This document shows positions 1 to 64,000 of a stretch of 64,000 nucleotides of DNA, piece after piece (position 1 is the first letter of the stretch; every line of letters begins with the position of its first letter). Under the pieces are notes generated by a model. It saw only the letters and a list, made by a program, of their open reading frames with translations. It did not search any database and was not told the DNA's origin. The translations under genes were made by a program, and so were the position numbers. The stretch comes from Deltaproteobacteria bacterium (GTDB taxonomy: Bacteria; Myxococcota_A; Polyangia; Polyangiales; Houyiibacteriaceae), in contig JAXMNT010000020.1 of assembly GCA_034670305.1 (NCBI GenBank), positions 32,001 to 96,000 of the forward strand, given 5' to 3'.

Positions 1-1
1 G

Positions 2-76
2 GCGCACTTCCACTCGCGCATCGTCGACGACATGGAGCTGCTCTCGTACTGGGCAGTCACCCACGAAGACGAGTAG
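2..76 (+). CDS. 3' end of an unidentified CDS (partial)
   Basis: Open frame AHFHSRIVDDMELLSYWAVTHEDE* with GC3-rich codons running off the window edge. Confidence 0.5.
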   Translation, partial: AHFHSRIVDDMELLSYWAVTHEDE

Positions 77-184
77 CGCTTCACTGCGCCTCGAACAGCA
101 ACACTCCGCATCGGGCAACCCGCACTGCGTCTCGACGGCTCGGTTGCGAGCAAAGGCAAGCGAGGGAGGAAGACCTTCTCCCTC

Positions 185-1006
185 GTGCTCCTTGCCTGCG
201 CGTCGTTCCTCCTCCTCTGGGGATACGGACGCCGGCCAAGCCGCAGCCACGTCAGCGTCGAGTTCGAGGAAGGCGCACGCTACGAGCGCCGCATGGTCGG
301 CGACGCGCTCGTTCACGAGCTCCGGCTCCGACTCGAACGCTTCGAGGTCGTCGTCTCTCGACCAGACTTGGCCCGCGCGCGCGGTCCCGAAGGCGGCCAC
401 GGCTTCCCCGCGCGAACGGTGCGCGAGTTCGCGCGCAGCGAGCGCGTGTTCGCCGCCATCAACGCGAACTTCTTCCATCCGTTCCACTCGAACGCGCCCT
501 GGGACTTCAGTCCGCGGGCCGGTGAAACCAGCTGGCCGATCGGTGACGTGATCTCGGGCGGCGTATCGTACGGAACCGTGGTGACCGATGCCGACGAGCC
601 ATGGCCCGCCGCCTGCTTCGATCGCACCGGCGTCGCCTTCGCGCTCCGCTGCCCCGCCGGGACCGTACACGCGGTCGCCGGCCAGACCTGGCTGGTGCAG
701 GAAGGCGCCGCCGTGCCGCACCGCTCGGACGCGGTCGCACCCCGCACCGCGCTCGGCGTCGACGGTGAGGGCCGGGTCGTCCTGGTGGTCGTTGACGGAC
801 GCCAACCGCTCTACTCGCCCGGCCTGACGCTGGATGCGCTGGCGAGCCACCTCGCCACTCGAAACCTGGTCGACGCGATCAACTTGGACGGCGGCGGCTC
901 TTCGGTCCTCGTGGTCGAGGGCGCGGTGTGGAGCGCGCCCATCCACACGCGCTTGCCGATGCGCATGCGCCCGGTGGCGGTGCAGCTCGGGTTCCGGGCG
1001 CGGTAG
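185..1006 (+). CDS. Phosphodiester glycosidase (NAGPA/DUF2233) family protein
   Basis: AAINANFF, PRTALG, VVDGRQ and AINLDGGGSS motifs; start uncertain. Confidence 0.85.
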   Translation: MLLACASFLLLWGYGRRPSRSHVSVEFEEGARYERRMVGDALVHELRLRLERFEVVVSRPDLARARGPEGGHGFPARTVREFARSERVFAAINANFFHPFHSNAPWDFSPRAGETSWPIGDVISGGVSYGTVVTDADEPWPAACFDRTGVAFALRCPAGTVHAVAGQTWLVQEGAAVPHRSDAVAPRTALGVDGEGRVVLVVVDGRQPLYSPGLTLDALASHLATRNLVDAINLDGGGSSVLVVEGAVWSAPIHTRLPMRMRPVAVQLGFRAR

Positions 1007-1015
1007 GGACAGCGT

Positions 1016-1158
1016 GCTGCTGACTCTGCTGCTGACTCTACTCTGCCGCTGACTCTGCCGCTGACTCTGCCGCTGACTCTGCTGCTGACTCTGCTGCTGA
1101 CTCTGCTGCTGACTCTGCTGCTGACTCTGCTGCTGACTCTGGCTGACTCTGCCGCTGA
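1016..1158. repeat. Imperfect 12-bp tandem repeat (GCTGACTCTGCY), about 12 copies
   Basis: Read directly; lies between convergent genes. Confidence 0.95.
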
Positions 1159-1197
1159 GTCCCCCCACGAGAAGGGGCGCAGCGCTGGAGGATGAAG

Positions 1198-1416
1198 GTC
1201 GGATTCGGCGTCGGCGTCGGCTTCGGCGTCGGCTTCGGCGTCGGCGTCGGCGTCGGCGTCGGCTTCGGCGTCGGTTTCGGCGTCGGTTTCGGCGTCGGTT
1301 TCGGATTCGGCTTCGGCTTCGGCTTCGGCTTCGGCTTCGGCTTCGGCTTCGGCTTCGGCGTCGGCTTCGGATTCGGCGTCGGCTTCGGCGTCGGCTTCGA
1401 CGTCGGCTTCGGCTTC
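1198..1416. repeat. Hexamer array (GTCGGC/TTCGGC/TTCGGA), about 36 units
   Basis: Read directly; ends just before the sufT stop. Confidence 0.95.
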
Positions 1417-1429
1417 CGCCTCTCCGCGC

Positions 1430-1892
1430 CTACAGCAGGCCGAGTTCCAGCAGCGCTTCGTCCGTCATCCGGTCTTTGGTCCAGGGCGGATCCCAGACCA
1501 GCTGCACGTGGCTGCGCGCGACACCCTTCGTCCCGCCGACCTTCTCAGCCACATCGCGCACGATCTGACCTGCGACCGGACACGCCGGCGCGGTGAGGGT
1601 CATGCGCACTTCCACGTCCGCTCCGTCGACGAGGATCTCGTAGATGAGCCCGAGGTCGAAGACGTTCAGCGGGATCTCGGGATCGTAGATGGTGCGCAAG
1701 GTGTCGACGACGCGCTCTTTGAGCACCTCGGGTTCGACGACTTCGGCCGTCGAACCCGAGCCCCCGAAGGCTTCGTCGAGATCCTCGTCCCCCGCTTCCG
1801 GCGGTGGAGGCCCAGCGACCGGCAGGTGCACGCGCTTCTTCGCACCGGTCTTGGGCGGGATCTTGTGGACCTTCAGGTCCTCGATGTCGAAG

Positions 1893-1900
<8 letters not shown>
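1430..1900 (-). CDS. sufT: SUF Fe-S assembly protein SufT (DUF59)
   Basis: [35 protein letters not shown] at 1900 overlaps the sufS stop (alternative start 1927). Confidence 0.88.
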
Positions 1901-3193
<1,293 letters not shown>

Positions 3194-3197
<4 letters not shown>

Positions 3198-4341
3198 GCC
3201 TCTGCCCCGGAGACACTGTCCTCGAGTTCGGACGCACCGCTCATCGAGAGGCCCCGGTCCACGAGCGCGCGCCGCAGCTCGGTGAGCACCTCCGGCACCT
3301 GGACGTCGTCGAGCACGGCGCGCAGAAACGCGTCGGTCAACATCGCTCGGGCGGTGTCGTGCGGGATGCCGCGCGACCGAAGGTAGAAGAGCGCGTCCGG
3401 GTCGAGCGCGCCGGCGGTGGCGCCGTGACTCGCGACGACGTCGTCGTTGTTGATCTCGAGGTGCGGCTTGGTGTGCAGCGTCGCGCGGTCGCTGAGGAGC
3501 AGGTTGCCGTTCGACTGATGGCACTCGCTGCCGGGTGCGTCCTTGCCGACGATCGACTGCCCGTCGAAGACCGCGCTGCCTTTGCCGTCGAGCACACCGC
3601 GGTAGACCTGGTGGCTCGTGTTCTTCGGTCCGATGTGGTCGATGAAGACGTGATGATCCACGTGTTCGCCGTCGGTCACGTGGTACGCGCCTTCGGTGGT
3701 CGCCTGCGCGCCGGGCCCATGAAGCGCGACGCGAAGATCGAGCCGCACGAGCGCACCGCCGAACGAGAACACCCGCGACCCGTACGACGTGTCCCGCTTC
3801 TGATGCACCGCCAGCGTGCCGACGTGTTGGTCGAGTCCGAGATGCAGCCGGGTGTGATCGACGATCGCCCCGTCTTCCAGAACGACTTCCGTCACCACGT
3901 TCACGAGTCCGGCGCCCGGCTCGTACCGTTCGACCAGCGTGAGCTCGCAGTGTTTCTCGGCGATCACCAGGATGCGCGGATGCGTGATCCGACCTTCGCC
4001 GGCCGCGCCGATGCGCAGCGTGACGGTCGCGCGGTCCGCACCGGTCGCGCGCACGACGAGCACCTTCTCGTGCCGCACCGTGTTCAGCGCGGCGAAGTGC
4101 AGCGACTCCGCGATCGTGCCGACGAGTTCATGCGCGTCCACCCACTCGGCGGTGACTCCGTCCCGCAACGTGAGGTCGATGTGCGGCGCGACTTCGACCC
4201 GGGCCGCATCGACGAGGTGCCGCACGGAGGTGAAGCGCCACGCTTCGGTCTTCTTGGTCGGCAGCCCGCTCTGAAGCGCCGCGGCCGCCTGGGCCCGCAA
4301 CGGTTCGGTGGGCGCGTCCGCCAGTACGTCGAGCAAGCCCA

Positions 4342-4342
<1 letters not shown>
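3194..4342 (-). CDS. sufD: Fe-S assembly protein SufD
   Basis: EAWRFT, TKPHLEINNDDVVASHGAT, LFYLRSRGI; operon position. Confidence 0.92.
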
Positions 4343-5118
<776 letters not shown>

Positions 5119-5219
5119 GTTCGTTCGTTCTCTCTTCAGGGCGCGCGCACTGGAGCGGGCGCGGAAATCAGGAATGGGAAACTGGGGAGGTGCGCAGGGC
5201 ACCTCGGAAACGGTCTGGC

Positions 5220-6706
<1,487 letters not shown>

Positions 6707-6710
<4 letters not shown>

Positions 6711-7207
6711 GGTGTCCCTGTGGCGTCCGATGGGACGGACGCGGATGCTGGTGTGTGGGTCGCGCGGTCGGCGGGTTTGGAGGTGATGGTGACGAGGCGC
6801 AACGTGGAGCGGGCCATGTCGGCCAGACTGATGTGCGAGAGCGCGCTCTCGACCGCTTCGTTGATCTTCTGCCAGTTGGCGCGGACGCCGCAGTTGGTCT
6901 CGTGCATGCACGCGGTCTCGCTCAGATCGTCGGTGCACTCGGTGACCGCGATCGGTCCCTCGAGCGCCGTGATGACCTCACCGATGGTGATGGCCCCAGC
7001 CGAGCGTGCGAGCGCGTAGCCACCGAGGGCACCGCGGGTCGAGACGACCAGATCTGCGGCGCCAAGTGCTTTGAGCACCTTGGCGGCGGTCGGCTGCGGG
7101 ATGCCGGTCTCGCCCGCGAGCGCCCGCACCGAGCGCGGCCCATCGAGCCCCGCCAGGTGGGTGGCGAGCACGACGCCGTAGTCGGTCATTTTGGAGATTC
7201 GGAGCAT
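6707..7207 (-). CDS. Rrf2-family SUF regulator
   Basis: [30 protein letters not shown] plus two more Cys; first gene of the suf operon. Confidence 0.92.
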
Positions 7208-7229
7208 AGACGCGGCGCGGACCCATAGA

Positions 7230-7275
7230 GGACCGCATTGGTCCGATATCTAAGCGCCCCGCCCAGGCGCGTCAA
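7230..7275 (-). promoter_or_regulatory. suf promoter (TTGACG-17-TAGATA) with GGACC-N5-GGTCC palindrome near the predicted start site
   Basis: -35 at 7270-7275, -10 at 7247-7252, palindrome at 7230-7244. Confidence 0.65.
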
Positions 7276-7392
7276 GCACAGTGGTGCAATGCGTCTCGCG
7301 CGCGGGTCTGGAGGGCGCGAGCCCGCAGGCTTCCTCAGGCGCATGCCGAGCACCACTGGCGCCGAAGTCGCTGGGAGCGCATCCTCGTCGCG

Positions 7393-8547
7393 ATGGGAGA
7401 ACTGGGGACTTCGCGTCGGCACGCCCGCATCGGCTTGCTCCGATTGGTTTCGATCTTCGCGGGGTGCCTGCTCGCGCACCAGGTGTCGGCACAGACACCC
7501 GCGGATCCGCCGAACCCGTTCGAATCGTCGCCGGACGGGGGCACCCCCGACGCGGGCGATCCGCCCGACGAGCACAACCCGTTCGCGGTCACGCCCGATC
7601 CCAACGCCGGCGGTGAAGGCCATGGGGACGGAACCTGCGTGCCCGACTGCGAGGCCGGGTTCGCCTGCTACCACGGGCAGTGCATCTCGCGGTGCAACCC
7701 CGCTTGCCCGCAGAACCAGGTGTGCGGCTCCGACGCCCAGTGCCACCCCGACCCAGGCGGCTGCCCCTCCGGATCGGTCCGGACCGCTTCCGGTACATGC
7801 GCGTCCACCACCCCGCCTCCGCCGCCCTGTCCGCAGGGCATGATCCGCACCGCGGCCGGCACCTGCGCGCCGGGTGGACCGCCACCGAACTACGGAACGC
7901 CGGCACCGACGTACGCACGCCCCGTGATCCGCAGCACGCCGAGGGCCACGCTTCGAAGCCGTGCGCGCACCCGCGGTGTCGTGGGGTTGGTCGGCGCCGC
8001 GCTCGTGCTCGGAACGGGCTTCGCGGCGGCCGCGTTCCACGGCCAGGCCGGTGGCTGCGACAGCCCGACCTTCGACATCTGCTATCCCCCCGACCACGTC
8101 ACGTTGCCGCAGCTGCCCCTCGTCGGCATCTCCCTGGTCTCGCAGGTGGCCTTCGGGATCCTCGCGGCCGGCGGTGGCCGCGCCGCACGACAAGGCGGCA
8201 GCACCTCCACGAAGGTGTTCGGGATCCTCGGGTGGGTGACCTGGGCCGGCAGCTTGGCCGGCAACCTCGCGGTGTTCCTCAGCCACGCCATCGCCGCCAC
8301 CGACGACGAGCCGTCGGCGCTTCCGACCGGCGTCATGTACCTGCTCAGCGCCATCGGGGGCATCTCCCTCATCCTCTTCGGCCTCGACGGATTGCTCGGT
8401 GCGAGCGGGGTGCCGGACGACGAAGCCGCAGAAGACGAGAGCGCGACGTCCGCGCAATGGACACCCCAGCTCTCCATCGCACCCGAGCTCACCAGTCAGG
8501 GCGTGCAGGGCATGCGCGGCACGCTCGGCGCGCATCTGACGTTCTGA
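7393..8547 (+). CDS. Exported Cys-rich/Pro-rich protein with several C-terminal hydrophobic segments
   Basis: Signal-like N-terminus, Cys-rich block, about 4 hydrophobic stretches, C-terminal Phe. Confidence 0.7.
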   Translation: MGELGTSRRHARIGLLRLVSIFAGCLLAHQVSAQTPADPPNPFESSPDGGTPDAGDPPDEHNPFAVTPDPNAGGEGHGDGTCVPDCEAGFACYHGQCISRCNPACPQNQVCGSDAQCHPDPGGCPSGSVRTASGTCASTTPPPPPCPQGMIRTAAGTCAPGGPPPNYGTPAPTYARPVIRSTPRATLRSRARTRGVVGLVGAALVLGTGFAAAAFHGQAGGCDSPTFDICYPPDHVTLPQLPLVGISLVSQVAFGILAAGGGRAARQGGSTSTKVFGILGWVTWAGSLAGNLAVFLSHAIAATDDEPSALPTGVMYLLSAIGGISLILFGLDGLLGASGVPDDEAAEDESATSAQWTPQLSIAPELTSQGVQGMRGTLGAHLTF

Positions 8548-8561
8548 GTTACCCTGTTCGG

Positions 8562-10685
8562 GTGAAGTCCACCTTGTTCGCCCGCGTGGCCGCAGCGCTG
8601 CTTGGTGTGGTGACGGCGATTGGCGGCGTGGGCTGCAGCGACGACGGCGGCCTCGAACTCTTCGTCGATCTGAAGACCGACCTCGTCGCGGCCGCGGAGT
8701 TCGATTCGGTGCGGGTCGAGCTGGTCGGCGAGGGCGCGTTCGACGACGCGAGTGCGTCCCGCGGCGACGCGTTTCAAGAGGGCCGGCGCGTGGCGGAGTT
8801 CGGCGCGCTCCCCCCGAACGAGTCCCGCAGCGTGCGGGTGCGGCTGACCCGGAGCGGTGCGCCCGTGGCAGAGCGCGTGGTCGCGTTGCGGCAACTCGAG
8901 AGCCGGAGCATCACCATCGTCGTCACCCGCAGCTGCGTAGACGTGATGTGCGGCGCGGACGAGAGCTGCCACGGTGGCCGTTGCGTGGCGCCGGAGTGTG
9001 TGACCGGTGCCGAACCGGTGTGCCCAGAACCCGAGTGTCGAACCGCAGCGGAGTGTACGGGCGCCGACGCGTGCGCCATGGGGGTCTGCGAAGACGCGGT
9101 GTGTCTCTTCGTCGACGCCGACCGATGCACGCCATCCGAGTACTGCGACCCGGACGTCGGCTGTGTGCTGCTCGACGTCGACGATGGCGGACCGGGCGAT
9201 GGTGGACCCGATGCCGGAGATGGCGGCGCGGACGCGGGCGGCATCGACGCAGGTGGCATGGACGCCGGGACGATGGACGCCGGCGCCGGCGACGTGGTTC
9301 CGCGTCCCTTCTGGCCGCCCAACGGCCACCCCACAGGCAGCGTGCACGCACCGGCCGACGCCGACGTGCTGCGCCCTACCCTCCGCTGGTCACCCGCGAT
9401 CGATGCGGTGGAGTACGAAGTCGAGGTCTCGGACGACTGCGGCGCCTCCGACGCGCTCGACTGCGCGTTTCCGACCGTGACCGAGCGGACCCGCACATCG
9501 GCCACCTCGCTGCGAACGATGACGCTGGCCGTCTCGATGGTCGTGCCGGTCGGGCGTCGCTACCACTGGCGGGTGCGCGCGTGCGATGCCGCCACCTGCG
9601 GCGCCTGGAGCGCCGTTCGATGGTTCGACGCGGGGCGACTGACCTACGACGTCAACGGCGACGGGTACGACGACATCGCGGTCGGGGCGCGGTTCGCGGT
9701 GACGCTCCACCCGGGTTCCCCGGAGAAGCGGTTCGTCACCAGCACCAACTTCCCGAACCCAGGGGCGGACGACGTGTCGGGCTACGGGGAGGCGATCCAC
9801 TTCGACGACTTCAGCGGCGACGGATTTCGCGACGTGGTGGTGGGCGCTTACGCCGACGGCGGCGTGGGCAGCGTGTTCCTGCACCGAGGCCAAGCCTCCG
9901 GGCTCGGGATCGCGACTCGGATCCCGGCGCCGGCGGGCACGGCCATCGAGGCCGAGTTCGGCCGGCGGCTCTGCAGTGGTGACATGGACGGTGACGGCAT
10001 CGCGGACCTCGCGGTGGCGGGCGCGCGGGTCAGCTGGTGGATCCCAGGGGGGCCGACGCCCTCGGCCTTGCCGCTCGGCTCGTTCGTTGTCGAGGGCTGC
10101 GCCGATCTCGACGAAGACGGCTACCAGGATCTCTTCGGCGGCGGAGACGTCCTTTGGGGCGGTCCCGGAGGTCCCGAGACCCGCCCGACGGTGGTTCCCT
10201 CGAACCTCTCGTTTGCGATTGGCGACCTCACCGGCGACGGGCACGTCGAGCTGGTGGGCCGGGGCGACTCGAACGTGCCGATCTACCGAACCGGGTCCGA
10301 GATCGTCCCACTCGGCAACTTGGACGTGGGCATGAACTGCCTCGAGCACCAGACCGGCGCGATCCTCGACATCGACGGCGACGGCCGCAACGAAGCGCTG
10401 GTCTCGGTGCCGGGCGCGTCCCCCGATCAGGGTGCGCTCTATTGGATTCGGTTCGTCGGCGTCGACTTCGTCTCCGCGCCCTTCTCGGTCTGCACCGGCG
10501 ACTGCCAGCAGGGCACCGCGCTCTCAGTCGGACTCGACCGCAACGGAGATGGTCTCGGAGACGTCGCCGTCGGCGCGCCCGGGAGAACCTGGATCACTTC
10601 CGTCTATGGGCCGGCGGTCGGCTCCCCGAACCTCGTGAACTCGATGCGGAGTGGCCTGTTCACCCACTACGGCCTAGCGCTCTAA
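8562..10685 (+). CDS. FG-GAP repeat lipoprotein (Cys-rich, FN3-like region, integrin-like propeller)
   Basis: VGC-SDD lipobox, DxNGDGxxD repeats, YHWRVRAC; GTG 8562 is in frame with the long ORF. Confidence 0.85.
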   Translation: MKSTLFARVAAALLGVVTAIGGVGCSDDGGLELFVDLKTDLVAAAEFDSVRVELVGEGAFDDASASRGDAFQEGRRVAEFGALPPNESRSVRVRLTRSGAPVAERVVALRQLESRSITIVVTRSCVDVMCGADESCHGGRCVAPECVTGAEPVCPEPECRTAAECTGADACAMGVCEDAVCLFVDADRCTPSEYCDPDVGCVLLDVDDGGPGDGGPDAGDGGADAGGIDAGGMDAGTMDAGAGDVVPRPFWPPNGHPTGSVHAPADADVLRPTLRWSPAIDAVEYEVEVSDDCGASDALDCAFPTVTERTRTSATSLRTMTLAVSMVVPVGRRYHWRVRACDAATCGAWSAVRWFDAGRLTYDVNGDGYDDIAVGARFAVTLHPGSPEKRFVTSTNFPNPGADDVSGYGEAIHFDDFSGDGFRDVVVGAYADGGVGSVFLHRGQASGLGIATRIPAPAGTAIEAEFGRRLCSGDMDGDGIADLAVAGARVSWWIPGGPTPSALPLGSFVVEGCADLDEDGYQDLFGGGDVLWGGPGGPETRPTVVPSNLSFAIGDLTGDGHVELVGRGDSNVPIYRTGSEIVPLGNLDVGMNCLEHQTGAILDIDGDGRNEALVSVPGASPDQGALYWIRFVGVDFVSAPFSVCTGDCQQGTALSVGLDRNGDGLGDVAVGAPGRTWITSVYGPAVGSPNLVNSMRSGLFTHYGLAL

Positions 10686-10768
10686 CCGAGCTGGCCGGTT
10701 CCCCCCGACGCCCTCTGCCGACCGATCGAAAGTGAGCGGGGTTCGGGCGTCGCTGCTACCCTGTTCGG

Positions 10769-12841
10769 GTGAGTCGGGGGATTCGTTGGTTGGGGCTTCG
10801 CGTGCTGTGTGGCGCGCTCGCATTCGGATCCGCCAGCTGCGGCGACGACGGCCTCGAACTCTTCGTCGACCTCAAGACCGACTTGGTGCCCGACGTGGAG
10901 TTCGTCGATGTGCAGGTGCTCCTGCTCGGCGAAGGGGCGTTCGTCGAGACCCCAGCCCTCGGCGGCTTTCCCTTCGACGAAGGCCAGCGGGTCGCGGAGT
11001 TCGATGGGCTCGGCGCCAACCCGACGCGCGGCGTGCGGGTGGTGCTGCTCGACGCCGAACGGCGGACCGTCGCCGAACGCGAGATCGTCGTGCAGCACAC
11101 CGCGAGTCGAAGCGTGACGTTGCTCGTCACCCGCGACTGCCGCGACGTCACCTGTCCTGAGGGTGACACCTGCTACGGCGGACGCTGCGTCGATCCGGGG
11201 TGCGTGACCGGCAACGAGCCGGAGTGTCCGGAGCCCGAGTGCGAGCGCAACCTCGACTGTCCCAACATGGACGCGTGTGCGATCGCCCGCTGCGAGTCCT
11301 CGGTCTGCGTCTACGTGTCGGGCGGCCTGTGCGCCCCAACCGAGTACTGCGACCCCGGCCTCGGCTGCACGGCGCTGCCCGATCCCGTTGACGCCGGTCC
11401 CCGAGACGCGGGCGCCGACGCACCCTCGGCTTTGCCGGCGCCTCAGCCCTTCGCTCCACCAAACGGACACCCGACCGGCAGCGTGCACGCACCAGCGGCG
11501 GATGTTCGCCAGCTCACGCTGCGCTGGGAGCCCGTCGCCGGCGCAGCCATGTACGACGTGGAGATCACCGACGAGTGCGACCCGGGGAGCTACCGCACGT
11601 GTCCGTTCGCCTCACCAAGTTTCGGCGGCGCCATCAGCGCACCTCTCTACATCACCGCGGAGCTCCCCGTCTCGACGACGCCGCCCGTCGGCACCCGATA
11701 CTACTGGCGCGTGCGCGCGTGCCGCGTGTTCGGAGAGGCGGACACCTGCGCGGGCTGGAGCGACGTGCGCTACGTCGACGTCGGCCGACTGACCTACGAC
11801 GTCAACGGCGACGGATACGACGACCTGTTGGCGGGTGGGCGGTACGCGGTGGTCGAGTACCTCGGTGGCCCGGGCGGGCTCGGCGGCCCCCGCGTCTTGG
11901 CCAACCCCGTGCCGGACTCGACCAGTGGCTACGGACGCACCGTGCGGTTCGACGACTTCAACGCGGACGGCTACCGCGACGCATTGGTGGGCGCGCCGTT
12001 CGACCGCGGGTTCGGCGCGGTGATGCTTCACCTCGGCGGACCGACCGGGCTTGGCGCGGCGACCGTGCGACAGAACCCGCCTGCCTCCGAGCTCAACGAC
12101 TTCTTCGGCGACGAACTGTGCAGCGGAGACTTCGACGGAGACGGCTACGCCGACGTGGCGGTGGGATCCTTGAGCGGCACCTGGTGGTACCGCGGCGGCA
12201 CCGCCGTCGAGACCACGGCGCGACTCGTCGAGATGCGTGGATTCGGCGGCGGCTGCGCCGACGCGAACGGCGACGGATACCAGGACCTCCTGGGCGGGCG
12301 GGTCGCGCTCGGTGGACCGGGCGGTCCGGTGCCGAGTGCGGGCACCGTGGGGAACAATGTGCTCGGCGATCTCGATGGGGACGGTCGAGTGGAGATGAGC
12401 GGAACGGGCGATACGAACTCCCGGCTCTACACCCTCGACGGCTCGATGGACGCGACCGACCTCGGCTTCACCGGCGCGGGCATGGGTACGGTGGACCACC
12501 AGGTGGGCGCCGTGCTCGACATGGATGGCGACGGAAGCGGCGACGCGATCCTGGCTTGGCCCGGCCCGAGCGGAGACAGCCAGGGAGACGTGTGGCGGGT
12601 GCCCTTCAGCGGGCTCACCCCGCAACCCGCCGTGGTCCTCAATCCATGCACCGGCGCCTGCCGACAAGGCTGGGCGATCAGCGCCGGCGCCGACTACAAC
12701 GGCGACGGCTTCGGCGACGCGGCGGTCAGCTACCACGTGGCGGAGGGTGTGAGCGTCTACCTCGGCCGGTCCGGTGCGGCCCCCACCGAAGTGCGACTGA
12801 CCAACCCGGGCGGGTTCACGGACTTCGGCACCGCGCTTTAG
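10769..12841 (+). CDS. FG-GAP repeat lipoprotein, tandem paralog
   Basis: ASC-GDD lipobox; shares GLELFVDLKTDLV, PPNGHPTGSVHAPA, GRLTYDVNGDGYDD with the upstream gene. Confidence 0.87.
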   Translation: MSRGIRWLGLRVLCGALAFGSASCGDDGLELFVDLKTDLVPDVEFVDVQVLLLGEGAFVETPALGGFPFDEGQRVAEFDGLGANPTRGVRVVLLDAERRTVAEREIVVQHTASRSVTLLVTRDCRDVTCPEGDTCYGGRCVDPGCVTGNEPECPEPECERNLDCPNMDACAIARCESSVCVYVSGGLCAPTEYCDPGLGCTALPDPVDAGPRDAGADAPSALPAPQPFAPPNGHPTGSVHAPAADVRQLTLRWEPVAGAAMYDVEITDECDPGSYRTCPFASPSFGGAISAPLYITAELPVSTTPPVGTRYYWRVRACRVFGEADTCAGWSDVRYVDVGRLTYDVNGDGYDDLLAGGRYAVVEYLGGPGGLGGPRVLANPVPDSTSGYGRTVRFDDFNADGYRDALVGAPFDRGFGAVMLHLGGPTGLGAATVRQNPPASELNDFFGDELCSGDFDGDGYADVAVGSLSGTWWYRGGTAVETTARLVEMRGFGGGCADANGDGYQDLLGGRVALGGPGGPVPSAGTVGNNVLGDLDGDGRVEMSGTGDTNSRLYTLDGSMDATDLGFTGAGMGTVDHQVGAVLDMDGDGSGDAILAWPGPSGDSQGDVWRVPFSGLTPQPAVVLNPCTGACRQGWAISAGADYNGDGFGDAAVSYHVAEGVSVYLGRSGAAPTEVRLTNPGGFTDFGTAL

Positions 12842-12900
12842 CAGGTCGCTGAAAAGCGACCTGCTCCCTTGCCGTTGCCCTTGCCCGTGCCCTTGCCCGC
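12839..12900 (+). repeat. TAG-anchored element copy 1: IS5-like end forming an 11-bp hairpin, then (TTGCCC)n
   Basis: TAG CAGGTCGCT GAAA AGCGACCTGCT CCC TTGCCG TTGCCC...; starts on the stop codon of the upstream gene. Confidence 0.8.
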
Positions 12901-12987
12901 GTCGTGGACGCCGTGTGTTTCGCGACGGCGAGGCCGCGAATCGGAGCCCGATGCCCAGCGGACGAAGCCGCCGGGCATCGGTCGGTG

Positions 12988-13366
12988 CTACGCGGCGCAG
13001 CTCCGCAGCCGCGCGACGCGTAGGAGGTTGTATGCGGCGCCGGCCAGGTAGGCGGCGAACTGTGTCTTGCGTCTGCCTCGATATTCGACGCGGCGAAGCC
13101 GAGCGAAGCGAGCAAGCCGTGTCACGGACGGGGTTTGGGGGCCGTGCCCCCAAGAATATTCGACGCGGCGAAGCCGAGCGAAGCGAGCAAGCCGTATCAC
13201 CGGGACGGGGTTTGGGGGCTGTGCCCCCAAGAAATATCGCGTGCGCCTGAGTCCCCCGACGCTCTTGAGCCATCCGAAGATCGTCTCGATGCGCATCCGG
13301 ATGCGCTGGCTGATCGCGTAGTCGGCGTGCCATGTCGTACGCCCGTCGATCGCCGAGCGTCGTCTC
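12988..13366 (-). pseudogene. IS5-family transposase C-terminal remnant with a 153-bp in-frame insertion
   Basis: SAIDGRTTWHADYAISQRIRMRIETIFGWLKSVGGLRRTRY|RGRRKTQFAAYLAGAAYNLLR; no N-terminal part found. Confidence 0.8.
13081..13237. repeat. Two tandem REP/MITE-like units (75 and 78 bp) delimited by ATAT
   Basis: ATAT at 13081, 13156, 13234; unit contains CGAGCGAAGCGAG and a TTGGGGGC-YGT-GCCCCCAA hairpin. Confidence 0.9.
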
Positions 13367-13375
13367 GCGTGCTCG

Positions 13376-13439
13376 CGCTTTGAACTGCCGTGTTCGAAGC
13401 GGCGCCGTTCGTTGCCCGGCTCAGCACTGAGGCGCAGCG
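13376..13439. repeat. Left arm of imperfect inverted repeat flanking the RAYT gene
   Basis: TTGAACTGCCGTGTTCG and CGCCGTTCGTTGCCCGGC blocks match the reverse complement of 14289-14352. Confidence 0.85.
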
Positions 13440-13489
13440 CCGGGGCTTCGCTCCGCGTGGTTTGAGAGGTGGCTGCGCTTGAAGGTTGA

Positions 13490-14197
13490 TCAGCGGCGTG
13501 GGCCGGGGACGTCGTCGATGGGGATCCTCCCGCGCTTCCTCCACCCGACCCGTAGTAACCAGGTCCCAGGTCTCGGCATCCTCGGGGCGCAATCGCCCCG
13601 ATCACGCTTTGCAGGATCGTTGGGCGTCGACTTCCATCCGTCGAAGGCGCTCGCGGTGGAGCACGGATCCACCCAGTGCGAGTCGATCTTCTGACGCGGG
13701 CCCGCGTGTTTGCGGGCGTTGTTCAGTACGTAGCGGAGCGCGTGGCGGACCTGGGTCGGGGTCTTCAACGGCTCGACGTGATAGCGGTCCGGAAACACTT
13801 GTCCGCGTCGGCCGACGTGTTTGTTGAGTCGCCTGGCCAGACGAACAAGCAGGCCCTTCATGCCGCGTTGCAGCGCCGTCGTGCCTTTGCACTCGACGAT
13901 GAGATGCACGTGATTGCTTTGAATCGAGAAGTGAACGATGCGCATGCCGTGGCGCTCGGCGGCCTCTTCCAAGACCGCAAAGCAGACCGCCCGGAGGTCG
14001 CGTCGACGCAGGTTCGGCAGGTCCCTCGCGACCTTGATGGTCACGTGCACCGGGTGCCGGTTCTGAATGGCCGGCCTCCGACGATGAGGCACACCTGCGC
14101 GTTCCCCCTTGGGCTTGCGACCCGCGCCAGCCCGACGACCACCCCACTGGCGGCACTGCAGGTCCAACTGTTTGAGTTTCCGAGCACGACGTGCCAT
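13490..14197 (-). mobile_element. REP-associated tyrosine transposase (RAYT, HUH/Y1 family)
   Basis: PVHVT, NHVHLIV (HUH), FPDRYH, RYVLNN (catalytic Tyr), basic N-terminal GGRRAGAGRKP. Confidence 0.9.
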
Positions 14198-14288
14198 TTG
14201 ACTAGGCTAACATATCACATCTCACCCATCATGCAGACCCTTTTTCGCCAGCGCAGCCACTTTCTCGGCACCGGTGACGCGGGTCGTA

Positions 14289-14352
14289 CGCTGCGCTTCG
14301 TGCCGCCCGCCGGGCAACGAACGGCGGCCCTCCGAACACGGCAGTTCAAGCG
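14289..14352. repeat. Right arm of imperfect inverted repeat flanking the RAYT gene
   Basis: GCCGGGCAACGAACGGCG...CGAACACGGCAGTTCAAGCG. Confidence 0.85.
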
Positions 14353-14581
14353 GTGCAGCAGCATGGTGCATCTGCAAAGAAGCCCCACCGGCGCGCCGCG
14401 CCGTCGGCTGTCACCGCGGAGCCGCTGCAAGCCTGAACCCACCCGCCTTCTTAGCTACACCGCGACCTCGGCGTCCTCTGGCCCCGCAGCAGGTGACGCT
14501 CGGGGCGCTGCGTCCGGGGTTGTCCATCGGGGCGTGTCGAATGTCGCTGCACCGCCGAGACGGTGCTTGGCCGGCTCCGCG

Positions 14582-15778
14582 CTACCAGTCGACGGAGTCG
14601 CCCGCTTGGTGCGCGCGCCAGAGCGGGCTCTGGGCCCGCAGCCGATTCACCACTTCGATCGTGACCTCGGCGGCGCGATCGATCTCTGCTTCGGTGGTCG
14701 ACCGGCCGAGCCCGAATCGGATCGATTGGGACGCGCGCTCCGCGTCCATGCCCATCGCCCGCAGCACGTAGCTCGGTTCGATGCTGGCGCTCGTACACGC
14801 CGCGCCGCTCGAGACAGCGAGCTCCTTCGCGAGCTGCAGCTGCAACCCTTCGCCTTCCACGAACCCGAACGCGACGTTGAGGTTGCCTGGGTGTCGGCCT
14901 GCATCGAGCGCGGGTCCGTTCCGCTGGACCTCCGGGAGCGACTGGAGTGACTTCCACAGCCGGGCCCGCAACACTTGCAGACGGCTGGACTCGGCTGGGC
15001 CCTCGGTGCGCTGCAGCTCCGCCGCCGCGCCGAACCCCACGATGCCCGGCACGTTCAGTGTGCCCGAACGATGGCCGCGTTCGTGCCCGCCGCCATCCAT
15101 CTCCGCGATCAGCCGCACCCGCGGTTCGTCGCCGCGCACCCAGAGCGCACCGACGCCCTTGGGGCCGTAAATCTTGTGCGCGTTCAGGCTGACCAGATCC
15201 ACCGGCAGAGCCCGGACATCGAAGGGCACATAACCGAGTCCCTGCGCCGCATCGCAATGCATCCAAGCACCCACCCGGTGCGCGATTGCACCAAGCGTCT
15301 CGATCGGCTGCACGGTGCCGACTTCGTTGTTGGTCAACATGACGCTGACCAGCGCCGTGCGTTCATCGACGACGGCCTCGAGCGCCGCGGGATCCACCCG
15401 CCCCTCGCCGTCGACCGGAAGCCGCGTCACCCGAATGCCTTCGCGCTCGAGCCGGGTCGCCGAGTCCAGCACCGCCTTGTGTTCGGTCGCCTGCACGACC
15501 AAGTGGTCGCGCCCAGATGATCGTCGGTGGTGCAGCACGCCCTTGAGCGCGAGGTTGTCGCTCTCGGTCGCCCCCGAGGTGATCACGATCTCACTGGCGC
15601 GCCCGTTCACGAGCGCCGCGATCTGCGCCCGCCCCGTCGCCACCGCCTCCGACGCCCGGTGCCCAAACGCGTGACCGCGACTCGCCGCGTTCCCGAACAC
15701 CTCGGAGAAATACGGAAGCATGATCTCCAGCACGCGCGGATCGACCGGCGTGGTCGCATGGTGGTCGAGGTAGATCAT
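14582..15778 (-). CDS. iscS: IscS/NifS-type cysteine desulfurase
   Basis: MIYLDHHATTP, SGATESDN, NNEVG, AHKIYGPKG, SSGAACTS. Confidence 0.92.
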   Translation of the reverse strand: MIYLDHHATTPVDPRVLEIMLPYFSEVFGNAASRGHAFGHRASEAVATGRAQIAALVNGRASEIVITSGATESDNLALKGVLHHRRSSGRDHLVVQATEHKAVLDSATRLEREGIRVTRLPVDGEGRVDPAALEAVVDERTALVSVMLTNNEVGTVQPIETLGAIAHRVGAWMHCDAAQGLGYVPFDVRALPVDLVSLNAHKIYGPKGVGALWVRGDEPRVRLIAEMDGGGHERGHRSGTLNVPGIVGFGAAAELQRTEGPAESSRLQVLRARLWKSLQSLPEVQRNGPALDAGRHPGNLNVAFGFVEGEGLQLQLAKELAVSSGAACTSASIEPSYVLRAMGMDAERASQSIRFGLGRSTTEAEIDRAAEVTIEVVNRLRAQSPLWRAHQAGDSVDW

Positions 15779-15975
15779 CGGGGCACCCTCACCTTGGCGC
15801 CGCGCGGCCGCAAGCGCCACGGACAACAGGCATCGGCCTGAACTCGGCTTCGACTTCCGCGGTTCGATGGTGAGCCCCTGCTCGCTGTTCTCGTCGCCCG
15901 GGTCGAAGTCGACTCGACCCCGTTCGAGTCGGGCGCCGCGACTTGCCACTTCCGGCGGACCGTCCATCTTGGGAC

Positions 15976-16458
15976 GTGGCCGATTATCTCACGGGCTATC
16001 CGGAGGCGCTTCGCGAGCGCGCCCGCGCACTGAAGGCGAGCGGTCAGCTCGAAGAGCACATCCTGAGGCACTACCCGGGGCGACACTCGATCTCCAACAG
16101 CACCGCCCTGTACAAGTTCGCACAGGAGCTCAAACGTGCGTACCTCCGCTCGTCCCCCCCGCTGGCGAAGGTCTGCTACGACGACAAGATCAGCACGCTT
16201 CATCGAGCGCTGGGCCTTCACACCTACGCCGTGCGGGTACAGGGCGCCAAGCTCAAATCGCGCAACGAGATCCGAGTCGCGAGTCTGTTCAAAGGGCTCG
16301 CGCCCGAGTTTCTGCGCATGGTCGTCGTTCACGAGTTGGCCCATCTGCGCCACAAAGCACACGACAAAGCTTTCTATGGGTTGTGCAAGCACATGGAGCC
16401 CGAGTACGCCCGCTACGAGATGGACTTGAGGCTGCTTCTGTACGCTCGCGAAGCGTAG
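15976..16458 (+). CDS. ygjP: YgjP-like (DUF45) metal-dependent hydrolase
   Basis: YLTGYP, ALGLHT, RVQGAKLK, VVHELAHL..H.KAFY.LC.HMEP. Confidence 0.85.
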   Translation: MADYLTGYPEALRERARALKASGQLEEHILRHYPGRHSISNSTALYKFAQELKRAYLRSSPPLAKVCYDDKISTLHRALGLHTYAVRVQGAKLKSRNEIRVASLFKGLAPEFLRMVVVHELAHLRHKAHDKAFYGLCKHMEPEYARYEMDLRLLLYAREA

Positions 16459-16582
16459 AGACCTGCAGCCCGATCTCGATCTGATCTCCGAACGCCGAGA
16501 CCAGTTCGGCCACGACACCTTGTCTGGGGATCCAGCTCTCGGGTGCTGAACGCATCGCGCGCTCTCGCAGCGTCGGCTGACC

Positions 16583-17203
16583 CTAGCGCCGCACGCAGTC
16601 TCCGGTGAACGTTCGGCGCGTCCCGCCCTCCACCATCTCGAAGTCGGTCACTTGGAGATCGCTCAAGTCGCGTGGCCCGATCAATTCGTCTGCACCCGCG
16701 TGGGCGGTGAGCGCGATCTGTCCGGCGTCCGCGAGGATCATGCCGTAGCGCTGGAGCCCGCGGGCGACCGTCCGCGCCGCGTCGTTCGGAAGCGACTCGA
16801 GCGGGTAGTCTGCGCGCAGCCGAAGCCGCGCGCCGTATGGGGGCGCCTCCGCGTCGCCGCCGGTCGCACCGGTACTGTGGGTGGCGGGCGCGACGTAGAC
16901 GCGGTTTCGGATGCGCGCGTTCGGGAGAATGAAGCGGATGGCGTGGGCGATCTCGCCGGCCTCCAGCTCTTCCCGGGTGAAGAGCAGGGGCGTGATCGGC
17001 AGACCGGCCGCGTCGGCGCTCGTGCAGTCGACGCCGCGGCCCTCGTCGCCGTAGTCGCGGCTCAGATCCCACACCGCGAGGCAGCCGCCGCGGAACGTGT
17101 CGCGAATGTCCGCGCGCCACATCTCGTACAAGCGCTCGGCGGGACCATCGGCGTCGGCCTCTGCATCGGCTTCGGCCTCGGCATCCGTTTTGGCTTCCAC
17201 CAC
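16583..17203 (-). pseudogene. Probable 5'-truncated conserved hypothetical gene with a DAEAEA repeat N-terminus
   Basis: LYEMWRA, TSADAAGLP, HAIRF, PPYGARLRL, LQRYGMILAD look like the C-terminal half of a longer exported family; no signal peptide. Confidence 0.55.
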
Positions 17204-17241
17204 ATCGGGACGTGCCCGGCTGGGTTTGTTAGCGTGCGGGC

Positions 17242-17841
17242 ATGAGTCGCAGTTCGGATGGGTGGCGTGTGAATCGATGGGCCTTCCTCGTGTGCCTCGC
17301 AGGCATCGGGATCACGGGGTGCACGGGCCCCGCCGACTCGGACAGCGCCGAGGACCCGAACGAAGGCGGCAGCGAAGCGGAGCTCGAGGGACCGAGCCGC
17401 GCAGACCGAGAGACCGAGTTCAACGTGGACCCGCCCCCCTCGAACGAGGATCCGAGCGAACCGCGACTCGAACTCTCTCGCAGCGACGATCCCTGGGGCA
17501 ACGACGGCCAGGGCGAATGGGTGCGCGCCACCGCACCGATGCGCTTCGATGTGCGTCAGGCCGACGGCTGGCCCGGCCGGGCGCTCGACCCGGTGCTCCA
17601 CGTCGGGGACCTGCGCCTGACCAAGTACGACTTCATCGGCATCGACGTGCTTCGGTTCGTGCTCGCGGACGTGGCGGTGGTCCCGTCGGGTGCGCCGGTC
17701 GCGCTGCAATGGGGCGACGACGCGACCACGCGCGTGGAACTGTCCGACGCGATGACGGTGCCGCAAGCCCCGCCCGAACCGGACCCCGTCGCGCCCACCG
17801 CCCCGGTCCGCAACCAAACCACCGGGACCATGGCGCCATGA
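17242..17841 (+). CDS. Lipoprotein of unknown function
   Basis: ITGC lipobox; stop overlaps next start (ATGA). Confidence 0.75.
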   Translation: MSRSSDGWRVNRWAFLVCLAGIGITGCTGPADSDSAEDPNEGGSEAELEGPSRADRETEFNVDPPPSNEDPSEPRLELSRSDDPWGNDGQGEWVRATAPMRFDVRQADGWPGRALDPVLHVGDLRLTKYDFIGIDVLRFVLADVAVVPSGAPVALQWGDDATTRVELSDAMTVPQAPPEPDPVAPTAPVRNQTTGTMAP

Positions 17842-20405
17842 GCCGGTTCACGCTCTGCGTCGCGATGGCGTCGTGTCTTGGGCTCATCGCATGCGGCGAC
17901 GACGACACCCCGCCCATCGAATGTGGCGAGACCGACCTGCCGGTGATCGCCTGCGAAGACGTCGAGCTCGGGTGCATCGACGAAGCTGGCGTCCCGGTCC
18001 CGCCCCTGTCCGCGATGGCGAACGCCTGTGGAGGGGGCGCGGTCGAGGTCACCTGCTCGACCGAGGCGGAGACCATCCTGCCCGGCACCACCGAGGCCAC
18101 CTGCGTCGCGCGCAACACCGCGGGCGAAGCACGCTGCACCATGGAGATTCGCGCCAGCGCGCCTGGTCGCCTGGCGTGCAGCGACACGATCCGGACGGCG
18201 TGTGCAGCGGAGACGACTTCGGTCGACGTGCCCGCCCCGGTCGTCGACGAAGCGTGCACCGACCTCGGTGGCGACTTGGTCAGCGACGCACCCGCCGCGT
18301 TCCCGGTCGGCACCACCACCGTGACCTTCTCCGCACCGGCCGGACCGAGCTGCAGCGTGGAGGTCGTGGTCGCGGACGACGCCCCGCCGGTGCTCACCTG
18401 TCCGGCAGACGCCACGCTCGTGGCGACCGCCCCCGACACCGACCTCCCCCTCCCCGCCGCAAGCGCCACCGATGGGTGCGACCCGGCGCCGTCGGTCACG
18501 CACGACTTCGAAGGCGCGGTCATCGAGCGCGGCGTCACCGAAGTCACGTACACCGCCACCGACGCCAGCGGTCACGCGACCTCGTGCAGCAGCACGTTCG
18601 AACGCCGCGACGCCTACAGCCCGTTCCTTCGGCTGCTGAGCGCGACCTGGAACGTGGCGGCCGAGAGCACCGACCTGACCATCGGCTGGGACACGCCGAA
18701 CAGCGGGGCCGGTGGCGACACGAGCGGTTACGCGATCGAGCGGGGCGCGTCGGCCGATGGACCCTGGAGCCGCCTCGCAGAGGTCGGTCGACGGGTGCGC
18801 ACCTACCTCGATGCCGACGTGACGATCGCACACCCGCACTACCGGGTGGTCGCACTCGCCGACGAACTCGACGGCGGGCCCAGCAACGTGGTGCAGGCCC
18901 ACCGCATCGAAGGGGACACCTACGATGTGCGCGACCAGACCGTGCCCACGATCCCGTTCGCCACCACGCTCTACGGCGCCGTGCGTTACCCGGCGGACCT
19001 CGGCGCGGGGCCCTACCCGCTCGTCGTCCTGATGCATGGCAACCATGGTATCTGCCGGCGCACGCCCACCGACGATCGCGACGCCTGCGCCGACTCGCGG
19101 GACCACGAGTGTCCTCAGCCCGGCTGGTTCACCACCCCCAACGCCGAAGGGCTCGCCTACCTCGCCGAGACCGTCGCCGCGATGGGCTACGTCGCGGTCT
19201 CGATCAGCGGCAACGCCGTCAACTGCCGGGACACCTGGATCGGGGAACGTGCGCAGCTCATCCGCAGCCACCTCGACCGCTGGCGCCGGTACGCCAGCTC
19301 GGGCGCAGCGCCGTTCTCGACCCGGTTCGCGGGCGCGGTGGATCTCTCGCGGGTGGCGCTCTTCGGCCACTCGCGGGGCGGCGAAGCGGTCGCGACCGTG
19401 CCCTCCGTGCTGCGCAGCACACCCGTCGCCGGCGTGTCGCTCGCCTCGGTGTTCTCGCTCGCACCGACCGACTACGACATGCCCACCCCGACCGACGTGC
19501 CCTACGCCGTGCTGCTTCCGGGCTGCGATGGAGACGTTCGGTTTCTTGTCGGCACCGACATCTACGACCGGGTCGTCGCGGCCGACCACCCCGGGCCGCA
19601 CGCCCAGCTTCTGTTCGTCGGCGCCAACCACAACTTCTTCAGCACCGAGTGGCGCATCGACGACAACGACGGCTCGGCCTGCGATCCTTCGCTCGAAGTC
19701 GGCGCGCCGGCACAACGCGGCGCGCTCGAGGGCGTCTTCGGCAGCTGGCTCGCCACCACCGTTCCGTCCGGCGGCACATCGATCGCGGCCGAGCCGTTCA
19801 TGCGCAACGAGAACGACCCACCCGAGAGCATCGCGACCTGGGCCGGCACCGAGCTCGACTGGCGGTGGTCCTTCGTTGCAGACCGGCAACGCATCGACGA
19901 GTTCGAAGGCGCCGGCACGCCGGACCGCAACCTGCTCGGGGGCGCGAACACCTTCGAAGGGTTCGACGAAGCGAGCCGCTGCTACGACAACGCCTGCGGG
20001 ACGCGTTACCCGCACGAGAAGGGTGCAATGCACCTCGACTGGTCGACCGGCCGCCCGATCGCGTCCTTCGAACTCGGCGGGCTCGACACCACCGGCCGCG
20101 ACTATGTGTCGATGCGCGTCGTCTCCCGCCGCTCGGGGCTCAACGCCGGACTCGACGAACAACGGTTCCTCGTCCGGCTCGTCGACAGCGCTGGTGGACG
20201 CGCCCAGGTCCGGTCCCAGTCGTGGGCGTACCTCCCACACCTCTTCCCGGCCCGCGACCCGCTCGAGATCTTCCAGACCCTCCGCATCCCCACCGCGGCT
20301 TTCGACGTCGACCTGGCCTCGGTGGACCGGCTCGAAGTCGAGATGGGCGTCGGCGGGTTCACCGAAGGTTCCCTCCTGGTCAGCGACCTGGCGCTGTCGG
20401 ACTGA
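17838..20405 (+). CDS. Lipoprotein with HYR-like repeats, FN3-like region and alpha/beta hydrolase domain
   Basis: LIAC lipobox, FPVGTTTVTF and VTYTATDASG (HYR-like), MHGNH, GHSRGG, GANHNFF. Confidence 0.85.
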   Translation: MSRFTLCVAMASCLGLIACGDDDTPPIECGETDLPVIACEDVELGCIDEAGVPVPPLSAMANACGGGAVEVTCSTEAETILPGTTEATCVARNTAGEARCTMEIRASAPGRLACSDTIRTACAAETTSVDVPAPVVDEACTDLGGDLVSDAPAAFPVGTTTVTFSAPAGPSCSVEVVVADDAPPVLTCPADATLVATAPDTDLPLPAASATDGCDPAPSVTHDFEGAVIERGVTEVTYTATDASGHATSCSSTFERRDAYSPFLRLLSATWNVAAESTDLTIGWDTPNSGAGGDTSGYAIERGASADGPWSRLAEVGRRVRTYLDADVTIAHPHYRVVALADELDGGPSNVVQAHRIEGDTYDVRDQTVPTIPFATTLYGAVRYPADLGAGPYPLVVLMHGNHGICRRTPTDDRDACADSRDHECPQPGWFTTPNAEGLAYLAETVAAMGYVAVSISGNAVNCRDTWIGERAQLIRSHLDRWRRYASSGAAPFSTRFAGAVDLSRVALFGHSRGGEAVATVPSVLRSTPVAGVSLASVFSLAPTDYDMPTPTDVPYAVLLPGCDGDVRFLVGTDIYDRVVAADHPGPHAQLLFVGANHNFFSTEWRIDDNDGSACDPSLEVGAPAQRGALEGVFGSWLATTVPSGGTSIAAEPFMRNENDPPESIATWAGTELDWRWSFVADRQRIDEFEGAGTPDRNLLGGANTFEGFDEASRCYDNACGTRYPHEKGAMHLDWSTGRPIASFELGGLDTTGRDYVSMRVVSRRSGLNAGLDEQRFLVRLVDSAGGRAQVRSQSWAYLPHLFPARDPLEIFQTLRIPTAAFDVDLASVDRLEVEMGVGGFTEGSLLVSDLALSD

Positions 20406-20509
20406 AGACACCGTCTGCGCTAGCGTTGCCCTGCCCCGTCTCTCCCTCCCAAGACGGGCCTGAGTTCACTGGGGTGGACGTCGCAGCCCGGGGGCTTTAC
20501 ACCCTGGGT

Positions 20510-20878
20510 ATGCCCGCGTTCGAGATCTCGACTGAAGCTCCCGTCATCACCATCACGCCGCGCGCCGTCGAGATGGGCAAGCGGCAGCTCCAGGAAGCGG
20601 CGGGCAAAGCGGAAGAGGAGATCCTCGGCCTTCGGCTCGGCGTCAAAGGCGGCGGTTGCTCCGGCTATTACTACGTGTTCGAGCCCGCCACGAAGCAGGG
20701 CAAACGCGATCTCGTCTGGGATTACGATGGGCTCGTGGTCTTCGTGGACAACCGAAGCCTGAAGTTCCTGGAAGGCGCCACGCTCGACTGGGAGCAGAAG
20801 CTGCTCGGGTACGGGTTCAAGTGGGAGAACCCGCTGGCCAAGGGCGACTGCGGCTGCGGCATGAGCTTCAACGCGTAA
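20510..20878 (+). CDS. A-type Fe-S carrier (IscA/SufA/HesB family)
   Basis: GVKGGGCSG and CGCGMSF. Confidence 0.93.
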   Translation: MPAFEISTEAPVITITPRAVEMGKRQLQEAAGKAEEEILGLRLGVKGGGCSGYYYVFEPATKQGKRDLVWDYDGLVVFVDNRSLKFLEGATLDWEQKLLGYGFKWENPLAKGDCGCGMSFNA

Positions 20879-20987
20879 CCTGCGGGCCATGTCGGAGGCC
20901 CGGGACGTCTTTGGCTTCTGTGGGCCCAGCCGTGCGTCGTCGAACGCCTAGAGTTCCGAAGCCACTCCGCGCTACAGTGCCCCGCTG

Positions 20988-23900
20988 ATGGCGGATCCCG
21001 AACAGCCAGACGAGACCAAGCTCGAGCGGACGAAGCCGTCGAGCATCGACCGGGCGAAACGGAGCGAAGCGGAGCGGGCGGTACCCGAGGAGGAAGCGGG
21101 CCCCGACGCGACTGTCGATCAGCCGCGCATCCCTCCGGGCAAGCAGCAACCCGGCATGCTCGTCTCCGAGCGGGTCCGGCTCGACCGGCCACTCGGCAGC
21201 GGCGGCATGGCCGACGTGTGGGTGGCCGAACATCTGACCCTGGGCACTTCGGTCGCGGTGAAGTTCTTGCGCGCGACCCACGACGAGTCGTTGCGCGACC
21301 GGTTCACCCGGGAAGCGCAACTCGCCGCCCGCATCGATCACCCCCACGCAGTGCGGGTCTTCGACCACGGCGTCACGAGCGACGGCACGCCGTACATGGT
21401 GATGGAGTACGTCGAAGGCGAGTCGCTCGCCCAGCGGATCCGACGCATGGGCGCGCTGCCGCCCGCCGAGGTCGGCCGACTCGTCGACCAGGTCGGCCAA
21501 GTCCTTCGCGACGCGCACGAGCGCGGCATCATCCACCGCGACATCAAACCCCACAACATCATGGTGCTCGAGCGCGAGCCGCTCTACTGCAAGGTGCTCG
21601 ACTTCGGGCTCGCGAAGACGCTCACCGAAGATGAGACGCTGACGCAGGCGGGCTGGGTACTCGGCACGCCCGCGTACATGGCGCCCGAACAGCTGGTCGA
21701 CGCCAAACCACCCACGAAGAAGAGCGATGCGTGGGGGCTGAGCATCGTTGCGTACGAAGCACTGGTTGGACACCGTCCGTTCCGCGGACACCACCAGGCG
21801 GCCCTCGGCCTCGGCATGCTCGTCCAGCGTTTCGATCCGGTCAGCCAGGCCCGCCCCGGGCTGCCAGAGGCACTCGACGAGTGGTTCCTCAAAGCGCTGG
21901 CCGTGGATCCCGACCACCGCTTCCCGACCGTCGAAGCGCTCACCCGCACGTTCCTGGCCGCGCTCGAAGACGCGAGCGACCAACCCCGTTCCCGGCTCGG
22001 CGCGGATGGCCGGATCCGGATCCCGAACCGGCTCTACGGCCGGGCCACCGAGATCCAGACCGTCTCGGATGCCTACGCTCGGGTGGCCGCGGGCGAATCG
22101 AGGCTCGTGCTCTTCGAAGGGTACGCGGGGGTCGGCAAGACCGCGTTGGCCGAAGAAGCCCGCCGCCTCTGCGCCGCCCAGGGCGCGATTTTCGTCGACG
22201 GAAAGTTCGATCAGTTCAACCGCGGCGCCCCGTACGAGAGCTTGCTGCAGGCGCTTGGCAAACTGGTCCGTTACATCGGCACCCAGAGCCACAGTTCGCT
22301 GGAAGGGTGGCAGGCGCGTCTGCGCGAGGCGCTCGGCGAGGTCGGCCATGTGCTGACCGATCTGATCCCGGAGCTCGAAGACATCATCGGACGGCAGAGC
22401 GAACTGCTCGAGACCTCGCCGGCCGAAGCACGCAACCGCTTCCAGAATGCGGTCGCCCGGTTGATGCGCGGGGTCGCGACCGCGGAACGCCCGTTGGTCC
22501 TCTTCATGGACGACCTCCAGTGGGCCGACCTGCCCACGATCGATCTTCTGGGAAGCCTCGCGCTCAGTCCCGACGAACATCCGCACGTGCTGGTGCTGGG
22601 CGCGTACCGCAGCAACGAGGTCAAAGAAGGGCACCCGCTCGACAGCTGCATCGCGGGGTTGCGCCAGGCCGACGCCGCCCTGGACGAAGTGTCGCTCGGT
22701 CCGCTCGGGGAAGATGCCGTGCTCGAGCTGCTGACGGACGCGCTCGGAAGCGTGCCAGGCCGGGTTCGACTCGCGGTCCTCTGCCACGAGAAGACCCAGG
22801 GCAATCCGTTCTTCCTCAAGCGGTTCCTCGAAGCCCTCCACGAAGAGCGGCTGCTCGAGTTCGACGAGTCGCGCGACGCCTGGACCTGGCAACAGAGCAG
22901 GATCCACTCACGGCCGGTCGGAGAAGACGTCGTCGCGTTCATCGCGGCCGAGATGGGCCGACTGCCTGAGTCGGCGCGCGAGGCACTGGCGCTGGCCGCG
23001 TGCATCGGGGGTCAGTTCGATCTGGGCACACTCTCGCATCTGATGAAGATCGATCGCCGACGCACCCTCGAGTGCCTGCGGCCCGTGCTGGCCGCGGACT
23101 TCATTCTTCCAGCGTCCGACGAAGTCTTCTCCGCGACCGAAGACGTCGGCCCACGGCGGGTCGCGTTCCGATTCGCACACGACCGCATCCAGCAGGCGGC
23201 GCACTCACTCTTCTCCACCGACCGCGCGGCGGAAGTGCATCTCGCCGTGGCCCATTTCCTCCTCGAGCACCTCGACGAGAGCGAACGGGAAGCGCGGCTC
23301 TTCGAGCTCGTCGAGCACCTCAACCAGAGCGCCGACATCCGGCCCGCCCTCGTCGGCGACACGCCGCAGCTCCGCTCGCTCAACCTCACCGCCGCCCGTC
23401 GGGCGACCCGGTCGGCCGCGTTCGAGCCCGCGGGTGCGTACTACGAGAAGGCGCGCGCGCTCGTCGACAGCGAGCACTGGGAGAGCGACTACGAACAAGC
23501 GCTGGCGATTCACGTCGAAGGCGCGCGCGCGGCGTACTTCAACGGCGACCGCGAGCGCATGAACGAGCTCGTCGACGCCGCCGTGGCCCACGCGCGCACC
23601 ACGCTCGATGCGGTCGAAGCGCGCGAGGTGAAGATCCACGCGCTGATCGCAGAACAACGGTTCGACGAGGCGGTCTCACTCGCGCTCGAGGTGCTCGGGC
23701 AGCTGGGCATCGACCTTCCGAGAACGCCAGGGCCGGACGACGTCGGGGCGGTGGTGGGCGCGACGATCGGCGCGCTGCAGGCCACCTCCGCCGAGAAGAT
23801 CAGTGCGCTGCCAGACGCGTCCGACCCGACCGTCGTCGCCGCCCAGCGCATCAAGCAGGGCGTCATGTCTGCGGCGTACCTGACCGCCCCGAATCTCCTG

Positions 23901-25028
23901 CCGCTCCTCACCTGCGACATCGTGCAGTCGACCCTCCGCGACGGGGTGGCGCGGCAGTCCGCGTACGGCTTCGCGGTCTTCGGCATGGTCATGAACGCGG
24001 CCGGGCTGATCGACGTCTCCTACGAGAACGGGAAGATCGCCATGGCACTGCTGGAACGCAGCCCCGATCGGTCGATGATGGCGAAGACCCAGCACATCGT
24101 GCGGGCGCACCTGAACCCCTTCGTCGAACCAATCACCGAGGTCGTGGAACACGAGCGGGCGGTGTTTCAGCTCGGCATGGACACCGGCGACCTCGAGTAC
24201 GCGGCCTGGGCACTGCACAACATCGTTGCGTACGGGTTCTACTCGGGCATGCCGCTCGAGGAGTTGCGGCAGGTGGACGAGCGGAGCCGCACGATCCTCG
24301 AGCGCCACAAACAACTTCCGGCGCTCGCCTGCACCAAGCCGTACAGCCAGACCATCACGAACCTCGGTGGCGATGGCACCGTCGCGCAGTCCACCCAGCT
24401 GCGCGGTCTGCACTACGACGAGACCGAGCACATGGCCGAGTTGGTCTCGCTCGGCTTCCGAGGCGCGGCCTACATCTTGACGGTCGCCCGCACCTTCATC
24501 CGCTTCGTCTTTCGAGACATCGAGGGGGCGCTTCGGGCCGCCGACTCCGGCGCCGAGTACGCGGATGGTGCGATCGCCACCTACCACGCGGTGTGGTGGA
24601 ACCAGTACCGAGCCTTGTCCGCCCTCGGGACGCTCGAAACCGCCAAAGAAGACGACCTCTTGATCGTCTCGGCGAAGGCCAACCTCGCAGCGCTCGAGAA
24701 GTGGTGCGCCTTCTCTCCGATCAACCACACCCATCGGGTCGCACTGGTGCAGGCCGAACTCGCACGCGCGCTCGGACAAGACACCGAGGCGGTCGGTCAC
24801 TACGAGGTCGCCATTCGCCACGCCGCCGAGGCCGGCTTCTTACACGAAGAAGCCCTGGCCAACGAACTCGCGGGACGCTTCTTCGTGTCTCGAGACAGCC
24901 GGACACAGGCGCGCGCGTTCCTGACCGAAGCACTCGACGCGTACGCCGAGTGGGGCGCCGCCGCCAAAGCCGAGCACCTCGAGATCGAGTTCACCGAAGC
25001 ACTGCGCCGCCGCCGCCGCGGCAGCTGA
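20988..25028 (+). CDS. Ser/Thr protein kinase fused to AAA ATPase and helical repeat region
   Basis: GSGGMA, VAVK, HRDIKPHN, DFG, GTPAYMAPEQ; GYAGVGKT, DDLQWAD, KTQGNPFF, FAHDRIQ. Confidence 0.93.
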   Translation: MADPEQPDETKLERTKPSSIDRAKRSEAERAVPEEEAGPDATVDQPRIPPGKQQPGMLVSERVRLDRPLGSGGMADVWVAEHLTLGTSVAVKFLRATHDESLRDRFTREAQLAARIDHPHAVRVFDHGVTSDGTPYMVMEYVEGESLAQRIRRMGALPPAEVGRLVDQVGQVLRDAHERGIIHRDIKPHNIMVLEREPLYCKVLDFGLAKTLTEDETLTQAGWVLGTPAYMAPEQLVDAKPPTKKSDAWGLSIVAYEALVGHRPFRGHHQAALGLGMLVQRFDPVSQARPGLPEALDEWFLKALAVDPDHRFPTVEALTRTFLAALEDASDQPRSRLGADGRIRIPNRLYGRATEIQTVSDAYARVAAGESRLVLFEGYAGVGKTALAEEARRLCAAQGAIFVDGKFDQFNRGAPYESLLQALGKLVRYIGTQSHSSLEGWQARLREALGEVGHVLTDLIPELEDIIGRQSELLETSPAEARNRFQNAVARLMRGVATAERPLVLFMDDLQWADLPTIDLLGSLALSPDEHPHVLVLGAYRSNEVKEGHPLDSCIAGLRQADAALDEVSLGPLGEDAVLELLTDALGSVPGRVRLAVLCHEKTQGNPFFLKRFLEALHEERLLEFDESRDAWTWQQSRIHSRPVGEDVVAFIAAEMGRLPESAREALALAACIGGQFDLGTLSHLMKIDRRRTLECLRPVLAADFILPASDEVFSATEDVGPRRVAFRFAHDRIQQAAHSLFSTDRAAEVHLAVAHFLLEHLDESEREARLFELVEHLNQSADIRPALVGDTPQLRSLNLTAARRATRSAAFEPAGAYYEKARALVDSEHWESDYEQALAIHVEGARAAYFNGDRERMNELVDAAVAHARTTLDAVEAREVKIHALIAEQRFDEAVSLALEVLGQLGIDLPRTPGPDDVGAVVGATIGALQATSAEKISALPDASDPTVVAAQRIKQGVMSAAYLTAPNLLPLLTCDIVQSTLRDGVARQSAYGFAVFGMVMNAAGLIDVSYENGKIAMALLERSPDRSMMAKTQHIVRAHLNPFVEPITEVVEHERAVFQLGMDTGDLEYAAWALHNIVAYGFYSGMPLEELRQVDERSRTILERHKQLPALACTKPYSQTITNLGGDGTVAQSTQLRGLHYDETEHMAELVSLGFRGAAYILTVARTFIRFVFRDIEGALRAADSGAEYADGAIATYHAVWWNQYRALSALGTLETAKEDDLLIVSAKANLAALEKWCAFSPINHTHRVALVQAELARALGQDTEAVGHYEVAIRHAAEAGFLHEEALANELAGRFFVSRDSRTQARAFLTEALDAYAEWGAAAKAEHLEIEFTEALRRRRRGS

Positions 25029-25029
25029 A

Positions 25030-25075
25030 GGTCCGGAACTTCCGGACCCGTGCGGGACGGGTTCGCGGGTACCCT
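25030..25075 (+). promoter_or_regulatory. 9-1-9 palindrome and TACCCT -10 box upstream of lipoxygenase 1
   Basis: GGTCCGGAA-C-TTCCGGACC at 25030-25048; TACCCT at 25070-25075, 6 nt before ATG. Confidence 0.55.
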
Positions 25076-25081
25076 CTGCGG

Positions 25082-26827
25082 ATGAAAACGGCGCTTCCCC
25101 AGAACGACTCCAACGCGGCCGCGCGCAGCGACCGACTTGCGAAGAAACAGCAGACCTATCGATTCGCGTACGACTGGCCGCCCGAGGTCGCCACGTCGGC
25201 GGAGCTGCCGAAGGCCGACAACTACGGCGCGCTCTACATCCTCGAGTCCCTCAAGACCTACGCCGCGGTGGGCGTCAACATCGCCGCGATGGCGATCAAG
25301 GGCAACGAAGCGAAGAACCTCATCTCGCTCCTCGAAGCGCGCTTTCGCGACGCGGGGGCCGATGAGTTGCACAAGCTGATCTTCACCACCCCGAAGATGG
25401 TCTCGGAGTCGTTGCCTGCGCGCTGGCCCACCTCCTGGCGAGAGTACGAAGCGTTCTTCGCCACCTGGCCCACGCCTCCGATCGTCGGCTTCTACGAGGA
25501 CCCCGACCCCACCCGCCTCAACCGCGCCTTTGCGTGGCAGCGGGTGGCGGGCGCCAACCCGATGGTGCTCGAACGCTGCGACGCGGTGCCTCCGCACCTG
25601 GCGGTCGACGACGCCATGTACACCCGCGTGATGAAGGGCGATTCGATCGCGGCCGCCATCGCGGAGGAGCGGCTCTACCTCGCGGACTACGTCGCGCTCG
25701 AAGGCATTCCCACCGGCACCAAAGAGGACTTGCCCAGGTACCTGTGTGCACCGATGGCGCTCTTCGCAGTCGAGCCCATCACCAAGTCGCTCTACCCCGT
25801 CGCCATCCAACTCGGGCAGACCCCGGACGCCGCCTGTTTCACCCCCAACGACGGCTGGCACTGGCGCATGGCGATGCAGTTCGTGCAGATCGCGGACGCG
25901 AACGTACACGAAGGCATCTACCACCTCGGCCGGACCCACATGGTCATGGAAGCGGTGAAGCTGTGCATGGAACGACAGCTCGACGACGGCCATCCGCTGC
26001 ACCGGCTCCTGGTCGCGCACGTGGAGACAACCCTCGCGATCAACCACTCCGCCAAGACCTCGCTCATCGCGCCGGGCGGCACCGTCGACCAGTGTTTCGC
26101 GCCCACGATCGAAGCGTTCGCGGGCGTCGTGAAGAAGTCGCTCGACACCTACCCGATCGCGACCGCGACGCCGGAGCACGATCTGCAAGCGCGCGGCCTG
26201 ACCAACACCGAAGTCCTCGAACACCCCTACCGGGACGACGTCCGGATCGTGCACGCCGCGGTCGAGGCCTTCGTCTCCGAGTACATCGACCTCTACTACG
26301 CGACCGACGCCGATGTCTCGGGCGACGCGGAGCTCCAAGCATTCGTGCGTGAGCTCGGCGCAACCGACGGCGGCCGGCTGGTCGGCATGCCGACGGTCCA
26401 GACCGTCGCCGACGTGGAGTCGCTCATCACCAAGTTCGTCTTCATCGCGGGTCCCGGCCACTCGGCCGTCAACTTCGCGCAGTTCCCCTTCATGGGCTTC
26501 GTGTCGAACATGGTGGGCTCGGCGTTCCAGCCGGTGCCCACGGCGGACACCCCGAACGAAGAGGCGGAACTGACCAAACTCCTGCCGCCGCTGCGCATCG
26601 CGATGGAGGGCGTGACGATGGTCTACTTCCTTTCGAACATGCGCCCCTCGAAGCTCGGGCACTACGCGCCCTTCCACTTCCGCGACCACAAGGTGAACAA
26701 GGTGGTGCACACGTTCCAGAAGGCGCTCGAGCGGGTCGAGGCGACCATCGACGAACGCGACCCGCGGCGCCTGATCTCCTATCCCTTCTTGAAGCCCTCG
26801 CTCATCCTCCAGTCCATCGCCATCTAG
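25082..26827 (+). CDS. Lipoxygenase 1 (581 aa)
   Basis: QRVAGANP, PVAIQL, HEGIYHLGRTH, HSAVNF, C-terminal QSIAI. Confidence 0.93.
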   Translation: MKTALPQNDSNAAARSDRLAKKQQTYRFAYDWPPEVATSAELPKADNYGALYILESLKTYAAVGVNIAAMAIKGNEAKNLISLLEARFRDAGADELHKLIFTTPKMVSESLPARWPTSWREYEAFFATWPTPPIVGFYEDPDPTRLNRAFAWQRVAGANPMVLERCDAVPPHLAVDDAMYTRVMKGDSIAAAIAEERLYLADYVALEGIPTGTKEDLPRYLCAPMALFAVEPITKSLYPVAIQLGQTPDAACFTPNDGWHWRMAMQFVQIADANVHEGIYHLGRTHMVMEAVKLCMERQLDDGHPLHRLLVAHVETTLAINHSAKTSLIAPGGTVDQCFAPTIEAFAGVVKKSLDTYPIATATPEHDLQARGLTNTEVLEHPYRDDVRIVHAAVEAFVSEYIDLYYATDADVSGDAELQAFVRELGATDGGRLVGMPTVQTVADVESLITKFVFIAGPGHSAVNFAQFPFMGFVSNMVGSAFQPVPTADTPNEEAELTKLLPPLRIAMEGVTMVYFLSNMRPSKLGHYAPFHFRDHKVNKVVHTFQKALERVEATIDERDPRRLISYPFLKPSLILQSIAI

Positions 26828-26917
26828 CGGCAGCCGACGCGCACGTCGTCACGACGCGCCGCCGGCACTGCTTCCGACATCCTCACGCGGCATCGCGCCG
26901 CATCGAAGAGAGAGCCC

Positions 26918-28663
26918 ATGACCAGCCCGACCCTTCCGCAGAACGACCCCGCCATCGACGAGCGGAAGGCCCAGCTGGCCAATGCCCGCGTGTCGTACCA
27001 GTTCGACTTCAGCTACCAGGAGATCGTCTCCGCGAAAAAGGTGCCGCTGCGGGAGAAGTCCGATCCGCACTACTGGCTCGCCCTCGCGGAGGTCACCGGC
27101 GAACTCAAAGCCAACCAACTCGCGAGCCGGTCGCTCGAAGAGAACGTCGACGCGATCGGTGAGAAGTTCGTGCAGGGTCTGGCGGATGCCTTCGCGAAAC
27201 TCGCGCCCGGTGAGATCGCAGAGCGGCTGAAGAAGGAGACGCGCGCCTCCCCTCCGCCCGAGACCGACCGGAGCCCCGAGAGCTACGACAAGATGTACGC
27301 GCGGATCGCGCCGCCTTCGGTGTCCGCGCGCTGGGCAGAGGACGAGATCTTCGCGTGGCAGGCGCTCGCCGGCTGCAACCCGATCATGATCCACCGGTTC
27401 GCGGGCATGCCGCACTTCGGCGTGACCGCCGCCCACTTCGACAGCGCAATGAAAGCGCTGAAGGTCGAGGGCGCCGGGACCTACGAGAGCGCGCTGAAGG
27501 AGGGGCGGCTCTTCGTCGCCGACTACCAGATCCTCGACCACATCACGCCGGGGGCCTACGAAGGCGCGCCGAAGTTCATCTTCGCCCCGCTCGCACTCTA
27601 CGTGTCGCTCCCCGGCGGTCGGTTCCTGCCGGTCGCGATCCAGTGCGGACAGACCCCGGAAGCCGGCATCTTCACACCGGCCGATGGCATGAGCTGGCGC
27701 ATGGCCCGCACCGTCGTCACGAGCGCGGACGGAAACTTCCAAGGCATCATCTCGCACTTCGCTTGGTGCCACGAAGTGATGGAGTCGGTGATCCTCTCCA
27801 CCCACCGGCAGCTCGCGGACAACCACCCGCTCCACGTGCTGCTCTCGCCGCATTTCGCGAACACGATGATCACCAACGACATCGCGATGACCTCGCTCAT
27901 CGGACCGAACGGCAACATGGAGCGGTTGCAGAGCGGCACACTCGAGTCTTCGCTGGATCTCGCGAAGCGTTCGATCCGGGAGTTCCGCCTGCTCGACTCC
28001 GCCCCCGCGAAGGACTTCGCGGCGCGCGGCGTCGACGACACCGACGCGCTCGCGGCGTATCCGTTTCGAGACGACAGCCTGCGGTCCTGGGGACCGTTGC
28101 AAGCCTGGGTCCGCGGCTACCTCGAGCTCTATTACACTTCCGACGAACTGGTCGCGGGCGACCACGAACTCGCAGCCTGGGTGGACGAACTCGGAAGCCA
28201 CGAAGGCGGCCGACTGCTCGGACTCGAACGGCCGCAGACCTTTGACGCGCTCGTCGATTTCGTCGCGCAGATCATGTTCCGCTGCACCGTCTTCCACGCG
28301 GCGTTCAACTACACCTCGTACGACTTCTTCGCCTACGCCCCGAACGTCCAGGCCGCCGCGTTCGGACCCGGACCGACCGGCACCGACGCCGACACCGTCG
28401 AGACCCTTCAAGCGATGTGGCCTCCCTACCAGTCGGCGTACGAAGGCATGCACCTGTTCTACACGATCTTCAAAGTGCAGCTGAACCGGGTCGGGTACTA
28501 CCCCGACGGTCACTTCACCGACCCGCGCGTGGCGCCGCTCGAGACCGCCTTGAAGGCCGCGCTCGACGAAGCCGAAGCCGCGATCGCCAAGGACGACGAC
28601 AAGCGCATCCTCTCGTACCCGTACCTGATGCCGTCGCGGGTGAGCAACAGCATCCACGTCTGA
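26918..28663 (+). CDS. Lipoxygenase 2 (581 aa)
   Basis: [34 protein letters not shown]-terminal NSIHV. Confidence 0.92.
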
Positions 28664-28688
28664 CGTAGGGAGTTCGGCGCCTGCCGGC

Positions 28689-28880
28689 GGCTTCGGCTTC
28701 GGCGTCGGCTTCGGCTTCGGCGTCGGCGTCGGCTTCGGCTTCGGCTTCGGCTTCGGTGTCGGCGTCGGCGTCGGCGTCGGCTTCGGCTTCAGCTTCGGCT
28801 TCGGCTTCGGCTTCGGGTTCGGCTTCGGTGTCGGCGTCGGCGTCGGCTTCGGCGTCGGCTTCGGCTTCCGCGTCGGCTTC
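28689..28880. repeat. Hexamer array (GGCTTC/GGCGTC), about 32 units
   Basis: Read directly; between convergent genes; same alphabet and orientation as 1198-1416. Confidence 0.95.
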
Positions 28881-28901
28881 CGCGGGCCTCGCCTCAGGCG
28901 C

Positions 28902-29993
28902 TCACGGCAGGGACACACCCGTCCACACCGCGAGCCCGAGGCGGCGCAGACGGACGAAGTTCATCATGTCCGTGTAGAGCGCGAGCGGCATCATGTGGTC
29001 GAGGTACGCGGTGTCCTCTCGGTAGGTCACCGTGGTGCCCGGCCGATCGAAGAACGTGGCGGCCCAGATGTTCAGAACCGCATCCACCTCGTGGGGGTAG
29101 AGCCGGTGTCCTTCGCTCGCGCGAAAGGGCGTGGCCGGGTCGCGCATCATCACGCACTCGTTGGCCCAGTCGGGCGCGGGGGGCGGCGCGGTGTCGACGA
29201 GGCGTGCCCTCAGTCGGTCTCGGGTGGCGGCCGCAAGCGCGCCCGGCGACTTCTGGTGCGACTCGAGTACGAAGCCCGCGCTTCGACCGGCGGGGATCGT
29301 CGGCGCGAAGATCACGTAGACGCGACCGCCTTCCCGGTGGGTCAGAAAAACATCGTGCACCGGATGGGTGCTGCGGTTGTGGAGCACCAGATGTCGACGA
29401 CCCGGGCGCCATTCGGGCCCGCGCTCGATCCGGATCGCGACCTGCTCCCGGGTGCTGCCTTCGTAGAAGACGAACCGTTCGCTCTCGCGTGCCCCGTTGA
29501 CCCAGAGCGCGTCGAAGCCGCGCAGCTCGTCCACCCAAGGCGTCGATGAGACATGGGGGGTGTGCGTGGCTTCGGGGTGGAGGTTCAGCCGCTCCCAGGT
29601 GAGCTGGGGCGCAGCGCCCGCACGTGGACGTAAGGTGTCGACCTGCGGATACCAGTGGCTCGCACGCCCTTGCCGGAAGCCCACCTCGATGCCGAGCGGG
29701 ACGGGTGAGGACATGCTGTTGCGCCCGTAGAAGTGCAGCACCGGCAGCGCACGTTGTCCGCTGTCGGCCGGAAGCGACCGGGCCGGCGGACCCGCCGCGT
29801 TGCCCCCACCGGCCCGTCGATGGAACCAGCCGGGCAAGTTGGCCGTCACCTGAGCGCCCGCGCCGTCGAACGCTTGCACGCCCCACTCATGGACATCGAG
29901 AGGGCTTGCGCACCAGGACTCGGCCTCGGCGTCGCTCGGGGGGGCGACCAGGAACAACAGAACGACCGTGAGCATCGAGAGACTGAAGCGCAT
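28902..29993 (-). CDS. Exported hypothetical protein
   Basis: Signal peptide; [22 protein letters not shown] blocks. Confidence 0.75.
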
Positions 29994-30116
29994 CGTGCTC
30001 GGTTATACGTGTGTGGGCCCGGGAAGTTCTCAGGCGATCGACGCGTTGCCCTTCTGTCTGCGATCAGTTATGTCGGTCGGCCCGGCACTCTCGCTGGGCC
30101 CTACCCCGACCAAAAC

Positions 30117-30392
30117 ATGTACCGCTGCGAACTCTGCAAGGCCGTTCAGGCCCCGCGCACCCCGTGTATCCGCGTGACCGTGGAAACCCGACCGACCGAA
30201 TACCCGAGCCGTCCCAAAGCGCACAAAATGCGTGTGGGCCGCAAGATGAAGACGTTCGACGACTCCGGCGGGGCTGGCTACGAGATCGCCAAAGAAGCGA
30301 AAGCATGCCCGAAGTGCGCGGAAGAGTTCGTCGCGAAGCAGAAAGCCGCCGAAGCCGCGGGCATCTACGACGACGAAGTCGCCAGCGCCTGA
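30117..30392 (+). CDS. Small basic zinc-ribbon-like protein (91 aa)
   Basis: MYRCELC ... ACPKC; strong GC3 bias. Confidence 0.75.
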   Translation: MYRCELCKAVQAPRTPCIRVTVETRPTEYPSRPKAHKMRVGRKMKTFDDSGGAGYEIAKEAKACPKCAEEFVAKQKAAEAAGIYDDEVASA

Positions 30393-30751
30393 CGCACTTC
30401 CGCTGATCATCCCAACGCCCCACCCGCGCCGAGTCGATCGTCGCGGCTTGGGGCGTTCGTCGTCTGGGTGAGCGCTGGCTCGATCTCGAGCACCGTTTCA
30501 CCCCTCGGGTTGGAGGGTGCGCCGCCGCCCGCAGCGCAGTCTGCTCCCCGACTCCGATTCTCATCAGCCACAAGGTGCTGATATTGCACAGCTTTCCCCG
30601 AAAGCAGCGAGCCGCATGTCTCAAGGTCCATTTGACAGCAGGTGGCCTCGCGCTCTAGGTGGGCTCGTCCATCACCCGTGAAGCGGGGTTCCGCCAGTTG
30701 GCACAGACGCCTGTCTCGCCCTGCTGAACCACCGAAAACTCAGAGGAATTC

Positions 30752-33751
30752 GTGTCGCGAACGCTCGTCATCGTAGAGAGCCCTGCCAAGGCCAAGACCA
30801 TCGGGAAGTACCTCGGAAAGGACTTCGTGGTGGAGTCGTCCGTCGGGCACATCCGGGATCTCGCCGTCCCGAAGCAGCTCTCGAAAGAGCAGCGCAAGAA
30901 GAACGTGTACATCGACGGCTACGCGGTTGACGTCGAGAACGATTTCCTGCCCATCTACGTGGTCGACGCCCGCAAGAAGTCGACCGTCGCCGAACTGAAG
31001 AAGATCCTGAAGGGTTCGGACGAACTCCTGCTCGCGACAGATGAAGACCGCGAAGGAGAGAGCATCGCCTGGCACCTCGTCGAGGTGCTCAAGCCCAAAG
31101 TGCCCGTGAAGCGCATGGTGTTTCACGAGATCACGAAGAAGGCGATCCTCGAGGCGGTCGGCAAGCCCCGCGAGATCGACCAGAACCTCGTCGACGCGCA
31201 GGAAGCCCGCCGAATCCTCGACCGGCTCTACGGCTTCGCGATGAGCAAGATGACGTGGCGCCGCACCAAAGGCCGCTCCGCGGGCCGGGTGCAGAGTGTC
31301 GCCACCCGCATCGTCGTGGAGCGGGAACGCGAGCGCATGGCGTTCCGCCGCGCGAGCTACTGGGACGTCGACGGCGAGTTCGCGGCGTCCGACGCGAAGT
31401 TCCCGGGCCACCTGCTGGAGATCGACGGCAAGCGGGTCGTCAGCGGCAAGGACTTCGGCGACGACGGCAAGTTGAAGAAGACGACGGTCGCACATCTCGA
31501 CGAGACCGCGGCCCGAAAGCTGGTGCAGGACCTCGGACAAGCCACCTTCGAAGTGGCCCAGGTGCAGAAGAAGCCGACCACCCGTCGACCCTCCCCGCCC
31601 TTCATGACGTCGACGCTTCAGCAGGAAGCGAGCCGCAAGCTCGGCTGGGGTGCGCAGACGACGATGCGGGTCGCGCAGTCCCTCTACGAAAACGGTTTCA
31701 TCACCTACATGCGTACGGACTCCACGACGCTGTCGCAGACGGCGCTCGACGCCGCGCGCACGCAGATCGCGGAACTCTACGGCAAAGACGAGGTGCCCGC
31801 GGCGCCCCGTCAGTACAACCGCTCCGTCAAGAACGCCCAAGAGGCCCATGAGGCCATCCGCCCCGCCGGCGACTCGTTCCGCACCCCGGACGACGTCGCG
31901 CGCGGTCTCGGCAAGAACGAATCCCGCCTGTACGAGCTCATCTGGAAGCGAACCGTCGCCTCGCAGATGAACGACGCCAAGGGCGAACAGGTCAGCGTGC
32001 GCATCCTGGCGAAGACGCCCGGTGGGCAGGAAGCCATGTTCTCGGCCAGCGGACTCACCTGGACCGCGCCCGGCTTCTTCAAGGCCTACGTCGAAGGCAG
32101 CGACGACCCGGAGGCCGAGCTCGAGAGCAAGGAACGCACGTTGCCGCCGCTCGCTCAGGGACAGAAGCTGGGCGGCGGTCCGTTCGAGGCCAAGGGCCAC
32201 GAGACCCAGCCGCCCGCGCGCTTCACAGAAGCCACGCTGGTCAAGAAGCTCGAAGAGCTCGGGGTCGGCCGGCCGTCCACCTACGCGTCCATCATCACGG
32301 TGATCCAGAACCGCGGCTATGTCTGGAAGAAGGGCCGCGCGCTCATCCCCAGCTTCACCGCGTTCGTCGTGGTTCGACTGATGGAAGATCACTTCGCGGA
32401 CCTGGTCGACTACCAGTTCACCGCGCGGATGGAGGACGATCTCGACGCGATCGCGAGCGGCGCCGCTGGCCGCAACGAGTACCTGCGCAAGTTCTTCCTG
32501 GGCGACGACACCAGCGACTCCGACGCCAAGAAGGGCCTCGAAGTCCGGGTGAAGCAGAAGCTCGAGGACATCGACCTCGACGAGACCAAACGCCTCGAGA
32601 CGATCCCGCTCGGCAAAGCCGACGACGGCCGCGAGTTCGTGGTCCGCATCGGTCAGTACGGCCCCTACCTCCAGGTCGTCGGCGAAGAAGGCGCGACCGC
32701 GAGCGTGCCGGACGACATGGCGCCGGACGAGCTCACCATCGAGAAGGCCATCGAGCTCTTCGAGGCGCCGAGTGGCGACCGCGAGCTCGGCACCGATCCA
32801 GACACGGGCAAGAAGGTGCTGCTGCGCGCCGGGCGCTTCGGGCTCTACGTGCAGCTCGGCGAAGGCGGCAAAGACAAAGAGAAGCCTGCGACCGCGAGCC
32901 TCTTCAAGTCCATGGACCCCGAGACCGTCACGCTCGAGGAAGCACTCAAGCTGCTCTCCTTGCCGCGCACCGTGGGTGTCGCGGAAGACGGCGTGGAGAT
33001 CCAGGCCCGCAACGGCCGCTTCGGTCCGTTCGTGACCAAGGGCACCGACAACCGGAACCTCGAATCCGAAGAAGCGATCTTCACCGTGACGCTCGAGCAG
33101 GCGCTCGAACTCTTCAAGCAGCCGAAGCGCCGCCGCGGTCAGAAAGAGACCCCGGTCCTCAAGGAGCTGGGGACCGATCCGGTCAGCGAAGGCAAGATCG
33201 TCCTCAAGGAAGGCCGCTGGGGCCCCTACGTGACCGACGGCGAGACCAACGCGTCCCTACGCCGCGGCGACACGATCGAAGAGATCACCCCGGAGCGCGC
33301 GCACGAGCTCTTGGCGTTGCGCCGCGAACGCGAGGCGAACTCACCGAAGAAGCCGAAGAAGAAGGCCGCCAAGAAGAAGGCCGCCAAGAAGAAGAAGCCG
33401 GCCAAACAGCTCGACACCGCGCTCGTCGCAGCCGCCGAGAAAGCGGTCGCCGGCAAGGGTGACGGCCGCATCGGACTCGACGACGCGAAGATGCTGCTCG
33501 GTCTGGTCAAAGACGGCGGCAAGTACACCGACATCGAGAAACACACCGTCTCGCACCTGCGCAAGATGACGTGGACCGACGAAGCCGATAAGTGGTTCCG
33601 CTCCGAGATCCGCAAGTGGACCACCTCCATGGGCCGCGCCGCGAAGACCACGAAGAAGGCGACCAAGAAGAAGGCCGCCAAGAAGAAGACGGCCAAGAAG
33701 AAGACGGCCAAGAAGAAGGCGGCCAAGAAGAAGGCGGCCAAGAAGGCCTGA
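30752..33751 (+). CDS. topA: DNA topoisomerase I (type IA) with C-terminal repeats and Lys/Ala-rich tail
   Basis: [51 protein letters not shown]-like repeats. Confidence 0.97.
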
Positions 33752-33819
33752 CTCGGGTCCCAGCCGCTGCGGGTCAAGAAGGTTGATCCGTCCAGGCGTC
33801 TGAGTCGTATAGTCCGATC

Positions 33820-34209
33820 GTGACCTCCCCTGCCTACCGCCGGACCGACGCCGCCTTTGGGCTGCTGTTGTGGATCCTGGGCGGGGAGTTTCTTCCTTTG
33901 GCGCATCTGGTGATGCACGAGGACCTGGGCGAGCACACCCACGACGCGCACGAACGCGCGCACGAACAGGGACGCGCCCACCCCCACCCCGAGCCGGAAG
34001 ACGACAGCGACCCATCGACCGGGCCGTCTTCCCAGGCGCACGGCGAGGGCAGCTTTGCCCATCACGACGAGATGATGGCGCAAGGCGCGCTGGCACCGCC
34101 GCTGGTCCCACCGACCCGCCTGGGCGTGCCGCCGGCGCTCCCGTCGCCGTGGACGCCCGCCGGCCGGACCTTGGTCCGGACCGCCAACGCGCGCGCTCCT
34201 CCGGTCTGA
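33820..34209 (+). CDS. His-rich exported/membrane peptide ending in RAPP (DUF2946/CruR-like upstream ORF)
   Basis: Hydrophobic N-terminus, His-rich middle, Pro-rich tail ...NARAPPV*; TATAGT 6 nt before GTG. Confidence 0.75.
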   Translation: MTSPAYRRTDAAFGLLLWILGGEFLPLAHLVMHEDLGEHTHDAHERAHEQGRAHPHPEPEDDSDPSTGPSSQAHGEGSFAHHDEMMAQGALAPPLVPPTRLGVPPALPSPWTPAGRTLVRTANARAPPV

Positions 34210-34241
34210 ACGACCTCCGAAACCATCGTTCGTGAGCGACC

Positions 34242-34292
34242 CAGGTCTTGAGATCAGGTCTTGAGATCCGTCTGAGATCTCTGCCTGAGATC
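34242..34292. repeat. Four TGAGATC direct repeats including an exact 13-bp duplication
   Basis: TGAGATC at 34249, 34262, 34273, 34286; CAGGTCTTGAGAT twice. Confidence 0.8.
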
Positions 34293-34410
34293 GCCGCTCG
34301 CCATTCCGTGAAGCGGGATCTTTGGCATCCCTGCCTCCGTCTTCATTCGTGTCCGCTCGATCTCGAGTTCGAGCTGGGCTCTTCCTTCTCCAACGAAGCG
34401 TTGCCTTCGC

Positions 34411-37185
34411 ATGCCCTCTTCTTCCGCGCAGTTCGCGTCCGGAGTCTCCGTGGTGCTGTTGCTCGTTGCGTTCTCCTCGAACGCGTCGGCACAGAACAAC
34501 ACCCCGGAACGCGTGCCGCCGTCCGTCGGGCACGCGCCGGCCGTCGCCTGGCCCGCGGGGGCGCCGGAGGGGCCGCGAGAGGTGGTGGTCGTGCTCTCGC
34601 TCGAGGTCGACGCCGACGGCGTGCTCACGGGCGCCCAAGTGGTGACCGCGCCTCTCCCATCGGTCCTGTTTCGTCGAGCGGCGCTGGCCCACGTCGCGCA
34701 GATCGTGTTCCGCCCGGCGACGGTGGATGGCGTGCCCGTGGCGGCGCGGGTTCAGTACGCAGTGCGGTTCCGGGCGCCAGTGGCGGCCGACGTGGGGGCT
34801 GAGACCGACGCCGAGGCCGACGCCGAAGCCGAGGCCGACTCCGAAGCGGATGGCGAAGCCGACTCCGACGCCGACGCCGACTCCGATGCCGAGGCCGATG
34901 CCGACTCCGATGCCGATGCCGATGCCGATGCCGGTGCCGATGCCGATGCCGATGCCGATGCCGATGCCGATGCCGATGCCGATGCCGATGCCGATGCCGA
35001 CTCCGACGCCGACTCCGGCTCCGACTCCGACTCCGAAGCTGGTGCCGGTGCCGACTCCGACTCCGACTCCGAAGCCGGTTCGTTCGGGGCGCGGGGGTGG
35101 ACGGATCTGGATGTCGTCGAGCGGCCGCCGGCCGCCGCGAGTGAGTCCGACATCCAGCTCACCGCTTTCCGTTCGGTGCCCCGGCGATCCGCCGAAGAGA
35201 ACCTGACGCTCGCGCCTGGGATCGTGCTCGCGAACCATGGCGGCGAAGGCAAAGCGAGCGGCATCTACCTGCGCGGGTTCGATGCCGGTGAGGGGCAGGA
35301 CGTGGAGGTGCTCGTCGATGGCATCCCGCTCAACGAACCGAGCAACGCACACCTGCACGGCTACGCCGACAGCCACTTTCTGATCCCCGAGCTCGTAGAG
35401 AGCCTGCGTCTGCTCCCGGGTCCGTTCGACCCGGCGCAAGGGGACTTCGCCCTCGCGGGCACCGTCGAACACCGCCTCGGCGCGGACGAACCCGGCCTGC
35501 AGATCTTGGGCGGCTACGGATCGTACGCGCGCCGCCGCGCGTTGCTGCTGCTCGCGCAGGACGAACAACGGTTCGTCGGTTTCGAAGTCCAGTCGGGCGC
35601 AGGCTTCGGCATCAACCGACAGCACCGCAACGTGCGGCTGCTCGCGCGGTGGGGCGGCGGCGACGGCCGGCTCAGGTACCACATCACCCTCGCGAGCCAC
35701 GCGCTCCGCTTCGATTCCGCCGGGGTGGTTCGGTCCGACCGCGTGACGGCCCGCGCCCTCCCCTGTGCCTCGGACAGCGACGCCCAGTTCTTCTGCACGG
35801 ACGACAACAACCAAGGCGGCTCGGCTTCCCGGCACCTCGTCGCCGCCCACCTGGACTGGCGGCGTCCCGGCCAGCGGTACCGGCAAGTCGTATGGGCCCA
35901 GCTGCGACGCAACCGGTTCCGAGAGAACTTCACCGGCACCCTCTTCGACGAGCGCGGCGATGGGCTCGACGAGCTGACCGACACCGTCACCGTCGGACTT
36001 CGGGGCGACTACGTCACCGACGCACTCGTCCGGCGCGGTCCACTGCGCGGCCTTCGGCAACAGCTGGAGCTTGGCTACCTCGCGCGCCACGACCGCGGCG
36101 AGTCCCGGATGTTTCGGGTGCGCGGCACGGGTGAACCGCATTCGGTGGTGTTCGACGACGACCTCGCGCTCACCCACGTCGCCGCCCACGTCACCGGCGT
36201 GTTGCGGGTGCCCCGGTTGTCCGTCCGCGCGGGTGCGCGGATCGCAGGGTTCGTCTTCTCCACCGTGGACCACAACCAACCGGAGATGGACCGAGTCGGC
36301 GAACGACTGCCGGAACAGTCCACCGAAGCGTTCGGCATCGCGTTGCTGCCGAGGATGAGCGCCGCGGTTCACCTGCTCGAGGGGTTCGACTGGACCACCA
36401 GCCTCGGTCTCGGGAGTCGATCCAGCGATGCGCGCGCGCTCAGCGAAGGCGAGTCGGCACCGTTCGCCCGGGCGCGTTCCGTGGAGAGTGGCTTGTCCCT
36501 GCTCCGAACGGTGGGAGACGTGAAGTTGGACGCGCGGGCGGGCGCGTTCTGGACGAACGTCGATCGCGATTTGCTCTTCGACTCCGAGTTCGGACGCAAC
36601 GTGCCGCTCGGCGAGACCCAACGGTTCGGCGCGTTCGCGTCGCTCGGGGTTCACCTGGACGATTGGGTGGACCTGCTCGGCAGCTTCGCGTGGACCGAAG
36701 CACACCAGGCGCTCGATGGGGCCGGACCGTTCGATCTCACGAGCGGCCCCCGACTGCCCTTCGTACCCCGCTTCGTTGGACGGCTGGACGCCGCGCTTCG
36801 CCGCGAAGTCAAAGTGCGCAACGACGGTGTCGTCTTCGGGCTCGCCGCCGGTGCCAGCCTCATCGGTCGGCGCCCGCTGCCGAACGAGCAGCTGTCTCAG
36901 CGCATCTTCGTGGTGGATGCCGCCGGCAGCATGCGCTGGCGCTGGCTCGAACTGGACATCGCGGTCCGCAACCTGCTCGACACGCGCTACCGCGCGGTCG
37001 AGCTGCAGTACGAGTCGCGCTTCGCCGCGGACGACTTCGGTTCGCTGCGCCCGGCCCGCCACTTCGCCGCGGGTCCGCCCCTCGAGGTCATGACGAGCCT
37101 CACCGTGCACCTGGACCTCCAAGCGTTCCGAAGTGTGTCCCAAGAAGACGCGTCCGCGCCGTCGAACCCAAGTGAGACCCCATGA
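34411..37185 (+). CDS. TonB-dependent receptor with N-terminal TonB-C domain and (DA)n linker
   Basis: [47 protein letters not shown] plug; NLLDTRY. Confidence 0.92.
34800..35075 (+). repeat. In-frame hexamer array (GCCGAT/GCCGAC/TCCGAC) encoding an Asp-Ala/Asp-Ser linker
   Basis: Read directly inside the receptor gene. Confidence 0.95.
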
Positions 37186-37991
37186 CCCGCCCCATCCAGC
37201 TGCCCGTGCTCTGCGTCCGAAGCGCAGTGCCAGCTCACCGAAGCGCAGTGCTGTCCTCGAGAATCGCTGTGCTCTTCGCGCTCGCCCTGCCCTTTCTCCC
37301 CACCCCTGGGTGCGGCGCGGGAACCGGCGCGCCGATCGTCGACGCGTCTTTTGCGATCGGCGGCAGCGACGCGGCGCGGTCCTTCGCGACCTCTGCGGGT
37401 TGGCAGGTCGAGCTCACCGAAGCGCGCATCGTGCTCGGACCCATCTACGCGTTGGCACCCCGCGACGAAGTGCCCATGGCCTTGCGCCTTTGGCCCACGT
37501 CGGTCGCCCGCGCCCACGGCGGCTTCGACGCACTCGATGGCCGCATCGTGCGCATGGAGGTGCTCGATCAGTTCCTCGTCGACGCCCTCGCGCCGGAGCC
37601 GCAGATCATCGCGACGCTGGCCGAAGAAGGCCGCGCCACCGAACTGTCGGTCGGCATCCTGCCACCGGTCGATCGGCACGTAGAAGCAACCCGCGGCTTC
37701 GATGTTTGGGTCGAGGGCACGGCCCGCCAAGGAGAGACCGAGGTGCCCTTCAGCGGCGGCCTCGATCTCGGCGACGACCCCATGGCGCGCCGAGTCCAGA
37801 ACATCGACCTCGACGCGAGCCTTGCCGAAGGCGGCACACTCCAGCTCTTGGTCGATGCGCGCGTCTGGCTCGACGGCGTCGACTTCGACCGGGTCGACGG
37901 CGAGTTCGCCCTGGACGGCCAGGCCCACGCCGCGCTCCGCGTCGGCGCGCGGCGACCCACTGCATTTTCGGCGACCTACCAGGCGCCCTAA
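37182..37991 (+). CDS. Probable lipoprotein in receptor operon
   Basis: Hydrophobic stretch then PGC; GWQVEL..A.I.LGPIY, ARAHGG; ATGA overlap. Confidence 0.75.
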   Translation: MTRPIQLPVLCVRSAVPAHRSAVLSSRIAVLFALALPFLPTPGCGAGTGAPIVDASFAIGGSDAARSFATSAGWQVELTEARIVLGPIYALAPRDEVPMALRLWPTSVARAHGGFDALDGRIVRMEVLDQFLVDALAPEPQIIATLAEEGRATELSVGILPPVDRHVEATRGFDVWVEGTARQGETEVPFSGGLDLGDDPMARRVQNIDLDASLAEGGTLQLLVDARVWLDGVDFDRVDGEFALDGQAHAALRVGARRPTAFSATYQAP

Positions 37992-38023
37992 CTCAACAAC
38001 AACGAGACTCGAGCTTCAACGAC

Positions 38024-38929
38024 ATGACCATGAACAACACCCATCGCCCGCGGAGAGCTGGAATCGGCTCCCTGATCCTTCTCGCCATCGTTGCGTGCGG
38101 CAGCGGGTCCACCGGCACCCTCGAAGTCCAACTCTCCGGTGAAGAAGCCAGCCAAGTCGGCTTCCCGGTCGGTGAAGGCGAGGGGCTGATCGCCTTCACC
38201 GATGGCTGGCGCATCGCATTCGATCGTGTGCTGGTCTCCGTCTCCGAGATCCACGTGCGCGCCTCGGACGGAGACGACGCGCTCGTCATGGCCGATCCAG
38301 TCGTCGTCGACCTGCATCTCGGCGAGCCGATCGCCTGGCGCTTCGAGAACGTGCCTTCGCGCCGCTGGGACCGCGTGTCGTACCAGTTCGCGCCCGCCAC
38401 TTCGGCGAGCCGCGGCGTGGGCGACATCTCCGCCGACGACGTGCAAGCCATGGCAGCCGGTGGCCACTCCTTCTGGATCGAAGGCACCGCCACCCGCGGC
38501 GAGGAGTCGGTGGCGTTCTCCTGGCAGTTCGACGCCTCCATCGAGAACACCGGCTGCATCAACGGCATGGACGAGACCGATGGTCTGGTCGTGCGCGAGA
38601 GCGGCGTCAGTGGTGTGCAGCTCACCGTGCACTTCGACCACCTCTTCTTCGACAGCTACGCCCACGACGATCCGCAGCTGCGTTTCGATCCCATCGCGGC
38701 GGTGGCGGGAGACGACGGCGTCGTGACGCTCGAGGAACTCGCCTCCCAATCGATCGTCGACATGCGCGACGCCGAAGGCGCACCGATTCTGATCGACGGC
38801 GCCCCCCTGACCTACGACCCAGGCGACCTCGACATTCCGACGACCGACCTGCGCGCGTACATGATCGGCGCCCTGAGCACGACGGGACACTTCAACGGCG
38901 AAGGCCACTGCGACTACGAGTTGCGTTAG
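38024..38929 (+). CDS. Lipoprotein in receptor operon, possible metal-binding
   Basis: IVAC lipobox; FTDGWRIAF, HFDHLFF, GHFNGEGHC. Confidence 0.78.
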   Translation: MTMNNTHRPRRAGIGSLILLAIVACGSGSTGTLEVQLSGEEASQVGFPVGEGEGLIAFTDGWRIAFDRVLVSVSEIHVRASDGDDALVMADPVVVDLHLGEPIAWRFENVPSRRWDRVSYQFAPATSASRGVGDISADDVQAMAAGGHSFWIEGTATRGEESVAFSWQFDASIENTGCINGMDETDGLVVRESGVSGVQLTVHFDHLFFDSYAHDDPQLRFDPIAAVAGDDGVVTLEELASQSIVDMRDAEGAPILIDGAPLTYDPGDLDIPTTDLRAYMIGALSTTGHFNGEGHCDYELR

Positions 38930-39324
38930 TCGGCGCAGGTGTCGCAGAGGCCGCGCAGCTGCACTTCTTCGACGTGGGCCACGCCCGTCACCGCGACCGA
39001 CTCGATCGGGAGGCACGCCACGGTGCCGCACTCGGTACAGAGCAGATGCGGATGCTCCTGGTGGCGCTTCTCGCTCGCGAGCTCGAACCGCCACACGTGG
39101 TCGCCGTGGTCCGAGCGTTTCGCCAAGCCCACTTCGACCAGGTCGCTCAGGTTGCGGTAGAGCGTCGCGCGGTCGAACCCGCGGGCGGCCAGACCGTCGT
39201 TCACTTCGGAGTGGCTGAGCGGCCGCGTCGCTGCCAGAAGCAACTCCAGCACCGCCATGCGGGCGCCGGTCGCTCGGAGCCCATGGGCCCGGAGCGCGGC
39301 TTTCAGCTCGTCGACACTGGCCAC
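38926..39324 (-). CDS. Fur-family regulator (Zur-like)
   Basis: GLRATGAR, DRATLYRNL, HPHLLCTECG, CDTC. Confidence 0.9.
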   Translation of the reverse strand: MASVDELKAALRAHGLRATGARMAVLELLLAATRPLSHSEVNDGLAARGFDRATLYRNLSDLVEVGLAKRSDHGDHVWRFELASEKRHQEHPHLLCTECGTVACLPIESVAVTGVAHVEEVQLRGLCDTCAD

Positions 39325-39361
39325 CCGCACAGCATCCCACGCACCCCCGCCATCAGCAACC

Positions 39362-39398
39362 ACAACCCAGTTGCAAAAACGACCCGGTTGCGTACGGT
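39362..39398 (+). promoter_or_regulatory. Divergent promoter region: TTGCAA-16-TACGGT overlapped by two ACRACCCRGTTGC repeats
   Basis: Repeats at 39362-39374 and 39379-39391; -35 at 39371, -10 at 39393. Confidence 0.55.
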
Positions 39399-39403
39399 GC
39401 AGC

Positions 39404-40981
39404 ATGGTCGCCGCTTTGGCCATCTCTGTCCTCTCGGTCGTGTTCGGTGCGTTGCTCGCGCTGGGCCGTCGACGTTGGGCCATGCACGGGCTGCAGACGT
39501 TCGCGGTCGTGGCCGCGCTCGCGGTCGTGCTCATGCACCTGCTGCCCGAAGCATTCGTGGGGGCCGGCATCGGCGCACTGGTCGTGTTCGGCATCGCGTT
39601 CGGTGCCGCGCGCCTTCTCGACCGGTTCCACACACACGACGTCGACGCGGCCGATCCGGCACGGAAGGAGTGGGGTCTCGAGCTCGGCTTCTGGGCTTTG
39701 TGTCTGCACAAGCTCATGGATGGCCTCGCGCTCGGCTGGTACGCGCGGCAGGGCTTCTCCCGCTTCTCGGGCGGCCCGAACTTCGACGTGCTCTTCGCGC
39801 TCGCCGCCCACGCGGTGCCGGTGACCGCGCTCGTCGTCATCGCCTACCTGCCGCGCGGCACGAAGGTCGCCCTCACCCGCGCCGCGTGGTTGGCCGGCAT
39901 GAGCGTCGCGGGTGTGCTGCTCGTGCGGGTGCTTCCCACGAGCCTCTACGTGCCCGTCGCACCGTGGATGGCGGCGGTCACCGGCGGACTGCTCTTGCAC
40001 GTGGTCTCGCACTCCCACGGCGCCGACGCGCGGTCGCACGACGGGCCGATCCCACTGCGTTCGCGGGTCGTCGACCTCCTGGCGATCGGTGGCGCGCTGA
40101 TGCTCGTCGTGCTCGCTCGAGGGCCCGTCGGTCCGGCCGGCGACATCCGCTGGCGCACCGTCGACGCATTCGTCGAGCTCGGTCTCGAAGTCGCGCCCGT
40201 GCTCGTGGTCGCACTGCTCGCCGTCGCGCTGCTCCGCACCAGCCTCGAACGCACCCAGCTCGGTTCGCGTGTGCTCTCGGTATTGGTTCCGCTGGCTGCG
40301 ATCGAGACCCTCGCCGTCTCGACGCGGCTGCTCGGGGAATCGTTCGCGGCGCTTCGCGTCGCCAACGCGATCGGCATCGCGCTCGTCGCCGGCGCGCTCG
40401 TCCGGCACAGCCGCAAGAAACAAGAGCCCACCACGCTCGCGCCGCAGCTCGATCGGCTCTTCGCGCGCACCGTCCCGTGGACGTTGATCGGGTTGCTCGC
40501 CGCCGCGTACGTCCAAGTGCTCCTTCCCCCTCAAGCGCTCGCCCAGGTCTCTCTTGGGACCGCGTTTCTGGTGGTGACCCTCGTCGCGGTCCCGAGCTAC
40601 ATGTGCCCGGTCGCGGTCACGCCGCTCGCAGCGGTACTCATCGCCCGCGGCCTGCCCGCAGGGGCCGTTCTTGCGGGGTTGCTGCTGGGCCCTGCACTGC
40701 ATCTCACGATGGCCAACCACCTCGCACGCAGCCACGGCCGCAAAGCAGCGCTGCTCTTCGTCGGCATCGTGCTGACGCTGGCCTGGGGCGCCGGTGGGTT
40801 CGTCGAATGGTCGGAGCTTCCGATCGCGCTGCGGGTCGAAATCGAGCCGCACCTGCACCATCCGCTCGAACAGCTCGCCCTCGGCATCTGCGCCGCGGTC
40901 GTGGCGCGGATGCTCTATCTGTTCGGAATTCATGGTTTCTTTGCGACGGCGAGCCCCGACCGGTCCCGCATCGCCGTCTGA
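39404..40981 (+). CDS. Membrane protein: ZIP-like N-terminal half fused to DUF318/ArsP-like permease half
   Basis: HLLPEA, HKLMDG, AHAVP, GLLLHV; then PSYMCPVAVTPLAAVL..G...GAVLAGLLLGPA. Confidence 0.75.
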   Translation: MVAALAISVLSVVFGALLALGRRRWAMHGLQTFAVVAALAVVLMHLLPEAFVGAGIGALVVFGIAFGAARLLDRFHTHDVDAADPARKEWGLELGFWALCLHKLMDGLALGWYARQGFSRFSGGPNFDVLFALAAHAVPVTALVVIAYLPRGTKVALTRAAWLAGMSVAGVLLVRVLPTSLYVPVAPWMAAVTGGLLLHVVSHSHGADARSHDGPIPLRSRVVDLLAIGGALMLVVLARGPVGPAGDIRWRTVDAFVELGLEVAPVLVVALLAVALLRTSLERTQLGSRVLSVLVPLAAIETLAVSTRLLGESFAALRVANAIGIALVAGALVRHSRKKQEPTTLAPQLDRLFARTVPWTLIGLLAAAYVQVLLPPQALAQVSLGTAFLVVTLVAVPSYMCPVAVTPLAAVLIARGLPAGAVLAGLLLGPALHLTMANHLARSHGRKAALLFVGIVLTLAWGAGGFVEWSELPIALRVEIEPHLHHPLEQLALGICAAVVARMLYLFGIHGFFATASPDRSRIAV

Positions 40982-41049
40982 CCCCTTGACCTGTTCGATT
41001 CAACACTTCATCATTCATTCAAGTGATGGAGGATGTGAGACGAGGCCCC

Positions 41050-41415
41050 ATGCTGATCGATGTCGAGTCCGCCGACCCTCTGGAAGACGAGGCGTGCGAA
41101 CACGAACACGAAGGCGTCGATCACGAATCGATCGACCCGGATGTTCTGGAACGCGCCGCCGCGATCTTTCACGCAGCGGGTGATCCCGGTCGCCTTCGCA
41201 TCCTTCACTGCTTGCTCTGCGAAGAGCACTGCGTAAGCGACCTGGCCGCCGAAATGGGCGACGCCATGTCGACGATCTCGCAGCGCCTGAAGGTGCTGCG
41301 CTCGCAGCGCCTCGTCACCCGTCGCCGGGACGGAAAACACATCTACTACGGACTCGCCGACGACCACGTCGCCGAACTCGTCCGCAGTGCCATCGAACAC
41401 GCCAGTCACCACTGA
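41050..41415 (+). CDS. ArsR/SmtB-family metal-responsive repressor
   Basis: DPGRLRIL, CVSDLA, ISQRL, RRDGKHIYY, DDHV...IEH (alpha5-type site); alternative start 41026. Confidence 0.9.
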   Translation: MLIDVESADPLEDEACEHEHEGVDHESIDPDVLERAAAIFHAAGDPGRLRILHCLLCEEHCVSDLAAEMGDAMSTISQRLKVLRSQRLVTRRRDGKHIYYGLADDHVAELVRSAIEHASHH

Positions 41416-41434
41416 CCCACCAAGGAGCCCGCTC

Positions 41435-41773
41435 ATGCACGACCACGAAGACCACGACCACGAACACGGCGAAGGCTGTGGACACACCCAGGTCAAACAC
41501 GGGGACCACGTCGACTTCGTGCACGACGGACATCTGCACCACGCCAAGGCGGACGGTGCGATCGAAGAGCACGCGCTCGAGGTGACCGAAGACAACCCAG
41601 CGGGCTGCAAGCCCCACTCGTGTGCCTCGCACGAAGGCGACCACGAACACGGTGTCGACTGCGGACACGAAGCGGTCCCGCACGGCGACCACACCTGCTA
41701 CATCGTGGATGGCCACCTGCACCACCCGCACGGCGATCACTGCGACGACCACGGCCCCGTCGAAGTCGTCTAG
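41435..41773 (+). CDS. His/Cys-rich metal-binding protein (112 aa, two repeats)
   Basis: Two HEHG..CGH..V.HGDH.....DGHLHH units; AAGGAG RBS. Confidence 0.85.
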   Translation: MHDHEDHDHEHGEGCGHTQVKHGDHVDFVHDGHLHHAKADGAIEEHALEVTEDNPAGCKPHSCASHEGDHEHGVDCGHEAVPHGDHTCYIVDGHLHHPHGDHCDDHGPVEVV

Positions 41774-41812
41774 CAGCCGCCAACAAACGCGGGGGCGCAT
41801 GCAGCTCCCACC

Positions 41813-42856
41813 ATGATCAAGTACCTCGGTTCCAAGCGCCGTCTGCTCCCTCAGCTGACGGCGCTTTTTGGCGCGTTGCCCGACGCGCACCATGTGCTGG
41901 ATCTGTTCAGTGGCACCGCCCGGGTGGGACGCGCGCTCAAAGCAGCCGGCCACCAGGTCACCTCCTGCGACGAGCTCACCTTCGCCGCGACCCTGGCGCG
42001 CTGCTACGTGCAGGCGGATCCCGCCAAGGTGACACCTCGGGTGAAGCGCGCGCTGAAGGAGCTCGCCGCCCTGCCTCCGAAGCCCGGCTACTTCACGAAG
42101 ACCTTCTGTGAAGACGCGCGCTTCTTCCAGCCGAAGAACGGCGCCCGCATCGACGCGATGCGTGACGGGCTCGACGACCTCGATCTGGACGAAGACACCC
42201 GCGCGGTCGTGATGGTCGCGCTGATGGAAGCCGCCGACCGGGTCGACAGCACCACCGGCGTGCACATGGCCTACCTGAAACAGTGGGCGCGGCGCGCGCA
42301 CAACGATCTCGAACTCCGCATGCCGGAACTCGTGCCCGGCACCGGCCGCGCCCACCTCGAGAGCGCCGCGACGGTGGCGCGCACCACTCCGGCCGACGCC
42401 GCGTACCTCGACCCGCCGTACAACCAGCACAGCTACCTCGGCAACTACCACGTGTGGGAGACGCTCGTGCGCTGGGACGCGCCGGAAGCCTACGGCGTCG
42501 CGCAGAAGCGCATCGATCGCAAGACCCGCAAGTGCGCCTTCAACTCCAAGCGCGCGATCGAAGGCGCGCTGAAAGAAGTGCTCGACGCGCTCGACGTTCG
42601 GCACGTCGTGGTGTCGTTCAACGACGAGGGCTACCTCTCGCGCGACCAGCTGATCGAGATGCTCTCCCCCCGCGGGCACGTGGAAGTCGTCGCGATCGAC
42701 CACGCCCGCTACGTCGGCGCGAAGATCGGGATCCACGATCCGAGCGGACAGAAGGTCGGCAAGGTCAGCCACACCCGCAACCAAGAGCTGCTCTTCATCG
42801 CCACGGGGCGCCCGGCCGACGCCCAAGCCGCCGCCGCCGCCTGCACCCGCGCCTGA
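41813..42856 (+). CDS. DNA adenine methyltransferase (D12 class), orphan
   Basis: MIKYLGSK, DLFSGT, YLDPPYN. Confidence 0.9.
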   Translation: MIKYLGSKRRLLPQLTALFGALPDAHHVLDLFSGTARVGRALKAAGHQVTSCDELTFAATLARCYVQADPAKVTPRVKRALKELAALPPKPGYFTKTFCEDARFFQPKNGARIDAMRDGLDDLDLDEDTRAVVMVALMEAADRVDSTTGVHMAYLKQWARRAHNDLELRMPELVPGTGRAHLESAATVARTTPADAAYLDPPYNQHSYLGNYHVWETLVRWDAPEAYGVAQKRIDRKTRKCAFNSKRAIEGALKEVLDALDVRHVVVSFNDEGYLSRDQLIEMLSPRGHVEVVAIDHARYVGAKIGIHDPSGQKVGKVSHTRNQELLFIATGRPADAQAAAAACTRA

Positions 42857-42963
42857 CCCAACCAGGCAGGGACAAAACGTCCGCCGTTCCGGACCATTCG
42901 CGCATTCGTTCGAGGAGGTTGGATACCAAGGGCGCCGGCCCTTTTCGGCACTACGATGCACGC

Positions 42964-43929
42964 ATGGCTGTCTCTCGTACTGTGGTTCGAGCGCTCCTGA
43001 ACGCGGCCGAGGCCGCCGGTCACCCCATCGAGTTCGAGGTCCAAGACAACACCTCCGAAGCCGAGGAACTCGACCTCTGGACCCGGCTGCTGGCGGTCAT
43101 CCCCGACCTGGGATTCCAGGCGGCGACGACGTGGACCAAGGGACAGTTCCGGGTGCTCGAGTATCTGATGCGGACCGCGCCGACCATGCAGGACAGCCTG
43201 GACGAACTCGTCCGATTCAACCGCGTGCTCCATGGCACCGCGATCTTCGACGGTGGGTTCGACGCGGACACGAAGCGGTACACCGTCCGCTTTCTCACCC
43301 CGCATCCGGACCACGCGTCGGTCGCAGCCGCGGGGGCCGAGTTTGCCCTCCTCTCGCTCTTCCGTTTCGGGTGCGACGCCACCGGTGCCGACCTCGAGAT
43401 CGCGGAGCTGCTCTTTCGGCATCCCCCGCCCGCACACGCGGACGCGCTCGAGCGCGCATTCCGTCGACAGCCGGTGTTCGATGCCGAGACCGACGCGATC
43501 TCGTTCGGCCCGCCTGCGCTCGAGCGCGCGTTGGAGCAGCGGGACCCGGTGCTGCACGAGATCCTCGAAGAGGTTCTGCAGTCCGAGCTTCACTCGCAAC
43601 CACGGACGGACTTGCTGCGCCTCGTGCGGACCCACACCGCCGCGCTGCTTCGACACGCCGAGCCGAAGCTTGCCGACGTGGCCAAGGTGATCGGTCTGAG
43701 TCGACGCACCCTTCAGTCGCGCCTCGAGGGGGAGGGCACGACGTTCCGCGCCGAGCTCGAGAGCCTGCGCGAGTCCCTCGCGCGCGGGTACCTGCGGACC
43801 TCAGACCTGGACGTCGCCGAGATCGCGGCGCTGCTGTCCTATTCGGAGGAGTCTTCGTTCCGCAGAGCGTTCAAGCGTTGGACGGGTCGGACCCCGACTC
43901 AGTATCGGAAACAGGTTCGCAAGCCGTGA
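42964..43929 (+). CDS. AraC-family regulator (OruR-like)
   Basis: LSRRTLQSRL..EGTTF, IAALLSYSEESSFRRAFKRWTG.TP..YR. Confidence 0.92.
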   Translation: MAVSRTVVRALLNAAEAAGHPIEFEVQDNTSEAEELDLWTRLLAVIPDLGFQAATTWTKGQFRVLEYLMRTAPTMQDSLDELVRFNRVLHGTAIFDGGFDADTKRYTVRFLTPHPDHASVAAAGAEFALLSLFRFGCDATGADLEIAELLFRHPPPAHADALERAFRRQPVFDAETDAISFGPPALERALEQRDPVLHEILEEVLQSELHSQPRTDLLRLVRTHTAALLRHAEPKLADVAKVIGLSRRTLQSRLEGEGTTFRAELESLRESLARGYLRTSDLDVAEIAALLSYSEESSFRRAFKRWTGRTPTQYRKQVRKP

Positions 43930-44485
43930 GCTCTTCGAGCGCTTCAAGTTGCGAGCGACTGTTCTGAATCAGACCGAGCGCGGTCTCGAGCAGGTCCCGT
44001 GCTTCTTGCTCGTGGCCGTCTTCGATCTCCCGATGTGCGAGGCCGATCAACTCTCGGATGTGGGCGAGGCGGGCCGACCGGTCTGGCAGCGAAGCGCGGT
44101 GGACGGAGAGCTCCCGCTCCAGCTCGCGGACGACGACGCGTTCGCGGATGGATTCGGTGAGATCGTCGATGACCACGTAGAGACCGCCGTCTCCGACGAG
44201 GGTCGTCATGCGGAGCTTTCGTGGCACCGAGCTGTTCGTGGTCCACACCCGAACGTCCCGGTTCGGTCCCACGAGCGCGTCGCGAATCGGAATCGAACCC
44301 TTCTGGAGGGCTTGCGAGAGCACATCCACCAGACACGAACCGTCCACGGCCGCCACGGGCAGACCGAGCAGTTCGAGCGCCCGCTCGCCTGCCCCGAGCA
44401 CACGCAGGTCGGCGTCGGTGCGGATCACCCCCACCCGCAAATGGGCGACCAAACGCTCGACCTCCAAGACCCGCATCGAGCGCAT
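43871..44485 (-). CDS. PAS-like domain protein with helical C-terminus
   Basis: VGVIRTD..LRV...ALELLG and VIDDLTE resemble PAS boundaries; overlaps the AraC 3' end by 59 bp; start uncertain. Confidence 0.5.
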   Translation of the reverse strand: MRSMRVLEVERLVAHLRVGVIRTDADLRVLGAGERALELLGLPVAAVDGSCLVDVLSQALQKGSIPIRDALVGPNRDVRVWTTNSSVPRKLRMTTLVGDGGLYVVIDDLTESIRERVVVRELERELSVHRASLPDRSARLAHIRELIGLAHREIEDGHEQEARDLLETALGLIQNSRSQLEALEELTACEPVSDTESGSDPSNA

Positions 44486-44549
44486 GCTCGCGGAACCCAT
44501 TCGAATGCGTCGAGGACCGAGAGCGCGAAAGTTCGAACCGAACACGCAA

Positions 44550-44671
44550 GCGGGCAAGGGCAGAGGGGCAGAGGGCAGGGGCAGGGGGCAGAGGGCAGAG
44601 GGCAGAGGGAAAGAGGGCAAGGGCAGGGGCAAGGGCAAGGGCAAGGGAGCAGGCCGCTTCGCGGCCTGCTA
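44550..44671 (-). repeat. TAG-anchored element copy 2: 10-bp hairpin then TTGCCC/CTGCCC array
   Basis: Minus strand TAG CAGGCCGC GAA GCGGCCTGCT CCC TTGCCC...; on the corA stop. Confidence 0.8.
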
Positions 44672-45733
44672 GAGCCAGCGGCGGCGGCGGAAGTACAGGA
44701 GCATGCCGGCGGCGACGACGATCATGACGCCCCAGAAGATGAAGTAGCTGTACTCGTACTTCAGCTCTGGGAGGTTCTCGAAGTTGGTGCCGTAGATGCC
44801 CGCCAGAAACGTCAGCGGAATGAAGACCGCCGAGAAGATCGTGAGCAGCTTCATGATGTCGTTCATGCGGTTGCTGACCACCGTGTTGTAGGTCGCGAGC
44901 GCGTCCGACAGCATCTCCCGGTACAGCTCGATCGCGTCGGTCGCCTGGGTCGTGTTGTCGAGCAGCTCCTTCATGAACGGGACCGTTTCTGCCCGGACGA
45001 TGGAGACGTCCAGCTTCGAGAGCTGGGCGATGGCTTCTTTCGCGGGGCGGACCTGTTTGCGAAAGAAGGTCATCTCGCGCTTGAGCCGCGTGATCTTCGA
45101 CAGGATCTGCGGGGTGGGATCGCCCAGCACGTCGAGTTCGACGTCCTCGGCGTGACCACCCAGACGTTCGACGATCTCGATGTAGTTGTCGACCACGGCA
45201 TCGAGCAGGGCGAACGCGAGGTAGTCGACGCCGCTCATGCGGATGCGCCCTTGGCTGTTGCGGATGCGGTTGCGCACCGACTCGAACACATCGCCCGGCT
45301 GCTCCTGAAACGTGAGCACGAAGGTGCTGCCGAGCACCATGCTGAGCTGCTCGGCGATGACCAGCTTCTTCTTCTTGTCGTAGCGAAGCATCTTCACGAC
45401 GAGGAACACGACGTCGTCGTAGAGCTCGAGCTTCGGACGCTGTCCGGTGTTGAGCACGTCCTCGAGCAAGAGCGGGTGCAGGTTGAGCGCGTCGCCGATC
45501 GCCCGAATGCTCGCGGTGTCGTGCAGCCCGTTGATGTTCACCCAGGAGACGGTCTTGGAGTCGACGGCGTCGCGCGCCTCGGCGAGCTCGGACAGCTCCT
45601 GTTCGGTGAGCTGTTCGGCGTCGTAGTCGAACAGGTGGACCCCGATCTCCTCGACCTTCTTCTCACCGATGAACACCAGCTGCCCTGGGGCCAGCCCCTT
45701 GCTCTCCCCGCGCTTCTTGAAAAACCTCGCCAT
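44669..45733 (-). CDS. corA: CorA-family Mg/Co transporter with GTN signature
   Basis: LHPLLLED, QRPKLE, EQLS, MNDIMK.LT, FIPLTFLAGIYGTNF. Confidence 0.93.
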   Translation of the reverse strand: MARFFKKRGESKGLAPGQLVFIGEKKVEEIGVHLFDYDAEQLTEQELSELAEARDAVDSKTVSWVNINGLHDTASIRAIGDALNLHPLLLEDVLNTGQRPKLELYDDVVFLVVKMLRYDKKKKLVIAEQLSMVLGSTFVLTFQEQPGDVFESVRNRIRNSQGRIRMSGVDYLAFALLDAVVDNYIEIVERLGGHAEDVELDVLGDPTPQILSKITRLKREMTFFRKQVRPAKEAIAQLSKLDVSIVRAETVPFMKELLDNTTQATDAIELYREMLSDALATYNTVVSNRMNDIMKLLTIFSAVFIPLTFLAGIYGTNFENLPELKYEYSYFIFWGVMIVVAAGMLLYFRRRRWL

Positions 45734-45768
45734 CGCTGCTCCTTGGTCGCCCGCTAGGAATATGACAG

Positions 45769-45801
45769 TCACCGGACGGGGTTTGGGGCGGTGCCCCAAG
45801 A
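45769..45801. repeat. Partial copy of the REP-like unit upstream of corA
   Basis: TCACCGGACGGGGTTTGGGGCGGTGCCCCAAGA matches the right half of the 13081-13233 units. Confidence 0.8.
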
Positions 45802-45914
45802 GACAACGGACGGTACGTGGAAAGCCGGCCCACCGCGACCGGCCTCGATCGGTGCGGTTCGGCGGTTCGCCCGCTGGTTGCGTCCCGACCCGTTTCGTCG
45901 CAGAAATCGGCATC

Positions 45915-46352
45915 ATGAGCCTGAGCCAAGCACTCACCGACGAAGCCAAGAAGCCCACCATCATCGCCGACTGCCTGCAGTTGATCGACGACGAGGTGAA
46001 GGACAAGCGGGGCCTGAGCGGCGCCGCGATCAAGGCCGGCTACAAAGCCGTCAAAGGCATCAAGCCTGGCTTCATCCAGAACGTCGTCGAAGGGCTCCTG
46101 CCGGAGTTCGCGGAGGGTCTGGATCCGATCCACGCGGAAGCCGTCGCGAAGGGCCAGGACGTGACGTCCTACTTCGACGCGCACAGCGACCGCGTCGCGG
46201 ATGCCCTCTTGAACATCACCGACGCCAAAGCCGCCAAGTCCACAAACGGTCTCGTGAAAGGCACCTACAAGCGCCTGCGCGGCAGCGCCAAGAAGAACGT
46301 GGAAGCGGCCGTGCCGCGACTCGCGAAGCTGATCCAGACCCACGCGGGCTGA
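45915..46352 (+). CDS. Conserved hypothetical helical protein (DUF6918-like)
   Basis: DEVKDKRGLSG.AIKAGY..VK.IKPG, VADALL.ITD. Confidence 0.8.
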   Translation: MSLSQALTDEAKKPTIIADCLQLIDDEVKDKRGLSGAAIKAGYKAVKGIKPGFIQNVVEGLLPEFAEGLDPIHAEAVAKGQDVTSYFDAHSDRVADALLNITDAKAAKSTNGLVKGTYKRLRGSAKKNVEAAVPRLAKLIQTHAG

Positions 46353-46402
46353 TTGCGCGGAAGGTGCGGGCGCTCCGCCGAGCCATCGGTCAACCTGTGC
46401 CT

Positions 46403-46882
46403 GTGAACCGGGCCGTGAGGACAGGGAGGGTGCTGCTGGCGAGTGGCCTGATGGCGTGCGCGGCGACGCTCCCCACCGAAGCGCAGCCAACCCAGCCGGC
46501 GACCTCCGTGGTCGTGCGCGGGACGACGATTCGCACCCAGCCGATCACATTCACGTTCGGCGACCGGTCCGACGGGCAAGAGAACCGCGTGTGGCTCCGC
46601 GTCGAGACGCAGAGACCAGTCCAACTCGAGTTGTTGCGCGTGGAATCGATGCGTGACGGGCGACGGGTGCGACACGCCATCCAGCGGTGGCAAGTCGACC
46701 GCGGCCCTTGGCAGACCGGAGCCGCATCGGTGTCTGGAAACACCCAGATCGGCATCGAGCTCCGGACCCTGCTCGGGGTGGCGGATTCGGACATCCGGTT
46801 GGTTCTGAAAGTCGGTCGGCGGCGGGTGCGCGTCGGGTTCGAGGCCTCCTCCGCGCATGTGCACATGGAGTACGTCCAATGA
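46403..46882 (+). CDS. Hypothetical exported protein
   Basis: Fills the gap between two + strand genes; signal-like N-terminus; start uncertain. Confidence 0.5.
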   Translation: MNRAVRTGRVLLASGLMACAATLPTEAQPTQPATSVVVRGTTIRTQPITFTFGDRSDGQENRVWLRVETQRPVQLELLRVESMRDGRRVRHAIQRWQVDRGPWQTGAASVSGNTQIGIELRTLLGVADSDIRLVLKVGRRRVRVGFEASSAHVHMEYVQ

Positions 46883-46952
46883 ACGGTGTGAACTCCGAGC
46901 CGGTCCGCAAGAGGATTGGATTCGCCGGCAGCCCGCAGGTACCCTGACGCCG

Positions 46953-47816
46953 TTGCTTCGACTTCTCCTGGTTGCCTCTTGCTTCGCCTTCGCGGCGCAG
47001 ACCTCGGTCGCGTCGGCGTGGTGCCAGGCGCGCGATCGGGTCAGCGGGGTCGGAGGCTGCGTACAGCCCTGCATCGACGAAGGGCTGGCGCTTCATTGGA
47101 CCAGGCCCTGCATCGACTACACGGTGCACGAGGACGGTTCCCGGGATCTGGACGACGTGCTCCTCTTTGGGGTTCTCGACCGAAGCTTCGAGTCCTGGAC
47201 CTCGATCGATTGCGGTGGACGGCGACTCGGGTTCGAGGTGCGTCGCCGCGGCGAGCGCACCCGGTGGGAAGGGCCCGCGTACGTGAGCGGCGAAGGCAAC
47301 ACCAACCAGTTCGAGTTCGTGGACGAGGAGTGGAGTGAACGCGGACACAGCGCTGGCGCCTTCGCGCTGACCACGACGTGGTTCAGCCTGAGCGACGGAA
47401 CCATTCTCGACGCCGACATGGAGATCAACGAGCAGCACTGGGGCTGGGCGGTGTGCCCGGACGCCGGCTGCACGGATGGCAACGTCGACCTCGAGAACAC
47501 CATCACGCACGAGCTCGGTCACTTCTTCGGGCTCGCCCACACGCCCGACGACGAAGACGCGACCATGTGGGCGTGCGCCGACGAAGGCGAGACGCTCAAA
47601 CGCACGCTCGAGACCGACGACGCGGAAGGCGTGTGCGCCATCTACCCGGAGGGTGCACTCGACGCGACGTGCAGCTTCGAGCCGCGCGGCGGCTTCGCAC
47701 GTTTTCCTGGCGACGACGGATGTGGATGCCGCGCCCCCGGCACCGGCGGAACCACCGCACCGCTCGGCTTCGCGATCGCCCTGCTGGCGCTCGTGGTCCA
47801 CCGCCGCCGACGCTGA
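46953..47816 (+). CDS. Matrixin-family metalloprotease with MYXO-CTERM tail
   Basis: HELGHFFGLAH, ATM Met-turn, GCGC...hydrophobic...RRRR; TTG start inferred from TACCCT 7 nt upstream. Confidence 0.88.
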   Translation: MLRLLLVASCFAFAAQTSVASAWCQARDRVSGVGGCVQPCIDEGLALHWTRPCIDYTVHEDGSRDLDDVLLFGVLDRSFESWTSIDCGGRRLGFEVRRRGERTRWEGPAYVSGEGNTNQFEFVDEEWSERGHSAGAFALTTTWFSLSDGTILDADMEINEQHWGWAVCPDAGCTDGNVDLENTITHELGHFFGLAHTPDDEDATMWACADEGETLKRTLETDDAEGVCAIYPEGALDATCSFEPRGGFARFPGDDGCGCRAPGTGGTTAPLGFAIALLALVVHRRRR

Positions 47817-47825
47817 CCGTGGCGG

Positions 47826-48944
47826 CTACCCGAGTTCGATCACTCGCTCGACGAACCAGTACGCGGCGGGCACGCCGACGCCGTAGGCTGCGTACCGACG
47901 AACGTCCCCGGCGCGAGCGGTCCAAGCCTGGCCGAACAGCCGTTCCACACCGAGCGCGCCGACGACGAGCGCCGCGACGAAGGCGAGCTGGCCGACCTCG
48001 ACGCCGAGGTTGAAGCCCAGCAGCGACGACGCGACCTCGCCCGGCGGCAACCCGACCTCCCGAAGCGCGCCGGCGAACCCGAGCCCGTGCAGAAGCCCGA
48101 ATGCCAGCGCCATCCAGGCCGGCTTCTGCGAGAGCAGCGTGGTGCTTCCGGTCCGCGTCGCTTCGCGCGCGAGCAAGAGCACACTGAACGCGATGCAGGC
48201 CTCCACCGGCGGCGCCGGAAGCGCTACATGCCCGAGCACCGAGAGCGCGAGGGTGGCGCTGTGGCCGATCGTGAAGGCGGTGATCGTCGAGACCAGCGCG
48301 CGCTTGCGGACCAGCAGAAAGAGCCCGAAGACGAACAGCAGGTGGTCGAAGCCGCCCGCGATGTGTTCCGCGCCGAGCCTGCCGAACGCCACGAGGCCAC
48401 TCGGCCCTGCGCCGAACTCGAGCACCGGCTGAGACACGTCGAGCATCGCCACCGTCTCCCCGCCCGAGCGCGCCGCGCGTCCGCGGATCTGCAGGTCCGC
48501 CGGCAGCCCCAGCAGTGCGACCGAGTTCAGCTCGGTGCACTCGTAGGTCCAGGTGCGGTCGATGCCGGTGCTCGAGATGTGGGTCTGCACGGGACCGCGC
48601 GGCGTGCAGGTCGGCGGCATGCGGACCTCGATCGATCGGTCCCGAAGGCCCGCGCAGCGGAACTGCACCTCAACCGAAGCGAGGTCGGTCGCGTCGACGT
48701 CGAGCATGCCGAAGCCGACCGGGTGGGCCTGTACGGTCGACGGGGCGACCGCGCAGAGGCCGAGACACAAGAGCCCGAGGACGAGTCGCGAGGCGGCGGG
48801 GCGATGCGGCCACGAACGGGGTGGGGTCGGGGTCGGCTTTGGGATCGGGCTTCGGATTCGGATTCGGATTCGAACCACGGGCACGGGCACGGGCACGGGC
48901 AGCACGGGCACGGACACGCAGCGCCGACTGTCGCGACCGTTCAT
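47826..48944 (-). CDS. HupE/UreJ family protein
   Basis: EHI.GGFDHLLF, TAFTIGHSATL, FGLLHGLGFA, FNLGVE.GQ; N-terminus contains hexamer-encoded VP/RI/PT runs; start uncertain. Confidence 0.88.
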   Translation of the reverse strand: MNGRDSRRCVSVPVLPVPVPVPVVRIRIRIRSPIPKPTPTPPRSWPHRPAASRLVLGLLCLGLCAVAPSTVQAHPVGFGMLDVDATDLASVEVQFRCAGLRDRSIEVRMPPTCTPRGPVQTHISSTGIDRTWTYECTELNSVALLGLPADLQIRGRAARSGGETVAMLDVSQPVLEFGAGPSGLVAFGRLGAEHIAGGFDHLLFVFGLFLLVRKRALVSTITAFTIGHSATLALSVLGHVALPAPPVEACIAFSVLLLAREATRTGSTTLLSQKPAWMALAFGLLHGLGFAGALREVGLPPGEVASSLLGFNLGVEVGQLAFVAALVVGALGVERLFGQAWTARAGDVRRYAAYGVGVPAAYWFVERVIELG

Positions 48945-49774
48945 GGCGTGCGCCGTACGTTCAGACGCTGCACGAGCGCGTCGGTCGCGTGTTCGAGGGC
49001 GGCGGCTCGGCGTTCGTCCGCCCACGCTTCAGCGACTTGGCGATGCACCTGCCCGAGTTCCGGGAGCGCGCCCTCGCGCCGTGCGCTCACCCGCACGAGG
49101 TGCTGCCCGAACGCGCTCTCCACCGGCCCGTGCCACCCGTCGAGGGGCGCGGTTCGGATCGCGGCGGCAAACCCCTCACCGAACTGGCGCGCGATCTCGG
49201 GCACCGAGCGGTCCGTGACGACGTACCCATGCAGGAACGGGTCGCCGTCTGCTTCGGCGCGCACGGTCTCCGGCGACAAGGTGGCGCGCACGGCTTCTGC
49301 GTCGGCGCGCGGATCGTCTCGCCGCTCGTCGCTGAAGAACACGTGGGTGAACGCCACACGCTCGCGGGTGCGAAAACGTTCCGGATGCGACTGCATGTAG
49401 TGCTGGAGCTGCGCGTCGGTCGGCGCGTCGACCGCAGCGCCGCTTCGGAGCAGGAACTCCATCTTCTGGATGAGCCGCCGGCGCACGATCACATCGTTTC
49501 GGTCGAGGCCGAGCGCGAGCGCTTGCCGGTAGAGCGCTTCGTCGCGCACGAACCGGCGCACCAGCGCCTCTTCGTCCTCCGGCGGCGAGCCGGTGCGCTG
49601 TTCGTGTTCGAGCGCGAGCCCGCGAATGAAGTCGGGCGAGATCTCGAGCGACGTGGTGTCGCCGGGTTCCGCCAGGTACCGGTGGGCCGCGAAGAGCAGC
49701 CCACCCACGAGGAGAAAATGAACGAGCGGCTCGCCCGCGAAGCGCCGAAGCCGCGACTTCGCGCGCTCCCCCAC
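48941..49774 (-). CDS. Parvulin-like peptidylprolyl isomerase family protein
   Basis: EPLVHFLL.G..LF, LGLDRND.IVRRRL.QKM, WHGPVESAFGQHLV. Confidence 0.85.
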   Translation of the reverse strand: MGERAKSRLRRFAGEPLVHFLLVGGLLFAAHRYLAEPGDTTSLEISPDFIRGLALEHEQRTGSPPEDEEALVRRFVRDEALYRQALALGLDRNDVIVRRRLIQKMEFLLRSGAAVDAPTDAQLQHYMQSHPERFRTRERVAFTHVFFSDERRDDPRADAEAVRATLSPETVRAEADGDPFLHGYVVTDRSVPEIARQFGEGFAAAIRTAPLDGWHGPVESAFGQHLVRVSARREGALPELGQVHRQVAEAWADERRAAALEHATDALVQRLNVRRTP

Positions 49775-49775
49775 G

Positions 49776-50432
49776 TCAGGTCTCGAGCAACCCGCGGAGG
49801 TTGAAGTCGAGCACGATCAGCGCCGAGCGGTCGACGTCGTCGGCCAGGTGTTCGTCGTCGCTCATGACAAGCTGCTCCATGAACTGCTTGATGGTGCCGA
49901 GGACGCAGAAGGCCGCAATCTCGGTGTCGATGTCGCGCACGATGCCCATCTTCTTGCCGTTCTCCAGCGACTCCCGGATGTAGTCGAGCAACGAGTCGTA
50001 GAAGAGCTTGAGGCGGGCATCGACCTCGGCGTCGAGACCGACGGCCTCGCGCACGAGGATGCGGGTCAGCGCGCGGTTGTCGACGACGGTCCCAAGGATG
50101 CGGCGCACCGTGCCGACGAGCTGCGCTTCGACCGGTGGGGCGCCTTCGTCGGTCTCGACCCCAACGATGTTGGCTTTGAGTTCGTCGAGCAGCGAGTCGA
50201 GCAGCTCGCGAAAGATCGCCGCTTTGGAGTCGAAGTACAGGTAGAAGGTGCCACGCGCGATGCCGCAGGCTTCGATGATGTCGGCGACGTGGGTCTGGTG
50301 GTAGCCCTTGGCAGCGAAGACCCGGCGCGCTTCGTCGAGTACCGCCTTGCGGCGGCTCTTGCGCTTCTGGCTCGCACGTTCGGTCCGTCGGTCGGCCGGG
50401 CCGGTGGTCTCGGGGGAGTCGGCAGCGTTCAT
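49776..50432 (-). CDS. TetR/AcrR-family regulator
   Basis: A..VFAAKGY..T.VADI....GIARGTFYLYF.SK. Confidence 0.93.
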   Translation of the reverse strand: MNAADSPETTGPADRRTERASQKRKSRRKAVLDEARRVFAAKGYHQTHVADIIEACGIARGTFYLYFDSKAAIFRELLDSLLDELKANIVGVETDEGAPPVEAQLVGTVRRILGTVVDNRALTRILVREAVGLDAEVDARLKLFYDSLLDYIRESLENGKKMGIVRDIDTEIAAFCVLGTIKQFMEQLVMSDDEHLADDVDRSALIVLDFNLRGLLET

Positions 50433-50535
50433 CGTACGTCTCGGTTCTGCGTCGCCGCGGAAAGTCGGTTGCCAGCTCTCGGGCACAACGGTCCTGTAGG
50501 GTCGAATCGCCGTGTGGATCTCTGTGGCCGCTCGG

Positions 50536-51465
50536 TCATGCCACCACCTCCAGCGCGCCCGGAAGCACCTCGAGGGCATGCAGCGTGAGCTTCTGGATCT
50601 CGCCATCCAACATGACGAGCCGTTCGCGTGGCTGCAGAAACTCGACCCGCTTCGCACGCCGTTCGTCGACCTGCCCGTCTTCGACGTGGCGGCCTTCGTA
50701 GCAACGGATCAGGTTCTTCACGAAACGCGGACGGTTCATCGTGCGTGCGCGCACGATGTCCACCAGCCCGTCGCCGGGATCGGCGTGTGGTGCGATGTGG
50801 AACTTGCCGCCGGTGAACTGGCTGTTGCCGAAACACGTAAACGACGCGGCGTGGTCGTCCCAGAGTTCGCCATCGACACGCATCGGGTCGCGTTCGTGCC
50901 GCAGGCGGGCGACGCCGATCATCGCGGCCAGCAAGTAGCCGGCTTCGCCGAGTGGTTTGAATCGGCGGTTGGTGAGGTCGCCCGCGTTGGTGACGAAGCC
51001 CACGGTGAGCAAGTTGATGAAGTGCAGGATGCCGCCCGCGTGTTCGACCCGAATGACGTCGATGCTTCGGGTGCGGCCGCGGGCCAGCGACGCGACGGCG
51101 TCGGCCTCGTTCTCGATGCCGAAGTCCCGCAGAAACGAGTTGCCGGTGCCGAGCGGCAGCATGCCGAGCGTGACGGGGTCGTCTGGGTGTTCGAGGACCA
51201 GCGGAAACAGACCGTTGATGATCTCGTAGGTCGTGCCGTCTCCGCCCACCGCCAGGATGTGACGTTCGCCGCGCTCGTACGCTTCACGAGCCAGCTCGCT
51301 CGCGTGCCCGGCGTGCTGGGTCACGACCACGTCGATGAACAGGCCCTTGGCCCGCAACGCGTCGAGCGCTTCGGTCGCGCGTTTGCTGCAGCGCCCGCCC
51401 CCGGCCGCGCCGTTGACGATCGCGAGGAACCCCGGACCGGAGAGCGTCTGGTGCACACCGCTCAC
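50536..51465 (-). CDS. Diacylglycerol/lipid kinase family protein
   Basis: IVNGAAGGG, VGGDGT, LPLGTGNSF, GG...IAP.A...DG; GTGA overlap. Confidence 0.9.
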   Translation of the reverse strand: MSGVHQTLSGPGFLAIVNGAAGGGRCSKRATEALDALRAKGLFIDVVVTQHAGHASELAREAYERGERHILAVGGDGTTYEIINGLFPLVLEHPDDPVTLGMLPLGTGNSFLRDFGIENEADAVASLARGRTRSIDVIRVEHAGGILHFINLLTVGFVTNAGDLTNRRFKPLGEAGYLLAAMIGVARLRHERDPMRVDGELWDDHAASFTCFGNSQFTGGKFHIAPHADPGDGLVDIVRARTMNRPRFVKNLIRCYEGRHVEDGQVDERRAKRVEFLQPRERLVMLDGEIQKLTLHALEVLPGALEVVA

Positions 51466-53189
51466 GTCGAGAGGCTCCGCAACTTCGAGCGGTCGGCGCC
51501 GTCGCGCAGCTGTTCGGCGAGCACGTTGCGTTTCACCTTCATGGACGCAGTGCGCGGAAACTCGTCGGTCCACTCGAGCATGGCGCCAACCCGCTTGAAG
51601 TCCGGCAGGCTCTGGTTGCGTCGGCGCAGGTCATCGAGCGCACCTGCCGGGAGCTGGGTGCCTTCTTTGGGTCGAACGATCGCGACGAGTTCTTCGCCCG
51701 TGAGCGCCGCGCCGTCTTTCGTCTTCGATTTTGGCCAGACGAACCCGGACGCGAACACGACGAGTTCTTCGCAATCGAGTCCGTCGAACACGCCCTCGAT
51801 GTCTTCGGGGTGAATGTTCTTTCCACCCGCGGTCACGATCATGTTCTTCGAGCGGCCGACCAGGTGCAGCTGCCCGCTCGGATCGAGGTAACCGCGGTCG
51901 CCGGTGCGCAGCCATCCGTCCTGAAGCACCTCGGCGGTGAGCTCGGGTTCGTCGAGGTAGCCGGCGAACACCGTGCGGCTCTTGACCCACACTTCGCCCA
52001 CACCGTCCGACGCATCGCGGATCTCGATCTCCACGCCTTCGAGCGGCTTGCCGACCGAGTCGGGCCGGAACGGTTTCATGTCGTTCACGGTGAGCACAGT
52101 GCACGCTTCGGTCAGGCCGTACCCGATCACGACCGGCACGCCGATGTCGTAGAAGAGCTGCGCGCGCGCCTTGTCGACGAACGCGCCGCCACAGAAGAGC
52201 ATCTTCAGCTCCGGCCCGATCTTGTCGTGGATGGGTTTGAGCAGCCGGCGGCTCATCCAGCGGCGGGGTTTGCTGAGCGTGAGCGACGCGTTGAGCTGCT
52301 TGATGCCTTCGAAGAGGTGCTGGGTGACCTCGCTCTTCTCTTCGAGCTGCTCGGTGATGCGGCGTTCGAACGCTTCCAGCAGAAGCGGCACCACGGACAT
52401 GTGGGTGATGCCGCGGGTCTGCATGACCCAGCGCACGAACTCCGGACGGAGCGACCGCTGATGCACGACCGTCGCGCCGCAAGCGAACGGGCCGAGGAAG
52501 CCGCACATGAAGTCGATGGCGTGGTTGGTGGGCAGCACCGAGAAGTAGCGGTCGCCGACTTCGAACGGGTACAGCTCGATGAGCGTGCGGTACTGCTCGA
52601 GGTAGTTGTCGTGGGTGAGCAGGCAACCCTTCGGCGCGCCGCCGGTGCCCGAGCTGTAGACCAAGGTCGCGTGGTCGCTGCGTTCGCGTTGCACGAACGT
52701 GCCTCGGCCCTCCGGGAGATCTTCGTAGCGCACGTGCTTCGCAGGCAGCTCGATCTTCTCTGGGACCTCCGAGACGATCACGAGTCCGATCTCGGCTTCG
52801 GGCTGCAGCGCCTCCGGGAGGTCGCGCCACTCGGGGTACTCGGTCACCAGCACGCGCGGCCGGCAATGGCGCAGGAGCACCGCTTGTTCTTCGCCGCTGA
52901 GCTTGAAGTCGATCGGCACGAGCACGGCGCCGCGGTAGAGCGCGGCGTACGCAGCGATGAGCCACTTCGACTGGTTGCTCATCACGATCGCGACCCGTTC
53001 GCCCGCGCCCACGTCCGCGTCTTCGAGACGCCGCGCAAGCCGCTCGCCGCGGATCATCACCTCGAGGTAGGTGAGCGTTTCGCTCTCGCGCTTGCGATCG
53101 CATTCGATCAGGGCGGTCTGCGTCTTGTACTGGAGGAAAGAGTCTCGAAGGAGCTCTCCCAGGCAGCGGTATCGTTCGGGCGGAATCAC
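51462..53189 (-). CDS. AMP-binding long-chain acyl ligase
   Basis: YSSGTGGAPKG, GYGLTE, WLRTGD, GRSKNMIV. Confidence 0.92.
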   Translation of the reverse strand: MIPPERYRCLGELLRDSFLQYKTQTALIECDRKRESETLTYLEVMIRGERLARRLEDADVGAGERVAIVMSNQSKWLIAAYAALYRGAVLVPIDFKLSGEEQAVLLRHCRPRVLVTEYPEWRDLPEALQPEAEIGLVIVSEVPEKIELPAKHVRYEDLPEGRGTFVQRERSDHATLVYSSGTGGAPKGCLLTHDNYLEQYRTLIELYPFEVGDRYFSVLPTNHAIDFMCGFLGPFACGATVVHQRSLRPEFVRWVMQTRGITHMSVVPLLLEAFERRITEQLEEKSEVTQHLFEGIKQLNASLTLSKPRRWMSRRLLKPIHDKIGPELKMLFCGGAFVDKARAQLFYDIGVPVVIGYGLTEACTVLTVNDMKPFRPDSVGKPLEGVEIEIRDASDGVGEVWVKSRTVFAGYLDEPELTAEVLQDGWLRTGDRGYLDPSGQLHLVGRSKNMIVTAGGKNIHPEDIEGVFDGLDCEELVVFASGFVWPKSKTKDGAALTGEELVAIVRPKEGTQLPAGALDDLRRRNQSLPDFKRVGAMLEWTDEFPRTASMKVKRNVLAEQLRDGADRSKLRSLST

Positions 53190-53227
53190 GGTGAGTCTTC
53201 AGGTCTTGGTGACGATCAGGAGGTCGT

Positions 53228-53467
53228 TCAGAGCCGGGTCTCGATGACGTCGGCGAGTTTGTCGAAGGTGGTGACGCCCTGGAGTTCGTAGTCGGGGATC
53301 TCGACGTCGAGCGCGTCTTCGAGATCCGTCATGAGCTCCATCGCCTGGTACGAGTCGATGCCGAGCGTCTGGAAGAAGTCGTCGCCGGCCTTCATCTCGC
53401 TCGCCGGCTTTCCAAATCGTTTGGAGGCGAGTTCGATCAGCTTCTGGATCAGGTCGTCACGGCTCAT
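53228..53467 (-). CDS. Acyl carrier protein
   Basis: 79 aa, acidic, LGIDSY. Confidence 0.9.
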   Translation of the reverse strand: MSRDDLIQKLIELASKRFGKPASEMKAGDDFFQTLGIDSYQAMELMTDLEDALDVEIPDYELQGVTTFDKLADVIETRL

Positions 53468-53522
53468 GGCGGGTTCTCATCGAGTTCGGATTCGTTGCGG
53501 GTTCGGGCTCAGGTGGTGAGAT

Positions 53523-54590
53523 TCAGGGGAGGTAGGGTCGGACGTCGTCCGATTCCACGAACTTGCGAAGCGCGGCCGCCACGACGGGGCTGGCGATCAT
53601 CTCGAGGAAGAGATCCTTCTCTCGGGCGAGCTCTGCGCGCGGCAACGGTTTGCTGAACGCTTTGGCCCGCGCGGTGGTCTCGGGATCGAAGCGCGCGGCT
53701 TGTTCGGCGACCTTGCGCGCGACGCCGAGCGCTTTGCCCCGGCCGACGAGCTGGCTGACGAGCCCGACTTCATGCGCGCGTTTCGCGGAGATGCTCCGGC
53801 CCGTGAGAAGCACGTCTCGGACAACCGCATTGCCGACGTCGCGGCGCAGGCGCGGGATGCCGCCGAAGCCGGGCACGAGCCCGAGGCGCAACTCCGGGAA
53901 CGCGAACCGGGTGCTCTTGTCGGCGACGATCACATCGCAGGTGAGCGCGAGCTCGAACCCGCCGCCAAAGACGAACCCGTGGGTCGCCGCGATGGTGGTG
54001 ATGGGCGCCATGTCGAAGGTGTCGAAGACCGCGTGGATGCGATCGATGAACCCGCGGACCTCGTGCGCCGTGCGAAGTCGTCCGAGCAGCCCGCCTTCGT
54101 CGGCGCGGGCCAAGAGGCCCTCGTGCAGCTCGCGCAGATCGGCGCCGGCGCAGAAGCCGCGGTCAACCGACGAGTAGAAGATCAACGCGCGCGCCCCAAC
54201 CGCGCCAGCGCGCACCAGCGTGGCGAGCAGTTCGAGTTCCGCGAGCGCGGTCGTGCCGATCTCGTTGCAGGGCGTCCGGCAGAGATCGACCTCGAGCGCG
54301 TCGCCCCGCAGCGACCACCGCATCGCGCGGCCGATGAAGTCGGTCGGCGGCACGTCGAGCCGCACCGCGGGACGCGGCGCGCCGTCGAGAAGCGCACCAG
54401 CGAAGGGCGCCAGGTCACGCACGAGACGCGTCGCACGTTTGGCCACGCCGGTGCGCAGCAGCCGGGCTTGCCACGCGCCGAGACGCGTCGAGAGCGGCAC
54501 CACATTCGGTGTGGCCGGTCCAGCGACGGTGCGCTCGGGTGCGGCGGTGGCGGATGTGCCGACGCCGTTCTGGGTGACGTGCTCCGTCAC
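53523..54590 (-). CDS. Enoyl-CoA hydratase/isomerase family protein with N-terminal extension
   Basis: FCAGADL, GGGFELAL.CD, FPELRLGLVPG.GG; GTGA overlap. Confidence 0.88.
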   Translation of the reverse strand: MTEHVTQNGVGTSATAAPERTVAGPATPNVVPLSTRLGAWQARLLRTGVAKRATRLVRDLAPFAGALLDGAPRPAVRLDVPPTDFIGRAMRWSLRGDALEVDLCRTPCNEIGTTALAELELLATLVRAGAVGARALIFYSSVDRGFCAGADLRELHEGLLARADEGGLLGRLRTAHEVRGFIDRIHAVFDTFDMAPITTIAATHGFVFGGGFELALTCDVIVADKSTRFAFPELRLGLVPGFGGIPRLRRDVGNAVVRDVLLTGRSISAKRAHEVGLVSQLVGRGKALGVARKVAEQAARFDPETTARAKAFSKPLPRAELAREKDLFLEMIASPVVAAALRKFVESDDVRPYLP

Positions 54591-56422
54591 GCGCGCGCCT
54601 CGGCGGACGCCTTCGGCGCGTCGCTGCTGGTGCCGGCGTTGCGTTTGGCCCGCACCCGCTCGACGAGTGCGACGACCGCAGGTGCCAGGGAAGGCAGGTG
54701 TTGCCACGGGTCGCCCGCGGTTCCATCGGCGAGGGTTTCGCCGAGCTCGGGTCGGAACGGAAACTCCGGGTGATGCCGGCGCACGTAGTCGACGAGGATC
54801 ATGCCCATCTCGCCCATGCGCTCGAGGTTCTGGTAGACGCAGTCGTCGATCCCAGCGCGAATCACGTCGCGCTCCGACGTGAGGCGCACCAGCACGTCGT
54901 AGAGGTGCTGCTCGAGTTCTGGATCGTCGGTCTGGAGCGCGAGGCCCGGCGTGCCGCGATCGATCATCAAGTTCTGGATGCGCTCGTCCATCGTGACGCC
55001 GGCCGAGATGACCCCGCCGGCCATGGTCATCACGCACGCGTGGTAGCGGCTCGAGACCATGAAGGTCGACTGGCGCATGGCGCTGACCATCGCGTACATG
55101 TCGTGGTCGTCGCTCACGATGATCGGGAACCCGTTCTCGCGAACCGCTTCGGGCAACTTCTCCCAGGCGGGTGTGCCTTCCAGGCGCTCGATCAACTTCT
55201 CGTTGAGCGCTTCGGCCGCGAACCGGTCGAGCTGCTCGCTGCCGAAGAGGCACGGAAGCACCTGATGAGTCTCGAGCAGCCGCGTGGTCGCTCCGGCGAA
55301 AGCGTCCAGGTACCGGTCCTGGGCGTCGGTGACGTCGGTGCCTTCTTCATGGAAGTACACGCTGCCGTAGTGGCTGTCGTCGTAGAGCCCGCTGAACGAG
55401 TTCATCGCGGCGCGGGTGACGTTCGGCTTCACCGGCCACCAGAACGGGTTGATCGGACAGAGCGCGAGGATCTCCATCTCTCCATCCCAGCCCGCGTCCA
55501 TGAGGATGCGGCGGCCAACTTCCGGGTCGGCCGGATCGAAGGTCCACGCGGTGTCGGTGCCCGAACGCGACGCGACGCCGAGTTTGCCGAGCACACCCTT
55601 GCTGGCTTCGTTCCGCGCGATGATGAGGGCGTCCTGGCAGTAGCGGCGCACGAGGTCGGCGAGCGAGTCGTCCATCTTGCCGGCTTCGCCGCCGTAGCCG
55701 ACCGCGAGTTTGCCCTCGGCGGCTGCAAGGCCGATCGCGCCGACCATCATGGTGCTCAGCGCGTTGGCGAACTTGCTCTTGAACATCGATCCCTCACACG
55801 CGATGACCGCGTGCGCTTCGTGGATCGTGTCGAAGAGGAAGCGCGGGAACACCTTCGGCATGTGGAGCTGCCGAACGGTGCGGAAGTACCCGCGGGTGAG
55901 CTCCGGATCGAGCGTGTAGATCGAGAGCTCGACGTGGTCGTCGCCGAAGAGGTGGCGGAACTGCCGAATCATCTCTTCGACCCGCACATCGGCCCCGGTG
56001 TTCCGCGTGCCGCTGTAGCCCGCGAGCAGAAGTCGAAGCGGTTCGCCCGGTGCCCATTGCGCGCCGGGATCGAGCGCGTAGCGGCTCGCCGCCAGCTCGA
56101 TGAACCCGCTCATGGCGACCATCAACGCGCGGTCCGCGTCGAAGTAGCCCTTCACCTTCTCTTTGCCGGCTTCGAAGATGTCCTTGAACACGCCGCGCAG
56201 CTTCTCGGCGTCGCGTGCTTCGGCCTTCTCTCCAAGATCCTCGACGAAGGTCTTCATCTCCGCCCAGGTCTTCGGCAGCACGTCCGAAGGCTTCTCGGAG
56301 CCGTTCGCATCCGACTGGGCCATCGCGGCCGCCGGGGTCTCCACGGGATCCTTCTTCGGGCGCCAGACCTTGACGCGACGTTTGTCGCGCGGGGTGAACT
56401 GCGGTTTGGACTTTCGTTTCAC
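54587..56422 (-). CDS. Polysaccharide pyruvyl transferase family protein
   Basis: LLAGYSG.RNTGAD, ARNEAS, TDTAW, VSSRYHA; GTGA overlap. Confidence 0.72.
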   Translation of the reverse strand: MKRKSKPQFTPRDKRRVKVWRPKKDPVETPAAAMAQSDANGSEKPSDVLPKTWAEMKTFVEDLGEKAEARDAEKLRGVFKDIFEAGKEKVKGYFDADRALMVAMSGFIELAASRYALDPGAQWAPGEPLRLLLAGYSGTRNTGADVRVEEMIRQFRHLFGDDHVELSIYTLDPELTRGYFRTVRQLHMPKVFPRFLFDTIHEAHAVIACEGSMFKSKFANALSTMMVGAIGLAAAEGKLAVGYGGEAGKMDDSLADLVRRYCQDALIIARNEASKGVLGKLGVASRSGTDTAWTFDPADPEVGRRILMDAGWDGEMEILALCPINPFWWPVKPNVTRAAMNSFSGLYDDSHYGSVYFHEEGTDVTDAQDRYLDAFAGATTRLLETHQVLPCLFGSEQLDRFAAEALNEKLIERLEGTPAWEKLPEAVRENGFPIIVSDDHDMYAMVSAMRQSTFMVSSRYHACVMTMAGGVISAGVTMDERIQNLMIDRGTPGLALQTDDPELEQHLYDVLVRLTSERDVIRAGIDDCVYQNLERMGEMGMILVDYVRRHHPEFPFRPELGETLADGTAGDPWQHLPSLAPAVVALVERVRAKRNAGTSSDAPKASAEARA

Positions 56423-57573
56423 GCGTGCACTCCGCGAACGGGCACGCTCACGGGCCGGGCGGGCAGCGCTTCGTAGGGGAAGCGGTACTGGTGTCCGCGG
56501 CACCACTCGGCGAACTCGGGGCCGTAGTCGAGGAAACTCGCCGGGGCTTCGTTGATCTCGTCCACCGCGCGGTCGTTCACGAAGACCGTGTCGAACGTGA
56601 TGTAGGGGAGGAAGACTTTGAAGAGCGACCCGATGAAGGTGAGCGTGTTCTTCTGGGGCAGCCCCGCGATGAGATCGAACGCCATCTTCGTCGCGCCATG
56701 CAGCTGCGGGACCATCTTCGGCGGCCGGCGACCGAGCGTCGCCATGGCCTGCCCGAGCGCGTAGGCGCGCGGCGAACCGACGCCGGCTGCGAGGTGGTAG
56801 ATGTCGTGGGCGGGATCCGCCTTGCGGTGGATCTCGAAGATCGCTTTGCCGACCCAGTCCGCGTTCACGATGTCGACGCGGGCGTCCGGATGGATGGGGA
56901 ACACCGGGAGCTGAAACACGGTGTTGAACGCGCGCACCATCTCGAACTGGGTGCTGCGCGGATGGCGCGAGTCGCCCATCACGGTGCTCGGCCGGTAGAT
57001 GGTGGTGCGCACGTCGGGGAGCAGCTCCGCGATCATGTGTTCGCAGAACTTCTTGGTCCGCGCGTAGGGATCGTAGTCGGAGAGATCCCAGTCGAGCACT
57101 TCGTCTTCGACGAGCGTCGCGCCCTGGCGCTGTCCAGCGATCGCGGTGGTGCTCACGAACCCGAACCGGCGCAGCCCATGGTCCTCTTGGGCGAGGCGCG
57201 CGAGTTTGCACATCGCGAGCGTGCCCTTGAGGTTGTGGTTGAGACACGCCTTGCTGCTCTTGCGGTTGAGCGACGCGGCGATGTGCAGGATCGACTCACT
57301 CTCGCGCCAGACCTTCTCGTAGTCCGTCTCGCTCATGCCGAGCTTCGGCGAGGAGAGATCGCCGGAGACGATGTCGACGCGATCGACGAGCTGCCAGAAG
57401 GTGTTCGCGTCCTGGTGGACTTGAAGCGCGTTCCACAGCTTCTCGATGCCCTGCTCGCGGTTCGCGGCGCGGGTGAGTACCGAGATGCGCGCATCGGTCT
57501 CGCGCAGGTAGTGGTCGAGCACGTAGGAGCCGAGAAACCCCGTCGCTCCGGTGATGAAGATGCGTTCGCTCAT
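56419..57573 (-). CDS. Extended SDR (thioester-reductase-like)
   Basis: ITGATGFLG, ILHIAA, FVSTTA, YARTK, IYRPS.V.GD. Confidence 0.88.
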   Translation of the reverse strand: MSERIFITGATGFLGSYVLDHYLRETDARISVLTRAANREQGIEKLWNALQVHQDANTFWQLVDRVDIVSGDLSSPKLGMSETDYEKVWRESESILHIAASLNRKSSKACLNHNLKGTLAMCKLARLAQEDHGLRRFGFVSTTAIAGQRQGATLVEDEVLDWDLSDYDPYARTKKFCEHMIAELLPDVRTTIYRPSTVMGDSRHPRSTQFEMVRAFNTVFQLPVFPIHPDARVDIVNADWVGKAIFEIHRKADPAHDIYHLAAGVGSPRAYALGQAMATLGRRPPKMVPQLHGATKMAFDLIAGLPQKNTLTFIGSLFKVFLPYITFDTVFVNDRAVDEINEAPASFLDYGPEFAEWCRGHQYRFPYEALPARPVSVPVRGVHA

Positions 57574-57628
57574 GACACTTGTTCTCGAAGGGGAAAAAGG
57601 CCGACCGAGATCGGCGGTTTCGAATCGT

Positions 57629-59398
57629 TCAGCCTGCGACCGCGACGCGTTCGCCATCGGCGCCCACGTCTTCGGGTCGCACGATCGGCACTTCGCCGGT
57701 GCGCTGGCGGAGGTCCGGCTCGCTCGTCGGACGCGGAAGCGGCTCGTCGTCGGGGACCTTCTCACCGCGGAGCAGCGGAAGACTCCACAGGTCGAGTCCC
57801 GGCACCTGGATGTTGACCCAGTAGTGGCGCCAGCAGATCGCCGGTACATCGAACCCGAAGAGCACGCGCTCTTCGTCGCTCAGACGTTCGTCTTCTTCCG
57901 CGAGATGATCGGTGAGGAAGGTGTAGTTCAGGTCCCAGATGAAGGGGCGGTACTGCCGAAGCATCTCGTCGACCTGACCAAGTTTCCGATCAGCGGTCCG
58001 GCACTTCATGGAGAAGCTGCGGAGATCCGCGTCGACGCGCTCACCGTCGATGCGGTCGTAGAGTTTGGGCGAGAGGTTCTTGGACAGGTCGAACTCGCGC
58101 AAGAACGAGCGGGTGGCGCGTGCGACCAAGCGCATCCGGCGGAAGCCGAGCACTTGTTCCCGGTCCACGTCTTCGACGCAGTGCGAGTCGAGTCGCGCGA
58201 GCACATTGCGCTCCCAGCTGTCTTCGCTCTTGCGGTGGATGCGGCGAAGCGCGATGCCGCTCATGTCGACCGCACGCTCGTAGGTGAACGGGTTCATGTG
58301 GCTCGAGGCACACTGGTAGACGGGCCGCGCCGAGTCGGTGAGCGCGGCGGCCACCACCACCATCATCGCGCGCGAGACGGTGTCGACCGGCACGATGTCG
58401 AAGTGGTTCGAGGCCTTCGCCGGGAAGCGCTGAAAGCTCGTGCCCAGCAGCCAGATGATCGGCCCCGACGTGTTGATGCCTTCGTTCCACCCGACGAAGG
58501 GGTAGTTCTGGGCGCACTCCACGATGGCCGGGCGGAAGGTGGTCGTGACGACGTCTTCGCGGCCTTCGAGCAAGTGCTCGGAGAGGCCCTTCGTGTAGGT
58601 GTAGATGTTGGGCCAGCCGAGCGCTTGCCCGCGCGCCATGGCGAAGTCCACCCGGTCCGACTTCTTGTCGAGGCCGACGAGTCCGGCTTCGAGGGCCGCG
58701 AGTTCCTCTTCGGGATCGAACACGACGCCGGTGGGCCCGACGCCGACTTCGATCGACTCCGGGATCTCGTCGTTGCGCAGCCCGGCGACGAAGGTCGTCG
58801 ACACGTGTACGTAGCGGCCCGAGGGCGAGAGCGCCGCAAGATCGGCCGCGTGGCGTGCGCCGTGAATGTTCGCGTCGATGGCGTGGCGCGGATCCGGCTC
58901 GAAGTCGGTGAGCCCGGCGAAGTGCACCACCGCGTCCACGTCCTTCATGAGCTCGGCGGCCGCGTCCGGGTCGAGACCGCAGAGCGGCTCCACCAGTCGG
59001 GCGTCGAGCACGTCGACCTTCTCCGCCATGATCGTCCACAGCTCGGAGCCGTACTTGGCGCGGAGCGGTCGCAGGGCCGGGGAGCTCTCGACGATCCAGT
59101 CGAAGCGGGCGCGGGCGTCTTCGCCCTTCTTGCCACGCACGACGACGGTCAGGCGCCCCACGTCCTCGACATGGTCGAGCAACATGGTCATCCAGACCTT
59201 GCCGAGGAAACCGGTCACGCCGGTCACCAGCAGATGTTTGCCGCGGTAGGCATCGCGAATCTCGAGCGCACCTCGCTCGTCCGCGGAGACCACGATTCCG
59301 GCATGTGCGCCGTTCTTCGCGCCGTTGCGCCGGATCCCGCTCTTCTGCATGCCGTTTTTCTTCACGCCGTTGCCATTCGTTCCCATCGATCCACTCAC
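57629..59398 (-). CDS. Fatty acyl-CoA/ACP reductase (FAR, male-sterility type)
   Basis: TGVTGFLGKV, HVSTTFV, GWPNIYTYTK, RPAIVE, GWNEG, FDV..ICW..Y; GTGA overlap (alternative ATG 59386). Confidence 0.9.
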   Translation of the reverse strand: MSGSMGTNGNGVKKNGMQKSGIRRNGAKNGAHAGIVVSADERGALEIRDAYRGKHLLVTGVTGFLGKVWMTMLLDHVEDVGRLTVVVRGKKGEDARARFDWIVESSPALRPLRAKYGSELWTIMAEKVDVLDARLVEPLCGLDPDAAAELMKDVDAVVHFAGLTDFEPDPRHAIDANIHGARHAADLAALSPSGRYVHVSTTFVAGLRNDEIPESIEVGVGPTGVVFDPEEELAALEAGLVGLDKKSDRVDFAMARGQALGWPNIYTYTKGLSEHLLEGREDVVTTTFRPAIVECAQNYPFVGWNEGINTSGPIIWLLGTSFQRFPAKASNHFDIVPVDTVSRAMMVVVAAALTDSARPVYQCASSHMNPFTYERAVDMSGIALRRIHRKSEDSWERNVLARLDSHCVEDVDREQVLGFRRMRLVARATRSFLREFDLSKNLSPKLYDRIDGERVDADLRSFSMKCRTADRKLGQVDEMLRQYRPFIWDLNYTFLTDHLAEEDERLSDEERVLFGFDVPAICWRHYWVNIQVPGLDLWSLPLLRGEKVPDDEPLPRPTSEPDLRQRTGEVPIVRPEDVGADGERVAVAG

Positions 59399-60057
59399 TT
59401 CTCGACCACCGGCCAGTCGTGATCCTTCGCGAGCCGGCGCAACGTGCGATCCGGGTTCACCGCGCAAGGTTGTCCAATCGCGCTCAAGAGAAGACTGTCC
59501 GCGCCACACGCGCCGTACGCCCAGGAGGCGCCAAGATCGATGCCGTGTTCGGACGCAAAGCTGCGCGCCCATTGACCGGCGATGTTCCCACCGATGACCG
59601 GATCCTCGAGCCGGCCGGTGGCCTTGCTCTTCCGCATCTCCAGCTGGTTGCAGATGAGGTCGTCCGCGCCGAGCAGCTCCGCCAGCGGTCCGACGATGAG
59701 TTCGATGTTGTCGCTGATGAGCACGATGCGGCGGTTCTGCTTGCGGGCTTGCTTCACGAGCTCCTTGCCCACGTCGAGCACGTCGTCCTTCAGGTACTTC
59801 TCGAAGTACTCCTCGCCGAGCAGCGTCAGCCGGTCTTCGCTCATGCCCCGCACACCCATCCAGGTCAGGCGGGTGCCACTGGCACCGGATTGCAGCCCAA
59901 GCATCGAAAAGGGTGCCGCGAGCGCGACGTTGCCGAGCCGGGCGACCCGTTCCCCGAGCCCTTGGGCGTTGGAGGCGAGCCACGCGGCCGCCGCGAGGGT
60001 CGACCGTTCGATCAGGGTGCCTTCGACTCGAAAGAAGGCGGCGGTTGGATTGCTCAT
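59395..60057 (-). CDS. HAD-IB family protein with degenerate catalytic motifs
   Basis: AAFFRVEGTL (normally FFDxDGTL), LGAD....N.L, DL..SWAYGACGAD, AVNPD..L. Confidence 0.85.
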   Translation of the reverse strand: MSNPTAAFFRVEGTLIERSTLAAAAWLASNAQGLGERVARLGNVALAAPFSMLGLQSGASGTRLTWMGVRGMSEDRLTLLGEEYFEKYLKDDVLDVGKELVKQARKQNRRIVLISDNIELIVGPLAELLGADDLICNQLEMRKSKATGRLEDPVIGGNIAGQWARSFASEHGIDLGASWAYGACGADSLLLSAIGQPCAVNPDRTLRRLAKDHDWPVVEK

Positions 60058-60141
60058 GATGCTGAAAACACTCGGGCGAAGGGGACCTCGATCGCCTGCC
60101 TCACCGGAGCGCAGGACACATCGAGCATCGATCGCGACACG

Positions 60142-60216
60142 ACTAGACTGACGTGTCAGTTTTTCGGGGGCCCGAGGAACCCGGCGTTTGTAGCTCAACT
60201 AGACTGACGTGTCAGT
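60142..60216. promoter_or_regulatory. Two identical 19-bp boxes ACTAGACTGACGTGTCAGT with 6-2-6 palindrome; candidate TetR operators
   Basis: Exact copies at 60142-60160 and 60198-60216 upstream of the lipid operon. Confidence 0.8.
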
Positions 60217-60268
60217 GAACTTGTCGCCGAACCGTGAGAGAGGCCTCACACGACGGCAAAAAACGCAA

Positions 60269-60287
60269 CCATATCGTCACGATATGG
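60269..60287. promoter_or_regulatory. 9-1-9 palindrome CCATATCGT-C-ACGATATGG
   Basis: Perfect AT-rich dyad upstream of the lipid operon. Confidence 0.55.
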
Positions 60288-60369
60288 CGATTGGGTGCCC
60301 GGGATCAGGCGGCTTTTGGTCCGCCGACCGTGAACGGGCTTCACGATCCACCAGCCTGCGTTCGGGCAT

Positions 60370-60951
60370 CTACGACTGAACGATCCGGTCGCGCAGCACC
60401 GGACCGGTGACCACACCCACCACCAGCCCCACCGACACGCCCTTGAGCAGCTCCAGCGCGAAGACCGCAAACGAGAACGGGCCCCAGATCAGTTGGGAGA
60501 GCAGTGCGCTGACGAGCAAGCCGCTCGACCAAGCGAGTGCGTTCCAAAACATCCACGGCAGCCGATCCAGCTTTGGGTTCGCCTGCGCTTGGAAGAGCCC
60601 GACCAGCGCACCCACCACCACCCCGCCGATCGCAGAGCCGCCGAGCATCAGCCCGAGCGTGGGCGGTGCCGCGGGTTCGAAGAAACTCAGGAGCCCGCCG
60701 CCAAGCCACGCGAGCGACAGCCCGGTGCCGGTCGCGACCACCCACCGTTTCGGCGAACCCACCACGCCCGTGGCCTTGGATTGGAAGCCGCCAACGATCG
60801 CGCCTTCCACGAACCCGAGCACCGGCATCAAGGCGACGAGCGCCCAGCCGCCTTCCGGCGCCAACCGGGAGACGAGCATGCCAAGGACGGCCAGCACCCC
60901 GAGTGCCACCCCTTCCCCCAACACACACGCCAGAATCCAACGCCGGATCAC
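60370..60951 (-). CDS. Gly-rich multi-pass membrane protein
   Basis: About 6 hydrophobic segments with G.EGA.VG..Q / W..AT..G repeats. Confidence 0.75.
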   Translation of the reverse strand: MIRRWILACVLGEGVALGVLAVLGMLVSRLAPEGGWALVALMPVLGFVEGAIVGGFQSKATGVVGSPKRWVVATGTGLSLAWLGGGLLSFFEPAAPPTLGLMLGGSAIGGVVVGALVGLFQAQANPKLDRLPWMFWNALAWSSGLLVSALLSQLIWGPFSFAVFALELLKGVSVGLVVGVVTGPVLRDRIVQS

Positions 60952-61145
60952 CGCGCCGGACTAGCACACCCGCCCACGTCCACTCAGGGGAAGTTGACCA
61001 CGTCCACCGGCGCGGTTTGCAGCGTGGCGGGTCCCCAAACCCACCAAGCCAAACGTCGTCGCATCCGGCCAGGATGGGCGAAGCCCCCTCGGCCCCGGTG
61101 TCCGAACCTGAGCACCCGGTGGCACGATCTGAACAGGGCGCCCGC

Positions 61146-62285
61146 TCAGCGGCGCCGAGCGGCCTGACGGGTGGCGCGCACCGTGCGGCGGCGGAAGTGT
61201 CGCAAGGCGCGCCTCGTCGAGGCGTCGGTGGGTGCCGCGAGCAGGGAGAGCACGTAGCTGCGTTCGGCTTCGACCGGATCCGAACGCTCCTGACGCTCCG
61301 CCTGGGTCCGCAGCGCAACCGCAGCCAGCGCGAGGCTCGCGACTCCGTCGGGCGTCGAGGAGAGCGCGACGCTGTCCGCCGTCGGGACCGCGAAGGCGAC
61401 GCCGGTGCTCACACTTCGCGGATGGCCCTCGTGCCCTTGCACGACCTGACCCTCGTGCCGGGGCTGGAAACCCCGCGGCAGCGCGACCCAGCGGAGCGAG
61501 TGGCCGAAGTCCATGCGCGCGTCGCCTGGCTCGGAGACGACGCTGCCGGTCCATCGCAGAAGCGCCTGCCGTCGCTCACCACGGGCCGGAGTGGCCGGAG
61601 AAGCAAAGAGGTCGACTTCGATCGCGTAGGGGAGGTACGCGAGCGGGTGGTCGCCCTCCATGTAGTAGCCCGAGTCGTCGTACTCGGAGCGACCGAGGTT
61701 CACACGCTCACGCATCACCTCGTGCCAGCGTCCGCGGTGCACGACCTCGACCTTCAGCAGGGCGACGAACTGCTCCATGACGCGGATCGACGCGCGGAAT
61801 TGATCGCGGGCCAGCGGATGTGCGGGCGCGAGCCCGGCGGCCTGCCCCGAGTCGGTGCCGAACGGTTCGGGTTCCTCGGTCGCCGTCTCGTAGCCGTCGG
61901 CGGGAGTGCCGCACGACGACCCGACGGTGGGCGTGGCGGAGTGGCGATCGAAGCAGGTGGTCGGGGCGGCTTGCCCGACCTGGTACATCTCGTCGACCGA
62001 GTAGAGTTCGCACCCGAACCGCTGGTAGTGCACGAGCAGCCGCGTGCCGTCGCTCGACCAGCCCACCGGCGCGCGGTCGGACGTCTGCTCGCAGCACGCG
62101 CACGCGTTCGCCTCACTGGCCGAGAGCAAGAGCAGCGCGCCCACAAGCACCGCAACGATCGTGGCCCACCCACTCGTCCCGGGGACGCGCGAAGCAGCGG
62201 GGGTGCGCCAGACTTCGGACTCGTCGGGTTGGGCGGTGCGGCAAGCGGTCCAGAGAAGTTGCGGCGGGTTCATGCGCAGGTGCAT
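61146..62285 (-). CDS. Hypothetical exported protein
   Basis: Hydrophobic segment then ANA-CACC; TACGGT 7 nt before ATG; start uncertain. Confidence 0.55.
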   Translation of the reverse strand: MHLRMNPPQLLWTACRTAQPDESEVWRTPAASRVPGTSGWATIVAVLVGALLLLSASEANACACCEQTSDRAPVGWSSDGTRLLVHYQRFGCELYSVDEMYQVGQAAPTTCFDRHSATPTVGSSCGTPADGYETATEEPEPFGTDSGQAAGLAPAHPLARDQFRASIRVMEQFVALLKVEVVHRGRWHEVMRERVNLGRSEYDDSGYYMEGDHPLAYLPYAIEVDLFASPATPARGERRQALLRWTGSVVSEPGDARMDFGHSLRWVALPRGFQPRHEGQVVQGHEGHPRSVSTGVAFAVPTADSVALSSTPDGVASLALAAVALRTQAERQERSDPVEAERSYVLSLLAAPTDASTRRALRHFRRRTVRATRQAARRR

Positions 62286-62461
62286 CGCAACCACCGTACC
62301 ATCGCAAAACCCGCGAAAACCGCCGCGACGGCTCTGGCGCACGTGGCGTCACGGACACGGCGCGCGTGGGCGCGCGACCACAGCAGCTGCGGTTGTGGGG
62401 CCACGACGGCCACGACGGCCAAGCGCTGTTGTGGGATACTCGCCGCGTGGACCTCGACGAA

Positions 62462-62514
62462 TGTCTTGCGTCTGCCTCGATATTTCTTGGGGGCACAGCC
62501 CCAAGAAATATCGA
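62462..62514. repeat. Mosaic: 23 bp identical to 13063-13085 overlapping a 16-bp-arm palindrome made of the REP-unit end
   Basis: TGTCTTGCGTCTGCCTCGATATT; TCGATATTTCTTGGGG-GCACAG-CCCCAAGAAATATCGA. Confidence 0.88.
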
Positions 62515-62587
62515 ACGGGCTCTCGCCCACCTCGAGCAGGTCGTCGCGATGCTCGTCGCGCTGATCAAGCGATCTGACCGCTGATCC

Positions 62588-62667
62588 GCGGGCAAGGGCA
62601 AAGGCAAGGGCAGGGGCAAGGGGCAAGCTGCGAGAACGCCCTGCGGGCGTTCTTCAGCAACCTGCTA
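62588..62667 (-). repeat. TAG-anchored element copy 3: IS5-like end, 9-bp hairpin, (TTGCCC)n
   Basis: Minus strand TAG CAGGTTGCTGA AGAACGCCC GCA GGGCGTTCT CGCAGC TTGCCC...; on the lolA stop. Confidence 0.8.
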
Positions 62668-63366
62668 GAGCCGGATGGCGTTGCTGGGCGGGCGGAAGGC
62701 GAAGCGGGCGCTGGGCACGTCGCGGTTGAAGCGCAGGGAGCGGAGCTCCAGCTTGTTGCGGTTGCCGTCGTGGTCGTCGATCCGGATGCGGTGAATCACG
62801 CCGGCCGTGCCCGGGCGGGCGTCGACGTACAGCAGGATCCGCCGCACCTGGGGATCGGAGACGCGGGGAACCAGCTCGAGCACGTGTCCACGCCAGCGGT
62901 AGGTGCGCGCGTTCAGAAGCCGGGTGCGGTAGTCGTCCGCGATGCGGGTGTGTCCGGTGAGAAACGCGAGCCCGCCGACCGTGGCGTTGCCGCCCACGCT
63001 CTGCTTGAGGTACTGGCCGGGCGCTCCGTCTTCGCCCGGTTCGTACGCCGTCAGGTGGCGGCCGTCGCTCACGAAGACCTTGCCGTTCGGTTGGTCGTAG
63101 TCGAAGCGCATGCGGCCCGGCTTGTCGACGACGAGCTGTCCCGCCGATCGCTGATAGCGGTCGTACATGCGGTGGTAGAACGTCTGCGAGAAGCGCGCTT
63201 CGATCGTCTCGGTGCGGTCGTAGAACGCCTGCACCCGGGCCGCCACGGCGTCCGCCGAGAGCGGCTGGGACGCGCTTTGCGCGACGGCATGAGGCGCCGC
63301 CGGAGCGAGCGTGGCGCAGAGCGCGGTGGCCAAAAGAGCGAGCGAGAATCGTCGGGTCTTGGTCAT
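62665..63366 (-). CDS. lolA: Outer-membrane lipoprotein carrier LolA family
   Basis: Signal peptide; ARFSQ, KPGRMRFDY..P, VSDG, F.F.PP. Confidence 0.88.
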   Translation of the reverse strand: MTKTRRFSLALLATALCATLAPAAPHAVAQSASQPLSADAVAARVQAFYDRTETIEARFSQTFYHRMYDRYQRSAGQLVVDKPGRMRFDYDQPNGKVFVSDGRHLTAYEPGEDGAPGQYLKQSVGGNATVGGLAFLTGHTRIADDYRTRLLNARTYRWRGHVLELVPRVSDPQVRRILLYVDARPGTAGVIHRIRIDDHDGNRNKLELRSLRFNRDVPSARFAFRPPSNAIRL

Positions 63367-63428
63367 GTACACTTCGACAGCAACCACGCGCCGCTATTCA
63401 GACTTTCTCAGCAAGCACTCAACATCAT

Positions 63429-63785
63429 TTAGCTTTTCGCCATCTCCGTGTCGGAAGACGTGGGCCATTTCAGTGCATGGAGCACGGCGCTGGCGATGAA
63501 CAGAAGCGACGCGCAGCCGAAGGGCACCATCGCGTTCGCAAAGAGCGCGTAAGTCGCGAAGGCGAAGGTCGGCACCATCACCCACGCGCCAATGCGCGTG
63601 GTCTTCGGGGGCAGCAAGAGCAGGCCGCCAAGCAGCTGCAGCACGCCGAAGGCGATCGTGGCTCCGTCGCTCATGCCGAGGTTGCGGAAGAGCGCCATCT
63701 CCTCCGGCATCTGGGCGAGCTTCACAGCGCCGGTCGAGATCGACAAGAGCGTCAAGAGCACCCGGTTGACCCAGAGCGCCTTCAC
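63429..63785 (-). CDS. DoxX-like small membrane protein
   Basis: G.VKL, FG.LQLLGGLLL..PKT..IG; four hydrophobic segments. Confidence 0.75.
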   Translation of the reverse strand: MKALWVNRVLLTLLSISTGAVKLAQMPEEMALFRNLGMSDGATIAFGVLQLLGGLLLLPPKTTRIGAWVMVPTFAFATYALFANAMVPFGCASLLFIASAVLHALKWPTSSDTEMAKS

Positions 63786-64000
63786 GATGCCGCCTCCAGG
63801 AAGCGGACTTCCAGCCGCACGATGCGTCCGTCCTGCACCGTGCACGTGTCGACGCCCCGCACGGGCGCCGGAAACGCGGGCGAGCGACACGTCCACTCGC
63901 TCCGCACCACCGCACCGTCGACGTCGACCCGGTTGACCTCGAGCGTCAACTCCGGCGGCGTCTGGGTCCAGCCCGCGCGAAAACACGCCTCGATGGCGGC
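63782..64000 (-). CDS. 3' part of NTF2/SnoaL-like protein (partial)
   Basis: AAIEACF...VDGAVVRSEWT...RGVD...VQDGRI; stop overlaps next GTG. Confidence 0.65.
   Translation of the reverse strand, partial: AAIEACFRAGWTQTPPELTLEVNRVDVDGAVVRSEWTCRSPAFPAPVRGVDTCTVQDGRIVRLEVRFLEAAS

Follow-up and report, generated by a model that had tools for sequence, protein, structure and literature searches.

A histidine-rich upstream reading frame as a candidate metal-sensing translation-arrest leader of a TonB-dependent receptor operon

A short reading frame ahead of a TonB-dependent receptor operon (33820-34209, forward strand) encodes, as we judge with somewhat more confidence than doubt, a small exported leader peptide that would sense metal and, by translation arrest, act in cis on the receptor operon behind it. 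Positions refer to the window, the whole 64,000-nucleotide stretch of DNA that was analysed. Among the features behind this reading is a fixed ruler of 43 residues between the last histidine motif and the putative arrest motif, which by analogy parallels the CXXC-45-RAPP ruler of CruR.

The known metal-sensing arrest peptides are two copper systems, CruR and CutF, and both are cysteine-based. An all-histidine sensor with an equally strict ruler would show a modular design, in which the ligand set is swapped while the ruler and the stall are kept; were the ligand set swappable, the family could report other metals or periplasmic Cu(II). Laboratory force-sensor assays use arrest peptides to read co-translational, metal-dependent folding—the histidine-rich leader family would be a natural counterpart to them.

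The reading frame and its family

According to the ORF list and the sequence, a single ORF at 33820..34209 opens with GTG, closes with TGA, and codes for 129 amino acids (11 His, 18 Pro, 17 Ala, and 0 Cys) with the C-terminus NARAPPV. The histidine-rich strings, hydrophobic N-terminus, proline-rich NARAPPV tail, and lack of cysteine quoted in the first-pass annotation are all present in it. That annotation had drawn the feature as 33808..34410: the ORF does lie inside this span, but its start codon is at 33820 and not at 33808, which is 12 nt 5' of the sole possible start codon (the intervening bases are in frame and contain no ATG, GTG, or TTG), and 34410 is the base just before the receptor ATG, 201 nt after the ORF stop. 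The GC3 of the frame is 0.84, with 0.83–0.90 in neighbouring genes, and this genome holds one copy of the ORF. Six other open frames cross the same stretch.

Table 1. Features of the leader and receptor operon in the window
Feature	Position	Strand	Basis or remark
Promoter-like pair: TTGATC 33783-33788, 19-nt spacer, TATAGT 33808-33813	33783..33813	+	sequence
N-terminal helix, residues 4-33 (predicted)	33829..33918	+	hydrophobic core 11-31; AlphaFold2 pLDDT 83-96
First His cluster, residues 29-56 (H29, H33, H39, H41, H44, H48, H54, H56)	33904..33987	+	column conservation
Second predicted sensor motif, HGEGSFAHH (H74-H82; family consensus HGxGSLAHR)	34039..34065	+	column conservation
Pro-rich ruler, residues 82-124	34063..34191	+	sequence poorly conserved, length fixed
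Arrest-type motif R125-A-P-P128, then Val and TGA stop	34192..34209	+	sequence and column conservation
Intergenic spacer, 201 nt	34210..34410	+	sequence
TonB-dependent receptor, 924 aa: signal peptide, TonB_C-like domain, acidic (DA)n/(DS)n linker, Plug, barrel	34411..37185	+	Pfam Plug 1.5e-11, TonB_C 1.3e-6
269-aa protein without Pfam family	37182..37991	+	follows receptor; kept in closer loci
297-aa lipoprotein-like protein, MbnP-like fold, conserved C-terminal GHxxGEGHC	38036..38929	+	AlphaFold2 pLDDT 94.4

Sequence comparison shows 33820..34209 to be a genuine gene, one of a large family that carries no annotation. Homologs at 30–47% identity occur in 9 of 41 relatives; across the phylum, 18 of 401 sampled genomes carry homologs. 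An HMM scan of the representative library gave 343 clusters (50% identity) at E ≤ 1e-3 and 142 at E ≤ 1e-10. A word-indexed protein search with the 129-aa ORF returned its own protein and no other match. The related-loci search found no locus with the single 129-aa protein as query and 15 loci with a narrowed alignment, all titled as Myxococcales, Polyangiales, or Sandaracinaceae MAGs. One weak histidine-rich match (L008) is a different lipoprotein and was dropped from the set; the locus counts omit L049 and L051, which gave no match to the motif pattern, and the receptor Pfam test omits L047 and L050.

The C-terminal R[AG]PP is found in 144 of the best 150 representatives (121 RGPP and 23 RAPP; one more has RSPP), mostly 1–13 residues before the C-terminal end, which answers favourably the earlier proposal to check the conservation of RAPP and its position in homologs; across 151 aligned sequences R125 is kept in 148, P127 in 149, and P128 in 148. 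Within this genome, 34 of 18,316 high-GC3 open frames carry R[AG]PP in their last 22 residues, as against 58–67 for four control tetrapeptides, and the supplement of PMC12992588 gives a mean bias of 0.29 for RGPP and 0.47 for RAPP in Myxococcota proteomes, both motifs being under-represented there.

Histidine conservation is similarly high. Each column of the first cluster is His in 137–151 of the 151 sequences, except H56 (101/151), and the second motif is kept at H74 (149), G75 (129), S78 (108), L79 (118), A80 (118), and H81 (150). The near-invariant columns are H29, H33, H39, H41, H44, H48, H54, H74, and H81, together with E23, P26, and D62; among the 151 sequences there is no conserved Cys column, the commonest cysteine being at position 15, in the helix, in 47. 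The description of a histidine-based, cysteine-free peptide with a RAPP-type tail extends to the family—His is nearly invariant at about ten columns, Cys is conserved at none, and R[AG]PP is kept.

At the N-terminus, an Arg-rich stretch (positions 2–9) precedes the hydrophobic core of the predicted helix, in which the columns W18, G21, E23, P26, H29, and H33 are conserved. Judged from the modelled helix and the charge pattern, this segment is probably an N-in/C-out signal-anchor or a signal peptide, and the AlphaFold2 helix with its Arg-rich N-region agrees with the export-like N-terminus first noted. After the helix the model is unstructured, with coil at pLDDT 60–80. The distance from H81 to R125 is 43 intervening residues in 131 of 148 sequences and 42–44 in all 148; the other linkers vary freely, from 13 to 90 residues between H33 and H56 and from 3 to 80 between H56 and H74.

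The receptor operon and the candidate metal

The TonB receptor that the first-pass annotation placed behind the ORF is borne out by the Plug and TonB_C domains of 34411..37185, and in 17 of 17 loci a Plug-domain receptor lies directly downstream of the uORF on the same strand. The uORF–receptor pair is the only gene context conserved across loci. The receptors are of two types, with about 45–55% and about 25% identity to the window's receptor, and TonB_C is present on only 10 of the 17; against the PDB, the window receptor matches the BtuB plug only. A split TonB, with the histidine helix and Pro-rich stretch on the peptide and TonB_C on the receptor, was considered and rejected, because only 10 of 17 receptors bear TonB_C and the peptide has no C-terminal domain.

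Of 20 related loci, tblastn found homologs of the 269-aa protein in 8, and the receptors of those 8 share at least 42% identity with the receptor in the window. The 297-aa protein aligns with MbnP (7L6G_A) by VIA-align at Z 9.9 and rmsd 3.8 A over 193 residues, the next entry reaching Z 6.2; Foldseek also gives MbnP (E 6e-3, TM about 0.3), as does an Atlas lead (0.91). The hallmarks of MbnP (PF20243) are absent from it, with no Pfam match at E ≤ 0.1 and no WxW motif, whose Trp in MbnP becomes kynurenine; the receptor operon contains no haem peroxidase gene (the MbnH-type partner), and the 297-aa protein is missing from loci with the second receptor type. The modelled MbnP-like fold of this conserved downstream protein points weakly to copper. 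Nothing found favours Zn, Ni, or Co, the metals first suggested as the input, and the Fur-family and ZIP-like neighbours are not kept: a Zur-/Fur-controlled zinc locus, based on the neighbouring Fur-family gene and a ZIP/ArsP-like permease, was rejected as a conserved feature because tblastn finds neither gene in 20 related loci.

Proposed working and output step

The TATAGT hexamer, which resembles a -10 element, ends only 6 nt 5' of the GTG start, and this suggests that the uORF transcript is leaderless. In 11 of 19 loci a TAnnnT ends 6–9 nt before the start codon (background 0.0014 per position), in 10 of those 11 with a -35 match of at least 4/6 at 17–19 nt; an SD-like 4-mer lies upstream of the uORF start in 2 of the 19, and many family loci look leaderless. 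A promoter scan restricted to spacers of 16–18 nt gave no sigma-70-like site at 33600–34600, because the promoter-like pair of the window has a 19-nt spacer.

In the working that we infer—stalling, metal binding, membrane topology, leaderless start, and direction of regulation alike—the mRNA would probably begin at or beside the GTG. The Arg-rich N-terminus and hydrophobic helix would target the growing peptide to the inner membrane so that its histidine-rich part faces the periplasm, and the ribosome would stall on reaching R125-A-P-P128, as RAPP/RGPP peptides do; such arrest has been shown by experiment for other peptides (PMC12992588, PMC9426467). During the stall, the constant distance of 43 residues from the arrest site would place HGxGSxAH at the tunnel exit or slightly beyond it, with the eight-His cluster already outside the tunnel. 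A divalent metal on the histidines—Cu(II) is our best guess, with Zn, Ni, and Co possible—would compact or pull the chain and so change the lifetime of the stall. The length of the stall would then set the amount of receptor; if the leader behaved as CruR does, receptor would be made at low metal, when the stall lasts long. The copper responses of CruR and CutF run in opposite directions (10.1101/2025.02.05.636593), so the direction at this locus does not follow from them.

Between the uORF and the receptor gene lies the spacer, which is as partly pyrimidine-rich as first described: its composition is C66 T54 G50 A31, 60% pyrimidine overall and 65% in the last 110 nt, and it holds four TGAGATC words (34249, 34262, 34273, and 34286) in a tandem array at 34242–34292. 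Spacer length ranges across loci from about 36 to about 207 nt, so no single simple coupling fits. One terminator-like site (34365–34381) falls in the spacer, at chance level (3 found, the other two elsewhere, against 0.9 ± 1.2), and terminator-like hairpins occur in 2 of 16 spacers of the family, against 8 of 96 control windows. An intrinsic terminator or an RBS-hiding hairpin is not supported as the output, and Rho-dependent termination is probably not the output step. A more specific proposal, which we put forward tentatively and hold to be possible but doubtful, is a Rho-independent, leaderless, all-histidine arrest peptide: metal would compact the ten-His chain 43 residues from the peptidyl-transferase centre and so tune the RGPP/RAPP stall, the relay would not work through Rho, through an intrinsic terminator, or through a simple hairpin at the RBS, and the metal might not be copper. 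If true, arrest peptides would have an output mechanism that is so far undescribed.

A rather unlikely alternative follows SecM, MifM, and CutF: the stalled ribosome would melt an mRNA structure that masks the receptor RBS, making control translational. RBS unmasking is the usual Rho-independent output of arrest peptides (10.1101/2025.02.05.636593); in the modelling, 5 of 16 loci gained more than 0.1 in RBS accessibility when a ribosome was stalled, and the minimum-energy fold of the window pairs the RAPP-coding stretch with about codons 5–10 of the receptor. However, RBS accessibility in the window was unmoved by the modelled stall under equilibrium folding (0.39 to 0.40 and 0.43 to 0.40 in two runs), the fold z-score there is -0.93, and the arrest site lies 210 nt from the receptor start. 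Over the 16 loci accessibility went from 0.36 to 0.38 (p 0.16; p 0.46 against mock stalls); the receptor start codons of relatives are uncertain, and the modelled offsets of L037 and L039 are not on start codons.

Less probable still is that the main role of the peptide is that of a functional small membrane protein, such as a periplasmic metal chaperone anchored in the inner membrane or a partner of the receptor, with the stall holding the mRNA at the membrane or timing insertion and not sensing metal. The invariant polar E23, H29, and H33 in the helix would be odd for a mere signal peptide, AlphaFold2 confidence along the coil is moderate (pLDDT 60–80), and the receptor and downstream proteins are all predicted to be exported. 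Against this stands the strict 43-residue distance with unconserved sequence in between, which is expected of a co-translational device and not of a mature protein; the peptide is also predicted to be unstructured beyond the helix, and CruR and CutF were not detected as stable proteins (PMC9426467, PMC9973294). Even under the main reading, the leader peptide might do separate work once released.

An exactly CruR-like output, in which the RAPP stall shields a rut site in the 201-nt spacer, metal frees the ribosome, and Rho terminates before the receptor, seems to us very improbable. The design does match CruR, and the long spacer has C > G (0.33 and 0.25 in the window; C > G in 11 of 16 spacers), but Rho itself was not found. 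Rho_RNA_bind (PF07497) has no match in this genome, which is 96% complete; across the phylum 152 of 201 sampled genomes have it, as against 0 of 13 from the window's own family, several of which are 100% complete. TIGR00767 is above cut-off in 0 of 21 relatives, whose best matches (60–87 bits) cover the ATPase part only, and a 415-aa Rho of the same phylum, run by tblastn against the whole genome, matches at 28% identity over residues 138–384 only. The control search was positive in E. coli and 8 others, and five uORF-bearing genomes (G118, G191, G201, G211, and G231) are among those in which no Rho was found. With none found in this genome or in the 13 sampled family genomes, Rho termination is an unlikely output step, and the Rho involvement proposed earlier is unlikely with it. 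The family thrives in a myxobacterial lineage in which Rho was not found, so the sole output mechanism proven for a receptor-linked member would be unusable, which would make it a good system for learning how a stall otherwise reaches the downstream gene.

Long spurious frames abound in high-GC genomes, and six frames overlap here, but a chance ORF in GC-rich DNA is refuted, to near certainty, by a frame, motifs, and synteny kept across many genera and 343 clusters.

Comparison with known arrest peptides and leader families

CruR (Bp2923) of Bordetella pertussis, a DUF2946 (PF11162) protein, has CXXC, 45 residues, and RAPP, and this spacing matters for regulation (PMC9426467); according to PMC12992588, CruR stalls in vitro and controls its receptor. 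In the window locus as in CruR, a small peptide (export being predicted here) is the first product of an operon for a TonB-dependent transporter, the spacer is long, and a metal-ligand motif, putative in our case, lies at a fixed distance from a C-terminal RAPP close ahead of the stop—45 residues in CruR and 43 here. Unlike CruR, the histidine family has no CXXC or conserved Cys and carries about ten invariant His instead, RGPP is commoner in it than RAPP (121 against 23), the window receptor is unrelated by sequence to CrtA/BfrG, there is no PepSY_TM gene, and no Rho was found in the genome.

Membership of DUF2946, to which the first-pass annotation had likened the ORF, was not upheld. Pfam PF11162 gives no match for the window ORF at E ≤ 0.1 and matches 0 of 31 genomes, the window's included, at E ≤ 0.01. 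Run against 60 family representatives, the DUF2946 model gave 6 full-length sub-threshold matches of 15–19 bits (gathering score 23.7 bits), and hhalign of 79 family members with just 5 true DUF2946 proteins of the same phylum aligned only 20 tail columns (probability 1.9%, E 0.026). The Atlas ranks a DUF2946 cluster third (0.95), as a lead only. As to DUF2946 traits, the window ORF has RAPP at residues 125–128 of 129 and an analogous ruler (H81–R125, 43; 45 ± 1–2 in DUF2946) with a different anchor motif, and CXXC/CXXXC is absent. Homology to DUF2946 is not established, so we argue the mechanism from design and not from descent.

CutF of Rhodobacter capsulatus (PMC9973294, 10.1101/2025.02.05.636593) shares the plan of a co-translationally exported sensor with a Pro-rich C-terminal stall, shown for CutF and predicted here. 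It differs in having CXXXC, a PPP stall, and a short stem-loop over the next RBS, and no such stem-loop was found at our locus. Among CutF-like proteins, clusters 14 and 17 have only His-rich motifs, for which the authors suggest a metal other than copper (Ozturk et al. 2023, PMC9973294); those clusters neighbour HupE/UreJ genes and not TonB receptors, a distinction that is drawn from their description and that allows for overlap. The text supplements of that paper, so far as available, contain no Myxococcota terms.

The window locus is also a fit to the operational 'TonB-related' class of RAPP/RGPP uORFs (EMBO J 2025, PMC12992588)—a small protein with a localisation signal, a C-terminal motif, and a receptor next—with its signal judged from helix and charge and its arrest predicted. 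According to the same paper, the class spans Gram-negative phyla, and the count of uORFs that precede a 'TonB-dependent receptor' is 5450 with RAPP and 722 with AAPP. The class is defined by motif and neighbour only, and the available parts of the paper describe no His-rich subfamily, ruler, leaderless start, or Rho-less host. With His-only CutF-like clusters (PMC9973294) and RAPP/RGPP uORFs before TonB receptors (PMC12992588) in print, the locus is less new than the first-pass annotation had it; our searches of the open-access literature turned up no description of an arrest peptide from Myxococcota that is His-rich and linked to a receptor.

Finally, arrest peptides of the ApdA/ApdP/SecM type have three things in common with the predicted leader: an R-A/G-P-P type of stall in the peptidyl-transferase centre, a signal for export at the N-terminus, and release under a pulling force. 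Unlike it, they are encoded ahead of sec/yidC genes and monitor the Sec/YidC export machinery; in the family described here, the conserved histidines and the neighbouring receptor point to a small-molecule (metal) input.

The peptide gene and its family

Locus features in the window, in order along the contig stretch
Feature	Position	Strand	Description
Upstream gene	30752-33751	+	999-aa product with a long Lys/Ala-rich C-terminal tail
Peptide gene (uORF)	33820..34209	+	GTG start, 129 codons, TGA stop (ORF list and raw sequence)
Spacer	34210-34410	+	201 nt, 60% pyrimidine
TonB-dependent receptor	34411..37185	+	TonB_C-like domain, acidic (DA)n/(DS)n linker, Plug domain
269-aa protein	37182-37991	+	follows receptor gene; no Pfam family
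297-aa lipoprotein-like protein	38036-38929	+	no Pfam family; predicted MbnP-like fold
Fur-family regulator gene	38926-39420	-	overlaps the permease gene head-to-head
574-aa permease	39257-40981	+	weak ZIP-like part; ArsP/SO_0444-type Cu/Zn transporter part

That the peptide ORF is a real gene, one of a large family without a name, is well supported by comparison. Its product opens with an Arg-containing N-terminus, continues into the hydrophobic stretch AAFGLLLWILGGEFLPLAHLV and ends in NARAPPV; His occurs 11 times and Pro 18 times, and Cys is absent. The first-pass annotation had described a Cys-free, His-rich ORF ending in RAPP, followed by a 201-nt spacer and a TonB receptor, and the ORF list and sequence bear this out—the limits it gave are the TATAGT hexamer 12 nt 5' of the start (33808) and the base preceding the ATG of the next gene (34410). 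A gap of 68 nt separates the peptide gene from the upstream gene, whose product, to judge from its N-terminal sequence, may be DNA topoisomerase I.

Pfam and NCBIfam assign no family to the peptide ORF, and a word-indexed protein search with the window peptide gave no match beyond the window's own protein. Of 41 relatives searched in six frames, 9 had homologs, at 30-47% identity; a 7-sequence profile found them in 18 of 401 phylum-sampled genomes and, for the window's own family, in 9 of 22. When 1.84 billion representatives were scanned in full with an HMM, 343 clusters matched at E<=1e-3 (142 at E<=1e-10). All named members are called 'hypothetical protein' and come from Polyangiaceae, Myxococcales, or Sandaracinus MAGs; contigs related to the peptide locus bear the titles Myxococcales, Polyangiales, or Sandaracinaceae.

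Histidine columns, ruler, and message start

Column conservation was read from the window protein and the 150 best representatives, aligned with MAFFT. Near-invariant positions fall in the N-terminal helix (W18, G21, E23, P26, H29, H33), in a first His cluster (H39, H41, H44, H48, H54, with H56 in 101/151 and D62 thereafter), in a second motif (H74, G75, S78, L79, A80, H81, R82), and at the C-terminus (A124, R125, G/A126, P127, P128); there is no conserved Cys column. The His sensor set and the arrest-type tail are well supported by comparison; metal binding and stalling are functions we infer from them. Conservation of the tail, a check proposed in the first-pass annotation, is high: R[AG]PP occurs in 144 of the best 150 representatives (121 RGPP, 23 RAPP), generally 1-13 residues before the end, with one further RSPP and two RDPP; three of the 150 appear truncated.

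The most telling feature of the family is a fixed-length ruler between H81 and R125. Of 148 sequences, 131 have exactly 43 residues in this interval, and none falls outside 42-44; the other linkers vary, from 13 to 90 residues for H33-H56 and from 3 to 80 for H56-H74. The ruler sequence itself is poorly conserved except for its Pro-rich start. AlphaFold2 (79 sequences) predicts a single confident helix at residues 4-33 (pLDDT 83-96) and coil thereafter. Positions 2-9 are mostly Arg across the family, which by the positive-inside rule would place the His-rich part in the periplasm.

Many family members are probably translated from leaderless mRNAs, since a TAnnnT hexamer ends 6-9 nt ahead of the start codon in 11 of 19 peptide loci (background in these loci, 0.0014 per position) and SD-like words precede just 2 of the 19 starts. 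Ten of the 11 also have a -35 match of at least 4/6 at 17-19 nt upstream; because the 19 loci are related, a binomial figure overstates their independence. The window has a promoter-like arrangement of TTGATC, 19 nt, TATAGT, 6 nt, and GTG, the last being the commonest start codon.

The receptor link and possible output routes

The peptide gene lies directly ahead of a same-strand, Plug-bearing TonB-dependent receptor gene in 17/17 loci (the window and 16 related loci), so that position in homologs, also put forward for checking, holds throughout; TonB_C is present on 10 of these 17 receptors. In the window receptor, the N-terminal TonB_C-like domain spans residues 48-121 (within window 34411-35100) and is followed by about 90 acidic-repeat residues and then Plug. 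Compared with this receptor, the others fall into two groups, of 42-55% and about 25% identity. Genes homologous to those of the 269-aa and 297-aa proteins follow receptors of the first group only; the flanking genes of the second are unrelated, and hence the conserved unit, well supported by this comparison, is peptide gene plus receptor.

How a stall would reach the receptor was considered for three routes. Opening of the receptor's ribosome binding site was modelled by keeping 32 nt over the RAPP codons unpaired, as a stalled ribosome's footprint, and comparing the predicted accessibility of the receptor start region: it was unchanged in the window, and across 16 loci the shift, from 0.36 to 0.38, was not significant (p 0.16) and did not exceed that of mock stalls (p 0.46). 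The spacer fold is unremarkable (z-score -0.93). The shortest spacer is about 36 nt and the longest about 207 nt, with receptor starts in relatives assumed and two of them (L037, L039) not on a start codon. For intrinsic termination, hairpins resembling terminators were seen in 2 of 16 spacers vs 8 of 96 control windows.

Rho-dependent control, for which the first-pass annotation had proposed a test, is unlikely here despite the C>G bias of the spacer, because Rho was not found in the window's genome, in 21 relatives, or in 13 sampled genomes of its family. PF07497 (Rho_RNA_bind) has no match in the window's genome, which is 96% complete, and a 415-aa Rho from the same phylum finds there, at best, a 28%-identical ATPase segment only. 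TIGR00767 is above cut-off in 0/21 relatives, with ATPase-domain matches alone (60-87 bits). PF07497 occurs in 152/201 phylum-sampled genomes, in few of the window's order, and in 0/13 of its family; the genomes without Rho include five that carry the peptide gene.

The window spacer also carries four TGAGATC words at 13/11/13-nt steps (34242-34292). Spacers of two other genera (loci L032 and L044) hold three-copy tandem repeats, with units of about 17 and about 35 nt—in the same place, and of unrelated sequence.

The metal possibly sensed, and known systems

Any of Cu(II), Zn, Ni, and Co would suit the all-His ligand set. No finding favours the Zn/Ni/Co sensing suggested in the first-pass annotation; the gene context leans weakly towards copper. 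The model of the 297-aa protein (pLDDT 94) has the copper protein MbnP in all six top Foldseek rows (E 6e-3 to 5e-2, TM about 0.3), and VIA-align to MbnP gives Z 9.9 (rmsd 3.8 A over 193 residues; next entry Z 6.2); an Atlas lead likewise names MbnP. MbnPH-like genes are described in CruR-headed operons (Roy et al., PMC9426467). Taken together, the predicted fold and these operons make copper a weak lead for the first receptor group only. The 297-aa protein has no MbnP Pfam match, WxW motif, or MbnH partner; its own conserved motifs are HxDH and a C-terminal GHxxGEGHC. It has at least 158 relatives, all named hypothetical and from Myxococcota, and the 269-aa protein, which has one 39-residue stretch in common with it (E 4e-5), may be a distant paralog. 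The Fur-family and permease genes overlap head-to-head, and this pair was not found beside the peptide gene in relatives.

PMC9426467 describes CruR of Bordetella, a member of DUF2946: after a signal peptide come CXXC, a further 45 residues and RAPP, the last lying three residues from the end. The receptor operon that CruR heads has a spacer of 162 bp, and copper sensing via CXXC relieves the stall so that Rho terminates. CutF, also exported and copper-sensing, is DUF2946-like; its stalling unfolds a stem-loop that covers the following RBS (PMC9973294; 10.1101/2025.02.05.636593). For CutF-like proteins, Ozturk et al. 2023 (PMC9973294) give 29 sequence clusters, two of which have His-rich motifs only and adjoin HupE/UreJ genes.

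Membership of DUF2946 is not supported for the peptide family. The Pfam model does not match the window peptide, has matches in 0/31 genomes, and gives full-length but sub-threshold matches in just 6 of 60 family representatives; hhalign against five genuine same-phylum DUF2946 proteins (CXXC plus RAPP) aligns a 20-column tail only, at 1.9% probability. We therefore treat it as a separate family of the same design. An Atlas lead has a DUF2946 cluster as third neighbour. One genuine DUF2946 protein of the phylum (locus L054, G259:C1) combines CXXC with an N-terminal H-x3-H-x3-H after the helix, as in the His-rich family, and could be an intermediate form. Outside the window, the window's own genome holds a second candidate RAPP leader (contig C2:15650-16039, +), with a hydrophobic N-terminal stretch and the end ...SWARAPPIA; a long ORF resembling a multi-pass permease follows it after 34 nt.

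The 2025 EMBO J study (PMC12992588) describes RAPP and RGPP as strong, proteome-avoided stall motifs, reports that CruR stalls in vitro, and finds small export-signal RAPP/RGPP proteins enriched upstream of TonB-dependent receptors (5450 RAPP vs 722 AAPP). This TonB-related class is already known, and the window locus fits its operational definition as given there; what the locus mainly adds to the class is a host lineage in which Rho was not found and an all-His sensor with a strict ruler.

What the first reader, a model, noticed from the sequence alone, without database searches (positions are those of the whole stretch)
49776..60287. Lipid operon resembling a split, re-equipped ElbD ether-lipid pathway
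Seen: a same-strand run, mostly coupled by GTGA overlaps, of HAD-like protein, FAR, thioester-reductase-like SDR, pyruvyl-transferase-family protein, enoyl-CoA hydratase, free ACP, acyl-AMP ligase and DAG-kinase-family protein, followed by TetR. Known (recalled): Myxococcus xanthus ElbD fuses FAR, acyl-CoA synthetase, ACP and acyltransferase domains and has HAD and SDR neighbours. Here the first three are separate genes, no PlsC-type acyltransferase is present, and a crotonase, a lipid kinase and a pyruvyl-transferase-like enzyme appear instead. Inference: an ACP-dependent route to an uncharacterised fatty-alcohol/ether/head-group-modified lipid.
Basis: partly seen in the sequence, partly recalled or inferred. 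Interest (0 to 1): 0.85.

Follow-up and report, generated by a model that had tools for sequence, protein, structure and literature searches.

The report
Split elb-like lipid operon with pyruvyltransferase
This is a real, repressor-controlled nine-gene operon, kept in the same order in many soil and marine bacteria, that looks like a taken-apart and re-equipped version of the myxobacterial ether-lipid machinery and may build ether lipids by a route nobody has described.

Summary
The nine genes are real and lie on the minus strand at 49776-60057. In order they are HAD-like, FAR, thioester-reductase SDR, pyruvyltransferase-like GT-B protein (PvT), crotonase, ACP, acyl-AMP ligase, YegS-type lipid kinase and TetR.

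The eight biosynthetic genes recur together in 49 of 92 related loci, colinear in 48, in Myxococcota and Acidobacteriota. The HAD-like protein, FAR and ligase are this genome's best matches to ElbB and to the FAR and ACS domains of ElbD. The genome has no fused ElbD and no ElbC.

- Most relatives carry a PlsC-type acyltransferase after the kinase, and many carry a second ligase; this window has lost both.
- The HAD-like protein lacks the catalytic Asp in 0 of 76 orthologues (ElbB has it). In Acidobacteriota it is fused to FAR.
- The SDR is not ElbE-like.

New here: a palindromic operator found only upstream of this operon, and a tetraether-synthase homologue next to the cluster in some Acidobacteriota.

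The product is unknown. My favoured mechanism (about 0.3) is PEP-dependent enolpyruvyl ether formation on a fatty alcohol, followed by conversion of that unit into glycerol. I found no paper describing this operon.

The parts
60268..60288 (-). Terminator-like hairpin (9-pair stem, then a T-run) that ends the upstream membrane-protein gene and marks the upstream edge of the operon's control region
   Evidence: Consensus scan. A pattern match only.
60203..60216 (.). Operator-like palindrome ACTGAC-NN-GTCAGT, distal copy, about 146 nt upstream of the HAD-like start
   Evidence: 2 matches in the window; 0 of 100 shuffles reach 2; these are the only two exact matches in the 7.9-Mb genome; present within 300 bp upstream of the HAD-like gene in 23 of 26 related loci that also hold the TetR gene.
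60147..60160 (.). Operator-like palindrome ACTGAC-NN-GTCAGT, proximal copy, about 90 nt upstream of the HAD-like start
59395..60057 (-). HAD-IB-like protein (220 aa), ElbB homologue without the catalytic Asp (motif I FFRVEGTL). Probably a non-catalytic partner of FAR.
   Evidence: Pfam HAD 68.8 bits. 39-40% identical to ElbB and its best hit in this genome. 0 of 76 orthologues have DxD. Fused to FAR in 38 loci.
57629..59386 (-). Fatty acyl reductase (585 aa; alternative GTG start at 59398 would give a GTGA overlap). Homologue of the ElbD N-terminal FAR domain.
   Evidence: NAD_binding_4 145.6 bits and a weak Sterile match. It is the only hit of ElbD-FAR in this genome, 32% identity, E 9e-67. 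GxxGxxG and YxxxK motifs are visible in the translation.
56419..57573 (-). Thioester-reductase-type SDR (384 aa)
   Evidence: NAD_binding_4 138.6 bits. TIGR01746 121 bits, and matches to the NRPS terminal reductase of MxcG, 87 bits. Not ElbE-like.
54587..56323 (-). Pyruvyltransferase-family GT-B protein, 'PvT' (578 aa; alternative GTG start at 56422)
   Evidence: PF04230 22.3 bits here; 43 of 43 orthologues match it at E<=0.01, best 1e-9. CsaB model E 5e-14. AlphaFold2 model, pLDDT 86, has a GT-B fold. Invariant S425-R426-x-H428. The nearest Atlas clusters are named pyruvyl transferase.
53523..54590 (-). Crotonase-fold enoyl-thioester hydratase (355 aa, with an N-terminal extension of about 90 aa)
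   Evidence: ECH_1 112.9 bits. GGGFELA and FPELRLG align with the two glutamate motifs of solved hydratases.
53228..53467 (-). Free acyl carrier protein (79 aa, GIDS motif)
   Evidence: PP-binding 48.1 bits; translation.
51462..53189 (-). Acyl-AMP/acyl-ACP ligase (575 aa), homologue of the ElbD ACS domain
   Evidence: AMP-binding 223.8 bits. Best hit of ElbD-ACS in this genome, 228 bits against 185 for the next.
50536..51465 (-). YegS/DgkB-type soluble lipid kinase (309 aa, GGDGT motif)
   Evidence: TIGR00147 156.4 bits, above its 118.65 cut-off. DAGK_cat and YegS_C.
49776..50432 (-). TetR-family regulator (218 aa) with weak likeness to Bacillus-type FadR. Probable repressor acting at the two palindromes.
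   Evidence: TetR_N 62.1 bits. FadR model 61.7 bits, below its cut-off. Co-occurs with the palindrome.

Best explanation
SHOWN. This is one transcription unit of nine minus-strand genes. It is preceded by two copies of a palindrome that occurs nowhere else in the genome, and its last gene is a TetR regulator. The biosynthetic genes are a conserved module shared by Myxococcota and Acidobacteriota. Three of them (HAD-like, FAR, ligase) are the genome's counterparts of ElbB and of the FAR and ACS domains of ElbD. INFERRED, about 0.6. The operon makes a fatty-alcohol-derived, ether-type glycerolipid precursor and stands in for the fused ElbD system, which this genome lacks. FAVOURED MECHANISM, inferred, about 0.3. 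(1) The ligase and ACP, or the cell's own acyl thioesters, feed FAR, which works with the catalytically dead HAD-like partner and makes a fatty alcohol. (2) PvT transfers the enolpyruvyl unit of PEP to that alcohol, giving a 2-alkoxyacrylate; this is the step that forms the ether bond. (3) A ligase loads this acid onto ACP or CoA. (4) The crotonase adds water across the C=C bond, giving 2-O-alkyl-glyceroyl thioester. (5) The thioester-reductase SDR reduces it to 2-O-alkylglycerol. (6) Because this backbone carries no phosphate, the YegS-type kinase phosphorylates it. In relatives a PlsC-type acyltransferase then acylates the product. TetR keeps the operon off until a lipid ligand, perhaps an acyl-CoA, binds.
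For: Operon and regulation: gene models, junctions, palindromes, and the palindrome upstream of the HAD-like gene in 23 of 26 loci that also hold TetR. In two loci where the cluster is broken up (L036, L042), the palindrome sits in front of the separate pieces. Conservation: PvT matches in 29 of 41 relatives' genomes; at least 563 loci in species genomes; all eight core genes in 49 of 92 loci, colinear in 48. Elb relation. The genome has no fused ElbD and no ElbC. In a sample of 151 genomes of the phylum, 13 have the split-type FAR and more than 40 have ElbD-size frames; only G105 has both. Logic of the PEP route: every conserved enzyme gets a role. Two ligases and two thioester reductases share one ACP. 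There is a hydratase with both glutamates. A lipid kinase is only needed if the backbone is not made from glycerol phosphate. PvT is a true member of the PEP-using pyruvyltransferase family. One natural protein fuses an adenylation domain, an ACP and a PvT. Link to ether and membrane-spanning lipids: a tetraether-synthase (Tes) homologue (323 bits) lies directly upstream on the same strand in six Terriglobales loci. All 9 of 9 PvT-positive genomes in a sample of 201 Acidobacteriota have a Tes-like gene, against 115 of 201 overall. A FabH gene is inserted in eight Blastocatellia loci. Enolpyruvyl ethers made from PEP are established chemistry (MurA and EPSP synthase; recalled, not tested here).
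Against: There is no experimental or expression evidence of any kind. All characterised pyruvyltransferases act on sugars (recalled), and the window's own protein scores below Pfam's cut-off. The proposed route gives a 2-O-alkyl glycerol, whereas the ether lipids described from myxobacteria and Acidobacteria are 1-O-alkyl (passages of PMC9131029; otherwise recalled). This window and its nearest relatives lack the second ligase, and the genome has no orthologue (best 28% identity against 44-61% among orthologues). It also lacks the acyltransferase, so one ligase would have to do two jobs or a distant paralogue would have to help. The HAD-like protein has no assigned chemistry. Only 9 of 201 sampled Acidobacteriota carry PvT, so this cannot be the general route to acidobacterial ethers. 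Tes-like genes are common there, so co-occurrence is weak evidence and related genomes are not independent. The complementary distribution with ElbD follows phylogeny and is not independent evidence either.
Confidence: 0.45

Rival explanations
1. An Elb-like ether or fatty-alcohol pathway in which the ether bond is made by some other, still unknown chemistry, as in ElbD. PvT only decorates the finished lipid or its head group with pyruvate (a ketal or enolpyruvyl group). Kinase, crotonase and SDR would serve side reactions.
For: Homology of HAD-like, FAR, ligase, ACP and (in relatives) acyltransferase to ElbB and ElbD. Known pyruvyltransferases decorate finished glycans (recalled).
Against: It gives no role to the strictly co-conserved crotonase, second ligase and second thioester reductase. 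ElbC and an ElbE-type SDR, which accompany ElbD, are missing. No sugar or head-group genes lie in the cluster.
Confidence: 0.2
2. The product is not an ether glycerolipid. One possibility is a long-chain 1,3-diol or hydroxy-alcohol, made by hydration of an enoyl-ACP and reduction by FAR/SDR, which PvT then closes into a pyruvate ketal (a 1,3-diol is what 4,6-pyruvylation of sugars uses) and which is then phosphorylated or acylated. That would be a diol-type anionic lipid.
For: A crotonase with both catalytic glutamates beside an ACP and two reductases. The pyruvyltransferase family forms ketals on 1,3-diols (recalled). One natural A-ACP-PvT fusion hints that PvT works close to carrier-bound intermediates.
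Against: There is no acyl-ACP dehydrogenase to make the enoyl substrate. The lipid kinase and AGPAT point to a glycerol-like acceptor. The relation to Elb and the adjacency to Tes point towards ether and membrane lipids.
Confidence: 0.15
3. A low-abundance specialised or signalling lipid (for example a fatty aldehyde or alcohol derivative released from the cell) rather than a membrane constituent. The TetR gene would act as a typical local switch for a secondary-metabolite cluster.
For: A dedicated TetR with an operator unique to this operon. Patchy distribution: 9 of 201 Acidobacteriota, and 13 of 151 Myxococcota with the split-type FAR. The A-T-R-like logic resembles NRPS-like reductive clusters.
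Against: No exporter or tailoring genes are conserved with the cluster. The kinase and AGPAT are phospholipid-type enzymes. Acidobacteriota copies have no TetR.
Confidence: 0.1
4. No functional unit: unrelated lipid genes that happen to be neighbours.
For: None beyond the lack of direct evidence for co-transcription.
Against: Colinear in 48 of 49 complete loci across two phyla whose PvT sequences are separated by a branch with 100% support. Fusions of neighbouring genes occur. The operator is shared by cluster fragments.
Confidence: 0.02

Closest known systems
Myxococcus xanthus elbA-elbE ether-lipid operon (ElbD multidomain enzyme). A canonical elb-type locus was examined here as L105.
   Same: Homologous HAD-like protein (39-40% to ElbB), FAR (32% to ElbD's N-terminal domain) and ligase (32% to the ElbD ACS domain), a phosphopantetheine carrier, and in relatives an AGPAT. 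In this genome these are each other's best matches.
   Different: The domains are separate genes. There is no ElbC (Lar_N) and no ElbE-type epimerase-family SDR. The HAD-like protein has lost the nucleophilic Asp (0 of 76). PvT, crotonase, thioester-reductase SDR, lipid kinase and (in many relatives) a second ligase are added. This window also lacks the acyltransferase.
Polysaccharide pyruvyltransferases (Pfam PF04230: CsaB, WcaK, yeast Pvg1p)
   Same: Sequence-family membership (CsaB model E 5e-14; 43 of 43 orthologues hit PF04230). GT-B fold; Pvg1p aligns at Z 15.7, rmsd 3.6 over 255 residues. Invariant S-R-x-H motif.
   Different: About 480-residue core with extra N- and C-terminal helices. 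It sits in a lipid operon with no glycan genes. The window's protein scores below Pfam's cut-off. Generic glycosyltransferases align at least as well by fold (PimA Z 20.1), so the fold alone does not show PEP use.
MurA/MurB and EPSP synthase (enolpyruvyl transfer from PEP to an alcohol, giving an enol ether)
   Same: A works-like analogy only: formation of an ether bond from PEP, followed by processing of the vinyl group (recalled biochemistry).
   Different: Unrelated folds and families. Here the vinyl group would be hydrated by a crotonase on a thioester, not reduced. Nothing was tested.
FAR1/GNPAT/AGPS route (eukaryotes; MXAN_1676-1674 in M. xanthus)
   Same: It starts from a FAR-made fatty alcohol and ends in an alkyl glycerolipid (passages of PMC9131029).
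   Different: There is no AGPS-type flavoenzyme in the operon and no DHAP acyltransferase in this window. A lipid kinase is not part of that route.
Ger/PlsA ester-to-ether reductases of anaerobes
   Same: The same end (bacterial alkyl ethers, brGDGT-type lipids), as discussed in passages of PMC13159169 and PMC13274423.
   Different: Entirely different enzymes, described in those passages as oxygen-sensitive. None is encoded here.
Carboxylic acid reductases and NRPS-like A-T-R enzymes
   Same: Ligase + carrier + thioester reductase form the same chemical unit. The SDR matches the terminal reductase of MxcG and the carboxylic acid reductase model.
   Different: Three separate proteins, embedded with lipid enzymes.

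Membership tests
elb ether-lipid gene cluster (ElbA-E) | One multidomain ElbD: FAR + ACS + ACP + AGPAT in a single polypeptide | tested here: not met
   FAR, ligase and ACP are separate genes. No ElbD-size frame was found in the genome. L105 shows the fused form for comparison.
elb ether-lipid gene cluster (ElbA-E) | Homologues of the four ElbD domains present in the cluster | tested here: inconclusive
   FAR, ACS and ACP are present and are the best hits. The AGPAT is absent from this window but present in 44 of 49 complete related loci.
elb ether-lipid gene cluster (ElbA-E) | ElbB: HAD phosphohydrolase with an intact DxD motif I | tested here: not met
   A homologue is present (142 bits) but its motif is RVEGT. 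0 of 76 orthologues have DxD; 5 of 5 ElbB have DVDGT.
elb ether-lipid gene cluster (ElbA-E) | ElbC (Lar_N-domain protein) next to ElbD | tested here: not met
   ElbC of L105 is Lar_N, 118.9 bits. It has no tblastn hit in this genome at E<=1e-5.
elb ether-lipid gene cluster (ElbA-E) | ElbE: NAD-dependent epimerase/dehydratase-family SDR | tested here: not met
   The cluster's SDR is of the NAD_binding_4/thioester-reductase type and 24% identical to ElbE. ElbE's best hits in this genome lie on other contigs.
elb ether-lipid gene cluster (ElbA-E) | Ether-lipid production depends on the genes | not testable with these tools
   Needs genetics and lipidomics.
PS_pyruv_trans (PF04230) pyruvyltransferases | Match to the family model above the curated cut-off | tested here: inconclusive
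   The window's protein scores 22.3 bits against a 25.3 cut-off. All 43 of 43 orthologues match at E<=0.01, best 1e-9. CsaB model E 5e-14. In the nearest Atlas clusters 83-96% of members carry PF04230.
PS_pyruv_trans (PF04230) pyruvyltransferases | GT-B-like two-Rossmann fold | tested here: met
   AlphaFold2 model, pLDDT 86, pTM 0.82. GT-B matches at Z 15-20, including Pvg1p at Z 15.7.
PS_pyruv_trans (PF04230) pyruvyltransferases | Conserved Arg-x-His motif near the C-terminal domain, proposed to bind PEP (motif meaning recalled) | tested here: met
   S425, R426 and H428 are invariant in 43 sequences. The role in PEP binding was not tested.
PS_pyruv_trans (PF04230) pyruvyltransferases | Uses PEP as donor and a sugar as acceptor | not testable with these tools
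   Needs an enzyme assay. No glycan genes lie in the neighbourhood.
Crotonase (ECH_1) hydratases | Family match plus both catalytic glutamates | tested here: met
   112.9 bits against a 27 cut-off. GGGFELA and FPELRLG align with the corresponding motifs of solved hydratases. Residue roles are recalled.
YegS/Rv2252/BmrU lipid kinases | Match above the curated cut-off, and a GGDGT motif | tested here: met
   TIGR00147 156.4 bits against a 118.65 cut-off. GGDGT is in the translation.
Thioester reductase domain (TIGR01746) / FAR (NAD_binding_4 + Sterile) | NAD_binding_4 with GxxGxxG and YxxxK; for FAR also a C-terminal Sterile domain | tested here: met
   145.6 and 138.6 bits. Both motifs are in both translations. 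The Sterile domain of FAR scores only 21.4 bits (cut-off 35.4). TIGR01746 scores are below its cut-off.
TetR repressor with local operator | TetR_N HTH domain and a palindromic site in its own operon's promoter | tested here: met
   TetR_N 62.1 bits. The palindrome is unique in the genome and co-conserved with the TetR gene. Binding itself was not tested.

The most novel reading that the evidence does not exclude
The operon builds the glycerol backbone of an ether lipid from phosphoenolpyruvate. A pyruvyltransferase-family enzyme forms the ether bond by enolpyruvyl transfer to a fatty alcohol. A ligase/ACP, a crotonase and a thioester reductase then turn the enolpyruvyl unit into glycerol, giving an ether at C2. 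A lipid kinase supplies the phosphate. This would be an oxygen-tolerant, AGPS- and Ger-independent route to bacterial alkyl ethers. In Acidobacteriota it is sometimes encoded next to a tetraether-synthase homologue.
Probability: 0.28. Interest if true: 0.9.

Novelty: new variant of a known kind. Interest (0 to 1): 0.7.

Why it matters
How aerobic bacteria make alkyl ether bonds is unsettled. ElbD's chemistry is unknown (passages of PMC9131029). Recent work on branched tetraethers still relies on the Ger/PlsA enzymes of anaerobes and leaves steps to a 'yet-unknown enzyme' (passages of PMC13274423). This operon is a compact, widely conserved candidate whose enzymes each suggest a testable step. 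It occurs in at least one cultured myxobacterium (L051). In some Acidobacteriota it lies next to the proposed chain-coupling enzyme. If the PEP route is right, it is a new way of making both an ether bond and a glycerol backbone, and it bears on who produces the ether lipids used as palaeoclimate proxies. If it is wrong, the operon still defines a new elb-related lipid module with a clean regulatory switch (TetR plus a unique operator) that can be used to induce it.

Tried and rejected
1. Is ElbC the counterpart of PvT? No. ElbC of L105 is a Lar_N protein, and PvT gave no tblastn hit in six elb-type loci at E<=1e-4.

2. A link to Caulobacter ceramide phosphoglycerate synthesis (lipid kinase plus an unknown glycerate-adding enzyme). 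In the passages read, CpgC has no conserved domain and CpgA is PgsA-like. No relation to this operon was found.

3. A profile of 43 PvT sequences against PDB sequences: 0 hits at E<=1. Fold searches gave only generic GT-B matches and do not single out pyruvyltransferases.

4. Further genes conserved with the cluster in both phyla: none beyond the core. Only lineage-specific neighbours were found: FabH, a Tes homologue, LolA-like, PAS, and unknowns.

5. A relocated acyltransferase or second ligase in this genome. The best hits are 32% (C24) and 28% (C10) identical, against 45-72% and 44-61% among true orthologues, and no operator copy lies elsewhere. I treat both as lost or replaced.

6. Expression: no RNA holder listed.

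7. Sigma-70-type promoter scan: 0 sites.

8. Literature. No paper held both 'pyruvyl transferase' and 'ether lipid' in a relevant sense (1 irrelevant hit). No paper held 'brGDGT' and 'pyruvyl' (0 hits). No listed paper held 'pyruvyl transferase' together with the reductase, ACP and hydratase terms.

9. Sinninghe Damste et al. 2018 (Org Geochem) is not held. According to a passage of bioRxiv 10.64898/2026.06.23.733905 it reports split elbD homologues in soil Acidobacteria, which may be this same operon. That preprint's supplementary figures could not be read either.

10. Complex prediction, the second structure job, the search of protein representatives and read laying were not used.

Full report
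WHAT IS THERE. GC3 frame analysis and the ORF list show that the real genes between 49776 and 60057 lie on the minus strand. I set the starts by eye and by alignment with relatives. From upstream to downstream the genes are:
- HAD-like, 59395-60057
- FAR, 57629-59386
- thioester-reductase-type SDR, 56419-57573
- pyruvyltransferase-like protein ('PvT'), 54587-56323
- crotonase, 53523-54590
- ACP, 53228-53467
- acyl-AMP ligase, 51462-53189
- YegS-type lipid kinase, 50536-51465
- TetR, 49776-50432

Pfam and NCBIfam support each name. The weak ones are PvT (PF04230 22.3 bits against a 25.3 cut-off, but E 5e-14 to the CsaB model) and the Sterile domain of FAR (21.4 against 35.4). Junctions are tight. 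Two are GTGA overlaps, and two more would be with alternative GTG starts at 59398 and 56422. The rest are gaps of 38-103 nt. 'Mostly GTGA-coupled' is an overstatement.

REGULATION. Upstream of the HAD-like gene there is a terminator-like hairpin at 60288-60268. It is followed by two copies of the palindrome ACTGAC-NN-GTCAGT at 60203-60216 and 60147-60160 (0 of 100 shuffles reach two matches). These are the only two exact copies in the 7.9-Mb genome.

The same palindrome lies within 300 bp upstream of the HAD-like gene in 23 of 26 related loci that also contain the TetR gene. It occurs in 3 of 49 loci without a TetR hit, and those three are Myxococcota loci cut off before the TetR position. In two loci where the cluster is broken up (L036, L042), the palindrome stands in front of the separate pieces. 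I read it as the operator of the operon's own TetR. That protein shows weak likeness to the Bacillus acyl-CoA-sensing FadR (61.7 bits, below its cut-off). Binding was not tested. No sigma-70-type promoter was found.

CONSERVATION. PvT has a match in 29 of 41 genomes of the window's family and order, G000 included. In 13 of the 14 regions I fetched from those genomes, all nine window genes lie in the same order; L019 is partial. The titles of those 80 name Polyangiales, Sandaracinaceae and Nannocystaceae (including the cultured Paraliomyxa miuraensis, L051) and many Acidobacteriota (Terriglobia, Blastocatellia and others).

Over 92 non-duplicate loci, all eight biosynthetic genes are present in 49, and are colinear on one strand in 48 of those. 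Most of the rest are cut by contig ends. A few show PvT alone, or the cluster in two halves. A quick maximum-likelihood tree of 43 PvT sequences splits the Acidobacteriota-type from the Myxococcota-type copies on one branch with 100% SH-aLRT support; the careful search did not finish. The window groups with Polyangiales. The cluster is patchy. PvT was found in 9 of 201 evenly sampled Acidobacteriota genomes. The split-type FAR (E<=1e-90) was found in 13 of 151 sampled Myxococcota.

WHAT THE WINDOW LACKS. In relatives a 289-aa PlsC/AGPAT-type acyltransferase sits between the kinase and TetR (L011:13071-13940; PF01553 60.5 bits; HX4D and FPEGTR motifs). It is present in 44 of 49 complete loci. 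Here only 103 nt separate the two genes. The best acyltransferase hit elsewhere in the genome is 32% identical, against 45-72% among the Myxococcota-type orthologues (31-39% for the Acidobacteriota-type copies).

A second ligase ('LIG2', about 27% identical to the first) lies between PvT and the crotonase in 32 of 49 complete loci. The window and its nearest relatives lack it, and the genome has no orthologue (best 28%, against 44-61% among orthologues). So this copy is a reduced form of a ten-gene biosynthetic module.

RELATION TO ELB. The literature passages I read describe ElbD as FAR + ACS + ACP + AGPAT, ElbB as HAD-like, ElbA and ElbE as NAD-dependent epimerase/dehydratase proteins, and ElbC as unknown (PMC9131029). 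I fetched six elb-type loci from the phylum. In L105:
- ElbD is a 1617-aa frame with exactly those domains
- ElbB is a HAD
- ElbE is Epimerase-family
- ElbC is a Lar_N protein

Searched against this genome, ElbB finds the operon's HAD-like protein first (142 bits against 82). ElbD-FAR finds only the operon's FAR. ElbD-ACS finds the operon's ligase first (228 against 185). ElbC finds nothing. ElbE finds other SDRs. The genome is 96% complete and has no ElbD-size frame. In the sample of 151 genomes, more than 40 have FAR matches inside frames of 1,500 aa or more, 13 have the split type, and one (G105) has both. This pattern is complementary, but it follows phylogeny.

TWO DIFFERENCES FROM ELB THAT MATTER.

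First, the HAD-like protein has lost its nucleophile. Motif I reads FFRVEGTL here. Among 76 cluster-linked orthologues, 68 read RxE, 6 SxD, 1 KxE and 1 RxD, and none reads DxD. All five ElbB proteins read DVDGT. In 38 loci, all of the Acidobacteriota type, the HAD-like part and FAR are one open frame. In 39 Myxococcota-type loci they are separate. It is therefore a conserved, non-phosphatase partner of FAR.

Second, the strictly co-conserved additions are a PEP-family transferase, a hydratase, a second thioester reductase, a second ligase and a lipid kinase.

THE ODD ENZYME. All 43 aligned PvT orthologues match PF04230 (best E 1e-9). The nearest ESM-Atlas clusters are pyruvyl transferase families in which 83-96% of members carry PF04230. 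S425, R426 and H428 are invariant. An AlphaFold2 model (pLDDT 86, pTM 0.82) has a GT-B fold. Generic glycosyltransferases align best (PimA Z 20.1), and yeast pyruvyltransferase Pvg1p aligns at Z 15.7, rmsd 3.6, 255 residues. The fold therefore agrees with the family but does not prove it. One natural protein (P0001: 1348 aa, one sequence on four contigs) fuses an adenylation domain, an ACP and a PvT that is 50% identical to the window's.

The crotonase keeps both glutamate motifs of true hydratases (residue roles recalled).

CONTEXT IN ACIDOBACTERIOTA. No further gene is conserved with the cluster in both phyla. Eight Blastocatellia loci carry a FabH (418 bits) between the crotonase and the ACP. 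Six Terriglobales loci carry a radical-SAM protein directly upstream of the HAD::FAR gene on the same strand. Its best match is tetraether lipid synthase Tes (323 bits over the whole model; cut-off 450).

In the sample of 201 genomes, 115 have such a Tes-like gene (E<=1e-70), and all 9 PvT carriers do. In two of them (G182, G232) the two genes are neighbours. Three of the 201 genomes (G208, G233, G336) are flagged unpublished. They count among the Tes-like positives and the PvT negatives; without them the figures are 112 of 198 and 9 of 198. Related genomes are not independent, and bacterial Tes homologues have no proven function (passage of PMC11868695).

MECHANISM. What is shown is the gene set, its conservation, its kinship with Elb and its regulatory site. 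Everything about chemistry is inference.

I think it most likely (about 0.6) that the module makes a fatty-alcohol-derived, ether-type glycerolipid. Within that, I favour (about 0.3 overall) a route in which:
1. FAR makes the alcohol.
2. PvT transfers the enolpyruvyl group of PEP to it, forming the ether bond.
3. A ligase puts the resulting 2-alkoxyacrylate on ACP or CoA.
4. The crotonase hydrates the C=C bond.
5. The SDR reduces the thioester to give an alkylglycerol.
6. The kinase adds the phosphate that a PEP-derived backbone lacks.
7. In relatives the acyltransferase finishes a phosphatidic-acid analogue.

I wrote this idea down, before reading the scan's earlier notes. It uses every conserved enzyme. 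It explains why there are two ligases and two reductases, and why a biosynthetic lipid operon needs a kinase.

Against it:
- The ether would be at C2, whereas described myxobacterial and acidobacterial ethers are 1-O-alkyl.
- Pyruvyltransferases are known only on sugars.
- This window has one ligase and no acyltransferase.
- Nothing has been measured.

The rivals are listed separately: pyruvate decoration of an otherwise Elb-like product; a diol-ketal lipid; and a specialised signalling lipid.

EARLIER NOTES OF THIS SCAN. Agents who worked on at least seven other genomes met the same operon. They proposed the same elb kinship, the PEP idea and the Tes adjacency. One such report is marked 'part of it fell', without detail. 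These are not independent evidence. I re-derived the synteny, the HAD::FAR fusion, the Tes adjacency and the presence in a cultured myxobacterium from my own calls. New in this window are the Myxococcota form with TetR and its operator, the loss of the acyltransferase and second ligase, the missing HAD nucleophile, and the A-ACP-PvT fusion.

NOVELTY. My searches found no paper that describes this operon or links a pyruvyltransferase to ether lipids. A preprint passage says split elbD homologues were reported in soil Acidobacteria in 2018. I could not read that paper or the preprint's supplements. The split itself may therefore already be noted in print, even if the added enzymes are not. I rate this a new variant of a known kind, with a bolder reading still open.

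Noticed in passing
window 26918-28663 (+): A 581-aa protein with a clear lipoxygenase domain (PF00305, 158.9 bits). Bacterial lipoxygenases are uncommon. It is another lipid-modifying enzyme in the same window, about 21 kb from the operon.
   Followed up: no
window 62665-63387 (-), 61146-62342 (-), 60370-60951 (-): Upstream neighbours on the same strand: a LolA-like protein (70.9 bits), a 398-aa protein with no family, and a 193-aa membrane protein with no family. LolA-like and membrane-protein homologues recur upstream of the operon in several Polyangiales loci (8 and 4 loci respectively). A terminator-like hairpin separates them from the operon.
   Followed up: partly
window 48941-49774 (-) and 47826-49025 (-): A PpiC-type rotamase-like gene starts 1 nt after the TetR stop and is followed by a HupE/UreJ-family membrane protein. 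Both follow TetR in only two related loci (L012, L013), so they are probably neighbours and not parts of the operon.
   Followed up: partly
L083, L086, L088 (3097-5328), L089, L095, L096; also G232:C119: A tetraether-synthase (Tes) homologue (NF045702, about 320 bits, below the 450 cut-off) lies directly upstream of, and co-directional with, the HAD::FAR gene of this operon in one Terriglobales lineage.
   Followed up: partly
L062, L063 (13626-14798), L066, L068, L069, L078, L098, L104: A FabH-type KAS III (PRK09352, 418 bits) is inserted between the crotonase and the ACP in Blastocatellia copies of the operon.
   Followed up: no
protein P0001 (1348 aa; no window coordinates): A natural fusion of an adenylation domain (with a PilZ domain inserted), an ACP and a PvT 50% identical to the window's. 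A c-di-GMP-binding PilZ domain inside an adenylating enzyme is odd in itself.
   Followed up: partly
G000:C2:209977-213198 (own genome, outside the window): A PlsB-like 1073-aa acyltransferase frame carries long Glu-Ala/Asp-Ala dipeptide repeats at its N-terminus and near its C-terminal third.
   Followed up: no
G000:C79:13205-14566 (own genome, outside the window): The genome's best Tes-like radical-SAM frame (197 + 60 bits, far below the cut-off). Its function is unclear and it is not linked to the operon.
   Followed up: no
L058, L061, L074, L093, L102: MAGs labelled Acidimicrobiia, Clostridia, Verrucomicrobiia, Heliomicrobium and Planctomycetota carry acidobacterial-type copies. Three of them (L058, L074, L102) fall inside the acidobacterial PvT clade of the tree. 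This reflects either mis-binning or transfer.
   Followed up: no
L053, L076, L079, L085 (Nannocystaceae-type loci); L036, L047, L067, L081: In some Myxococcota the cluster is split. HAD-FAR-SDR-PvT are kept together, with LIG2 and the rest several kb away or elsewhere. In other loci PvT stands alone within a 16-19 kb stretch.
   Followed up: partly
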